Assembly: GCF_963676685.1 (NCBI RefSeq)
Contig: NC_092345.1
Span: forward strand, 44,516,001 to 44,580,000
Source of the DNA: Mytilus edulis
Taxonomy: Eukaryota
DNA: 64,000 nt
Direction of reading: 5' to 3'
Shown here: positions 1 to 64,000 of the stretch, piece after piece
Layout: each line of letters opens with the position of its first letter
Position numbering within the stretch: position 1 is the first letter of the stretch
Position numbers and translations under genes: made by a program
Notes under the pieces: model-generated
Databases searched by the model: none
What the model saw: only the letters and a program-made list of their open reading frames with translations
Told to the model about the DNA's origin: nothing

Positions 1-1560
1 TTAAGCAAAATTCAAATTGAACTTTACTGTTGCTTTGACATAAGTTAACACCTGTGTAAACTTTGGAATAAGATTCTAACTAAATGATGCTTGCTGATAT
101 CTGTCACCTTATCAGAATGACAAAGAAAACTATAGCTATCTTAATATTGCTAACAACTTTTTTTGTTTTTCTCGTTTTTGAAGACCTGTAGAAGCCTCCT
201 TTCTAATCTTGTTACAAAGCAACGAGTAGATTAACAAATTAACATATTTTATAGTCACCTGTCTTTTCTAAAAGACTGTACAATGATCTCTGGAATTGTT
301 TTTAGTTGCTTGGGTTGCTGTCCCTTTAATCAGAGGTTTATAAAAACTGATCTTTGTAACCTTCTGATCTCAGTTTTCCTCTGGTCAGAGATCCTTCAGA
401 CAATTTATTTGATTGAAATCTATTCTTGGTTAGTAGATCAGAGTTGTCTGTGTGTGTGCATGGAATAGAAGATGAAGATATTTTGGATATTATATATCAA
501 AAATCTTTCAGGATTAACACCTTTCATATATGATCTCACTTTAGTGTTATAGTTTCAGTAGCATGTAAAAAGAATAATGAAATTGTGATGAACATTTTAA
601 TTTTACATCCTAAACCATTCACGACTAACTTTTATTGTAAGATAATAAGATCTGGCATAAATTTGATAATTTTTGACATAATGGTAGAAAAATGCTTATT
701 AGTATATTGAATAGATGTCTAAATTGTATTTGCAAGACCACGAGTGTTCAAGTTAGGTATAAACATCAGTTGATAAAGTACATGTATTTAAACTTGCATA
801 TCAATGCTTTAAATTATAGCTTTATTGCATGCTCTCAATATATATTATATTTCAGACTTAGAGAAAACAGTATTATAAATAATTCATGTTTTCTGTATGC
901 TTATTTGATATTTTTTAGAACAACTTTTAAGGTTGACTTTGTCTATCATATATTACATTCATTAATTTAATTTGATCATATCACAGAAAGTATTGTTCAA
1001 AACATTAGATATTTCAAAACTTATTCAAAATGTTTCTACATGTCATCATTTTTGCAAAGTTTATCATTTTCCTTTTAGTATTGCAGCTATACAACTTTTT
1101 AGCTGATACCTCAATGTTCTGTAGAACCAAATAAGACTTTTTGGGTTACTAATGGTTCTTTTTCCAGGGGCATCAAATTTGGGTGATTTGAACGATACTA
1201 AAATGAAGGTTATACACTTTTTGGGATCACATATCTATTCTTGAAAGTCAGCTTCAAGCATTTCACTTGTTTTGTCATAAAATATCTTGTTTTTTTAATA
1301 TTTAATGAAAAATATGAATTCACTGAATGATTTTATAAATTCACAGTATTTGCTTAAAAATACCTGGCAAATCTCATTCAAAAATTGACAGAGGGAAAAT
1401 GAGGGAAATAAACCATATATTATTTATTTCTGCCCTAGTTCAATACATTAATGAATGGTATTGAAGAAAGGATACTTTGGGCATGCTGAAAGCTTTTGTT
1501 GATGAATAGATATATGATCAAGGATAGATTTGGACTTACAGAGGACATAAGTCATATTAC

Positions 1561-1710
1561 AAAGTGACTAAGTCAATTCTTATTGGTAAAAGTGACTTGA
1601 GTCATTTCTTATCACCAAAAATGACTACGTCAATTCTTGTCAGTAAAAGTGACTAAGTCATTTCTTGTCAGTAAAAGTGACTGAGTCATTTCTTATAAGT
1701 AAAAGTGACA
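1561..1710. repeat. ~29-bp minisatellite x5 with a palindromic TGACTNAGTCA core
   Basis: AAAAGTGACTAAGTCATTTCTTGTCAGT variants. Confidence 0.85.
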
Positions 1711-1746
1711 GAAATAAAACCATATTTAATCATCTTTGTTTAACAG

Positions 1747-1779
1747 GCTGCTCCTGTAGTTTCTAGCGCCATGCATACT
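1747..1779 (+). CDS. DENND1: DENND1-like internal exon (AAPVVSSAMHT)
   Basis: ttaacag|...|gtaagt, 33 nt, phase 0-0. Same length and position as the 11-aa ANPAMKTVYKF segment recalled from vertebrate DENND1A. Upstream DENN-domain exons are outside the window. Confidence 0.75.
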
Positions 1780-2669
1780 GTAAGTCATTAGCATGTTGCT
1801 GTTGTCAAGTATGATTATATGCTTGGTTACCATGTTTTCCTCATTATTGTCATCATTCAAGGCCTTGCTTGCTCATCACTTTCATTGTTGTAAAACTGTG
1901 GTTTTGTTTTATTTATTTATTTTTTTGTTTTATTTCAGTACTTGTTGCATATTTTTCATTTATATCGGTAGATGATAATTTTAGCAATGTTTGTTTTTCT
2001 CCCCTTTTCCACCATTTTGAATGAATTGTACAAGTATATGCAACTGTTTTAATAAGCAGGAGTTTTACCTTTGAGTTTCTTTGAATGTTAGAATTTTTAA
2101 TCCCCAAAGCTGAAAAAATATTTCTGAGTCACGAGAAAAGAAACCTCAGGGAAGTAATAATTTTATTATGAATTTAATTGAAAACTGTAAAAAGTAAAAT
2201 GGCTAAATAAAAGACCATTTTAATCAAAATATACATATTAAAAAAACAACTTTTGATTAAAACAAAGGGAGTTCTTTGGAATTATTAATGGAGAGTCATA
2301 ACTTACTGTTTAATTAAAACTGAGTTTGATACTTTCACATAAGAAAGTATATGCATCTATTAAACAATTAAAAAAAGACAAAAATTAACATCCTTTGTTA
2401 GAGCACTGCTAGATTATTATATTCTTTTAAAAATATTTGCATGTTAATTTTTTGTTTATATACTTTTGTTTGAATGTATTTTTTTTCAGTATTTTTATTT
2501 ATCATGGAATATTGTATAAATTGGTTATTTTTTGCATGATAAATGGAAATCAAATCCTGAATGTTGAAATAATTCACTAAAATAAAAGCATGTGTAAAGG
2601 TTTAAACTATTCTAATTTAACAATTTTACTACATTTTTGTAAATAAAATGATGTTTCAATGCAGCAGTT

Positions 2670-2950
2670 CTTGTAAGGAAGTATAACAGGGGGAATCATT
2701 TAAAAACAAATTATCTCCCGTAGACACAATTCATAATCCATTTAAGAATAAGAAATGCAAACAAACTACTTAGCAGAGGTTCATCAAAATCCAATTCATG
2801 CAGAAGCACTACAGCATCAATACTTTAATGACTTTTAAATGAGGCAATACTTGTAAGGAAGTATAACAAGGGGAATAATTTCACTACAAATTATCTCCCT
2901 TTCAAAATTCATCAAATCCAATTCATGCAGAAGCACTATAGCATCAATAC
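2670..2950. repeat. local direct duplication
   Basis: CTTGTAAGGAAGTATAACA at 2670 and 2850; AATCCAATTCATGCAGAAGCACTA at about 2788 and 2916. Confidence 0.75.
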
Positions 2951-3389
2951 CTCAATGTCCTCAATCAGCCATTGATTTGCCTTTATATCTATAAATAAAA
3001 CCCAGATTTTCTGTATGTCACATGACACGGACATTATAACCCAATTTACCACCACTGCAAAAATCACATACCTGCATTAATTTAGAAGCAAGGAGATATA
3101 AATAAAGAGTCAGACTACAAGTTGCACCAAAAAAATTGAAAAAATTTTATTTATGAAGTTTAAAATATATTTAGATAAGTCATAAGAAGAGCAAAGAAAA
3201 TGTTCTGATACATGATAATTTTGTGACACAATCTATATAGGTGACTTCATAATCAAATTGTATCTTGCATGCATGTCTTATCTAAGTGTGAAATTTCTTC
3301 TTTTTTTATTTTTTTTATTTCAAAGTTATGAAACTAATTATTTATATAAAATACTAGTTCATGTTAAAACTTTATCCATATTTTTACAG

Positions 3390-3452
3390 GTACGACGTGA
3401 AGGAAAGAAATTTTATACAGGTGTAAGGAAACAGGTGCAGGATATACGGAAA
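3390..3452 (+). CDS. DENND1: DENND1-like internal exon (VRREGKKFYTGVRKQVQDIRK)
   Basis: tttttacag|...|gtgagt, 63 nt, phase 0-0; basic helix comparable to AKDHAKMGIKEVKNRLKQK. Confidence 0.85.
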
Positions 3453-3522
3453 GTGAGTAATGGTTACCTTTTAAGAAAGAGATTTTACACTTTAGCATGC
3501 TATATTTCAGCAATAACTTTTG

Positions 3523-4176
3523 TTTTTATGCCCCACTTGCGATAGTAAAGGGGCATTATGTTTTCTGGTGTGTGTGTCCGTTCGTCTGTCTGTCCGTCTG
3601 TCCTGCTTCAGGTTAAAGTTTTTGGTCGAGGTAGTTTTTGTTGAAGTCCAATCAACCTGAAACTTAGTATACATGTTCCTTATGATATGATCTTTTACAT
3701 TTTAATGACAAATTAGAGTTCTGACCCCAATAGACCACTTTCAAGTTCATCCGTAACCGGAAAAAAACTCGTCAATTATGCGCACCTTTATAACGTCATT
3801 TACCAGATAAAGGGGGTTGCCTGTATCCCTGCACTATTTCAATCATCAAGCGTCTTAATGATCGTCACTGTGCAGGATAAACTAGAAATAATGGTTGTTC
3901 TGTAGGTACTTAATGCCAATTCCCTAATGACAGCAGTGTTGATTGTCAATTTTGAGAAATCAATTTGCCGAATAATTTGTACAATATAGAATTATAGTTT
4001 TCAAACCACATCGGAATGTAAGTGATGACGCCCCTAAATGCACAAATGGCGTTCACTAAAACCAGAGTTTATGACGGAAATGCATTGAACTCGAAAGTTG
4101 TCTATTTCACGGTCCATTTCACATAGAAAATGTTAGTGCAAGTGGGGCATTTGTGTACTGGGGACACATTCTTGTT
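3523..4176 (+). mobile_element. non-autonomous Helentron/DINE-like element (HINE), interrupted by a MITE
   Basis: T-run start, subterminal IR ATGCCCCACT/AGTGGGGCAT, GTCY microsatellite, 3' stem-loop. Confidence 0.7.
3732..4103. mobile_element. MITE with AT target duplication (ISL2EU/PHIS-like)
   Basis: TIR AGACCACTTTCAAGTTCA / TGAACTCGAAAGTTGTCT flanked by AT..AT; splits the HINE. Confidence 0.7.
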
Positions 4177-4912
4177 AATTGGAAAGTTTGTAAGATATTT
4201 TGTTGCATATTGTAATAGTATTCAATAAAATATGAATTTATATATTATTAACCTTGTTAAAAGAACTAGTTCATTGGTCAAAGGTCAAGTTTAATTTATG
4301 ATTTAAGATTTAAATTGCTTACTGGTAACCTGCTGGAACTTTTAGAATTTATGAATGTTGCATTGCAATTGATTTTCTGTTATAACTTTTTGATTTGATG
4401 GTAGCTTATAATTTTTAGCATGCTTTTTATTGAAATCCTGTAATTTTATAAGTCTATGTATGCTATGCTGTCTATTAGACTCGTCTAACCACACATATTT
4501 TATTACAGTAATTTATATGCATGTTGAGTCAGATTATGAAATTGAGTGTTACTTTTTTGAGAAATTCGAAAAACAAATGTGATTATAACTGAAATACTTA
4601 TTTTTAAATGATTTTGATTTGCTAAGGCATGCATTTTCCTATTGCTGACTTTACTGTTCACATTTCAAGGATTTCCCCCCAGAATTACTAAATTCAATGA
4701 CACATCATTTTGAATGGGCCATACACACTGAAATTTGTCATTTATTTAGAACAATCCATTTTTAAATCCAAATGTTTTAGGATATTTAACTTTTCTAATC
4801 CAATCGATTAAATTAATTCCAAAAGTTACTTGTAGATGAAATAATGTAACACTCATTTTCATCATGACTGGTTTTATATTTTTGGACCATGTGTTTCTTG
4901 GGAATATTGCAG

Positions 4913-5026
4913 GATGATGAACATTCTAGAACAAAAAGTATGAAACAGCCCAGGCCTGATTCAAAAGCATTATCCCGTAACAGGCCCGCCACCGTAATAC
5001 ATGCTGCAGAGATAAAACCTATTCGA
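4913..5026 (+). CDS. DENND1: DENND1-like internal exon (DDEHSRTK...NRPATVIHAAEIKPIR)
   Basis: ttgcag|...|gtaagt, 114 nt, phase 0-0; RPATV resembles the RRPITV segment of DENND1A. Confidence 0.85.
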
Positions 5027-6209
5027 GTAAGTCTTGAAATAACTTTCAGGACTAAATTTGCCATTAATAGTTTCTTAATGGTTCTACATTAGAAAACTGC
5101 TATGCGTAAGGCCTTCATCCAGACATTAATTTTCAGAATCATTGCTGCCACATCATCTGTTGAGTTATCATATTCTGTCGAATAACAAAGCAATTCTTAC
5201 TTTTTGAACTTCTTTTCTATATTTCTATAGTAAAAATAATAATCTTCAAATGATCTGACTTTACTTGGGTAGTCATTGGTTATGTTGTTACAATTTATCT
5301 TTATTTACTGCTACTAGTAAACAAATGTTAGGTTCAATTATCTCCCTTGGCCTTAGTCCTGTGATTGAATATTTTAGCACTTTCCAACGTAAAGTTTTTT
5401 TACTTAAATCAGTTTGATAGGAACAACTTGGGATAGTTCAATGATATTTTCCTTGAATTTTCATTAATTTAATATCAGTAGAGATATCAGTTTGCCGACT
5501 GTTTTGTGGCCTGGCCGCCTAAGTATGGACAAGTTATTTTCAATACTACCAATTTTCAATGATAAGTTTTCTGCTTCTGTTAGTTATATATGAACTACTT
5601 ATGATAGACAATGATATTTTCCATAAAGTTGCATTTCTCTCATCTCACTAGTTCCAGTTTGTTGACCATTTCGAGACCCTGCACCCTATGTCATGGTCCA
5701 GCAATTTTGAATTAGTTAGAAAGGTTGCTGTTTACTAGATTGTCTTTTTTAATTTCTGCTGACAGTTGAGACATATCTCTGTGTCAACAGTTTATTCATA
5801 CATGAAAACAATTATATTTTCTGTATCTTTCCATGAATCGATTTTTATCAATTTGCAAAGAACTTTGATCATTTGATCCTTTTAGTTGATCAGTATTTAG
5901 TAACTCCAAAATGCAGTTTAATAGGCAATCAAGTCCCCTTTAAAGGATGGTTACAAGGAAATTATGGGTTTATGTTTATGATAAAGATGAGATAAGATAA
6001 TAGCACATCAAATAAAAAAAATACATGTACAAAGTTAGAGGTGAATATGTAACCTTTTCACCAAAAACCATTACTTAAATTTTTTTTTTTAAATGACTTA
6101 AATATATATATATATATCCATATAACATGGCTTGCCGCTTGAAGCATTCACTTGCTATACCACCACTGATTTCTTCTCTCATTACATTATTCTTTAACTT
6201 TTTTAACAG

Positions 6210-6215
6210 GACGAG
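6210..6215 (+). CDS. DENND1: candidate 6-nt microexon (DE) of the DENND1-like gene
   Basis: long pyrimidine tract, then ttttttaacag|GACGAG|gtaatg; phase 0-0 fits the flanking exons; TGCATG motifs downstream at 6384 and 6497. Confidence 0.45.
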
Positions 6216-6867
6216 GTAATGCTGAAAACAAGAATCAGGGAAAACAAATATTTAAACCGCTAGTAGATCACTAGAACTAACACTTTTTGTCCATCAAAGA
6301 TACCTGCAACTGATCACAATTTTCTAACCCACCTTGCTTGTTTAATATTGTCCATTGCTGTCTTACCTACTTTGAATGTTGAATGCATGGTATTTGTATG
6401 TTTCATATCTATCATCTAGATATGGATCTTTTTAAAATATGAAACAACAATACAGAGGATAATATTTGCATTTGATATCACATTTTTTATTTGTTATGCA
6501 TGGCATGTAGTTTTTTATATTAAAAAAATCTTGTACTGAATGAATTAAATGTTAGCTGTAATCATGTAGATATAATACTCAATGGTGGTTTTTATGCCTA
6601 GCTAAAAGTGTTGTCATGTCAATATATTGTCTGTAATCATTTATAACAGCTTCACTAAAAACTTAGAAACTAGAAACTGATATTTGGAGTATTGCATTCT
6701 ATTGCCAAAAATTGGACCATTGCACATAGATATTCAAGCCTAACAGAATTTGTTTTTTTGGCAAATGCACACAGCATATTAACATCGCACACATATGGAT
6801 GCTGTTTCACTCTTCATTGCATATCAAGCACTTAGTGTACAGAAAAAACAAGTTCACATTCATTTTA

Positions 6868-7134
6868 CAGCAGATTTCATTTAGTGTGTATCCAAAGGTA
6901 ATATCGTTGGTTATCTTGCTTGTTAGCTGAACCGTGAAGTCATTGTTAGGTCAGGTAATCTACCCTCCTTTAAGAGTAGACTAGTTCGGCAGATAACCAA
7001 TCTATCTGTCTGTTGGACTAGGCTACTTCGAAAGAAGGGTAGTATAACTGACCTGATAATGATTTCACGGTTCAGCTAACAAGCAAGCTAACCAAAGATA
7101 CTACCTTTGGCTACATACTCAATGAAATCTGCTG
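6868..7134. mobile_element. fold-back MITE with TA TSD (Tc1/mariner-like)
   Basis: whole element is an imperfect palindrome with about 125-bp arms; TA on both sides. Confidence 0.8.
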
Positions 7135-7560
7135 TAATACACAACTAAATATTTATGTTTATGTTTTGACAATTCTGAACTTCATCAGAACATCTTGAAA
7201 AACAATGAGTGAACAGAGGTGCTTCGGAAAGGAGAGGAGTTCCTTAATAAGTAGATATCTCTGACGTTTTCAGCATTGAATTGGTATTTGCTTAGTTTTG
7301 CAACAATAACCAAGGCAACATTTATAACAAACTGTCAAAGGATTCATCATCATATAGGCTTGTACACATTAATACATCAAATATTCTGTTAACACTCAGA
7401 CAATTATTTCTAGCTACTGTTACAACAGAAATACAGAAATTATACACACAATTTATTAAAAGGAGCAAGTAAATTCATCATAAATACTAAACAATGCTAA
7501 TATATTACTAAAAACTGGTTTAAAATCATTTCATATACAATGTATCTACTTTATTTTTAG

Positions 7561-7613
7561 CCTTTACGACCTGGTAATGCACCTATAATACAAGTTACTG
7601 GTACAGATAGCAG
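7561..7613 (+). CDS. DENND1: DENND1-like internal exon (PLRPGNAPIIQVTGTDS-R)
   Basis: tttttag|...AG|gtaatt, 53 nt, phase 0-2; joins in frame to the exon at 12084. Confidence 0.8.
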
Positions 7614-8345
7614 GTAATTTACATGTGTTCTTCATATTTTGTATTGGATTGCTAAGTTAAAATAATTATGATAGAAAAAGGGTAGGCTACAGAAATTGAC
7701 TATATTGATTTCAGTTGGGAAGACTTTTGTATTTTATTCAATTTCTCAGGAATACTTTAGATTTATATTTTTTTTTATCAAAGAGCCACCATTCATTTAC
7801 AAAATGATTCCTTGTGAATATCCATGCCTGTACATCAGATATTCACACTTTTGTCTCATCTATTGGGTTGATTTTAAGGGCATACAATACACTTTTGATC
7901 CATGTTGATATTTTGATGAAAATATGCATACAATCTATTTTTCACCTAGTCAATCATGTCAATTTAAATATGTAATAAAAAATATACAATCATGTGCTAC
8001 TAAAAAAATAGAGTCGAAATTTTAGACATTTACCAAAAATTTTGGGTTATTTTTACATTTCTATCCTATGGACAGACAAACCTTACTTTTTTGTTTCAAA
8101 AGGTAAACATGCATTTTTTTATTTTTTTTTAGCAGTTCTACATCACAAAAAATAACATGATATTGTATGCACTTAAATACATTGACTATTTATAAATATG
8201 GGAGAAATAAAGTTATTATTGGCACTGGTTATTGTTCATTAATTTTAAAAGTTGCAAGCCATTTAGTGGTTGTTTGGTTTCAAAAGTAAATTTTGATTTT
8301 GAAAAGTTGTACATGTATTTACAGTCTAAATGTATTTAATGTAAA

Positions 8346-8704
8346 AATTGAATGGTTCTTTTTGTAACTTCATTGGGGTGTAAAAGCGTTGACCAAAGTA
8401 CATTTTGTATGAAGTGCTTCATTCTAAAAATGTGGGCATGGTCAACGCTTAAACACCCCTATGAAGTTGCAAAAAGAAACATTCAATACTTATACCGGGT
8501 AATTACATTTTTTAGATAGGATCATGAAAACACGATTTTTATCAAGTTTTTATTTAATTTACCTGTGCACTTTATTGTTGGACTGTGTGTCGTCATGAAT
8601 AATAAGTTTTATTGTGTAATGAAGTTGCTTAAGGAATAACGCGAGATTGCAGAGTAGCCAATCAGAATCATGTATTATAATGAAACATACATCTAATGTA
8701 ATTA
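8346..8704 (+). repeat. hairpin-plus-tail interspersed element, family 1 (second copy at 51252-51602)
   Basis: about 140-bp palindrome, then a module bounded by TAATTACATT/AATGTAATTA. Confidence 0.75.
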
Positions 8705-9266
8705 TTACAAATTATATATGATTTTTAGGAGATTGTTAAAAAGGTTTAAAAGATCCAGGTAAAACTCTTTAACAGGAAAAAGAACCCATTTTTACTTAAT
8801 ATTCACTCTCAAATATCTGCATATTTGACATATATAAAGTTATATTATACCGCTAGTATCAATATAAATGATTCATATAAAACTTTTATGCATAAAAAAG
8901 AGTATTGAGTTTATCTCATGGTTTTGGAATTTTGTTTTTCTTGGTTATTTAGAGGGGGAGGGGGATTCCATAAAAAGTTGGTACATATATTTTTAAAACA
9001 ATTGGGACTTCACCTCTGATAGACCATGTCTTTAGGAAAGTGTCTTTAACTCAGATGTTCTTTTTTTTATTTTGAAAACAGTTTAGTCTTAACCTCATTC
9101 ATATAAACTATGATCTTAAACTTTTATAACTGACAAGAGGAAAGACTAAAAAGTGGGTATTTGCATTTACGATTATGAATACATTATTCAGTTCTCATAT
9201 TTATTTATACTCATATATCTATAAGTTATAAATCACTCTTTTACACATATTATTTTATTATGATTA

Positions 9267-9480
9267 TAGTGGATTCATTTATTTTTCGTGGGAATCAATT
9301 TTCGTGATTTGCTGAAAACTTGCATATTCGTGTTTATTTGATTTCATGGTTTTGCCAATCTCTGTATACAAAGCCTAGTGAAAATATGACATTCATTGAA
9401 CATTTGAATACTTTGTTCATCTGTACCCACGAAAAACCCACGGAAATTGATATCCAACAAATAATAATGATTCCACAGTA
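9267..9480. mobile_element. TA-flanked MITE (second copy at 11485-12037)
   Basis: TIR (C)TGTGGATTCATT / AATGATTCCACAG; the two copies are collinear. Confidence 0.7.
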
Positions 9481-9595
9481 TATAAAAAATTGTTGAAATA
9501 TGTTCTTCTGAATCAGAAGATTTTTTTTCAGAGCTTTGTACCTTGACCAGACACATATAAAATATCAATTAAGATATTGTTCAATTAATGAATTA

Positions 9596-10853
9596 GGCCA
9601 CACCAATTTGATTCCTTGTTCGACGGACCCGCCCGCATCTATTTTTTTCAAAACAGAATTTTTTTATTTTTTTATATTCCCGCTTCCCGCATCCGGAAAT
9701 GTAATCATGTCCATTTCCCGCACCGTTTTTTTTTGTAAATATTATAAAAAGAACAAAAATCGGTTACTTTCCCCCTTACTTATGTTCCCTATTAAAAAAT
9801 GTTCGTTTTTATAATAAAGTACAAAGAACTTCTGAAGGATTTGCCTTCAACTGCAATTATATTGTATGCTGGCGAAACAAAACTATCCATAGCCGCTGCA
9901 TGTTTATGCACCTGTCCTGATTGATTCAGGGGCCTGTCGTTCAGCAGTTATCGTTTGTTGATGTTGTTCATTGGTAATTTTTCCCGTTTGGATATACATG
10001 ATATATAAATTAGATCGTTGGTTTTCCTCTTCGAATTGTGTACGCTAATAATTTTGGGGTCCTTTATAGCCTGCTGTTTGGTCTGTATCAAAGCCCTGTG
10101 TAAAAGGCCTGTGTTTGTTACTATCAGGTTGAGAACAATCCTCCCTCACAAGGGGTCATTTTACTGATGTAGAAAAGAAAATAGAAATACCAAGGATTTG
10201 TATAGTTCTTCTATACAAAACCTTTGAAAACTTAGAATTTTGTACTCAAAAAGAGGAGAGTTACATCATATTTTAAACAACTTTTTCTAAAAAAGGGGTC
10301 CACTTATTTTGAATAATATTAAACTGTTAAAGTAAATGTGTTAACATGGTTAAAGTACAGGAATATTACAAAATTCTTGGACATGTTTTGACCATTTAAT
10401 ACCAGATAGATATATAGTTCTTTGAGAAAATATGAGCCTTTTGTACAAACAAATATATTATAACTTATATTGATTCCTCATAAAACATGTAAAAGGGATA
10501 TTTATAACATTAAGGGGTTGTCTCCAAACTGATTATGACTTGGAAGGAGAATTGTCTCATTGTCAGTCACACATACATAACCCAGATTTAATTATTTCTT
10601 GGTGAACAGAGAAAAAATACTTCAGAAATTAAAGAAATGTCAAAGTACAAGTGATAAATCAAGCTTTAATATTGTCAAAACCTACTATTTTATGTTTACA
10701 AAAAAAAATTATAATCGCTCGCCTTTACTTTTCAAGCTTCGCCTCAAAAATTTGCAAATTAAATATTTTTTTATTAAAATTTTCAAATCGCTCGCTCGCC
10801 CCAAATTTTGGAGTCCAAAAATCCGTAGAACAAGAAATTAAATTGGTGTGGCC
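9596..10853. mobile_element. non-autonomous DNA transposon with GGCC termini and TTA TSD (Zator/Harbinger-like)
   Basis: about 32-bp TIR GGCCACACCAATTT...GTTC..CGGA; TTA at 9593-9595 and 10854-10856. Confidence 0.8.
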
Positions 10854-11034
10854 TTATGTCAGACTTCTTAAAATATTAAGGAATAACAAAACTTTAAATA
10901 CATTTTGAAGTAATTGGAGCCAAAATTTTAACCAAAACATGTACAGTTGTAAAGTTTCCACGTTTCCAAGTCTCATATACAAATTAAAAAAAGTTGTATA
11001 ATTTCTAATGAAACAACTATCCACCAGATTTAAT

Positions 11035-11336
11035 TAAGGAATGACTGTAATATTTTTTCTGTCTATTCGAAATAACATAAAAAATGTGGTACACACTGAA
11101 TAACGCGCATAGCGGGTTATTTAACAGTGTGCACCACATTTTTTATGTTATTTCGATTAGACATAAAAAATATTACAGTCATTTCTTATAATTTAATTCT
11201 AAATTCCATTTTAAACCGTAGAAAACCATGAAAAAATGTTGATGACGTCACGGTCACATGACTAAATTATGTCTATGGGCTCATAACAAAATAACGTCAG
11301 CCAATCAGAAGACGCGTTACATCCAAAATTAAATTA
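11035..11336 (+). repeat. hairpin-plus-tail element, family 2
   Basis: about 150-bp palindrome, then a module bounded by TAATTTAATT/AATTAAATTA containing AGCCAATCAGAA. Confidence 0.7.
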
Positions 11337-11484
11337 AAAATGAAATAATAGTAAGCAAATATAGGCAAATATAACATCAACATTTAAATTCCACTGATAA
11401 CTTGGAATTTTCATTAATTGTTTAGAGTTTCTATGAATTAGAATATGTATTGATGAAAGTAGTTGAGACCTCCTTAAAAGAGAA

Positions 11485-12037
11485 TACTGTGGATTCGTTT
11501 ATTTTCGTGGGTACCAATTTTCGTGGTTTTTGGAAAACGTGCATATTTATGTATATTTAATTTCGTGGCTTTGTCAAAGTTTGCATACATTTCTTTAGAA
11601 AATTAGCAATTAGTTTAAACATATTTATTTATTGTGGATTGGGAAACAAGTTTTGCAACTTATATTAATCCCTTTCCACTTTGCGGGTGCGAGGGCTGCC
11701 TTCTAGCGGCATAAGCCTACTCTTTTTCGAAATCTACAAGGGTGTCTTTAACGTGCAAGAGATATGGCTCTCTCTTAACACAGGTCAGCCATTTATCGTC
11801 CCCTTCCGACGGACTATCATCGTTTTCTCAAGACCATACTCGCAGATGGTGTCAAGGGAGAGCCGAAAGTTGAGTTCCTGAAATTTTCATCCCAAACGGG
11901 AATCGAACCAGGAACCTTTGTGTCAGTAGTCCGATGCACTAACCACTACACCACGGCTCTCTTAAAATTTGTGGTTCCCCTGTACACACGAAATACATGA
12001 GTATTGGTATCCAACGAATATTAATGAATTCACAGTA
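11485..12037. mobile_element. TA-flanked MITE interrupted by a SINE
   Basis: tactgtggattc...gaattcacagta ends; homologous to 9267-9480. Confidence 0.7.
11623..11960 (-). mobile_element. tRNA-derived SINE with Deu/Nin-type central domain
   Basis: head with A box TGGTGTAGTGG and B box GGTTCGATTCC; core GCACGTTAAAGA..CC...TTCGAAAAAGAGTAGG; (AATA)n tail. Confidence 0.8.
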
Positions 12038-12083
12038 TTCTAGAAGGGAACTAAAATCATTTATAAGTTATTATATATTTTAG

Positions 12084-12261
12084 GGTGTCTAAGTACAAGC
12101 TGGTAAATTTGGATAATGAAAAGAGTATTGATGACTCAGAAGCAGACCTTTCTTATAATCGTATAAGCTTTAATCTCTTGTCTGATCCAGACCTCCAGGT
12201 AGCAATGAACAAATCTGCAAGTGTAGAGGATCTTGGAAATTCACCAATTCATCATTCAGTT
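12084..12261 (+). CDS. DENND1: DENND1-like internal exon (VSKYKLV...SPIHHSV)
   Basis: ttttag|G...|gtaagt, phase 2-0; overlaps ORF 12085..12288. Confidence 0.85.
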
Positions 12262-12283
12262 GTAAGTTTTATCAGAAAGTATT

Positions 12284-12990
12284 CATAGATTATCGTTGGT
12301 AATCTCAAAGAGAGGGATTTTCTCGCTTGAGCCGGTATGGCAAAATTGAGAAAAGCAATTGACTTTTGAAAAAAAGATATTCACTGAGGCCAAATTGAAT
12401 ATCAGTTAATCAAAGGTCAATTAAACCCCATATTTACCGAAACAATAGACAGTAATTGTTTTATTCCATATTCTAAGAGAAGAAAATGTATTTAATGACA
12501 AACATATACCAAAACAAATTTTACATGAAACATTTTACCATAACATTGCATGTAAAAGCGTGTGATGTTAAGCGCGGTGAATAACACTTTCTCAGAATAA
12601 CACTTTCTCAGAATAACACTTTCTCAGAATAACACTTTCTCAGAATATTGGTATTATTTCAGTAGTTTTCTCTATATGAATGGATTTTGAATAAAAAAGC
12701 ATACTCACCTGAAAGTGTTATTCACCGTGCTAAATGTCACGCGCTTTTACATGCAACGTTATGGTAAAATGTTTCATGTAAAATTGGTTTTTGTATATGT
12801 TTGTCATTAAATACATTTTCTTCTCTCGGAATATGGAATAAAACAATTACTGTCTTTTGTTTCGGTAAATATGGGGTTTAATTGACCTTTGAAAAACTGA
12901 TATTCACTTCGGCAATCGGCCTCACTGAAAATTTTTTTCAAAAGTTAATAAAACCACATATTTACCTCATCAAAAGACAGTAATTGTATA
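12284..12990. repeat. composite inverted duplication of hairpin-plus-tail elements with an internal 16-bp x4 array
   Basis: arms about 12362-12592 and 12710-12946; GAATAACACTTTCTCA x4 at 12579-12645; the left end matches the 17133 family. Confidence 0.75.
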
Positions 12991-13420
12991 TTATTGCATG
13001 CTTTGATATTTTATGAAAATTCCGCTAAAATAATTTGATTAAAACTAGTAGGAAAAAAATAATTTGTCATATCGTATTTAAGATGTATTTTAAAAATGAT
13101 ATTGATAAAGTTTTTGAAAATTTAAAATATAGACAAGTAGTGACCATTTCCTATTTTAAAGGGCTATCGGTGAATTAATCGTCTGGACATCTAAAAATCA
13201 TGTTATGTTATTGTTCAAATGTCCATTATTTAAGAAGATTTCAGCCAGTGTCGATGTTTTCTCATACAGTTTTGAAAATATTACCAAGAATGCATTTGAT
13301 TTTGAAACACAGAATTCAAGTACAGCATTACAAAATTGACATGAGCCCATGTTTCATTTTGTATATTAAATAATGTAAAAGAACAGGTTGTAATAATTAT
13401 TGAACCAGTCAGTTTGAATG

Positions 13421-13950
13421 AATAAAATTGAGAATGGAAATGGGGAATGTGCCAAAGAGACAACAACCCGACCATAGAGCAGACAACAGCAGAAGGTCAC
13501 CAACAGGTCTTAAATGCAACGAGAAATTCCCGCACCCGGAGGCGTCCTTCAGCTGGCCACTAAACAAATATATACTAGTTCAGTGATAATGAACGCCATA
13601 CTAAACTCTAAATTGTACACAAGAAACTAAAAGTTAAAATAGTACAAGACTAACAAAGGCCAGAGGCTCCTGACTTGGGATAGGCGCAAAAATGCCACGG
13701 GGTTAAACATGTTTGTGAGATCTTAACCCTCCCCCTTTACCTCTAGCCAATGCAGAAAAGTAAACGCATAACAATACGCACATTAAAATTCAGTTCAAGA
13801 GAAGTCCGAGTCTGATGTCAGAAGATTTAACCAAAGAAAATAAACAAAATGACAATAATACATAAATAACATCAGACTACTAGCAGTTAACTGATATGCC
13901 AGCTCCAGACTTCAATTTAACTGATTGAAAAATTATGTCTTCATCATATG
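13421..13950. repeat. abundant interspersed repeat, class unresolved
   Basis: reverse-complement copies at about 43730-43923 and 45490-45680; partial copy at 60560-60850. Confidence 0.7.
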
Positions 13951-15462
13951 AATATCGAAAACTGTTTCAATTAAGTCAAAAATCGTTTTGCCTGCTGCTT
14001 ATTATTGGGAGATGGTTTTCTGCTAAAATTGCTTTGTTGAAAGAGTGCTAATATAATGGATTTTCTCTCTTGATTTATCTACAAACTAATGAATGTTCTG
14101 GTTATTTTTCTACTTTGCTTCCTTAAGAATTAGGTGAGGATAAATTATGGAGATCAGGACAAGGTTTTTGATTGCATGCTTTCTACTGTTTTCTCCTTCC
14201 TTTGATTTTTTTTTTAATTTAATTCAGGGATGTGGCCCATATTTTAGTCTAAAATTTACAAAAGCATCCTTCAATGTACATATTGCTCAATTGTAGATTA
14301 AAGGTGCAGGGGCTTTTCTCTCTAAACCTTTTATAAGCATACATAAATATTACCAATCAATGCTATAATATAGGGAAAAAATTTGGTGTCAAGTATTATT
14401 AAAGAGATGTATGAAGTTCAAGTATATATATGTCTAAAAACCAATATTACAGAAGAATTAAGAAATTTGTTGAATCTGAAAGCAAAAAGAAAAATGGAAT
14501 TGTAACAACAGAATTCTAATAAACCGATATCTTTGCTAACTTTTAAAATTTATGTAAACTTTCTTGAAGTTGTTTTTCTTTTAATATATATTATATCCCT
14601 GCTCAAACAGTCGATGGGTAATAGGGGGAGGGAGGAGATATTGCAATCATTTTGTATGATGGTTTATCTAAAAAAAAAAATCCCCTCACTTTTAACCAAA
14701 ACCATTTCATAGTTGGCCAACAGCTTAACAATGATGAGTTGTAATGTCAAGGCACTGTTTACAGACACTGTCAATATTTATAAATTTTTGATTGCACTTA
14801 AAATAATTGACACCTAATCCCTATTTTCTGATACTTTGAATAACAATTAGGTTATGCTTAGCAAGACAGTGTGTGCATTCTTGCAAATATTTTCCTTTAT
14901 TTACTTATTTATTGCTATTTGAGATATAATGATACTGCAGGATTTTTTGCCTAATCTGTTGATGAAACTGTTCATCAACTTTATTGCAGTCAATTTTCGA
15001 CAAAAAGCTTTGCAAGTTTCAACCAAATTATAAAACGAAAAGATCTCTAAATATAAAAATAAGAAGATGTGGTATGGTTTCCAAAATAAATTAACAACTA
15101 TAGTTTCTAAGTCTACAATACACTTTGAAAGTTGAATGCATTTCATAGAGAGGATATTTTATAGGGCCTCCTGCACTAAGCTTGCATTCAAAAATAAATA
15201 TAATCCAAGAAACGAATCAAGAAATGTAGCAAATTACCAAATACATTTCTTATAGCTTATCATATGTACAACAACTCTAAATTCATATTTTTATCCTATG
15301 CTAATGATGCTACTGCTAAGTGACACATTTACCACAAAAAAGTACTAAAAAACTTTCACTGATGGAACGACTGTTAGAAAATTTCCTGTCTTATTTAACA
15401 TGATCTACGGTACTGATTTATTAAAAACAATATTCTAAATATTATGTTTTCATGTTTTTCAG

Positions 15463-16623
15463 CTTTTAGAAGAAAGTGATGTTTCATCTGTAGACTCATT
15501 TAGTATCGCTCACAGTGGACGTGCTTCACCAAATCAACATGAAAAATCCATCATGGGTTTCGAAGAAACTAGTTCAATATCATCTACTTCTACATTTGAC
15601 AGTGCTAACATTCCATACATAGATACTTCTGACGATGCTACTAAACACCCTGTACCACCACCACGGAAACATAGACGGCAAAAAAATACTACCGAATTAG
15701 GCGATAGACTTATAGGAAGAAAAACTCAAACTGCTGACAGACTTATTGGTCATAAGAATCCACCCCCAAAACCAGATCAGCCGCCAAAACCTACCCCCAG
15801 GAAAAGTTTATCTAAGGACATTCCACATACTGAAATAACGTCAGTCCCTCTTATAGAATTAGACTCACCAGAGTATGTGGATGTCTTTGACCCTTTTAGT
15901 AGTGGTAATTCATCCACTGTCGGTAGGGTTGAAGAAATACGAGAACTTTTTTCAAGTCCAGAAAATTCACCGGGGAGACAGGGTTCTACAGATGTAAAAT
16001 TCCACGAACTTAGTCGCACACATGCATTTAGGAAGCAGGCTTTAGACACACCAAAAAGGGATTTTTGTAAGGCTGATATTTCACCTTCACCAGAAAAGGA
16101 TTTAATGTCGAATAGGTCTACTAGTGATTTACCAAATAAGACAAATGATACAGCTAGTGAACTGTTTGCAAGCTTTGATCCACTGATATCAGAAAAATGT
16201 AATTTATCGCCGGGTTTACAAAATAGTGAGACACACGGAAAAGATTTAATTCAAAGTTGGAATATAAATCATTTAAAGAGTGGTTCAAGAGCAAAATCAT
16301 CCTTGCAGTATTTGGCAGGAGGGAACAATGAACCCAGATGCCGTGATCCAGTCGGAGTAACAAATAATCCAATTTACGGAACAAAACCTTTGCGACATAA
16401 TAAACCTGAATTGCCACCAAGACCAAAGACCGTGGTTGGTAGTGCTGCTTTATCTAGTCCATTTAAACCAGTTGAAAACCCTTTTTACAATGTTAATAAT
16501 TCAAGTTCAAACTCTGCCAAAGTTCAAAGTCGGAACAGTGACCCTTTTAGTGACCTTCATGAAATTAGTGTTAGTAACAGAAAAAGTCAAGAATTTGCTC
16601 AATCAAAGTGGGAAAAATTTTAG
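15463..16623 (+). CDS. DENND1: DENND1-like terminal coding exon: proline-rich endocytic tail
   Basis: tttttcag|CTT in frame with ORF 15553..16623; PxxP motifs, two DPF, one NPF, NPIY and C-terminal WEKF* (AP-2 ear-binding WxxF, compare WETFE). Confidence 0.88.
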   Translation, partial: LLEESDVSSVDSFSIAHSGRASPNQHEKSIMGFEETSSISSTSTFDSANIPYIDTSDDATKHPVPPPRKHRRQKNTTELGDRLIGRKTQTADRLIGHKNPPPKPDQPPKPTPRKSLSKDIPHTEITSVPLIELDSPEYVDVFDPFSSGNSSTVGRVEEIRELFSSPENSPGRQGSTDVKFHELSRTHAFRKQALDTPKRDFCKADISPSPEKDLMSNRSTSDLPNKTNDTASELFASFDPLISEKCNLSPGLQNSETHGKDLIQSWNINHLKSGSRAKSSLQYLAGGNNEPRCRDPVGVTNNPIYGTKPLRHNKPELPPRPKTVVGSAALSSPFKPVENPFYNVNNSSSNSAKVQSRNSDPFSDLHEISVSNRKSQEFAQSKWEKF

Positions 16624-17132
16624 TCATTCTCAAATATTAAGTTTTAAAAATTAAATTTTAATGATTCAGAAGTATACTGTATGAAATCAGTCTTGTTTAG
16701 CACCTGCACTGATTTACTGAATGTGTTAATTACATGCTTAGATCCAAATAATTTGCTCAAAAGTATACATAAATTTTTAAATAGTTTAAATTCACATTTT
16801 TATTAATGAACTTGAACTGACTAAAAAAATGAACCTTAAATCAATTAAAATTGAATGTAGTCCTCTCATTAATATCGCACATTAAATCATTGATCTAATT
16901 CAGAGTAATTGCTTTATTTGTTGTATAAATCAATCATTAATTCTTTTTTATGTAAAAACAGGAGTGAATGGCATTATCATAAATGTATTGAGAAATTTTG
17001 TTTTTACTTTAAATAATGACTTGCCATATTTACGAGTTCTTTATATACACATGAACATGTATATCTAGATATACTAAACAAAAAAGCTACTGTGTGTGTA
17101 CTCTGTAGAAGCATGTCACCAACTTGTATAAT

Positions 17133-17404
17133 TATAGATTATCGTTGATCATCTCAACGAGATTGATTTTCTCGCTTGAGCCGGGACAGCGAAAGCGAGA
17201 AAGGCAATCGAGTTGAGATGATCAATGATAATCTGTTTATCGCTATTTTACCTATGACGACGTTTGTCAATTTCATGTCAATTTCGTTAGCAACGTCACG
17301 TGCCTGCTTAGTTTCTAGCGATAATTTTCCATCTCAAGCGAGTAGCATGATATGAAAATTATCACAAAAAAAGATCAAAGGAAAAATGCACAAAATAGCG
17401 ATAA
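17133..17404 (+). repeat. hairpin-plus-tail element, family 3
   Basis: about 100-bp palindrome, then a module bounded by TTATCGCTATTT/AAATAGCGATAA. Confidence 0.7.
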
Positions 17405-17566
17405 TGAACATTATCGATAATTGTAATGTTGCTGAAGAGTCATTATTTGGGTTTAATGAGAAACTATAAACAAAATAAATTTTTTGAAACTTTTTTTATC
17501 TCTAAATATTGGAATCTTTAAAGAACAAATTGAAGTTTCTATCTGTATCAATAACATCATGAATGA

Positions 17567-17822
17567 GGCCACACTTAAAAATATATTGGTTTGCTCAAAC
17601 CCTACCAAACATTTTGACAGTGAGCATGTGAGTAGGTAGGTAGACATTTTCTTTTTTTTTTGGCAAAGAAAAATGTAACTATTAGATGTCTATTAGTCGT
17701 CATGTCTATTTGAATAAAAAAAATATATTTTCACATCAGGTCAATAAAAGATTATGAGAAAGCACCTTTTTTCTTGGTAGGTAGGGTTAGGTCAAACAAA
17801 CCTATTCTTTTTTTTTATGGCC
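17567..17822. mobile_element. small MITE with GGCCA termini and TGA TSD
   Basis: tga|GGCCA...TGGCC|tga; internal TAGG repeats. Confidence 0.55.
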
Positions 17823-19788
17823 TGAATATTTATATTTACTTGTGTTTACAATGAAAGCTAATTATTTCTTCCTTTCTTTTTTTTTTTATAAATATTTGGT
17901 AAACTATTTTATCATTTATTTTTTTTATAATTTTGCCCTGGTCTCTGTAAATGTGCATTTATATTAAAAAAAAATGAAGTCAAAATTTCAAATCATTAAG
18001 AATGTAGTTATTTATTACTATTCTAACTCAACCTGTATTTTCTAAAACAAACTTATGCCAACTAAGGTCTTCATGTACACATACTTGTTTATATATGAAA
18101 AAGAAACGATTTCAATTAGCTTGAATGAGTATGGATGGAGTATTTTGCTTGTGTTTTTAATATTATTTATGTTGTTAATGTGTATTGTGGCTTTCATAAT
18201 ATCAATTCTGAGTTTTACATAAAAATTTTGTATAGCTCTCGACATTACAAAATATTGTTGTTATGTTAGATGTTATTGGTATAGATGTGTATAATTAATC
18301 TAGTTTAAATATATATTTATAGCAGAGGTCTGTTGTTCCCTCTATTATAAATTATACTATTTTTTTGGTATTTTTTTTCTTTCTAGAAATGATTAACATT
18401 TTTATCTTGACATGCTGCTTAAAAGGTTACAGAACACCTAAGGGAGTTAAATCTTAAAAATCAGCTGAGCCTTTTAATCACATACTATAAGTAAGAAAAA
18501 CTGCTATACAACCAAATTATTCCTGTAAATTGTGTTGTTATATTTTTTTTAAACAGGTCTGAGTAAATATTTTGTCAAAACTTTATGAAAATTAATCGAG
18601 CCAAATCTATTTTATTCAGTGTAAGACAGGTGTAGTCTTCAGAAATCTTTTTGATACAAATATTTTTTCAGTACAGTTAAAAAAAGTCTTCTTTTTCAAA
18701 ATTTTAAACAGACTATATGGACAAAGGGAATTCACATTTAAGAACAGCTAGTCCTTGCTATTATTTCTATTGCAAAATACCAAATTGTGACAGTCCTTTG
18801 CTAAATTGATGGTCAAAACCTTTTGGACCACCAGTTTTTGAGAACTGGAGACCTCCATATTGTCCAGTAGATATGACTGGATATTGGTGTGTATTATAGA
18901 ATTGCTCCTTTGTCAGAAGTGTTGAAGTGCAGGGGTACAATTGATAGGTTTTCAAATTCATTATAAATTTATTAAAAATGGTCAATGTTGTTCTTACCTC
19001 ACTAAAATGAAAAATAAAATTTTAATTATTTTACAACTTTCGCACTTTACATATTAAAATTTAACTGCCTTGAGTGGAGAAATATCATACATGTAACACA
19101 CTTGTTGCAGTGGTGGTATATATATACATGTATCTTAACTTGTTAGGAGAGGACTGGCACTGTTAATGATATAAATTTTTTAGAGGTATTTTAAATATTC
19201 AGCTAATACTTTTAAGCAAACTTGCAGCATTCTTAATTAGATCTTTTTCTGTTATTGGTTACGGCAATACATTAGTTTAGTTTACATATTGTGATCAAAT
19301 AGTTTCATTATTTATTTCTATTGTTTTCCAAATTTGAGGAACATTAATCGTATCTGCTGAAATTTTCATTCTATTTTTTATTTTTTATATTTGAGTGCTG
19401 GTATTACATTAAAACATTCCATGGATATAGGTCAACAGTGACCTAATTATGTATTTCATTAAAATTTAAAATTATCAAATTTGAGAATTGTAATTAGACC
19501 TGCATAGAAAATTTACACAAATTAAGAATTCAAGATTAGGTCTATAAGACGATTACAGTGAAGAAAATTTTAAATACAGATTTTATTTTTAATTAATCAC
19601 AAGAATGAACTAAGATAACAAGGTAAATTTGTAGTTAAGATTGTTTTTGTGTGATATTGTGCATGTTATGTAATTCTACTTTAAGGTAAAGTCTATTGCT
19701 GCTGAGCGGTGCTATGTGTTTTAAGACAAACATTACTGTGATAATTGTTACAATACTCTGGTTAGCTTGTTACAATGCAATCACAGAA

Positions 19789-19794
19789 AATAAA
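19789..19794 (+). terminator. candidate poly(A) signal of the DENND1-like 3' UTR
   Basis: AATAAA followed about 15 nt later by a T-rich tract, where UTR-like sequence gives way to repeats; other AATAAA sites exist upstream. Confidence 0.4.
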
Positions 19795-20365
19795 TCATGT
19801 ATCACTGAAATATTTATTTGTTATTTATACTATACTAGTAGTACTGTAATATACTGTATGTGAGCAACTTGACAGGTGCAACATATAGGGCAGGATCTGT
19901 TTACCCTTCTAGAGCACCCAAGATCAACACCAGTTTGGTGAGGTTTGTGTTGCTCAGTCATTTGATTACCATGTTGTGGTTTGTAAACAGCTGTTTTATG
20001 TCTTTTGATAGTTTTCAAATTTTGTGTAAAGATTGTATGAAATGCAACCAAAACCCCATAATAAGGACTTGATATCTAAATCTTCCAAAGTTTATCACTA
20101 CATTTGAGATACACAAAATATAGTGCAGTGATCATAACATTCTAAACATCCTATCCATTAATCAAGACATTTATCAATGCTGAGCAAGTGTTGTTACTTT
20201 GAAGCAGATCCATCATCCAAGATAACTGCTAACAGGGGACTTAGTTTAACATTGGACCCTATGGGAAATATATACAAATGTCTTCTTTTAGAGAACCATG
20301 GAATGGAATGAAACCGAACATGGCATGAATATTCCTTATTAGGTGCTGTTACTTTGAAACCAATC

Positions 20366-20701
20366 CAACAACAACAACAACAACAATACTTTATTTTAAG
20401 AGGGTTACACAGTTAGCTATATAACTAATCTTCCCTGAGGCCCTCATCATGAGAAATCAAACAAAATGCAAACATATACATTGCATACATTAGTATAAAA
20501 AGTCAAGTATGATAATAATGTTTAATACAACTTGATAAAATGTGATGAAAAAAAAAAAATAAACATGATGACATGATCAGTTTTTAATATTATTGATATA
20601 GCTAGGTTGATTTCAATAAATGATCTGTTATTTTGTATTTGAAAGCATTAACATTTGTAATATTTCTTAACGGTATTGGCAAATTATTCCACAAGAATGG
20701 A
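20366..20701 (-). mobile_element. 5'-truncated CR1/L2-group LINE inserted into a HINE-like element (about 20130-20995)
   Basis: LWNNLPIPLRNITNVNAFK RT C-terminal motif, 3' stem-loop GAGGG...CCCTC, AATAAA and (TTG)n tail. Confidence 0.75.
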
Positions 20702-21099
20702 ACATCCAAGATGGCCACCAGTAGGGACTTAGTTTAACATATAGGACCCTTAGGGAAATACATTCAAATGTCTTCTTTTAGAGATCCACTGAATGGAATG
20801 AAACTAAACATGGCATAAATGTTCATTTTGGGGTGCTGATGAAGTGTTACTACTTTGTTGCCCATTTTCTGTTTTCAAGATGGCCACCAGGATTTTAATT
20901 AATTATTAAACCAAATTTTACCTCACTCATTATTTGGGTATCTGCTACCAAAGTAGAGGCAGATGAGTGACACAGGCTCTTGAGAGCCTCTGGTGTAATT
21001 TTGATAATGCAAATATTGAAATTAAAATAGCAATTCTTTATAATATAAGTTATACAAATATTCAAAATCCATGAATCATGATTGAAGGTATATAGCTGA

Positions 21100-21780
21100 A
21101 TAATCTCCAAAGAGAATACCAAATACCATTGACCTTTATATAAAAATTTTTAAACTTAATACAAACATTATCTTGTTTAATATGTAAAAAAAGTTTCAAA
21201 GTCAATGAACCATGATGAGGGGATGGGGCTATTTAATTTCCATGGAAATGATACTTGCAAATGCCAATAAATTGTCATACCAAATATCATTGACATTAAC
21301 ATAAGCAGTTAATTTTAAACTGATATAATCACAAACTAATACATATAAACTTGTGGAGAGTTGTCTCATTGGTAATCATATCACATCTTCTTTTTTATAA
21401 GCAACATTTTCAGTCATAAGATCGACTATAGGGGCAGAGCCAAATCATCTCCATGGAAATGAGTCATTCCAATCTTTATACAACTGCATACTATTTAACA
21501 TTAACCTACCACGAGTGGTTCCCCATAAACTTACATAATCACAAACGAATACATGTAAACTTAGCAAATTTTTCAAAGTCAAAAGACCATGACTGAGTGG
21601 GCAGGGTCAAATAATCTCCATGGAAATGATATGTGCCAATGCTAATACTACTGCATACTAAATATAATTGACCTACCACTTGTGGTTCACCATAAACTAG
21701 ATGTAATCACAAATTAATACCTTCTTGACACCACCACTACCAAAAACAGCATACCTATGTCTTGCTTTTTGACACCAGAC
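21100..21780. repeat. degenerate tandem array (about 170-210 bp units), probably a HINE core
   Basis: CCATGGAAATGA anchor at about 21240, 21451 and 21617 with collinear flanks. Confidence 0.6.
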
Positions 21781-23121
21781 ACAAATTACAGAACTATGAT
21801 TAATTGGACAATATTCAACATTTTTTTGTTATAAGGTCAGTTTCTCAGATACTATAAGCAACATAAAATGTATTTGGTTTATGAAATGATCGCAAGATGT
21901 ACATGTATTTCTGGAAATTTTCATCTGACCTTGACCTCATTTACATGGATCCATTGATAATGTAAAGTTCATGTGATATTTGAAATAAAACTTTTCTATT
22001 ACAGACTTAGAACAAGAATGCAATTATGATAAGTAAAGTCAGTAAGACATTTAACTGTGTACACACTTGTTCTAAGTCTGTGTTGTTTCTACCTGCAACA
22101 GTCTTGTCCATATATCTTTGTCCTAAAACATTTTATTTCATTTTAAACTTTTGTATTTGGACAAGTTTGGGGTTAGAAAATATATTTTTATTTATTAATG
22201 TTTTATGGTTGGATAAGGGACAATCACCAGTCCAGTATTGAGTGGTAAAATTATCAAAATGTTTTATAGGAGTAACACAGGGTGTCATATGTGGAGACGG
22301 ATCTAGTGACAGTCTTTGAGATTGCCAGAACTTTTGGTGGAATTCAGCCACATTGCCTAACAAACATCACTTTAAGCAACAACAAAAAACAAATAAAAAT
22401 GGAATATCACACAATTTAAACTTCTCCATGCGTCAACAAACAATGTACATAAACAAAACTTAAAACACTGTGTACATGATACAACATTTAAAGTTGGGAG
22501 CAACATAGGAAACTGCAAAAATTTACCCCAAACATATGCTTTGTCCATATCAAATCTGTCTTTTTGCTAGCATGTTTCAACTTTGATAGTAGCCATACAA
22601 TATTGAAAGGATTGAAGATACAAACTTTGTTTGTCATTTTTAAATGATAAAATTTATTTCATAGGTAAAGAATTTCTATATACATATCAGATCATTTTTA
22701 AAATTACATACATATACATGTAAAACATAAAAAAAAGATGCTCCTTCAATCACATTGCTCATAATTTTACCACTAAACTTTAAAATGTCTATAAAAGTCT
22801 ATTCTTAAGAGACATATATATGTTGCTTATTGTAGTCTCCCTGTTGTATTAGTTCTTCTAATTATGAACTACATTAGTATTTATTGATAAAATTTGAAGA
22901 CAATTCATATTCAACCCTATTCTGGTTTGTCCAGAAGATAGTTTTTTCTAGTCCTATATCAATATAAGTATAAGAAATTAAATCTCAAAGAGTTGCAAGG
23001 AACTATTTAATAAAACTCTCCTGCAGATAAAAGATTTGATGGATATTAACAAAACATAAAAAGTGATTCATTTACACATTGGGAAATTATGGAACGTTTT
23101 TGTAAGCTGATTTAATCATTT

Positions 23122-23336
23122 TAGGAGGTAGACCTAGGTTAAGGGAAATAACTCTTAAAATCATCAGTACGTTTGTGTCAGCCATTTTCGTAAATATGTT
23201 CTAAGCTTCTTGGATACATAGATTATTTTCAATCTGTTTCAGGTAAATGCTTAAAATTCATTGAGGAAACTTGACTTTTACAAACACATAACTGATTTAA
23301 AGAGTTATCTCCCTGTACCAAGGTCTACCCCCTTAA
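23122..23336. mobile_element. MITE, Kolobok-like
   Basis: TIR GGAGGTAGACC..GG / CC..GGTCTACCCCC followed by TTAA; subterminal motif shared with the element at 49860. Confidence 0.6.
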
Positions 23337-24658
23337 AGTCAACATGAAGTGAGAAAAAAATTTGTGGTTATAAGTATTGTGTATAAGTATCTGAACTTTT
23401 GATGGAAGCAAACTTAAGTTCTTGGAACAGAAACCAATCTTTGGAACATATATACGGATAGACCAGGGTAACACTAAATGCCACCTCTGATGATGGCAGA
23501 TCATAAAATTTAGTCTAAACCAAAGATATAAATGTCAACCGATAGCATATACAATTTATTATAAAGTCAAATGTTTCAGACTATATTAACATCAGTTACA
23601 TGTATTACTTATAAATAACAATTCATCTAACCCTAAAAACCTAAATTAAGGTGAAAGGTAATCTTGCCTTAGATCAGCATAGGATAAATAATTTGAATAA
23701 ATATACAAAAACACTCAAAGTGAATCCAAAACTGGTTTTGAAAATGAATGGGAATCATTCAGGAGTTTAAGTTTTACAATATATGCAAACATTGTTTGAA
23801 TCTAAAAAACTACAATTTAAACAATAAAAGATCAAACCATGTTAAAATGAATAAAAGGAGTTTTTTAATGTTGCCATATTCATCAAAATAACATGACCAA
23901 ATCAAATTGTCATCATGCAGTTCAAGGAAAAACATAATGCAAACGCTGACATATTATAATTTGAACATAGAAATTCATCAATGTTTTTACTAAAATTAAT
24001 GTTAAAAATAAAAGATATTGCTGGTCATTTTTTAAAATAAAACGATTATCTAATTAAATACAGTTTTCACTCAATTATATATTTGTTCTTCTTATTTTTA
24101 AACATAACATGAAAAATTGTATTGAAACAATTGCTAACAACTTTAACTTAAGATGTAATGTTCAATCTAACAGGATAACATTATTTCCATTTTCTAATGT
24201 GTCACAAAAAGTTCTAGAGTTGTCTCCCATAGTCCATGTTTTGAAAAAATGTATATCACCCCGACAAACATGCTACTGAAATTATAATTGTTCTAAACAT
24301 CCCATTTTCTATACCCTTTAACCAACAGTCCTTGTGTGTCAATTCTATCATCTATGCTTGCCAACAAAATATATAATGAGAATTTACGTTAAACACTACA
24401 TATCGTCCTTAAAAAAAATATGACCCTTGTGACTTAAATGTAAAATAAAGTTTGAACCTGGGAACATTTCTTGATTTAAATCATATCAGTGTGATCAAAG
24501 TTATATTGTTACATTCATATGCTACAATGATTAAAATAATAATAATGCCTCTCATCTAGTACATATCTGTAGCAAAATGTTTAGTTACTAGATACACAAT
24601 CATGGCAATAAATAAAACTTCAATGCTGGTCTGCTGGTATCTTCAACTAAACACTGGC

Positions 24659-24787
24659 CTAAAAATACATGTCTCCTCGTATTCTTCTTGCCAGCCATAC
24701 GTCCTTGACCTGAATTGTCACACGTTTAGCATGTATGGCACACATGTTTGCATCCTCAAACAAATGAACTATGAAAGCTTCAGCAGC
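24659..24787 (-). CDS. CENPA: CENP-A exon 4 ([42 protein letters not shown])
   Basis: ttttctgcag acceptor; histone-fold alpha2/alpha3, A at H3 T107, VHLFED as in CENP-A; stop TAG. Confidence 0.95.
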
Positions 24788-25736
24788 CTGCAGAAAATCG
24801 ACAACAAAAAGTTTTATATTCAACTTCAAAAACACATTTTTTTAAATTTTAACATTCTTGTTGTTGGATTGTTTCTTTTTTCATTGCCATTATAAAAATT
24901 TGTCAGGAAATTGACTTCTTGTTTAATGGTGAAAATGAAATTATGATGTTTTCTTTTGAACCAAGGATAGTTGATTCATATCATTAACTCATAGAATTTC
25001 ATCAAGCACTTACTGATTCTATTCATGAGGTATTGATATACAATATTGATAACAGGATGGTTGATTGATTTTTAATAGGGATGGCAACGAGTACTCAGGT
25101 ACCCAATCAGAAGGCAGAATACTCGAGTACAGTTTTAGTACTTGGATACTCGTTTGACTGTTATTCATCTTAAACTATTTCTCTTCACATTTCCTCTCAC
25201 TTTTCCGTTGAAATATCTCTTTCATAATACTAAATAAAATCAATTAACAACAAAAATATGTTTATCCTGAGGCTAATATTTGTTATAGTAGTACTACCAA
25301 CATCCTTTTCTTCCATGGGAATATTTTTCATATGCACAACTTGTAACAAAAAATAGAGAGTCCAACAGTTTTTTCGTCTGAAATTGCTTTAACAATAGCG
25401 ATCATTTTTTTTTTTAAATGCCATTTGTGTATTAAAAACAATCAACCATCCTTATAAAAACACACAAATTGTCATTACACATAAGCTAAATTTATCTAAC
25501 TTTTTTCTGAAATCTTTTATACTTGCATTTATAAACTTTTAAAATGGTGATTTAATATAATAATTGTAAATTTTTTTAATATTTAGTTTACATGTATTTG
25601 AATGGCAAAATACACCAAAAGATTCAGCCTCCTGTTAGCATCTAGTTCTTGATCACCAGTTACATGTACATGTATTCAAATTTCATTCGAACTGAATGAA
25701 TGGCATAAACAAGATAAAATACTTATATATACTAAC

Positions 25737-25811
25737 CTCTTGCAAAGCACAAATTGCCATTGCATTCCATCTCAATGGTTCATGACTAATAGCCATGGCA
25801 ATTTCTCTCAC
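25737..25811 (-). CDS. CENPA: CENP-A exon 3 (VREIAMAISHEPLRWNAMAICALQE)
   Basis: tctttag|...|gttagt, 75 nt; loop 1 one residue longer than H3 and W at H3 F84. Confidence 0.95.
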
Positions 25812-27747
25812 CTAAAGAAAACAGATATTAATTTTAAATCAAGGTATACAGAAGTTAAGAACGTTTTAACAAAATATTTATTTCTAATTTAATAAACATT
25901 TTCTCACTGTCAGAACTATATTTGCATTGTCAGTCTGAAAGTGGAATTAGATTTCAGGCATGCGTTTAAAAAAGATCAGACAACTCATTTGCATAGTTAA
26001 GATTAAATAGAGATACATGTATAGCATACATGTATTGACATAGTTTATCAGCCAATGTGAGGGCTTTGTTCCAAAAAAAACATACATTTGTACATGGTTC
26101 ACAGGAAAGGCACATTGACATTTTGTCATTGTTTGGGTGTTTCTATACAGTGCAGTGTAAGAGAAATTCTAAAATTACCTCCATACAATGTACATGTAGA
26201 TGACAGATACCTCAATTTCAAAGTTACTTCCCTTGGTACTTGTATGTTTAAATCAAACAGACCTGGCATTTATAAAAAGCCGATTATATCATAAAATTTA
26301 TGATGTTTAACCTACAAAATGTATGGCAACATACATGTACATATACAACAGTCAGGGGGTACAATTTAATTTCCTGTATAAAAGTTATGTAATATATTTG
26401 TAGATAAAAAAGTAAATTTTTAACTTTAATGTTTCTCTAATTCCATTTTACACTACTTAAAAAAAAACTAAATATATATGTAAAAGAAATTTTATTTTTA
26501 CAGCACTTGAAAATCACAATTCAAAACATTCCTAAAACACTTTTCTCAGTGTTAGAACATTTTTTTTTATTCAGAGTTACTATAAAGCACTATAAATGTT
26601 ATTAAAGTGAATGTGCAAGGCAAACAGTTTATAAATAGGCATGGTCCATGAAGTTGTATTTTCAAGAATATTTAAGACAGACAAGCAAACAGTATGTATA
26701 TATATCATAACAATAAAATCCAAAAAAAAGAATAAAAATATTTCCTTACTTTTAAGATAAAATAAAGATATCAAAGGGAGATAATTTTACCTTCAAAATT
26801 AGTTACCCTTAACCAGTGCCTGTACCCATGACTGTACTTTTTTTAGAAATTGGACAGTATTTTACATATTTACAATGTATCAGTCTTCAAAAATCAAATC
26901 TTTATAGGGAACAAAATGATAATTGCATTAAAAAGAAAAAGAAAAGAAAGTTTTTAAAAAGACGATGCTTGTGAGAAATTTGAGATGAAAGTGGTCCTTC
27001 ATTTATCGTGCTTGTACATCACGGTGTATTTCATGTATTTTGTAGAATGAAACAGACTTACAAGGTGGTTTTTTTAGGTTCCCACACTAATCAAGTTTGG
27101 CAACAGACTTATTGGGTTTAGATTCAAGACAACATGACACACAATGAGCCACATAGACGATAAGAAGTCATAAGTGTTTGTGTTTAAATGATTACTTAAG
27201 GCCCCAATGATCTAAGTTTGCTAAATTCCTTCTTTATTTTGTTTTGGTACCACTAAAGGCTTTTTCAAACAGCTTCACACTAAACAGGACTACCGGCCTA
27301 ACACAGTAACCAATGGTGTAGTTTCTGCTCAAATACAGTGTGTATAATTTTTGGTTTTTTTTGTACATTTGTATGTACATGAGTGGTTTCAATATCTTTT
27401 TTGTAGGAAATAAAGGAGGAAAAAGGCCACTATCTTATATACTTTTCCATCTCATATTTCTCACCAGCATCATATTTTAAAATCTTCTTTTAATTTTTTC
27501 AATGTCAGTACATGTACCAATTTATACCAATTCTACACTGTGTACACACTTGCATGAAATCACAGTATTGTCACGTTTTACTTTTACTGTTTGTTGTATC
27601 TTATTACATGTTTCACATACAAATTGAAATACAGTAATATTATGATTAAAGAAAAAAAAGAGTGCAATTTCACTCTAAAGAGAGTATCTAGAATTGAGAT
27701 ACACAAAGTTTCCAAATTTTGTAATCGGACACACTTAAAGTAATTAC

Positions 27748-27878
27748 CACTCTTGAAAAAGGTAGTTTTCTTATAAGAAGATTAGTTGTCTTTTGGTACT
27801 GTCTAATCTCCATTAAGGCCCTAGTTCCAGCTCTGAATCTTTTTTTCTTCCGTAAACTCCCATCTAAGTTTACATTGT
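27748..27878 (-). CDS. CENPA: CENP-A exon 2 ([44 protein letters not shown])
   Basis: tattttag acceptor (alternative in-frame acceptor at 27863) and gtaatt donor; H3 alphaN/alpha1 with S at H3 Q68. Confidence 0.92.
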
Positions 27879-27949
27879 CTAAAATAGATTAAGAAATAAA
27901 TCAATGTTTTACAAGACTTTTTCTCTGAAACTTATATTCTGTTGGGGTT

Positions 27950-28281
27950 ACACTAATGTCCTGACAGGGTCCTGACAGAAATGAAAACACTAAATACTTT
28001 TTTATTATTGGATGGATTTACTTGAAATTTGGAATCAAGCAAGATGAGAACTTATATTTGATAAATAAAATTTAAAAAAAATATTTATAAGAGTTAGAAA
28101 ACTTGACCTGACCAACTTGACTTTGAAACTACAATGTACTAATGTCCTGACCGATATGAAACAGCAAAAAAATGTTTTATTATTGACAGGATAGACTTCA
28201 AATTCGATACCAAGGAAGATAAAAACATTTAATACAAAAATATAAGAAAAAAAATATTTTCAAGAGTTAGAAAACTTGACT
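27950..28281. repeat. ~180-bp tandem duplication in CENP-A intron 1
   Basis: ACTAATGTCCTGAC and AAGAGTTAGAAAACTTGAC each occur twice. Confidence 0.7.
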
Positions 28282-28821
28282 TGATGTCTTCCATCCTTGT
28301 TTCCAGTTATAATTATAAGAAAATTGTAGTTTGTTCAAATAATAAATTTGTTAAATACCTTATATGAGAAAATATACATGTACAGTATCATACAATATAA
28401 AGACGAAATATCAAATCTGCTATTTTTCATTTTTACAAAAAAATGGTGAAACTATTCAAAGAAGTACATGAATGTATGTTTTTGTTGAGTCTGTGACTTT
28501 TGTTGCAGAAAGCTCGACATAGGGATGGTACAAAATGTAATCCACCTATTTGCAGTATTGCTTATAGTTTCTGAGATATGGACTTAACCATGAAACTTAA
28601 CCTTGTTGTCAGAGCTGAGCACCTGCATCATTCAAGATTTAAAAAAAAAGATATCTAAAGAATTGATCCTACTTATATACCATACACAGGCTTCACTTGC
28701 TTTTTGAGAAAAAGGCACAGCCACAGGCACTTGTTTTATATCCATGGCAGGAACTAGAGATCTTGCCATGAAAGTACTTTGGGAAAAATCATAATATGAT
28801 GCAGGTTTAGCATGCGTAGCC

Positions 28822-30199
28822 CAGTGTTCTCCCCAGGATTTTTTTAAGGCGCAAAATTCAAGGGCGTGTAACTCTTTTTTTAGAGTGAACTTTTGAGATC
28901 TGAAGCAATCAGTCATTAATCCATGACATGCAATATGAATTATAATGCTTTGTGTTATGTGTTTGATAATGCAGAGTATTTCATAATGAATTACAAGAAT
29001 ATATATATATATATATATATGAAATAAAATTGATTTCAAACACAAAAGTTATTTATACATGTAAGTCAAAATATAAATATTCATATCTGTACTCTCTGCT
29101 CCTTCTAGGGATAATGTTTCAAGATAGTGTTATTTTGTTGGACAGACTGTTCCTCAATTTTGTCTTTATCCTCTTTAGGGTTGAAAACCCCTCTCACAAT
29201 AACTTTTGCTTACAAATGTATACCCCCTTTAACATTTGTAAGCCATGAAAACTCAGTCAGCCACTTGTCATTGAAACCAGAAACATGGTGCTTGCTGTTA
29301 TCACTTGCTAAAATTTTAGCTAGGTTGGGATTAGGAGAAGCAATGACATCTGCTTATACTGACAGTGTAAGGTGTATTCCCCTTTTCATTAGAAGTCATT
29401 AGGCTGAAAAAAAATTCTACTTCCATCATTTGCCTTTTGCTTAGAAGTCACCCTTTTGTTATTTGCAGAGAACATGTTCATTCAGAATTAATAAAATCGA
29501 ATATGGTTAAGATATTTGATCATATTTGGTACACAACTTTTTAAAACAAAAATATGTTAATGAACAGCTGACCAGTTTCTGTAGTTTTACATTATATGCT
29601 TCCGTGTGTATTATTGTTAAAACCTATCTCTGGCAGGTAGATATAAACGAAACTTTGCAAGTTTGTTAAAGTTAAGACCATTGAAATTATCAACTAGTAA
29701 CATTATATAGAAGCTGCAGCAATTCCGTACCCGTGTTGATTGTCACATATTTCCCGACGCACGGAATTTTATGATCGATGTTCAATGATCATTTTATTTC
29801 TAAAAACACGACAGTTTGAGACAATTTACCTTGCAAGTAACATTTTTTCACTTTCTATTAAAATAAATCACTTCCCTTTATTTTTATTTTTTCAATTACA
29901 AATACTCTCATTCATAATTTTCATCGTAAATATCTTTAGCAATGTGTATTCAAATTTATCACGTGTATTCATCACGTTTATTGGTCGTGTTAAAATAGAT
30001 TCTTCTTCTCGACCAATGAAAAAATTCGTGATCAGCAACTTGACAATTTTAACCAACATTTAAAATGAAATGTGAAAATTAACACGCTGCGGGACCAAGT
30101 ATTAAGGGACAGCGGACAATTAAGACGCTGCAGGATCAACGAAAATATTATGAAGGCGCTGCAGCACCGCAGCGTCATATCGGCCTGGGGAGAACACTG
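28822..30199 (-). mobile_element. internally deleted hAT DNA transposon in CENP-A intron 1
   Basis: perfect 16-bp TIRs CAGTGTTCTCCCCAGG; relic TTF zinc finger FNDKWLTEFSWL..C (29278-29215) next to the frameshifted hAT dimerisation motif CERGF/STLKRIKTKLRNSL..LSLEG (29198-29100); no intact 8-bp TSD. Confidence 0.88.
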
Positions 30200-30286
30200 T
30201 GTACGAGGATAAATAGATTCTCTAGAGTCGAGAAAGTCTTCATAATGTCAATGCCTGTGACTGGATATATATTTTGTCTTTAAAAC

Positions 30287-30371
30287 CTTTTGGTGGAATA
30301 TTTCGGGAACTGTTTCCAGCATTTCTTTGAGGTGCTACCGATTTTCTACCAGCACTGCTATGTCGTGTCAT
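30287..30371 (-). CDS. CENPA: CENP-A (CenH3) exon 1, N-terminal tail MTRHSSAGRKSVAPQRNAGNSSRNIPPK
   Basis: ATG at 30371; basic, divergent tail typical of CenH3; weak donor AAG|gtttta in phase 1 matches the next acceptor phase. Confidence 0.7.
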
Positions 30372-30424
30372 TCTTTCATTAAATCATTTCATGAAGAACT
30401 GTCAATATAAAATATTTGTTTTCA

Positions 30425-30480
30425 TCTTTTAAATTTCCTGGCATTTTAAACAATCATGCGCATAGATACCGGAAGTATAT
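30425..30480 (-). promoter_or_regulatory. putative CENP-A proximal promoter
   Basis: ETS site CCGGAAGT (30469-30476), NRF1-like CATGCGCAT and E2F/CHR-like GCCAGGAAATTTAAA, 55-105 nt upstream of the ATG. Confidence 0.4.
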
Positions 30481-30820
30481 AACTAATGACGGAAAGGAAA
30501 TGATTATTTTCAGGTAATATTTTCACGGAATCATTATTCTATGAACGGGTACATGTTGATCATTTGTTAGGGGTAAACTCGACAGTCCCCTGTTGTGTAG
30601 TACACTTATTGCTACACTAACATAGGGGATAAGCTTAAGACGGAATGGTAGTCCAGTTTATGTGGGTCCTTCATTTCTATCTTTAAAAAAATCCGCTCAC
30701 TTTTATTCTTTTAATACATGGATCAGTTTAAAAATACTGGCCCTTCTCTAAGTGTCCTTAGTACTTGATGAATTGATAATTTATATCCGCTGTATTCTGG
30801 ACATTGTTCTTTTTCTGTAA

Positions 30821-31071
30821 GGGACGACTTCAAAAGTTCAATGAAGGATAAAAAGACTTAATTCACATAGTTTTTTTTCACTGACCCCCACCCTCCTATT
30901 TAACTTAATTTGGGATAAATTGATTGACCAACTGGCCATGATATGGATCCGATATGTAAAATCAATGTCGGAAAAACAAAGCTTACAGAAGTTTAACCCC
31001 CTCCCCAACCCCAAACTATTTGATTTAAGTTTTTTTTAATCCTACATTGATCGTTTGATGGCGATCGTCCC
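30821..31071. mobile_element. MITE, Harbinger-like
   Basis: imperfect TIR GGGACGA..TCAAA..TCAATG.AGGAT; TAA/TGA flanks. Confidence 0.55.
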
Positions 31072-32818
31072 TGAGTATATTTTTTTTTCAATTTCTTTAA
31101 TTTTTGCAGTTATTCTTTGTATTTTAGCACCCATACTCATCTTTTTTTCTTTTTCTTAAGAAAACCAACTAAATCGAGTTTTTAAATCAACTAATTATAT
31201 AAAAAAAGTTCTCAGGTATAAATCTAATACTATCATTCAAAACACAAAATATAGTTGACCTATTGAATATAGTACTTAAAAAAAAACAACTAAAAAAACA
31301 ATAACTTTACATTGACCAATGAACCATGAATATGAGGGCAAGGTCAGCTAAACCCTGACAGATTGACATGAAGATGTTGCAAGGAACCCATATACCAAAT
31401 ATAGTTATCATATTACTTGTAAGTGAGATGCACCTTCCTCAACCAATACAAACTGGCCATCACGAAATATCCTAAATGTGGGGCTTAAGAGTGGCGTTAA
31501 AACAATAACAATCAATCAATCATAAGTGAGAAATTCTCATTACAAAAAAAATGTATTTTTTTCAAGCAGTTATTTTAAAATAAACATTTAGAGGATCCAA
31601 TTATCTGGTATTACTCAACTGGTCAAACTATGATTCTAGTATTAAGATATTTGGTTTGCTTGTACTCTTATCTGTTACAGACCTTATTTACTTCCATTAA
31701 TGTAGATTGGGTATGTAAAATAGACCAATACAAGTGACATTAATAAGTCAAAAACAAAAATTGTCATTAATATCAACTTATTTGTAGATATCAATTTGAT
31801 AAACTTTTTGACATTTAATCATGTTAATGTTTCTCTCTGAGGGCATTTATCATATTTTCTGCAAAAATTAAAAAAAAAAATATTGGCAAAAATTGTCTTT
31901 CAAGGGCAATAACTCATATAAGAGCTTAAAAAAAATTGTCAATTTCAGTCATGTTAACTTATTTGTAGGTCTAACTTTGGTTTACATATTTGACATTTAT
32001 GAGTACCTAACATAAGTTCTGCAAAATCTAACATTTTTGGTTCAAGGGCAATAACTCCCATAAGTGATCAGTTGACGATTGGTCATGATAGCCCATTTTT
32101 CAGCTTTTACTTTGTTCAATAGTAGTGCCACTATAAGTTTTTCTCTATCATACTCTTTGCGAAAAACTTTGAAAATTTAAATCAATTAAATGTGTTTCAT
32201 GAACAATAACTCCTATAAGAAATCAATAAACAGTTTTGGTCATCTGACTTATTTGTATATGTCTTAAAACATAAAATCTGCTATATTTATTCATTGCAAT
32301 ATCAATATATCAATATCAAAATTTCCCCTTATATTCTGCAGTATTGACACTTTTTTCTTGCAATTAATTCATAATTCAAAGTTTGATAATTTTTCTTTTT
32401 TCTAATCCTTTAAATCAGTTTGATCTTGGGACATGATAAAATCAAATAAACAACATATTTGCAGACTTATATCAGTCATGTTAATTTTCAAGTGTTTCTG
32501 TTAAAGCAATCCTGGCACAAGTTATTATGAAAATTTGCACATCAGAAAACACCAGTCTGTGTCCACACTTGTCTATAAAATTTAACATAGGTTTGTGGAT
32601 ATATCTATAATCAATCCTTTTAATTATTTACACTTTTCAGAATATGAAATTCATAAATGTTTTTTAGAAGTCAAAATAACATTCAAATTAATTCCAAATT
32701 AATGATATATATCTACATGTATGTTTTTTTTATTATATGTTTGTTATTTCACACACTATAATATATAGCAGGAACATATTTAAAATTGAAAATCATTTTT
32801 TTACATAGTTTTAGATCA

Positions 32819-34543
32819 CTAGAATCCAGAATATTCCAAGTCATAAAGTTTGGCTTTTAAAGTTTCTGGACTGTCCTTTTTATTTGAACATCCTAAATAC
32901 ATATGTCCTTCTGTAAACAAAGTAAGTCTACAAGGATATATAATTCCAATGTCATTCAGATTGTAATAGCCAATAAATTTCCCTTCAGAGTTCAATATGT
33001 GTAGTGTAGAAATTAACAAATCTGTAACTACAATATTATCTGCAGGAGTTGTAAGCAGGTCAGAGGGACTAAATGGTTTTTCTTCAGTGTTGATTGTGGG
33101 TTGACCAGTGTACACCTGTTTTATTTCTCCTTCTTTTCCTAATACCAAGAATCTACAATCAGAAAGTTTCCCATCCACAACACAGATATTGCCATTAATG
33201 GTGCTTGTAATTAATCTAGGCCATGTAAATAATGGTTCTTTGTTGCTGTCTTCTTCATATTTTTCCAAGCATCCACCATCCTGGCCCATCACTACCACAG
33301 CAGCCTTCGTTTCTCGTACTACACCTACTATAACTCTGTTATCTTTGGTTATATGAACACATATTGGTTGACTTTGTGATGTATATGGTCTCACATCATA
33401 ATTGGATTCATCATGTTTGAGCCATACAGTGCTACTTTTTGTTTCACTGATAATTAACAGTTTTGTTTCATCTAAGGCTGCTACAACCAGGTTGGTGAAT
33501 GCATTCATTGCTGCCATGTCACAAATAGTAAAACAGTTTGACTCTGACATAATCTTAATATTTTGATTATCAAATTTTATATGTTGCAACTTTTCAAGAA
33601 TACCATCATAAATCCACAGAGTACCATCAGAACATCTGCAAATATTATGAACATTTCTTAATTGTGTGGTGAATTGTTTAGCAATTTTAAACTCAATTTT
33701 AGGATGTTGAATTTCCAAGTTTCCTCTATTTTCCATTGATCCAAAATTCACCATTGTAATTTTGTCTGGCAAGAATCTCCCCAATAATGAAAACTCAAGG
33801 TTTTCTTGTGGTGTAGCTCCACACAATGAAACAGCAAATTTATCAAACTCATCAAAGAATTTGACAAAATCTTTTGAAGTTGTAATACTTTTTACATTGT
33901 TACTCTCCCTCTGTAAGTTTTCTAAGGTTTTCTTAATCTTGCTTTGCTTTGCCCCGATTTCCTGGCTATTTAATTCCCATGTCTGCTCCAGATCTTTTAC
34001 AAGATTATCAGCATGCTTATCAACTTCACACTTAAAAGCATCCCTGTGACTAAGGATATCTTGCTTGATTTTTCTAAATTTAGCATCTTCCTGATCTTTT
34101 ATGTCCTGAACTTTGTCTAAAGTACTGGTCAAATTATGTATACTTTCATCTGATTTCTTCTGTCCACTTCTAGTTATCGTCTTTTTATCATTAAGCTCTT
34201 CTTCGTCAATAAAGGTGTGTCCATTGTGGACTTTGGTTACACATTTTAAACAGATGACTTGCTTACAAGTTTGACAGTATACACAGCAAGCCTGGTCTGG
34301 ATGTTCTAGACATTTAACATCACTAAAGTTAAATGTATCCACTTCTTCTTCCTGTTCCAGCTCTTTAATGTCTCTAATCCTATGTTCAGTTGCATTTTTA
34401 AATCTAGCATGGACTTTATACTTGCATCGGCTGCACATTAAAAGTTGACAGTCCAAACATTTAAATTTTATTTTATTCCCACCATCACAAAGTTCACAAC
34501 CTACTGGAATTTGTCCTCTTTGTAAAGACTTAGAGGAAGCCAT
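32819..34543 (-). CDS. RING-less TRIM-like protein, 574 aa (two B-boxes, coiled coil, NHL-like beta-propeller)
   Basis: CELC..CLDC..CSRC..H..H B-box, CLEH..CQTC..CLKC..H..H B-box, heptad region, then repeated beta-strand units; uninterrupted ORF; splice acceptor at 34554-34553 just upstream of the ATG. Confidence 0.92.
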   Translation of the reverse strand: MASSKSLQRGQIPVGCELCDGGNKIKFKCLDCQLLMCSRCKYKVHARFKNATEHRIRDIKELEQEEEVDTFNFSDVKCLEHPDQACCVYCQTCKQVICLKCVTKVHNGHTFIDEEELNDKKTITRSGQKKSDESIHNLTSTLDKVQDIKDQEDAKFRKIKQDILSHRDAFKCEVDKHADNLVKDLEQTWELNSQEIGAKQSKIKKTLENLQRESNNVKSITTSKDFVKFFDEFDKFAVSLCGATPQENLEFSLLGRFLPDKITMVNFGSMENRGNLEIQHPKIEFKIAKQFTTQLRNVHNICRCSDGTLWIYDGILEKLQHIKFDNQNIKIMSESNCFTICDMAAMNAFTNLVVAALDETKLLIISETKSSTVWLKHDESNYDVRPYTSQSQPICVHITKDNRVIVGVVRETKAAVVVMGQDGGCLEKYEEDSNKEPLFTWPRLITSTINGNICVVDGKLSDCRFLVLGKEGEIKQVYTGQPTINTEEKPFSPSDLLTTPADNIVVTDLLISTLHILNSEGKFIGYYNLNDIGIIYPCRLTLFTEGHMYLGCSNKKDSPETLKAKLYDLEYSGF

Positions 34544-35418
34544 TTTTGATGTCTGAAGTTAAAAACCCATATATTTATATCAAAACTTTTAATCAAATTA
34601 TTTACACTTGTAGATATAATATGAAAGATAAAATATGAGATTATTTAGATATGACATGTGTAATGTACATTTAAAATAAAGATGGACAGTGTAATCTTGT
34701 TTATTTGCTGCATCATATAACTTTTTTTTATCAGGATAGGGGAAGCTAGTACACAAAAACATAATATTTATTTTTTAAATATTATCCTTTAAGGGCAATA
34801 ACTCATAAAAATATGATTTGTATGTAATATTTGCTACTGTCGTATAAGCAACAATATTTTATCATTGTATTACAAAAATGTATTATTCTAATTTGCTACA
34901 TATTTCAGCAACAATATCTGCTTAAAATTAACCAGAAAATTTGTTATAATTTTGACCGATATTTTTGCTCTTATTGCTTTAGTTTTTAAATTACAACCCA
35001 TAATTTTGAGAAACAGCTGTTTTGTTTGTTATTGATAAAAAATCTTAGATAATTGTATCCTACATTCAATCAAAACATCAATTTATAAACTATACACACT
35101 ATTTGCCAATTCGGGGACTGTTAGCTCACTATGTGGCTTTGCTCATTCTTGAGGATCGTAGGGCTAACTATAGTTAAAGTCTGTGTCATTTTGTCTCTTT
35201 TGAAGTTTTGTCTCATTGGCAATTATACCACTTCTTCTTTTTTTTTTAATGTAAACATTATTTATTAGAACACTAAAAATCCAGCAGCAATAGAGAGCGA
35301 CAAATAATGTTTAAACAATAGATAATTCCAAAGTTTTTAGAAAGAAAAAAAATAGATTTAACCGAAATTTTCAAAAATCGTGCATAAACACTGATTTATT
35401 CACAAAAGATGGAACGAT

Positions 35419-36607
35419 AAACTAGAGGTTCTAAAGAGCCTTTGTCGCTCACCTTGTGTATATTAAACAAAAGACACAAATTATAGACGAGAATTGAAAT
35501 CATGATAAAATTATGTTTTGGTGATAATGATATGTTTGTCAATCTTACTTGACTGAACATTCTTCCTGTTTACAATTTTCTCTATTTATAATGAACTTGG
35601 CTCAGTAGTTTCAAAGGAAAATATTTTGTAAAAGTTTACAAAAATTTACATAATTTACGAAATTGTTTTAAAATTTACTATTAAGGGCAATAACTCCTTA
35701 AGGAGTCAATTGACTGTAGGCAAAGTTGACTTACTTGAACATCATTCCTACTTTGCTATACATAATTTTTGTTTACAGTTTATCACTATCCAAGATAATA
35801 TTCAAGATAATAACCAAAAACTGCAAATTTTCTTCAAATTACTATTCAGGGACAGCAACCCAACCATGGGTTGCCTGATTTGTCTGAAAATTTCAGAGCA
35901 GATAGATCTTGACTTAAAGAAGACAACTGCCATATTTGCTCTAAATGCTTTGGTTTTAAAGATATAAGTCAAAAACTGCATTTTACCCCTGCATACTATT
36001 TTAGCCATGTTGGCAATCTTGGTTCGTCGGCGGGGTTATCGGACACATTTTTTAAACTAGATACCCTTATGAGGATGGTGGCCAAGTTTGGTCAAATTTG
36101 TCTATGTTGTTTCAGAGTAGAAGATTTTTTAAACGATTACTAAAATTTTAGAAAAATGGTTAAAAATTTACTATAAAGGGCAATCACTCCTTAAGGGGTC
36201 AACTGATAATTTTGGTCTTGTGGACTTATTTGTAGATCTTTCTATGCTGAATATTATTGCTGTTTACAGTTTATCTCTATCTATAATATTATTCAAGATA
36301 ATAACCAAAAAATGCAAAATTTCCTTAAGATTACTAATTCAGGGGCAGCAACCCAACAATGCATTCTTCGATTTGTCTGAAAAGTTCAGGGAAGATAGAT
36401 CTTGGTTGGTTGGCCGAGTCATATGACACATTTTTTAAACTAGATACCCCAATGATAATTGTGACCAAGTTTGGTTAAATTTGGTCCAGTAGTTTCAGAA
36501 AAGATTTTTGTAAAAGATTATGGACGACGGACGACGACGGACGACGGACGACGGACGCCAAGTGATGAGAAAAGCTGACTTGACCTTCAGGTCAGGTGAG
36601 CTAAAAA
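35419..36607 (-). mobile_element. non-autonomous Helentron/HINE with an internal ~490-bp tandem duplication
   Basis: subterminal IR GCTCACC/GGTGAGC, (GGACGAC)n microsatellite, terminal stem-loop AGAGG..CCT, T-run ends. Confidence 0.75.
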
Positions 36608-36863
36608 GGTAAGTTTGGAAACTGTCTGTCGAGCAAAAACCTAGTAAGGTCGACATTAAAATATAGACGTAGCACTAAGTATACAGCTGAGTGAGAAACA
36701 ATTTTTCTTTTACCCGTTTATAAAGTGTAAAGATTAACAATTGAAGTTTTACTCTTTACACCAATTTCATTTTTTTCAATAGTTGCTTCGTAAATAACGA
36801 TCATAACAAATGATTTATGTATCTTATCAGTGCACTTGTCAACCGTACAAAAAATATAACGCA

Positions 36864-37900
36864 TCTATACTATTAAACGAGAAGACCTCATTTTTGGTGT
36901 CGCTTCTCTTCTTTCCAGAATAAATTAATCAACACGCCTCTGTGTCCTATAGGTACAGTGCATAGTCGCATTTGTCATCCATCCATATGATTATTCAAAT
37001 TGAGTTATTTTAGGAGAAAAACGAGAAAAAAGGCATCCGGATATTGTCCCGTCATTGTACGAAATTTTAAGTCAGATTAGACTTCCGGTTTGCGTTTTTC
37101 TGTATACTTTGAACATACATATACTACGAATAAAGTGTATTTTCAGAATTTTATCTGCTATCATTTTCAAGTTTACTATCCACGGCGGTCACAGAGTTTA
37201 TTAAATAGAGAGGGTCTGTATACTATATCAATGATCACCATGGATCGATTAGTAAACTTAGAATTGAAAGTGAATACGCTTTATTTATATAGTAATGAAT
37301 GTTCATAATATACAGATAAGAGCTAAAATTATTCATGTGAACTTTTGATACTTTTTCTGAAATCCTCCAGTCATTAAATCTTTTACAAAATTCATTGATT
37401 ACATAAAAAAAAAAAAGATGTGGTATGATTGCCATGTTTAGACAACTCTCCACAAGTGACCAGATATTAACAACTATAGGTCACCGTACGGCCTTCAACA
37501 AAGAGTAAAGCCCATACCGCATACTCAGCTTCAAAAGGCCCGAAATTACAATGTAAAACAATGCAAACGAGAAAACTAGCGGCCTTATTTACGTACAAAA
37601 AATGAACGAAAAACAAATATGTAACACATAAACAAACGACAACCACTGAATTGCAGGCTCCTTTATACTTAAATAAATGTTCATAACATACTAAATGTAT
37701 GTTCATAATGAAATTGATAGAAAACCAAAAATTGGGAACTTTGGAAAAAAAACATTTTCCTGTCCCCAATAACCTATATGACTTATGATACTTTTGCTGA
37801 AATTCTCCAGTCATTTTGTATTTTACAAAATTCTTCCAACAACACTTTACATACTTTAAACTACGCTCTGAATGCCCGCGATTTCGCGGGTTTGTTCTAG
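36864..37900 (+). mobile_element. non-autonomous Helitron
   Basis: A|TC start, 3' hairpin CCCGCG-ATTT-CGCGGG, CTAG|T end, no TSD; nested repeat at about 37405-37660. Confidence 0.85.
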
Positions 37901-37986
37901 TTATTATAAAATGTTAAAACATTCGACTCTAACACATTTATATAATATATCATTAATTTATTATTTGCATATGTTAAATGGCTTAC

Positions 37987-38060
37987 CTTATCGGAGAAAG
38001 ACACTTACAGAATCAAGATTCTGTCCTCGAACTTTCTGACTTATCTTCAACTTTAACATT
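37987..38060 (-). other. candidate non-coding first exon of the TRIM gene
   Basis: consensus donors AAG|gtaagc (37986) and TCT|gtaagt (38008) upstream of the TRIM acceptor; 5' boundary uncertain. Confidence 0.4.
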
Positions 38061-38357
38061 TAAATTAAAATTACAACAAATATCAATATTATATCTGCCA
38101 TTTTTAAAAACATGTCCTATTTTTGACAAAGCACAACAGAAAAATTGATATTACATGATCTGACTTTCAAAAGAAGTTAATGGAACGCTTAATTTAAAGG
38201 CCCATAACTGCACACTCTACATGAGCAGACGATTTTAATCATTTTAGTTATAAACATGTTGTTTACGTGTTTCTACATGAATGTATTCACAAATTTAAAA
38301 TTGTCAATAGAAAAATCATTCGAATTTACAAATTCTTTAAAATATACGTTGTGTATA

Positions 38358-40441
38358 TGTTCCAGACCATATGAGTATTTGGACCGTACGCGTACGGTCC
38401 GGACCGTATACGTATACTCGTATGGTCCGACCATACGCGTACGGTCGGACCGTATGAGTATACGCGTATGGTCCAGTACGAGCTGATTATACATGTTATT
38501 GGATCATATGAGTTAAATTTAAACAAACATTTATCACAATCTTTATTTCAAGTTTTACAAATTGTTATTATTAGAATTAGATGGATAAAATGATCAAACG
38601 AACAATTGAAATTAAATATTTGTTTAATTGTATATCTGAATCCTATTTTGGTACACTCGCCCAATGTGACACAAGTTACGTAATATTTTTTACATTATCA
38701 TGTTTGCAGTTCATGTATGTTCCTTTGCATTTGCATTTTTTTTTGTAAAGTTGCTAAATATTCTAAAACAATTGTCCTCCCACATTATGTTTACTTTGAT
38801 ATCTTCAATTTCAGTGATCATAATTCAATTAATGTATTACAGATCGACATGCTAAATACAAGAGATTAACATATTTAAAATTACAATTAGCGTGAATTTT
38901 AAAAAAAGTTAAAATATAAAGTTTTTATTTCAATCAAAATTGAACTATTTTATATTAATTTGAGAGTCAAGTTATGTTGATCTTTTATATGCATCTGGTA
39001 CGGGGCGCCGAATGGGACTCTTGTGGTTTTGTACTCAAAATTCAATTTTGTACGGACAAAAGTGACTTTTGTTCAACAAAAATAAGTTCAGTTTAACAAA
39101 ATTTGTATCATACTACAAATTTAAAATTTTGTCATACAAAATTATCTATCAGCGGACAAAAGTCACTTTTGTCATGACAAAATTCATTTTTGTTACACAG
39201 ACTTGAATTTTGTTACCTAATTTGAAAATTGGGCGACAAAAGTCAATTTTGTATTCAAATTAGTTTAGTTTGGTTTCTGTGAACTAATTTGCATACAAAA
39301 TCGACTTTTGTTACACAAAATTGACAAAAGTGAATTTTGTCTCAACAAAATTGACAAAATTGACTTTTGTCTCAACAAAATTGACAAAATTGAATTTTGT
39401 CTCAACAAAATTGACAAAATTGACTTTTGTCTCAACAAAATTGACAAAATTGACTTTTGTGAGACAAAATTGACTTTTGTGAGACAAAATTGACAAAATT
39501 GACTTTTGTCTCAACAAAATTGACAAAATTGAATTTTGTCTCAACAAAATTGATTTTTGTCTCACGAAAGTCAATTTTGTCTCACGAAAGTCAATTTTGT
39601 CTCATAAAAGTCAATTTTTTTGTTACAAAATTGAATTTTGTCGTCACAAAAATGAATTTTGTCGTCACAAAATTGACTTTTGTCTCAACAAAATTGACAA
39701 AATTGACTTTTGTCTCAACAAAATTAACAAAATTGACTTTTGTCTCAACAAAATTAACAAAATTGACTTTTGTCTCAACAAAATTGATTTTTGTCTCAAC
39801 AAAATTGACAGAATTGACTTTTGTCTCAACAAAATTAACAATATTGACTTTTGTCTCAACAAAATTGACAAAATTGAATTTTGTCTCACAAAAGTCAATT
39901 TTGTCTCACAAAAGTCAATTTTGTCTCACAAAAGTTAATTTTGTCTCACAAAAGTCAATTTTGTCTCACAAAATTGAATCTTACCTCACACAATTGACTT
40001 TTGTGATTTAATTTCCATATCAGGTAACAAAAGTCAATTTTGTATGCAAATATGTTTATATTTGCATACCTTTTAGACAAAATTGACTTTTGTCATGACA
40101 AATATGAATTTTGTCTACAAAAATGAATTTTGTCATGACAAAAATGAATTTTGTCTACACAAATGAATTTTGTCATCACAAAATTGAAGTTCTCACAAAA
40201 CAAAAGTCTGTAACACATAGTTTTGTAAGACAAAAATGATTTTGTTATGACAGAATTGAATTTTGTACAAAACCACAAGAGTCCCATTCGGCGCCCCGTA
40301 TCTGGGTCTAATAAACTTAACCAACTTCTTAATATAAGTCAGACCGTACGCGTACGGTCCGACCGTATGAGTATTTTGAAAAAGTACGCATACGGTCCAG
40401 ACCGTACGCGTACGGTCCAAATACTCATACGGTCTGGAACA
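38358..40441. mobile_element. DNA transposon with TGT..ACA termini and TATA flanks (Ginger-like), host of a nested element
   Basis: TIR of about 57 bp or more, TGTTCCAGACC.TATGAGTATTTGGACCGTACGCGTACGGTC, built from palindromic units. Confidence 0.75.
38999..40300. mobile_element. foldback-type element with an internal 10/20/30-bp repeat array
   Basis: perfect 36-bp TIR TACGGGGCGCCGAATGGGACTCTTGTGGTTTTGTAC flanked by direct TCTGG; interior made of TTTTGTCTCAACAAAATTGACAAAATTGAC variants. Confidence 0.85.
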
Positions 40442-40504
40442 TATATACTTCATTAATAAAGATTGAGCCTTTTGATAATGCACATAGATTTCCATGTTTA
40501 TAAA

Positions 40505-40861
40505 CATGGACGTCAAGTTGGTTACCTATTCCCTATTCCCTATTCGTTACCTATTCCCTATTCCCTATTCGTTACCTATTCGTTACCTATTCCCTATTCC
40601 CTATTCGTTACCTATTCGTTACCTATTCCCTATTCCCTATTCGTTACCTATTCGTTACCTATTCCCTATTCCCTATTCGTTACCTATTCCCTATTCCCTA
40701 TTCGTTACCTATTCGTTACTTATTCCCTATTCCCTATCGTTACCTATGCGTTACTTATTCGATTTTTAATATCCTTCCCCCTTTTTAATTAATTATTATG
40801 TCACCCGATCGACAATGTACAATGTAGGAATAGGGAATAGGTAACCAACTTGACGTCCATG
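40505..40861. mobile_element. MITE with CATGG termini (P-element-like) and an internal minisatellite
   Basis: 35-bp TIR CATGGACGTCAAGTTGGTTACCTATTCCCTATTCC; near-TSD TTATAAA/ATATAAA; CCTATTC/GTTA repeats. Confidence 0.75.
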
Positions 40862-40996
40862 ATATAAACAATATAATTTTTAGTCTGTGACATCACAAAT
40901 CAATACACAAAAATATTCTTGTAAATGGTAAAACGTAGGGAAGACAACAATACTTGTTCTGAAGACCGAGAACTCGATCACATTTCGTCTGGTGTT

Positions 40997-41171
40997 AATA
41001 GTTATCAAAAGTACCAGGTTTATAATTTAGTACGCCAGACGCGCGTTTCGTCTACATAAGACTCATCAGTGACGCTCATATCAAAATATTTATAAAGCCC
41101 AACAAGTACAAAGTTGAAGAGCATTGAGGATCCAAAATTCCAAAAAGTTGTGTCAAATAAGGCTAAGGTAA
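40997..41171 (-). mobile_element. 5'-truncated hammerhead-bearing retrozyme-like repeat (subfamily a)
   Basis: closely matches the reverse complement of 48865-49040. Confidence 0.8.
41032..41075 (-). ncRNA. type I hammerhead ribozyme, copy A (intact)
   Basis: GCGUCA-CUGAUGA-GUCU(UAUGU)AGAC-GAAA-CGCGCGUC^UGGCGU: full catalytic core, stems I and II, palindromic stem III ACGCGCGU; predicted cleavage between 41038 and 41037. Confidence 0.9.
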
Positions 41172-41839
41172 CTGAGAAATATATTCTACCTAGATTTGCA
41201 AGGTTTAAAACTTCCTCTATTATTGTCAGATGAAAATGTTCACCGTCCATAACACCTGACAAAATCAAACGCTAGACTATATCAATCAACGGAACCAATA
41301 GAAAATAGCTGTCATATTCTAGATTTGATACAGCTTGTATAAGGTTTCAGATTTAAAAAAAAAAATTCTCCTCTTTTAAACAGTCCGGTGTCGGAATTCA
41401 GTTGGCCCATAAACAACAAAATGTGTTCTCGTTCAATGAAATGGACGTCACATCCAAATTTAAAAAATATAAATTATCTAAAATTGTACTAAAGATACAA
41501 GACTAACTTGGCAAAGCCCAGATCATGTCGATTGCAAACTTTAAGTAGTCCTTACAAAGTTAGACAGACTATACCAGTACCATCTGCTGTGAATACCGAT
41601 GTATATATAAAGACTAGTTATTTATGAGTTTTGTTTTGGTTTGGAGAGTCACTATGGAGGCTGCTCTATATCATTTGGGAAATCCTCAGCTGTCTCCCCG
41701 AAGTCTTTTTTTTCAATTAATTACATTTTCTCTCGCATTGTCTACGTTCCCATGTGACAAGGTGATAAACGATTCTTATATTCTTATTCTAAGACTTATT
41801 TTGATATACATTTTCGGTATAATACGAAAGATGCGAAAA

Positions 41840-42215
41840 ATACCGCCAACGGGACATTCAAACTCATCGGTCAAAATAAACGGGGAAAACATGGCAAAAC
41901 GGAAAAAGACAAAAAGACAAACAACAGTACACAAAACACATCATAGAAAACAAAAGACTGAGGAACACGAACACAATAAACAACCTTTTCTGGTAGGGTA
42001 AGCCGATCTTGCTCCACATGTGACAACTACAAGTTATGTTGTTCATAGAAGTATAATTCGGTAATAAGTGTAACTCTGAAAGTGCACATTCGGAGGGGGG
42101 GGGGGGGTGGTGGTGGAAAAACTTGGAACTCTGGGTTTAATAGCTTTCTTATGAGCAGCAAACCTCTATCGAGGAAATGATGATAGGAAATACAAGCCCT
42201 GAATTTATGTATCAA
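41840..42215 (-). mobile_element. Penelope-like retroelement 3' fragment (RT C-terminal relic plus 3' UTR)
   Basis: LIHKFRACISYHHFLDRGLLLIRKLLN resembles the PLE RT thumb motif (QLIRYxRAC); the downstream cacatgtggagca...gagtttga UTR recurs at 19870, 57465 and 59360. Confidence 0.6.
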
Positions 42216-42794
42216 CGTTAAGGTTTGGTTGTTGTAGTTTAATTGCGGATTGCGAAGAGAACCCTAAAATGAAATGTCGCACAACAAGAAAATTTGCATT
42301 ACATAGAGTTGCTATAAACCATTTAAGCGACAGGCATCAAACTCTTTGAATTGTGACCTGTTTAGAGAAAAAGACAAGAAGGAATCTTGAACAGCGTTTA
42401 CATGAAGTCTAGTGTACAACCTTTTTTTTTAGAAGAGTTTGATGCAACTTGTAATGGTATTTTTACATTCCTTATAAAAATATGAAGTTGTAGTAAGATT
42501 GCCAACGAAACGTTTTTCCACAAGAGAGCAAATGACGTAGAATTTAGCAACTATACTCTCCCGTTTAAGCAAATCTTATTCAGCATGGGAAGCAATAAGC
42601 TGTCTGGTATTTTAAATGAACATGTATTCTGTTTGATTCAACTGGGGTTTTAAACAGGTTTAATCCACCATTTTCTACATAACATGCATAAGGATATGCC
42701 TTTACCAAGTCTGTAATAGGACATTTGTTTTCAATTCGTTTGATGTGTTTGGCTTTTGATTTTGCCATTTGACGAGAGACATTGCGTTTAAAAA

Positions 42795-45729
42795 TGAGAA
42801 CATCAAAGGTCAGTATTTTTGTTATTATACTTTTTAATTTAGAAACAAATTATCTTTAATTTAGGAATGTGCCAATGATATCAATAACTCAATATTCGGT
42901 TTTCAACAATAAACGGATGTCTATATGTTTTTGTTTGTTTGTCGTTTTTCTGTGCTTTACCATGATGATAATAAGTATGGGGTCTTAGTCATTTATCGGC
43001 AAATATTTTATCATATGGCTGCATCCTTTGCCTCATATAGATGTTTGTAGCATTTGATTATAGTATGAAATTGTTTATACCTTTTTCTCATTTATTGAAC
43101 AATAGTAAACCTAATGATTTTTTCAATCGTGTGAAACCTTGCCGCGAAGCATAATCGGAACAATACCATGGCTAAGTATTATGTTATATTGTATTCGTTT
43201 AAGGAACTGAGGTGATAATTTATCAGACTCTGTAGCTCTGTTTTTGGTATTTTTGCATTTATATGTACTGTATCCCCGTCATATGAAATGTTGTCAGTTT
43301 ACCAGTATCTTTAAAATTGCCATAAAGCACGGAGGTTTGGCTAGCCAAAAAACCAGGTTTAACTTACCATTTTTTCTTCATATGTCTTGTGCAGAGTCAA
43401 AAATATGGCAGTTGTTATACAAGAGTTCGTTTCTATGTATGTTGTACTGTTTGGTTTTTTTTTTTTTTTTTGCACTTCAGTGTTCTGTTGATTTTTTGTT
43501 TCCTCTTATACATTTGTAGTTGATGTGTTTCCCTTTGGTTTTAGTTTGTAACCCGGATTTGTTTTCTCTTAATTGATTTATGACTTTTGAACAGCGGTAT
43601 ACTACTTTTGCATTTATTTGTACGGGTAAATATTCTGACTTTGATCATCACTCCATTTGAAGACTCGTTAAGTTTGGAGCCTTTGTGGTTTACTCCTACT
43701 TAACAATGTTTTTATGATTTTAGTTATTAGATAGTTGTTTTGGAGTTTATTGTGACATCCATATTTACTTAACAAGTACACATATTTTTTTAGGTGCCAG
43801 CTGAGGCCCATTTTCTCGCTGCGTTACGTTAATGACCCATCGGTGGCCTTCAGCTGTTATCAGTCTCTTTTTTGGTCAGATTGTGGTCTCTTTGAAACAT
43901 TCCCCATTTCCATTCTCAATTTTAGAACAGCAGAATTATTGACTTATTCAGAGACAAGAAAAGAATGAATCTAAAGCCCCGGTCCCACTAGACCACGATA
44001 AAGTCGTAAAAGTAAATTAAGATCGTGGTGAGGTCGCAGAATGAGCAGCATGAAAATGTAAATTTTCGTTGCTTTCACGATGCTACTACGTCCTCATTAC
44101 GCTTCTACAACGATCCCGATACGGTTATACCACGTTCTCACCGCGCTTATTATGCGTCCTCACTACGCTTATCAAGATCTTTCGACGCTCATCACGTTCT
44201 CACTACGACCATACCACGAGTTATCCGATTGTAACACGATCTTACCACGCCTTTACTGCGATTATAGTACGTTCTTACCACGATTATACTACGTTCATAC
44301 CGAGATCTTACTACCATGTTTTCAGTATAATAACGTCAACATCGTGTTCCATATCATTACAATTCCATTCCTTCTATTTGTGATTAATACATGGATTTTT
44401 TTGAGAACATCAAAGGTCAGTATTTTTGTTATTATACTTTTTAATTTAGAAACAAATTATTTTTAATTTAGGAATGTGCCAATTCGATCAATAAGTCAAC
44501 ATTCGGTTTTCAACAATAGACGGGCGTCTATATGTTTGATTTTACTGTTTTTGTTTGATTGTCGTTTTTCTTTGCTTTACCATGGTGATAATAAGTATGG
44601 GTCTTAGTCATTTATCCATCCATTTATCGGCAAATATTTTATGATATGACTGCATCCTTTGCCTCATATTGATGTTTGTAGCATTTGATTATAGTATGAA
44701 ATTGTTTATACCTTTTTCTCATTTATTGAACAATAGTAAACCTAATGATTTTTTCAATCGTGTGAAACCTGCCGCGAAGCATAATCGGAACACTACCATG
44801 GCTAAGTATTATGTTATACATTTATTGTATTCGTTTGAGGTGAAAATTAATCAGACTCTGTAGCTCTGTTTTTTTGTATTTTTGCATTTATTTGTACTGT
44901 ATCCCCGTCATATGTAATGTTGTAGTTTAGCGGTATCTTTAACATTGCCATAAAGCGCGGAAGTTTGGCTAGCTAAAAAAACAGGTTTAACTAACCATTT
45001 TTTCTTCAAATGTCCTGTACAGAGTCAGAAATATGGCAGTTGTTATACAAGAGTATGTATGTTGTATTGTTGTTTGTTTTTTGTTGCACATCAGTGTTCT
45101 GTTGATTTTTTGTTTCCTCTTATACATTTATAGTTGATGTGTTTCCCTTGGTTTTTTAGTTTGTAACCCGGATCTGTTTTCTCTTAATCGATTTATGACT
45201 TTTGAACAGCGGTATATTACTTTTGCATTTATTTGTACGGGTAAATATTTTGCAGCAACTTTGATCCTTGTGAAGACTCGTAAAGTTTGGAGCCTTTGTG
45301 GTTTACTCCTACTAAAGTCTAGACTGGTTCCCGATCGCAATATTAAGTATGTTACACATATACCAATATAACGTCGTGAGAGAGTATGGCTAATAACTAA
45401 TAGGTGGAACGTAGTACCGGGAACCAGGATAACTAAAGTCGTACATAGTTTTATTAGTCTGGAATGTTTTTATAATTTTAGTTCATAGATACTTGTTTTG
45501 GAGTTTACTGTGACGTCCATTTTTACTAAACAAGTACACATATTTATTTAGGTACCAGCTGAGGACCATTTTCTCGCTGCGTTAACTTGAGACCCATTGG
45601 TGGCCTTCGGCTGTTATCAGACTTTTTTTTGGTCGGATTGTTGTCTCTTTGACATATTCCCGATTTCCATTCTCAATTTTAGAACAGCAGAATTATTGAC
45701 TTATTCAGAGACAAGAAAAGAATGAATCT
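42795..45729. repeat. direct segmental duplication (42795-43972 and 44402-45729) separated by a CACGA-rich transposon-end fragment
   Basis: collinear high-identity copies; duplicated ORF remnants. Confidence 0.9.
45320..45431. mobile_element. 112-bp MITE with 9-bp TSD (Academ-like)
   Basis: TIR TAGACTGGTTCCCG / CGGGAACCAGGATA; ACTAAAGTC duplicated at 45311-45319 and 45432-45440. Confidence 0.8.
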
Positions 45730-46548
45730 TAAACAGCGTCTAAATCAATTATGATGCAAATACAATCCTTCGGAAAATAAGGAGATGTGCTATGACTGAC
45801 ATTGAAACAATTTTCTACAAGGGAACAGTGAACAATATTGCCTACAACTATTACACGGTGGATAGATTTTTAATTTACCTCCTTAAAAACTAGATGATTT
45901 TTTTCTTTGACTTCTTATATTCATGTTACTGCAATGAATTTGGAGAATTGAAGTTTTATGGCAGTAAATAATAAAAACCCATCTTCTTATTAATTATTAT
46001 TTTGGTATGTTGTCGCCGTGCTTTGCAAATACCTTAAGATCTAAAATTTAATTCGTTATCACATATTTATCGTGTTATAACCAAATATACATTAGTTTTA
46101 AGGAATTGAATTTGCTATATTGAACTATCTTCATCGAAAACCTTACAAACCTGACAGAAATCATTGCTGTTAATGTTTCTGTTATTGATTTCAGTCAGGA
46201 ATATGACAGTTGTTTTACATTTGTTTGAAATTTTTGAGCTTTTGATATTACCATTTGATGAGGGACTTTCCGTTCAAAAATTTTCTTGGAGATTTTGTTA
46301 TTTAACCCTTTTTTTCTACATACTGTATAATGTTATGGTTGATATCAGCACACTTCAAATACATTTACCAGTCTATTGTTTCTTTAGTTATTCTACCAAA
46401 ATTCGGGAGGTAACAATCAAGAAGAGACAACTTATACATGTAATTGATTATAAAAGTTTTATATCTTAGAATATATAATAACAAAAAGTTTATCTCATTA
46501 CAATAAGTAAATGCATAAGCAAACAGTAAAATTTATTTACAAATCATG

Positions 46549-46704
46549 TTATTTTCTCATTCCTGGATTTTCAAAATATTCTTTATCCGTTTTCAACATT
46601 CGATCTTGATCCACAAGCTATTCAATGGATGGAGTGTCTATAAATTACCTCTCAATTCGTGGGGACATAAGTTTCTCTGCCATATCATAGAGTTCACCTA
46701 CAGT
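46549..46704 (-). pseudogene. isolated terminal-exon-like relic (TVGELYDMAEKLMSPRIER*FIDTPSIE*LVDQDRMLK...)
   Basis: strong acceptor catttttcag, protein-like frame broken by two stops, AATAAA just downstream (46537-46532). Confidence 0.3.
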
Positions 46705-46743
46705 CTGAAAAATGATATATATTGTTTTAGACAAATGCAGTCT

Positions 46744-47070
46744 TTGCTGACGATAATACCACCCCAGTAGTTAGCACTTGCTGACATGAATTATCATTGA
46801 TATAGTCATATTTATAAATTAACTGTTTACAAAACTCAAGTTTTGAATGTTTGAAATACTAAGGATTTTATACCTCAGGAACATATTTCCTTAGCTGTAT
46901 TTTGGCAAAACTTTCAGGAATTGTGGTCCTCAATGCTCTTCAACTTCGTACTTTATTTGGCCTTTTTAACTTTTTTGGATTCGAGCGTCACTGATGAGTC
47001 TTTTGTAGACGAAATGCGCGTCTGGAGTAAATACAAATATTGATCCTGGTATCTATGGTGAGTTTATTTA
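46744..47070 (+). mobile_element. longest hammerhead-bearing retrozyme-like repeat, about 330 bp (subfamily b)
   Basis: homologous to copies A and C around the ribozyme; its 5' part matches a fragment at 63030-63092 on -. Confidence 0.75.
46985..47028 (+). ncRNA. type I hammerhead ribozyme, copy B (near-intact)
   Basis: GCGUCA-CUGAUGA-GUCU(UUUGU)AGAC-GAAA-UGCGCGUC^UGGAGU; core intact, one U.G wobble in stem III, one mismatch in stem I; cleavage after 47022. Confidence 0.82.
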
Positions 47071-48831
47071 TATACTTGATTTATATGTACATTAATTTCT
47101 ATCATACTACGGTTTATCTCATTTATAAGATAAACCAATTTAATTAAAGAGAAATGATAACTGCTTCATTCGGATCCGGTTCTCGTTTCCCGCACATCAA
47201 CGTCACATGAGTGTGTATAGACTCACTCAAGTGGCAAGATTAAGGGGTTATGATCGTTTCCCGTAATTGTACGTCGGATCATATTAGGTTTTTACTTTCC
47301 TGCGGTACCGCAGGAAGTTCTATTGAGACCATCTCATGTCTACCCTGAGTGGCCGGTTCTGAATTGGTACCAGTTCGAGCTTGACTGTTTTATGATACAT
47401 AGTACGGCCTATGTATTCAGTGTGCATATAGAGTTTTATGATATAGAAACTGTTAATCTTTACTCCCCTGAAACCAGGGGGTGATGCGAATAAGACCCGA
47501 CGTATTTGGGGATCATAACCCTCGTTCTCTTGAGGCTGAACCTTGAGGAACTTGAGCATCCATTGCTACCAATGGTGCACAGATTTGTCAGTTAAATCAA
47601 TCATGTCGGCATTCTGTAATCATGTCAGACCTCGTCATTCTAAGTGAACTGTGGCCGTTAATTCCATGTTTTTGCCTGAAACTTTATTCTTTGATTAAAT
47701 TGTAAATATACATTTCTGATAAAATGCTAAAAAGCTTTAGTGTATAATTACGAATGAGTCACGCTCCAACATACAGGAGAACAACTCCTAGTGATTTGCC
47801 TTTTTTCTGTTTGCTTGAATGTATGACTTTTATCTGTTTTCATTTAAAAAAAAAGATATTATATGAAAAACCCCTTGAAACTAATAGTGTGATATTTTAA
47901 CAAGGAATTTATATAATGAATCCAGCGATTTAAATGTTTCATATTTTCCATGATAGTATTCTTCCAAGGTTTTAGAAAAAGCCTGTGTTCATCCAAGTAT
48001 ATTGCTATTCCTACTACCAATATTATTATTTCATATTTTTAAAAGTAACTCACCATAAAAACTTTATCCTCGTTTCAAAATCTAATCGAATGTTCACATA
48101 AATTATAACGAACCAGGTATCTTAACTAACGAATTATCTTGTTAACCAGAATAACTTTGGTGTATTTTTCTAACTCATTCCCCCCAAAAAAAATCGATTT
48201 TCTTATTTAAGATTGAACAAAAGATTTCACTAAAAAGATAAAACATGCATCTCTGAACATAGTAAAATTCTTTCTGAGTCCGGCCTAATCTCGTATCAAA
48301 ATATTAATGAGACTATCTTGAAGTGAAGCTATAATGTGTAGTAATTGCAGTATCGCTCAAACTGCAAGAAGCAAGAATCCAAAACTAAATATTCAAAATT
48401 TTGGAGATAACATTTAATGATAAGAATATTGACATCTTACATACAAATATTTTAAGATTCATGCCTAAGACTTTGCTTTTCAAATTCGTGGGGACAAAGA
48501 CGTGACCGTATCAAACCTTCTCTTTTCATTCAGTCTTTTTAAGGATACACATATTTAGATAAGGTGATTACAAATGAGACAACCATATACACTGGAGACG
48601 CGAGGATGAAGGCAACTATACTTCACAGTGTGCCCTTCAATAACGAGCGAAACTGAAGGGTATAGAAAGCTACCGTTTATCGTATTAGTTACTATAAAAG
48701 ACATATAAAAGGCTCTGTAATAAAGCTCCTTATTTTCAAATCCAGAAACTTTTAATAATTACTAGCATTTGACGTGCATTGATTGGTCTAGAACCGATAC
48801 AAGAGAGGAAATCGGACACAACATGTAATAG

Positions 48832-49040
48832 AAAAACTAAGGATTTTCTTATCCCAGGCATAGATTACCTTAGCCGTATTTGGTACAACTTTTTGGAATT
48901 TTGGATCCTCAATGCTCACCAACTTTTTACTTGTTTGGCTTTATAAATATTTTGATTTGAGCGTCACTGATGAGTCTTATGTAGACGAAACGCGCGTCTG
49001 GCGTACTAAATTCTAATCCTGGTACCTTTGATAACTATTT
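48832..49040 (+). mobile_element. 5'-truncated hammerhead-bearing retrozyme-like repeat (subfamily a)
   Basis: shared body taaggatttt...ttaccttagccgtatttgg...tcctcaatgctc, then hammerhead, then cctggtacctttgataactattt. Confidence 0.8.
48961..49004 (+). ncRNA. type I hammerhead ribozyme, copy C (intact)
   Basis: identical to copy A over 44 nt; cleavage after 48998. Confidence 0.9.
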
Positions 49041-49859
49041 AGCGACTAAATTCACCGAAAAGAAAGGAAAAAACCCAGAATAAACATCTGCAATAACATA
49101 TTATTTGCGTAAACAAATAACTAAATTCATGTGAAAATTGTTTTTAAAGGGGCATAACGTTTTTAAATTTTTTATATTTTTAAACGAGGTCAATATGTAA
49201 TCATTTTATCTAAAATAAACTCGTAAAGTTAACACATTTGAAAATGACATTAACATTTCAGCTGGAACATGATAATATTGACAGTTTACTATTCACAGAT
49301 TTAAGTAAATGGGTTATTAAAGAGCAATTTAACTATCAATGTAGGCGAGATGCCATATGCTGTATCAAAATATTTCATTTAAACTCTTATATTTGATCAT
49401 ATTTTTCTTATTAAGAACAAACAACACCTTTATGTGTTATAATACAATCCAATATAAGGTGTAAAATAGAGATGCTTTGAGTGTATTATTGAAACAAAAC
49501 AACAGCAGACATGTTCGAAAACATGATCAAAATTAACCTAATCACTCTCAACAATGCTCAAGTTATATGAAGCTTTTGTCATGTTTGTTTAAAATAACAT
49601 TATAAAAACGGACAATCGTAGTCAAACCAAAAGTTCTTTGGGAAGTATTGACTTTAAGCTGCGACTTATAGATAAAAGGACATAAAATAAGATTAGTAAA
49701 ACATATTTTTGTCTCCAAATCATAATCTGTTTTATTCATTGTTAAATCTACTTTGATATCCACAGAGCAGATATATTTATGTGTAAAACATTTTCATTTG
49801 CATTCATCTTTTTCTGGCTTTGCACACTCTCGATTGAAAAAAAAATAAATGGAAATTAA

Positions 49860-50132
49860 GGTGGTACCCAACACTTTCACTAAAATTAATTTGGCTCGTT
49901 TAATTTTCATAAAATTTTGACAAAGTATTTACTTTGACCCTTTAACAAAAATATAAAAAATTCAAAAAAATTGAACCAAGCGTTTTATCAGAAAAATTAC
50001 ACTGGTTATATAGCAGTTTGACAAACACTAATTTTGATCATTGAGAAGCTTAATATTCCCTTAACAACACAACGTCATTAAAACGTTTAGCTGATTTTAC
50101 AGAGTTATCTCCCTGTAGTGTTAGGTACCACC
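49860..50132. mobile_element. Kolobok-like MITE with TTAA TSD
   Basis: ttaa|GGTGGTACC.AACACT...AGTGTT.GGTACCACC|ttaa; degenerate relative at about 18418-18620. Confidence 0.8.
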
Positions 50133-50144
50133 TTAACCGCATGT

Positions 50145-50418
50145 TATTAGTGCAAAGACTTGCTCATTTAGGACAAATAATAAAATACCTAACTTATTCA
50201 CCAAAATGATAAGAAAAGATATATATGATCTGACATATTAGTGCAAAGACTTGCTCATTTAGGACAAATAATAAAATACCTAACTTATTCATCAAAATGA
50301 TAAGAAAAGATATATATGATCTGACATATTAGTGCAAAGACTTGCTCATTTAGGACAAATAATAAAATACCTAACTTATTCACCAAAATGATAAGAAATG
50401 ATATATATGATCTAACAT
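50145..50418. repeat. 91-bp tandem repeat x3
   Basis: near-identical units starting at 50145, 50236 and 50327. Confidence 0.95.
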
Positions 50419-51251
50419 ACCAATGTAACGTATCAAACGTTAATTGAAGCAAGTAATAGTAATAAGATTAATGATAGGTACAATGTAAAACAGTTTTTAA
50501 GATATGTCAAAGCTGAATACTTTCTAACAGCCAGCACAGGCTAACCTTTTCTACAGGCTAAACATGTTCATTAGATTAACATGTTTTCAATATCTACACT
50601 AATATTTAACCTGCAGTATTGTACGAACAACATAGCATTCAATATGGCAATATGCAATAAAGTCAAAAAAGTTCAACGGAATGTCTTCTTTCTCTATGCA
50701 AAGTAAAATCACAATAATACTGAACTCTGAGGCAAATTCAAAGAGGCAATTCACTAATAAATTGACAAAATCAAAAACCCAAACACGTCAAACGAATGGA
50801 CAACAACTGTCATATTCCCGACTTGGTACAGGCATTTTATTATGTAAAAAATGGTGGATTAAACCTGGAGTTAAGATAGCTACACCTCTCACTTGTATGA
50901 CAGTCGTATAAAATTCCAACCAAATAGCAACATTATTAAATAGTTTATTTCAAAACAAACTATTTATTTTGGGGTCTAAATTTGGGCAATACAGAATATT
51001 TGAAAGTATTAATATTGACCGTCTACCCTTCAAGCAAAGTTTCAGCTTTCTGAACTTAAAGACATATTGTTTATTTTTTCGTTAAACATTTGTTTCATTG
51101 TAGATACAGAAATATGGATTTAGAATCATACAACATTTCCTGTATTTCATTTGAAAATTAAATGTTCCTGTGAATTAAGGCAACACTATTTTACCGTCCG
51201 ATATTAAAATTTCAGAAGATACAAATCGAGGCAACAAAAACAATATTTAAG

Positions 51252-51602
51252 AATTGAATGCTTCTTTTTGTAAATTTATTGGGGTGTAAAAGCGTTGACC
51301 GAAGTACATTTTGTATGAAGCGCTTCCGCGCTTCATTCTAAAAATGTACGCACGGTCAACGCTTTTACAACCCTATAAAGTTACAAAAAGAAGCATTCAA
51401 TACTTATAATTACATTTTTTAGCTATGATCATGAAAACACGAATTTTATATATTTTATTATTTAATTCACCTGTGCACTTTATTGTTGGAGCACGTGTTA
51501 TCATGAGTGAAAAGTTATATTGAGCAATGGAACTGCTTACGGAATAACACGTGAACTGCTTACGGAATAACACGATAATGAAACATACATCTAATGTAAT
51601 TA
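51252..51602 (+). repeat. hairpin-plus-tail interspersed element, family 1 copy 2
   Basis: collinear with 8346-8704. Confidence 0.75.
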
Positions 51603-54600
51603 TAAGGGAATACATTCAGCTGCTAGTATTTGTTAAGAATTGTAAGTCTGATACAAATTATAAGTTATTGTAAGTCACATACAAATTATTAATTGTTATT
51701 AACCTTCAATTAATGAAATGTTAGACAGATTCAAATTAATTCTTTTTCATTGCGGATATCTCTCGGTTCAATATTGGGCGATGAAAAACATTTTATTTGT
51801 ACAGCTATTATGAATATGTGTAGAGGAAGATATACGATAGGGGCAGTATTTTGTCTCTGCAATTAAAAAAAAATATAGCAAAATTTGGGAAAATATATTT
51901 GTGAATCAAGGATTTGCCCATAACGACGATATTTCAAAGCATCTCTGAAAATTTTTCTTACAGCAAAATATTTTTTGGAGTCGGGCTTTTGTAATAAGAA
52001 GTTTTTAAAAAAAATGAGGCTATTTTGCAGTGCTTGTGGTTTCGCATTAAATGCAAGTACCTTGGATCAGAAACAAATTTTTGAGATATAATTAAACATA
52101 CGAAATATTGATTTTCAACAGACAAATGTTTTATGAACATATTGCTGTTGTTAAATCAAAGGTTTGTAATTTTTTTTTTATTTTGGAATTCGAGAGAATA
52201 ATAATCTTCGATCTCCTTTTCAAACTATTCAAAACATTCTTAGAAAACATATATGAAAACATATATGATGATTTAGTATGATCTCCAAAGAGATAACATT
52301 TACCAGAGGCACCGATGAAAGCAACTATGGTTCAATGGGCAGCCTTGTACAACATCTATACCACATTGTAAGGTACGAAAGACTCAACAACTCTTTGGTT
52401 GTGGTCATTTGAATCCTACGAATAGAAGACCGGATATCGCCCGCACTTTGTTATAGTCAATGGGCAATTTAATGACTTAATTCATTGAGCAAAAAAAGAA
52501 AAAAAAACTATGAAAAATCTGAAAAGACATACTAGTCAATACCGTAAAAACAATGAATTGAAATCATGTGAACATTGTTTTTCAAGAGGAATAACGTTTT
52601 TACATTTTCAATATTCTTAAACTAGGTCAATATGAAATTCCTGCATCTACCAACGAAATCTACATCCAAAAAGATATTCATCAAGTTAACACATTTGAAA
52701 CTGACATTAACATTTCAGCTGGAACATAATATATTGACAGCATACTATTCCTAGATTGTAATGGGTATTTTAAAACAAATTAAGCAATCAATGTGGGCTT
52801 CGCATGATGCCATGTTCTATATAAGGACCATTTGATATTAAAAGCGCTAATAGCACTTTCATGTGTTATAATAAACTGCAGTGTAAGGTGAAAAGTTCAG
52901 ATACTTCGAGAGCTTTGCTTTTTGTCCTTTTTTTTAAGGAACCAGTCATTATTTATCGGGGGGGACTGTATATTTGAAATGAGCAAATATAATTGACCCC
53001 CACTTTTAACATGTGTAAACACAAAATCCCCCCCCCCTTTCTTTCAACTACATAAACACTTTTGACCCCCCTCTTTTCTGATTATAATTGAAAGGTTTCA
53101 AATTATTTAACCTTCATAATAATTATTTTTATGTTGCTAATATTCATATCAACAGGTAAAATAGGTCAAAGGAAATGAAAATCAGGTATTTAATAAACAT
53201 ACACAGAAATGCATTGGGCATGTTGAGGACAACAAACAACAAATAGAAGGATACCTTGTTGTAAAAGAGGGACGAAAAATACCAGAGAGACAGTTAAACT
53301 CTTAGATGTAACTTTGACAGCATTTATATTAAAATATTTTAAAACTAGATAACTATATAATAAAAACGGACAATCTTAGTTAAACACACAGTTCTCTAAA
53401 AAATATATTGTCATTCAGCTGGGACAAATAGATAAAGAAAGATGAGTCAAAGAAAAAATAATGAAAAAGACACGTTATATATTTCATGAATTCGAAGCGC
53501 TTTTCCAGTTTTACCTTACCTTCATCGAATACGCTTAAAGGATTTTTTTTTTACATGACATAGATGTTAAATTTATTTTTCAATGTCTTTGTCTTCCTAA
53601 ACGTGTTTTTTTATGATTTTTTTTCTTGCCAGCCACTTTGTTAATTGTAGGTTACATGTAATAATTTTCTCATCTCCACAATCTTATTACAAAGATGTTA
53701 TCATGGAATCTTAAAGATGGATAATTTTTAATTTTCAAATAACGTCTCTTATTTTCTGAAAATTTCTATATTGTAAGATGTACGTTTCAAAGGGTGGCGA
53801 AATCCACAACTGTGTTTTAAAGAGTTTAAGTAGTTGATTATTTCTATAAATAGTTGCTCAATCTTCGAAAAGTCTGTTTACCATTGTCACAAGAATGTAA
53901 CTGTCTCCTCAATAGTTTTGTTCGTTTATGATAGAATTTTGTCGAAACTTCTAGGTTATATTAGACTTTAAGGTTATAATCTTGGACTGTGATGAAGGTT
54001 TGTTTTCCACTAGAAATAATACAAACTAAGCAATATTTGGATAACGTTAGCCTGTGTCCGAACCTCATAGGGGAGCGAGAATCATCAACAACACTACACT
54101 ATGGAACAATGGTAAGGATTTATATAGCTTTCAAAGTTGTGGTACTTCCTTATCATAAGAGATCATAACATACTTTTTTAGACATTAAATTTCCCTTAAA
54201 AAAACTATTTTATTTTGAATTCGACTCTTCCATTTGTTTTCACTGGTGATTCATACAAACGAAAGTGAAATTAACCGTATCGCTTTATTATAAAGCCTTA
54301 AATTACCAGCTACTACCATATGATATAGGTCAAATACCGACTTAATTTTACAAAATGAAAAGAAACAACTAATGTGTGTGACCTGATACACCTATGTATC
54401 GTGTTTAAACATTACGTAAATTATCAAATATCAAACATATTGTTTAAAGCACTAAACACATTTTTCAAAGCACTAAAACATTTTCAAAAGCACCGAACAC
54501 ATTACATAGAAATTTCATCACTATATCGAGTGTGATACGATATTTATCTACTCGAGATAGTTAAATTTTTTAATTTAAAATTAGACGATCGCCGAGCCTT

Positions 54601-56550
54601 TTAAATAATTTAAATTTAACTGTAGATGGTGGATAAATATCGTAATGACACGATTTGGTGGTGGAATCTGTATCTCTTATGATTTTTAAACGATATGGAA
54701 ACACACTCAATCCTTCGTTCCAAATGATCTGATGAAAAGATGTTTTCTAAGAATGTTTTAAATAGTTTGAAAAGGAGATCGACGATTATTATTCTCTCGA
54801 ATTCCAAAATAAAAAAATATTACAAACCTTTGATTTAACAACAGCAATATGTTCATAAAACATTTGATCAATGCAAATATGTAGATATTGATAGATTGTA
54901 GGATCGTGAATATGCATATGGGTACAATATATATTAATACCAATCAAAACAATATTCAAAGATCTAATAATCATTCTAAACGGTGCACATATATTTCATC
55001 TACAACAACCTTTAAAGTCGCCCCTCTCTATATTGTCCAAAATAAACTTACAATGCTCGCCACGTCTTACTTCAGATCTATGAGTATACTATAAATGTGT
55101 TTTAGAGGAGAAATTTGACAACGCTTAGAAGTGGTTAATGTACGTAAATCTGAAGTTCTCTGAAACACTCTGAAGTTAACAAAATGAGATTAAAAGTGGG
55201 ACACTTTAAATTAATTTCAGACCAAGTTATTTGTTGCCGAGGAAACATTGGAACAGCGTTTCTCATTTTCTGAGTGTTTAAAACCTTCTACATTGCTCAA
55301 CGACGCAAACGAACTGTGTGGTCAAAGATAATTCTCAGGACATATTTATAGTACAAAAACATTGCAACTGTATTCCAGCGCTCAATAGTAAAATATCAAA
55401 ATATTTCGGCGATATTCTTGTTATTTAAAGTTCATAGTTAAATTAACAATTTTTTAAAGAGAAAATTAAATTGATGGAAGTTAAGTTCCGTATGTACTCA
55501 TGTCAGGTTAGGATTTGTTGTCAGATATTCCCCAACGTACAGGGTAAAATATTTGTCGCATACCACCCACTTTTCTTTTCATAGAAGACTTTAACAGGTA
55601 ATAAAATGTCATTATCAAATATAAGCAGACTCTAATTAAGACCCAAACAACGACCATGCTGAATATAAGGTTATTGTTTGAGTCAACTTATCCCCGCCTT
55701 TAAAAACAAACCAGATATCCCGAAATGGAGTTCATAACCTATCAATATTTTATATAATATGATATTTGTTCCTTAACTTATGCTCTTCTGACTTATAGTA
55801 TTACATGTAGTTATATATTGTAGATAATTTTAATATCAACTTTCTGACAGTTTTTATTAGGGTAGTGGTTGTGAAGTGAATGTTGTTGTTTTTTTAAATA
55901 CGTCATTTTGGTCATTTGAACGTGTTAATGTAATGACAAATTTGCGTAAGCGTGTTTAAATGTTTTTGGTATGATCTAAACAAAATTGGGTTTTTTAACA
56001 ATAAGCGCGCTTTGGTACAATGAGACATTGTGTTTGTTATTCCTGAATCGTGGAAGATGACAGTTGAAAAGTTAAAGTCCTCTGAATCGTGGAAGATGAC
56101 AGATGAAAAGTTAAGTCCTCACGTTTGTCAAGGACTCTAGTTTGAACTGATTCTCCGTTTTGAGGAAAATCTAGTAAATATGCCGACGATTGTGGAAACG
56201 TATCGATTGAAGTTTTGAAAGAAGCATTTGATTATCAAGCCGGGAAATATCCAGAGATGACTGAGTATGCATATATATATGAGTATTTGACGGCTAAATC
56301 ACACAAAATAAATTCTTGAATGCATTTTGTATCTATGATTTTTATACGTGAAGGGAAAAACATGGTTTAAGGACGATTTCGCTAATTTGTTTCATTAAAA
56401 AATCGTGAAAATTGTGATATTTTTGAAACTATTCAAAATTTAACTTTATAACTGTAATAACACGCTATTTTGATTTACCACGCTGATTTTCGGTTAATGG
56501 TATTCTAATGTCATGGATAAGCGTGTTAAATGTGTGGGATATTTGTCTTA

Positions 56551-59500
56551 TTTGAAAGTGTTAACATTGTTTCTTGTTTAATTCAGTGTTTAAAAGTATA
56601 ATGAAATTGACCTTTTCTTCCTTGGTGCAATCATTATTTATTCTTTACTTGAAGACTAAAAAAACAAAACAATTGTTAATGTATATAAACATATTTTGTT
56701 TTACTGATGGGACACATTGAAAAAAAACAAACACAAAAAACTACTCTTGGGAGTATGCAATCCTTAGTGTTTGAAATAATTCAACATTTCAAATCCAGTA
56801 AAAGTAACCTTTCTTGGACGTTGGACAACCAACAGTCAATCAATACACCCTTTCTTAAATGCAAAAATAAGCTAATTAGAAAATGCAATCCCGTCTTATT
56901 TACAATATTAGATAAAATAGCATAACTTCAAACTTCCGAATAGTCATTGTCGTAAAAATCAAACATCGTCTAATGTCAACTTTATCAGAGAATTTCTTAT
57001 CTTAAAAGGGGTCAAACACATAAATATTGTAGAGTATAAAAACTAAATAGTGACGAAACATCCAAAAGTCTAAATTAAACTTTGACTGAGTAAAAAGGCG
57101 ACCAGAAGCTTTCATTAAATTTCTAAACATTTCTGTATGTGTATAGTTCTGTAAGAATTGGCACACCTCACTACCGTGAAAATCATTTGGGCCGGCTCCC
57201 TTATAGGCACGGTCAGTTATTGACATTTATACCTTTGCATAAGTAACGTGTAAAAGATTGTTTAAATTGAACAACTAATGATTAATCAATGATATGTGGT
57301 ATGCATTTGAATTAGTAAACAATTTCTCATTTGCATAGAGATGATTTGGCTCTTGATTTTAGTTCTGGTTCATTGACTTCATAGCTTTCCATTATATTAT
57401 TATTGACCACGATATGTGACATACAGGGCACTGAAAAATCTTTGCGATTAGTTTGCAAGTTTCACACCACGGGTGCCACATGTGGATCAGGATCTGCTTA
57501 CCCTCCCGGAGCACCTGAGATCACCCCAGTTTTTTGTGGGATTCGTGTTGCTTAGTCTTTAGTTTTCTATGTTGTGTACTATTATTTTTCTGTTTGTCTT
57601 TTTCTTTTTTAAGCCATGACATTGTCAGTTATTTGTCGTTCTATGAGTTTGACTGTCCCTTTGGTATCTTTTGCCCCCTCTTTTGCAAAAGTGTAAGCAT
57701 GTCTTCTCTATTGAATTATGAAAATAAACAGATAGACCATGATTACCAATGAGACATCGCTACCTAACATAGACCAAAAGGACCAACAGTACAGGCCTTC
57801 GTATGACCATTACAAAAGGAGTAATACCTACTTGTAGCATATTCGATCCGTCCTATTCCTAACAAATAGATAATACAACAGATAGTTATTAGGATAACAG
57901 CAGGGCTACTTTATGGACATCCACATAATATCATGCATCTTGAAAATAACAGTTTATAGACATTTTTGTTAATATCTGAATAATTTTCGTGCGTTTTTTT
58001 TTCAAACTATAATTTGTTTCTTCATAAAACAAAATATGTGTACCTACATTACTAGTAACTACATGTATTGTTTTTAATGTGAAAAAGTAGGGTTTATTCT
58101 TACAATATGTCTTTAAGTTAAGAATGGAAAAATCTTGCATAAAGGGTGGAAATGTCAATTTTATTATAATTTTGCACAATGAATAAAACTTGAAACAATG
58201 ATAACACTTTCAAATTTGACATATCTCCCACTTTTAACAGTTTTCAACATGAAATTTCACTGAAAAAAATCGTGTAAATACAAGACAGCTGGACTGTTAT
58301 TACAGTTAAACAGATGACCTGTTTTTAACTTTGAATAGATTTGACGGTTTCTCAAAATGAGACAAAGTTAGAACATAAACTGAGAAGATGTATATAGCTT
58401 GCCTTAACCGTATTTCGGAATTTTCTGTTTTAATGCTTTTAATTTAATACTTGGTGTTTGACTTCAAATGGTTTGAAAGTGTTAACATTGTTTCTTGTTT
58501 AATTCAGTGTGTAAAAGTATAATGAAATTGACTTTCTTCTTGGTGCAATCATAATTATTCTTTACTAGAAGACTAAAAAAAAAACAATTGTTTATGTATA
58601 TAAACATATTTTGTTTTACTGATGGGACACATTGAAAAAAAAAAACCACACAAAAAACTACTCTTGGGAGTATGAAATCCTTAGTGTTTGAAATAATTCA
58701 ACATTTCAAATCCAGTAAAAGTAACCTTTTTTTTGACGTAGGACAACCAACAGTCAATCAATACATCCTTTCTTAAATGCAAAAATAAGCTAATTATAAA
58801 ATGCAATCCCGTCTTAATTACAATATAAGATAAAATAGCATTACTTCAAACTTCCGAATAGTCATTGTCGTAAAAATCAAACATCGTCTAATGTCAACTT
58901 TATCAGAGAATTTCTGATCTTAAAAGAGTCAAATACATAAATATTGTAGAGTATAAAAACTAAATAGTGACGAAACATCCAAATTAAACTTTGACTGAGT
59001 AATAAGGTGGCCAGAAGCTTTCATTAAATTTCTAAACATTTCTGTAGGTGTATAGTTCTGTAAGAATTGGCACACCTCACTACCGTGAAAATCATTCGGG
59101 CCGGCTTCCTTATAGGCACGGTCAGTTATTGACATTTATACCTTTGCATAAGTAACGTGTAAAAGATTGTTTAAATTGAACAACTAATGATTAATCAATG
59201 ATATGTGGTATGCATTTGAATCAGCAAACAATTTCTCATTTGCATAGAGATGATTTGGCTCTCGATTAAGGTTCTGGTTCATTGACTTCATAGCTTTCCA
59301 TTATATTGACCCCAATATGTGAGGCACTGCAAAATCTTTGCGATTAGTTTGCCAGTTTCACACCACAGATGCCACATGTGGAACACGATCTGCTTATCCT
59401 TCCAAAGCACCTGAAATCACCACCAGTTTTTAATGGGGTTCGTGCTGCTTAGTCTTTAGTTTTCTGTGTTGTGTTTTATTATTTTTCTGTTTGTCTTTTT

Positions 59501-60177
59501 CTTTTTTAAGCCATGACGTTGTCAGTTATTTGTCGATCTATGAGTTTGACTGTCCCTTTGGTATCTTTTGCCCCCTCTTTTGCAAAAGTGTGAGCATGTC
59601 TTCTCTATTGATTTATGAAAAAAAAAACAGATAGACCATGATTACCAATGATACATTGCTATCCAACAAAGACCAAAAGAATCAGGAGTACAGGCGTTCG
59701 TATGACCATTACAACAGGAGTAATACCTACTTGTAGCACATTCGATCTGTCCTATTCCTAACAAAACGGTAATACAACAGATAGTTATTAGAATAACAGG
59801 GCTACTTCATGGACATCTACATAATATCAAGCATCTTGATAATGTGATAATGTCAGTTTATAGACAATTTTGTCAATTTCGGATTAATTTTGCGCTTCAA
59901 ATTTGACATATCTCCCACATTTAACAGTTTTAAACATGCCATTTAAATGAAAATCAGCTTGTTAATACGAGACAGCTTGACTGTTATTACAGTTGAATAG
60001 CAGACCTGTTTTTAACTTCTAATAGTTGGAAAAACGTCATATTTTTGTCCGTTTTTTAAATGAGACCAATCTAGGTGATAAACTATGAAGGTGTATAATA
60101 TAGATTGCCTTAACCGTATTTAGGATTTTTCAGTTTTAATGCTTTTCGATTTCATACTTGGTTTTGACTTCAAAGGG
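56551..60177. repeat. tandem duplication (56551-58471 and 58472-60177)
   Basis: TTTGAAAGTGTTAACATTG at 56551 and 58472; duplicated ORFs at 57002 and 58929; about 0.2-kb indel. Confidence 0.92.
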
Positions 60178-60187
60178 TTTGATGCGA

Positions 60188-60231
60188 GCGCCACTGACGA
60201 GTTTTATGTATAATAAAGGCGCACTTGGTGT
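60188..60231 (+). ncRNA. decayed hammerhead, copy D
   Basis: CUGACGA retained but GAAA changed to UAAA; stems II and III disrupted. Confidence 0.6.
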
Positions 60232-60538
60232 ACTTTAAACTTATCAGCCTAATATCTTTGATGAATTTTAAAAATCGATAAATTTATTTCACGACGAACT
60301 TTCATCCTTCCCTTATATATACGGAAAACTGTGTATTAATATGTAGTTTTGCTTGAATTTCAGTCCTAATAGCACGAGAATCACTAAGTATATTCGCATG
60401 CTAGATTTATTAAAAATTCATAACTCCTAGAATTGAGGATAAAACCAAAGAAAAAGACAACGATTCGAGCAAAATACAGCCAGGAAATACCGGAGGCGGA
60501 CAATATAGACTAGTTCATCGAAATTAACGCAACAATAA

Positions 60539-60562
60539 ACACACACACACACACACACACAC
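60539..60562. repeat. (AC)n microsatellite
   Basis: direct reading. Confidence 0.9.
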
Positions 60563-61194
60563 AAGATTAACAACGGCTGGAGCTCCCTGACTGACAAGCG
60601 CCAAACTGCGGCTTGTTAAACATGTTTTGTGATACAGCAAACGTCCACCTATATCTCTAGCCAATGTGAGATAAACAAACACACAGCAATGTGCACAATA
60701 TAAAACCGTTTCAAAGAAGCGCGAGTTGATGTTTGAATAGGTAACAGAAGAATATAAGAAAAATTGCAATATCGACATAAATTAACGAAAGGACTACTAG
60801 CATTTCCTGACATGATCTAGCTCCAGACTTCAATTGAAGTGATTGAAAGATCATTACTACAACATATAGTACCTGTGTTCCACGCAATTCCTTGACAAAA
60901 GGGGTCTCTTTTTGGGCAAATTTTCCAGTAGGTGTTCTCTCTGCAGTTCTGTTTTGATTTTCTTGCTTCGTATATGTACCATTGTTGAATTTCACTTCTT
61001 TATTTATCTAAATATAAAAAACAAATAGTAATAAGCTTATTTAAATGTTTACATATACTAAATTGATTGTCGTACACTAAATAAGTGACTAGACATTTCC
61101 AGTGTTTTTGAACTCATATATTATAGTTATATGAATAAATCATATATAGGGTGAACATACTCATCATAGATACTAGGATTGAAATTGTATATTT

Positions 61195-61237
61195 GCGCCA
61201 ACGCGCGCCTCGTCTACAAAAGACTTATTAGTGACGC
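61195..61237 (-). ncRNA. decayed hammerhead, copy E
   Basis: core mutated (CUAAUAA, GAGG); stem II and flanks match copy B. Confidence 0.65.
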
Positions 61238-62273
61238 TCGAATCAAAGCAAGTTAAAAAGGTAAAAAAAAGCGTAAAGTTTAAGAGCATGAAAAAAACCC
61301 ACCAACTTATAATTCAGCAACACAACATCACACTGTAAATCATAAGTAGTAGACTTCTCCGCCTTTCCTTGTAAGATATTGACGATAACTATTTTATTTC
61401 TGACGAATTAAATCAGTTGTACAAGTTCGAGAAATTAATGATATCGAAATATCCTGATTTGTTATAACGAATTTACTCAGTGATATCGAGTTACAAAATC
61501 GACAAATCTGTGATCACTATTCTCTAAAATTCGTGATCACGAATTCAAATCATTTCATGGAGGTCCTAAATGGAATTGCTTAGTTATGGCCAAACGTTGT
61601 GGGTCTGAGGGAATGTCACTGCACAGATATAGGAAAAAAGTAAAATAACAAAAATACTGAACTCCGAGGAAAATTCAAAACGGAAAGTCCCTAATCAAAT
61701 GGCAAATTCAAATGATAAAACACACCAAACGAAAGGACAACAACTGTCATATTCTTGACTAGGTAAAGGCATTCTCAAATGTAGAAAAGGAAGATATGGT
61801 ATGAATGCCAATGAAACAACTCTCCATCCAAGTCACAATTTATAAAAGTAAACCATTATAGGTCAAGGTACGATCTTCAACACGAAGCCTTGACTCACAC
61901 AGAACAGCAAGCTATAAAGGGCCCAAAAATTACTAGTGTAAAGCTATTCAAACGGGAAAACCAACGGTCTAATCTATTTAAAAAAAACCCGATAAACGAT
62001 AAACACTTATGAACCACATCAACAAAGGACAACTACTGAACATCAGATTCCTGACTTAGGACAGGTGCAAACAATTGCAGCGGATCTTTATGGTACCAAA
62101 CCTTCACCCTTATATGAAATAATTGTGTAGCATCACAACATAGAAAGACATGTAGGTATATATGATCACTTGTAAAGAATGTATCCAAGACTTGTGTACC
62201 GAAAATTTGATAAACTAACATTACAACAGATTTTTCTGCACAAAACTGGAAACCATGTTTTACTTTCTTTATA

Positions 62274-62597
62274 TCAAGATAATCTCAAGCATAATGATAA
62301 AAATTTAAATGTGTGATACAAATTGTATTTTCTGGTCATATTATTGTCAGTAAAATAAAATGTGGTAAAAATAACTCGATTATCTTTGAAAAAATATATC
62401 ATATATAAACAATTTTCTGAAGTAGACACCTCTGTTTCTTTACTACTGATAGTTTCTCTAGTGTGGCTGGGTTGATCTGTATTTTTCGATTCGCCTTTGT
62501 GATCTTTGGTTAAACACTGCCCCTTTTTCGTATCTTTTTGTTTTATTCTATCGTCTTTGTTTGACTGTTCTATTTTTTCAACTTGAGTTGTCACATC
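62274..62597 (-). CDS. probable downstream (terminal?) exon of the same unidentified gene; charged, low complexity (DVTTQVEKIEQ...)
   Basis: tattcag|GAT phase 0, in frame with ORF 62274..62594; 3' boundary uncertain. Confidence 0.4.
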   Translation of the reverse strand, partial: DVTTQVEKIEQSNKDDRIKQKDTKKGQCLTKDHKGESKNTDQPSHTRETISSKETEVSTSENCLYMIYFFKDNRVIFTTFYFTDNNMTRKYNLYHTFKFLSLCLRLS

Positions 62598-63668
62598 CTG
62601 AATATGTAAGAAGGTACTTCATCAATATTTTAAGACGATCATTATTTTTTGTTTACATTTTAACAGCTGTTGCCGGACCCTTTTAGTTGATATAAGCACA
62701 GAAGAATAAATTCTGAGCAACCAAACTATTATGTTTTGTATTTAAAAATAGAAAACAAAACTGAATAAATTTCATGTGTTCGAAGCGATTTTCTTGCTTT
62801 AGCTCCACAAGGTATGCTCGAACCGATCTTTTGAAAGCCAAGGATGTATAGAAACCAAAACATTTGAACAGCTTTAAAACCAAAATGGACATAAAAAAAT
62901 ATAGCCAAATCCATTTCAGCTCAAATTAGCCAGAGATAATTGTAATCTTAGTTTCCTTTCAATCAATTATAGATTTATAACCAGATAAGAAAGTGCCAAG
63001 AAAGGTTTGTTCTTCATGATACCAGAACCGAAGTACCGAAGTACTGACTGCTGAGCTGATGATACGCTCGATGACTATTAGTCAACTAGCAGAATTTATA
63101 AAATATATACATATCTATTTGTAAGAAAATGAAATATTCTTTTCGTTGATTTTTTCATTAAGCATAAATCAAGCCGTTGGGTTTCTCTTGTATCTCTGGA
63201 TTTTTTTACAATTTGTCAAGCAAAGGGCGTATATAGCTTCCTATATAGAGCATACGAGTTTAGCTTTTGGTAAAGGCCATACGGAAACCTGTAATTGTTT
63301 ACATTTGGTCCGCCTTTGGTCTCTGATTCTGATAGTTGTACCATTTGCAGTCATACCACATATCCTTTTCTTGCATATTGCATTTCTAATTATGTCCAAC
63401 AATAATATTGATTCTAATTGGTACTATGGTAAAGGTTGCAACTTGCGTAGAGCACCGTCACTTCTGGTATGAAAACATACATTTTTGCTCATCATTTGTA
63501 TTATGCTGCAGATGAAAAACAAATATATTTGCTCATAATTAGTTTAATGCTACAGATGAAAAACCAAAACTTTCACTCAATATTTCTATCATGCTGCAGA
63601 AAACGGTATTATATTTAATATTCTAAAACATAAGACTATAAAAAGGGGGCATACATATGCAGACTTAC

Positions 63669-63746
63669 TCTTTGATCAGTGGTTACTTCCTCTATCAAAA
63701 TTACACTTTCTTCGTTTCTTTCTTCAGCTGGTTTATTTTTATTTTT
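63669..63746 (-). CDS. probable exon of an unidentified gene (KNKNKPAEERNEESVILIEEVTTDQR)
   Basis: tttacag|...|gtaagt, 78 nt, phase 0-0, purine-rich coding-like composition. Confidence 0.5.
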
Positions 63747-64000
63747 CTGTAAATATTTATGATATTATTCAAATCTGTGAGCGTAACTTCGTGTTGTCAT
63801 AAAGCTACCCATTTTCTAATTATTTAAGAAGAAGAAATTGACTTAGTTTCAAATCTTTAGAATTTTTGGTAAAATGAAATGTATTCTACGTACGACAGGT
63901 TGTGTTACCTATAAATGCAACGCCAAAGACCACAGCATTTTGAAGTACGTAAGTTAAAAAAAAACTCATAACCACCAATTTTGTAATAAAAAATTTACCA

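What the first reader, a model, noticed from the sequence alone, without database searches (positions are those of the whole stretch)
40997..61290. Dispersed family of self-cleaving type I hammerhead ribozyme repeats (retrozyme-like), five copies in 20 kb
Seen: copies at 41075-41032 (-), 46985-47028 (+) and 48961-49004 (+) contain the complete hammerhead core CUGAUGA...GAAA with a GUC cleavage triplet, a 4-bp stem II and a stem I. Copies at 60188 (+) and 61237 (-) are mutated in the core. Two subfamilies differ in loop II (UAUGU vs UUUGU) and in flanks. Established: non-coding, hammerhead-bearing non-LTR retrozymes that yield small circular RNAs are known in metazoans, including Mytilus. Inference: these are members of such a family, caught at different stages of decay.
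Basis: partly seen in the sequence, partly recalled or inferred. Interest (0 to 1): 0.85.

Follow-up and report, generated by a model that had tools for sequence, protein, structure and literature searches.

The report
Truncated mussel hammerhead retrozyme copies
These are five short, 5'-truncated single copies of a mobile element already described in mussels that carries a self-cleaving hammerhead ribozyme. They are real but ordinary, because this genome holds about 11,700 such ribozyme cores and these copies are too short to release an RNA circle.

Summary
Three copies (41075-41032 minus, 46985-47028 plus, 48961-49004 plus) carry a complete type I hammerhead. They score 33.0, 24.7 and 33.0 bits on Rfam RF00163, whose gathering score is 34. 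Two further copies (about 60184-60232 plus, 61237-61194 minus) are homologous but have dead cores.

The copies belong to the non-LTR retrozyme family of Mytilus (Cervera and de la Pena 2020).

None of the five is a whole unit. Each is a 140-310 base piece with one ribozyme, a variable 5' end and the same 3' end about 43-49 bases past the cleavage site, as in every other insertion I examined.

RNA reads pile up on the repeat parts but come from full-length copies elsewhere, and the flanks read zero.

The genome has 11,714 exact 32-base cores, so two in 64 kb is not unusual. The scan has noted this family on many other pieces of this genome.

The element is already known. My only addition is the shared 3' end, which fits reverse transcription from a fixed start on a joined RNA template.

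The parts
40990..41171 (-). A-subfamily retrozyme fragment covering unit positions 222 to 355 and then 1 to 48. The intact hammerhead is at 41075-41032 and the predicted cleavage is between 41038 and 41037.
   Evidence: BLAST to the 355-base unit gives 95.6% identity. Rfam scores 33.0 bits. The helices are intact.
46763..47070 (+). B-subfamily retrozyme fragment covering unit positions about 107 to 365 and then 1 to 48. The hammerhead is at 46985-47028 and the predicted cleavage is between 47022 and 47023. Private changes at 47015 (T) and 47026 (A) weaken helix III and helix I.
   Evidence: BLAST to the 365-base B unit gives 82.5% identity. Rfam scores 24.7 bits. Expressed family RNAs read C at both positions in most reads (table 3). 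Published primer 110D matches 46783-46810.
48832..49041 (+). A-subfamily retrozyme fragment covering unit positions 189 to 355 and then 1 to 43. The intact hammerhead is at 48961-49004 and the predicted cleavage is between 48998 and 48999.
   Evidence: BLAST gives 96.2% identity. Rfam scores 33.0 bits. The helices are intact.
60100..60262 (+). Old, decayed retrozyme fragment covering unit positions about 217 to 34. The ribozyme remnant lies at about 60184-60232. GAAA and GUC are lost.
   Evidence: 68.5% identity to the A unit. Alignment A1. Sequence read directly.
61151..61289 (-). Old, decayed B-type fragment covering unit positions about 277 to 49. The ribozyme remnant lies at 61237-61194, with CUGAUGA changed to CUAAUAA and GAAA changed to GAGG.
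   Evidence: 78% identity to the B unit. Sequence read directly. Primer 109R matches with 3 mismatches.

Best explanation
The five repeats are dead-on-arrival, 5'-truncated single insertions of the mussel non-LTR retrozyme. This is a non-coding mobile element of about 355 bases (A type) or 365 bases (B type) whose only known active part is a type I hammerhead ribozyme.

How the family works, as established by Cervera and de la Pena 2020 and not re-shown here: tandem copies are transcribed, and the hammerhead cuts 3' of GUC in each unit. The unit-length RNA is then closed into a circle, most likely by a tRNA ligase.

Inferred here from the insertion anatomy: the RNA is copied into DNA by a borrowed reverse transcriptase, probably from a Penelope-like element. 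Copying starts at one fixed site about 43-49 bases downstream of the cleavage site. It runs back across the rejoined or uncut cleavage junction for a variable distance, from a fraction of a unit to many turns. This gives insertions with one shared 3' end and ragged 5' ends.

The window's copies are the short products, 0.4 to 0.85 of a unit with one ribozyme each. They can at most cut a host transcript that runs through them. They cannot release a circle and show no transcription of their own.
For: Family membership:
- Rfam hammerhead matches.
- The published Mytilus retrozyme primers match.
- The window pieces align at 96% to a 355-base unit that forms an 8.7-unit array at 97-100% identity on contig C5.
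- There are 11,714 exact cores genome-wide and 0 for the reversed-pattern control.

Fixed 3' end and variable 5' end:
- In 22 insertions from 30 loci, every 3' end lies at unit position 36-46. The 5' ends range from 41 to 333.
- The five window copies were not chosen by their ends, and they finish at 43, 48, about 48, about 49 and about 34-45.
- Incidental copies in loci fetched for another purpose (L042, L066, the L032 B-type copy) end at the same site.
- In RNA reads, hundreds of reads diverge into mutually unlike sequence exactly at 49038-49040 (table 7).
- All insertions span the 355|1 junction, so the template was joined there.

RNA:
- Depth is 130-1,500x on 46782-47063 and 48850-49037, and 0 at 48192-48755 and 49132-49225.
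- 73-83% of laid reads run on into sequence unlike the window.
- At 49041, between 262 and 863 reads per run continue with the unit's own next bases.
- Only 46-132 of 3,500-5,400 laid reads are 99% or more alike.
- No pile-up of read ends at either cleavage site reached the tool's listing threshold.

No coding capacity: there is no ORF over 173 aa in 38-64 kb and no RT or endonuclease domain.

Partner: the genome has at least 858 GIY-YIG candidates, some in ORFs of 784 aa or more. A 2026 preprint derives vertebrate retrozymes from Penelope-like pseudo-LTRs.
Against: - No target-site duplication is detectable: longest shared flank word is 5.3 on average against 5.0 in mismatched pairs. There is no poly(A) tail.
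- No Penelope-like element among 35 loci shares the retrozyme's 3' region. Their hammerheads are other, minimal types.
- Most of the 22 insertions were found with a query that reached unit position 41. Copies ending earlier would have ranked lower. One incidental copy ends at about position 30.
- A genome-wide count meant to measure the share of terminal tails was inconclusive. 40% of exact tails continue into the next unit, but only 54% keep an 11-base control extension on the other side.
- Circularity cannot be told from uncut multimers with these reads.
- The Rfam score is 1 bit under the curated threshold.
Confidence: 0.88

Rival explanations
1. The repeats are pieces of the pseudo-LTRs of autonomous Penelope-like elements, not of a separate non-coding retrozyme.
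For: Penelope-like elements carry type I hammerheads near their 3' ends and form partial tandems with 5'-truncated copies. The genome is rich in them.
Against: There is no RT or GIY-YIG ORF in 38-64 kb. The pieces align end to end with a 355-base non-coding tandem unit. The Penelope-like loci sampled carry different, minimal hammerheads and no similarity to the unit apart from chance retrozyme insertions.
Confidence: 0.05
2. The copies were spread at the DNA level, as satellite fragments moved by unequal exchange, segmental duplication or reinsertion of circular DNA, with no RNA intermediate.
For: There are tandem arrays, no target-site duplications and no poly(A). Four loci on C12 carry the same insertion with the same flanks, which is DNA-level copying.
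Against: DNA breakage should give random ends on both sides. Instead the 3' end is fixed within a few bases while 5' ends vary over the whole unit. The flanks of different insertions are unrelated. The family is abundantly transcribed.
Confidence: 0.05
3. The two same-strand ribozymes at 46985 and 48961 act together here. They would cut out the 1,976 bases between 47022 and 48998 as a large processed or circular RNA carrying host sequence.
For: Both are on the + strand with usable cores. The published work says any sequence flanked by such ribozymes could be released.
Against: Three RNA runs give zero depth over 48192-48755 and almost none over 47722-48191. There are no read ends at either cleavage site and no back-joint linking 48998 to 47023. 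The 47k ribozyme has two weakening private changes.
Confidence: 0.02

Closest known systems
Mytilus galloprovincialis non-LTR retrozyme (Cervera and de la Pena, Nucleic Acids Res 2020, PMC7229834; clone Mg353, HHR A and HHR B)
   Same: The ribozyme sequence is the same, with stem II GUCU/AGAC, a 2-bp helix III capped by GCGC and a GUC site. There are the same two loop II variants in similar proportions, a 350-390 base unit, low GC (0.39 and 0.36), no coding capacity and high RNA levels. The paper's primers match.
   Different: The window holds only sub-unit single fragments, not the tandem units that give circles. The species of this genome is not known to me. The shared 3' terminus of the insertions is not mentioned in the two papers from that group that I read.
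Penelope-like elements and their pseudo-LTR hammerheads (Cervera and de la Pena 2014; Arkhipova lab 2021, PMC8557442; preprint 10.64898/2026.07.22.740005)
   Same: Both have a type I hammerhead close to the 3' end of the inserted unit. Both form head-to-tail partial tandems with a 5'-truncated upstream copy, lack poly(A) and have unclear target duplications. They co-occur in the same genome.
   Different: There is no ORF. The hammerhead has a real, if short, helix III rather than the minimal form. I found no sequence similarity to the Penelope-like loci sampled here.
Newt and axolotl satellite 2 retrozymes
   Same: Both are about 330-350 base tandem units with a type I hammerhead whose helix III is very short and capped by a palindromic tetraloop. 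Both are expressed as unit-length linear and circular RNA.
   Different: The amphibian ribozymes need a dimer to cut well. The mussel one cuts as a monomer at about 0.1 per minute according to the paper. The unit sequences are unrelated.
Schistosoma Sm-alpha hammerhead SINE
   Same: Both are short dispersed non-coding retroposons carrying a type I hammerhead (my own knowledge).
   Different: Sm-alpha has a tRNA-like Pol III head. ARAGORN and Rfam find no tRNA-like part in this unit.

Membership tests
Mytilus non-LTR retrozyme (Cervera and de la Pena 2020) | Type I hammerhead with the CUGANGA / GAAA / RUH core, stem II, helix III and an open helix I | tested here: met
   Met in three of the five copies. 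The other two are decayed homologues.
Mytilus non-LTR retrozyme (Cervera and de la Pena 2020) | Sequence homology to the published mussel clones | tested here: met
   Primers 109R, 110D and 110R from the paper's supplement match the window copies and the genome's units. I compared the published Mg353 insert with the 47k copy by eye only.
Mytilus non-LTR retrozyme (Cervera and de la Pena 2020) | Tandem repeats of about 350-390 bases (dimers to multimers) | tested here: not met
   The family meets this elsewhere in the genome, with 355-base arrays on C5, C7 and C12. The five window copies are single sub-unit fragments. They are members by descent, not functional units.
Mytilus non-LTR retrozyme (Cervera and de la Pena 2020) | Non-coding, GC below 45-50%, no LTR, PBS or PPT | tested here: met
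   GC is 0.39 and 0.36. There are no ORFs with domains. No flanking direct repeats appear around the copies. PBS and PPT were not searched for specifically.
Mytilus non-LTR retrozyme (Cervera and de la Pena 2020) | Abundant unit-length RNA that is circular | tested here: inconclusive
   RNA is abundant and reads cross the cleavage junction, with no end pile-up listed there. This fits circles but equally fits uncut multimers. No RNase R or divergent-primer data are available here.
Mytilus non-LTR retrozyme (Cervera and de la Pena 2020) | Self-cleavage 3' of GUC | not testable with these tools
   The paper showed it for clone Mg353, at about 0.1 per minute. The A-type ribozyme here differs from that clone's ribozyme by one loop II base.
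Rfam RF00163 Hammerhead_1 | Bit score at or above the gathering score of 34 | tested here: not met
   Scores are 33.0, 33.0 and 24.7 bits. All are full-length model matches with E of 8e-5 in 22 kb, one bit short of the threshold.
Penelope-like element (autonomous) | ORF with reverse transcriptase and GIY-YIG endonuclease next to the hammerhead-bearing repeat | tested here: not met
   No such ORF lies in 38-64 kb.
tRNA-derived SINE | tRNA-like head with Pol III A and B boxes | tested here: not met
   ARAGORN finds 0 genes on the array. Rfam finds no tRNA match at E up to 10 on a dimer. The only trace is a B-box-like word, GGGTCGATGCC, at unit positions 50-60, seen by eye.

The most novel reading that the evidence does not exclude
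Every insertion of this retrozyme ends within a few bases of unit position 43-49, whether it is a 140-base stub or a nine-unit array. That position lies directly 5' of the most conserved, structured part of the unit (positions about 44-130, with compensatory changes in two hairpins). Every insertion also crosses the ribozyme's cleavage junction.

This would be a genomic footprint of reverse transcription that starts at one internal site of a closed RNA circle, next to a recognition hairpin, and runs round the circle a variable distance. If so, metazoan retrozymes would have the conserved cis motif that the 2020 review said was missing, and it could be used to find the partner enzyme.
Probability: 0.35. 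Interest if true: 0.4.

Novelty: already known. Interest (0 to 1): 0.17.

Why it matters
For annotation, these five pieces should be masked as retrozyme fragments and not reported as ribozyme genes or circular-RNA loci. For the biology of retrozymes, single truncated copies like these appear to be the majority class: about 70 of the first 100 exact cores listed have no exact-core partner at unit spacing. Their shared 3' end is a cheap, testable clue to where copying into DNA starts and which enzyme does it. An intact ribozyme in a fragment could still cut a host transcript that runs through it, but I saw no sign of that here.

Tried and rejected
- Rfam at gathering threshold: no hit. The permissive scan showed the hammerheads lie 1 bit under the threshold.
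- Target-site duplications: none above the mismatched-pair control in 22 insertions.
- Autonomous partner: 30 GIY-YIG loci plus 5 wider stretches were scanned for hammerheads and for similarity to the unit. I found only unrelated minimal hammerheads (L034, L035, L039) and chance retrozyme insertions (L042, L063, L066, L068). Retrozyme-like ribozymes at the same offset in L062 and L063 proved to lie outside that element, which ends at a (TA)n tract.
- tRNA or Pol III head: none.
- Circular fold of the 355-base unit: -77.9 kcal/mol, 59% paired, z = -0.96 against shuffles. This single unit is not unusually structured as a whole.
- Genome-wide counts of the tail alone (4,574), tail plus next unit (1,843) and tail plus upstream control (2,460): too confounded by subfamily variation to give the share of terminal tails.
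- The apparent joints 46836-to-48831 and similar in the read table are family reads split between the two window copies, not splicing.
Single genomic units (L031 7092-7446 and L032 1310-1674) served as references.
Full report
**1. Observation**

The 24-base core motif with a free loop occurs three times in the window and never in 100 shuffles. These are 41032-41075 minus and 48961-49004 plus (33.0 bits, E 8e-5) and 46985-47028 plus (24.7 bits). The family's gathering score is 34, which is why the default scan was empty.

Read directly, the 41k and 49k ribozymes have:
- a 6-bp helix I;
- a 4-bp stem II (GUCU/AGAC) with loop UAUGU;
- a 2-bp helix III capped by the palindrome GCGC;
- a GUC cleavage site.

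The 47k copy has loop UUUGU, a wobble in helix III and one helix I mismatch. The copies at about 60184-60232 (plus) and 61237-61194 (minus) align with the others over 140-170 bases but have lost essential core bases.

**2. What the repeats are**

A search of the window's own genome (1.37 Gb, window at C2:44516001-44580000) with the 175-base shared part gave over 1,100 candidates. These include runs at 355-base spacing. One run on C5 is an 8.7-unit tandem array at 97-100% identity.

I set the unit to begin at the predicted cleavage site. On that numbering the window pieces cover:
- A-type positions 189 to 355 then 1 to 43 (48832-49041, 96.2%);
- A-type positions 222 to 355 then 1 to 48 (41171-40990, 95.6%);
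- B-type positions about 107 to 365 then 1 to 48 (46763-47070, 82.5% to one 365-base B unit);
- B-type positions 277 to 49 (61289-61151, 78%);
- A-type positions 217 to 34 (60100-60262, 68.5%).

None of the five is a whole unit, and each holds one ribozyme.

**3. Identity with a published family**

Cervera and de la Pena (2020, PMC7229834) described about 5,000 type I hammerheads of two similar kinds in Mytilus galloprovincialis. They sit in repeats of 350-390 bp. A cloned copy self-cleaves at about 0.1 per minute, and circular RNA reaches very high levels in gonad and mantle.

Their supplement gives primers and the clone Mg353. The primer matches are:
- 109R matches the three intact window ribozymes with one mismatch each;
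- 110D matches 46783-46810 with two mismatches;
- 110R matches the C5 units exactly.

The genome holds 11,714 exact copies of the 32-base core and none of the reversed control. That is one per 117 kb, so two exact cores in a 64-kb window is unremarkable (Poisson probability about 0.1). About 70 of those first 100 have no exact-core partner at unit spacing, so single copies like the window's appear to be the common state. The same scan has already noted this family on many other pieces of this genome.

**4. Anatomy of insertions**

In 22 insertions from 30 fetched loci, every 3' end lies at unit position 36-46, in the words GATAACTAT(TTACAC). This holds from stubs up to the 8.7-unit array. The 5' ends fall anywhere from position 41 to 333.

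That sample is partly biased, because my query reached position 41. Other observations are free of that bias:
- The five window copies were not chosen by their ends, and they stop at the same place in both subfamilies.
- So do incidental copies in loci fetched for another reason (L042, L066, the L032 B-type copy), with one exception at about position 30.
- Hundreds of RNA reads diverge into mutually unlike sequence exactly at 49038-49040 (table 7).

There is no poly(A) tail and no target-site duplication above a mismatched-pair control. Every insertion crosses the 355|1 junction.

A fixed 3' end with ragged 5' ends is the usual mark of reverse transcription from a defined start with premature stops. 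Crossing the junction means the template was either an uncut multimer or a re-closed circle. This agrees with the published rolling-circle idea and with the partial-tandem, 5'-truncated layout of Penelope-like elements. A July 2026 preprint derives vertebrate retrozymes from Penelope-like pseudo-LTRs and notes that monomer derivatives are common.

These mechanistic steps are inferred, not shown.

**5. RNA**

Three raw-read RNA runs of the species label that best holds this DNA were laid on 46500-49300 at 90% likeness. The results were:
- Depth is 130-220x on the 47k copy and 300-1,500x on the 49k copy.
- Depth is zero on 48192-48755 and on 49132-49225.
- 73-83% of laid reads continue into sequence unlike the window.
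- At 49041, between 262 and 863 reads per run go on with the unit's own next bases.
- At 48831 they come in from the unit's upstream part.
- Only 46-132 of 3,500-5,400 laid reads are 99% or more alike.

The RNA therefore comes from full-length relatives elsewhere, and nothing shows that the window's fragments are transcribed.

No pile-up of read ends is listed at either cleavage site. The tool lists a place only when the ends reach a fifth of the neighbouring depth, so by that rule fewer than a fifth of molecules end there. This fits mostly joined (circular or uncut) RNA but cannot separate the two.

Most expressed B-type RNAs read C at 47015 and 47026, where the window has T and A. The weakening changes in the 47k ribozyme are therefore private to this copy.

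**6. Rivals**

- *Pseudo-LTR fragments of an autonomous Penelope-like element.* There is no RT or endonuclease ORF in 38-64 kb. The sampled Penelope-like loci have different, minimal hammerheads and no similarity to the unit.
- *Spread at the DNA level only.* This does not explain one fixed end and one ragged end, although DNA-level copying does occur: four C12 loci share the same insertion and flanks.
- *A 1,976-base cassette excised by the two same-strand ribozymes.* There is no read cover over much of the interval, no ends at the sites and no back-joint.
- *A tRNA-headed SINE.* No tRNA-like part was found.

**7. Limits**

- The autonomous partner was not found.
- A genome-wide count of terminal against internal tails was inconclusive.
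- The single A unit is not unusually structured as a circle (z = -0.96).
Single genomic units served as references.

**8. Verdict**

This is a correct sighting of an already described element. The window's copies are ordinary dead fragments. The only addition of any novelty is the shared 3' terminus next to a conserved structured domain, which needs a full census before it can be claimed.

Noticed in passing
L031 7135-7220 (unit positions about 44-130); absent from the window's 41k and 49k copies: This is the most conserved non-ribozyme part of the unit, 80-84% identical between the A and B types. It folds into a stem (ACUGGG/CCCAGU) enclosing a hairpin, followed by a second hairpin. Divergent copies show compensatory double changes in both hairpins. 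Examples are GGACG/CGUCC against GGACU/AGUCC, and GUCAGCAC/GUGUUGAC against GCCAGUAC/GUACUGGC. It lies directly 3' of the shared insertion end.
   Followed up: partly
window 46876-47063 against 48850-49037: In RNA runs X21 and X22 the A-type copy shows a 3-4 to 1 excess of one read direction, which implies a stranded library and mostly ribozyme-sense RNA. The B-type copy shows about 1 to 1. Either B-type loci are transcribed from both strands or antisense B RNA exists.
   Followed up: no
L009, L018, L019, L020 (C12, 59.9-62.8 Mb): Four loci carry the same exactly unit-length insertion (positions 41 to 355 to 46, with TTACAC at both ends) with near-identical flanks. This is a segmental duplication or a retrozyme captured inside a larger repeat.
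   Followed up: no
L045-L063 (for example C9:78182739, C7:30900339): A Penelope-like family has a 784-aa ORF with a C-terminal GIY-YIG domain. Its copies are 99-100% identical to each other and the element ends about 200 bases after the stop codon at a (TA)n tract. It looks recently active.
   Followed up: partly
L068 4386 (+) = L062 192 (+): A third hammerhead-like motif has the same build but another sequence: core CUGAAGA, stem II GACA/UGUC, and a 2-bp helix III capped by the palindrome CCGG.
   Followed up: no
window 47100-47720: This stretch gets 10-30x of reads with several differences in the random-primed run X24 only, and high contig depth in X1. It looks like another repeated, transcribed element.
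   Followed up: no
window 46798-46833: In run X24, over 330 reads share only this 36-base piece and continue on both sides with near-uniform sequence unlike the window (agreement 0.99). An abundant transcript elsewhere therefore contains this short piece (table 7).
   Followed up: no
window 42795-45732 and 56720-60025: There are two local tandem duplications with periods of about 1.6-1.76 kb and about 1.9 kb, at 85-98% identity. Short-period satellites (periods 20-30 and 11-25 bases) lie at 39034-40762.
   Followed up: no
window 51231-51423: A long near-perfect hairpin (arms of 71 bases, 83% complementary) gives a sub-threshold match to the mir-5014 model, 44.7 bits against a gathering score of 101. 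It is more likely an inverted-repeat transposon than a microRNA gene.
   Followed up: no
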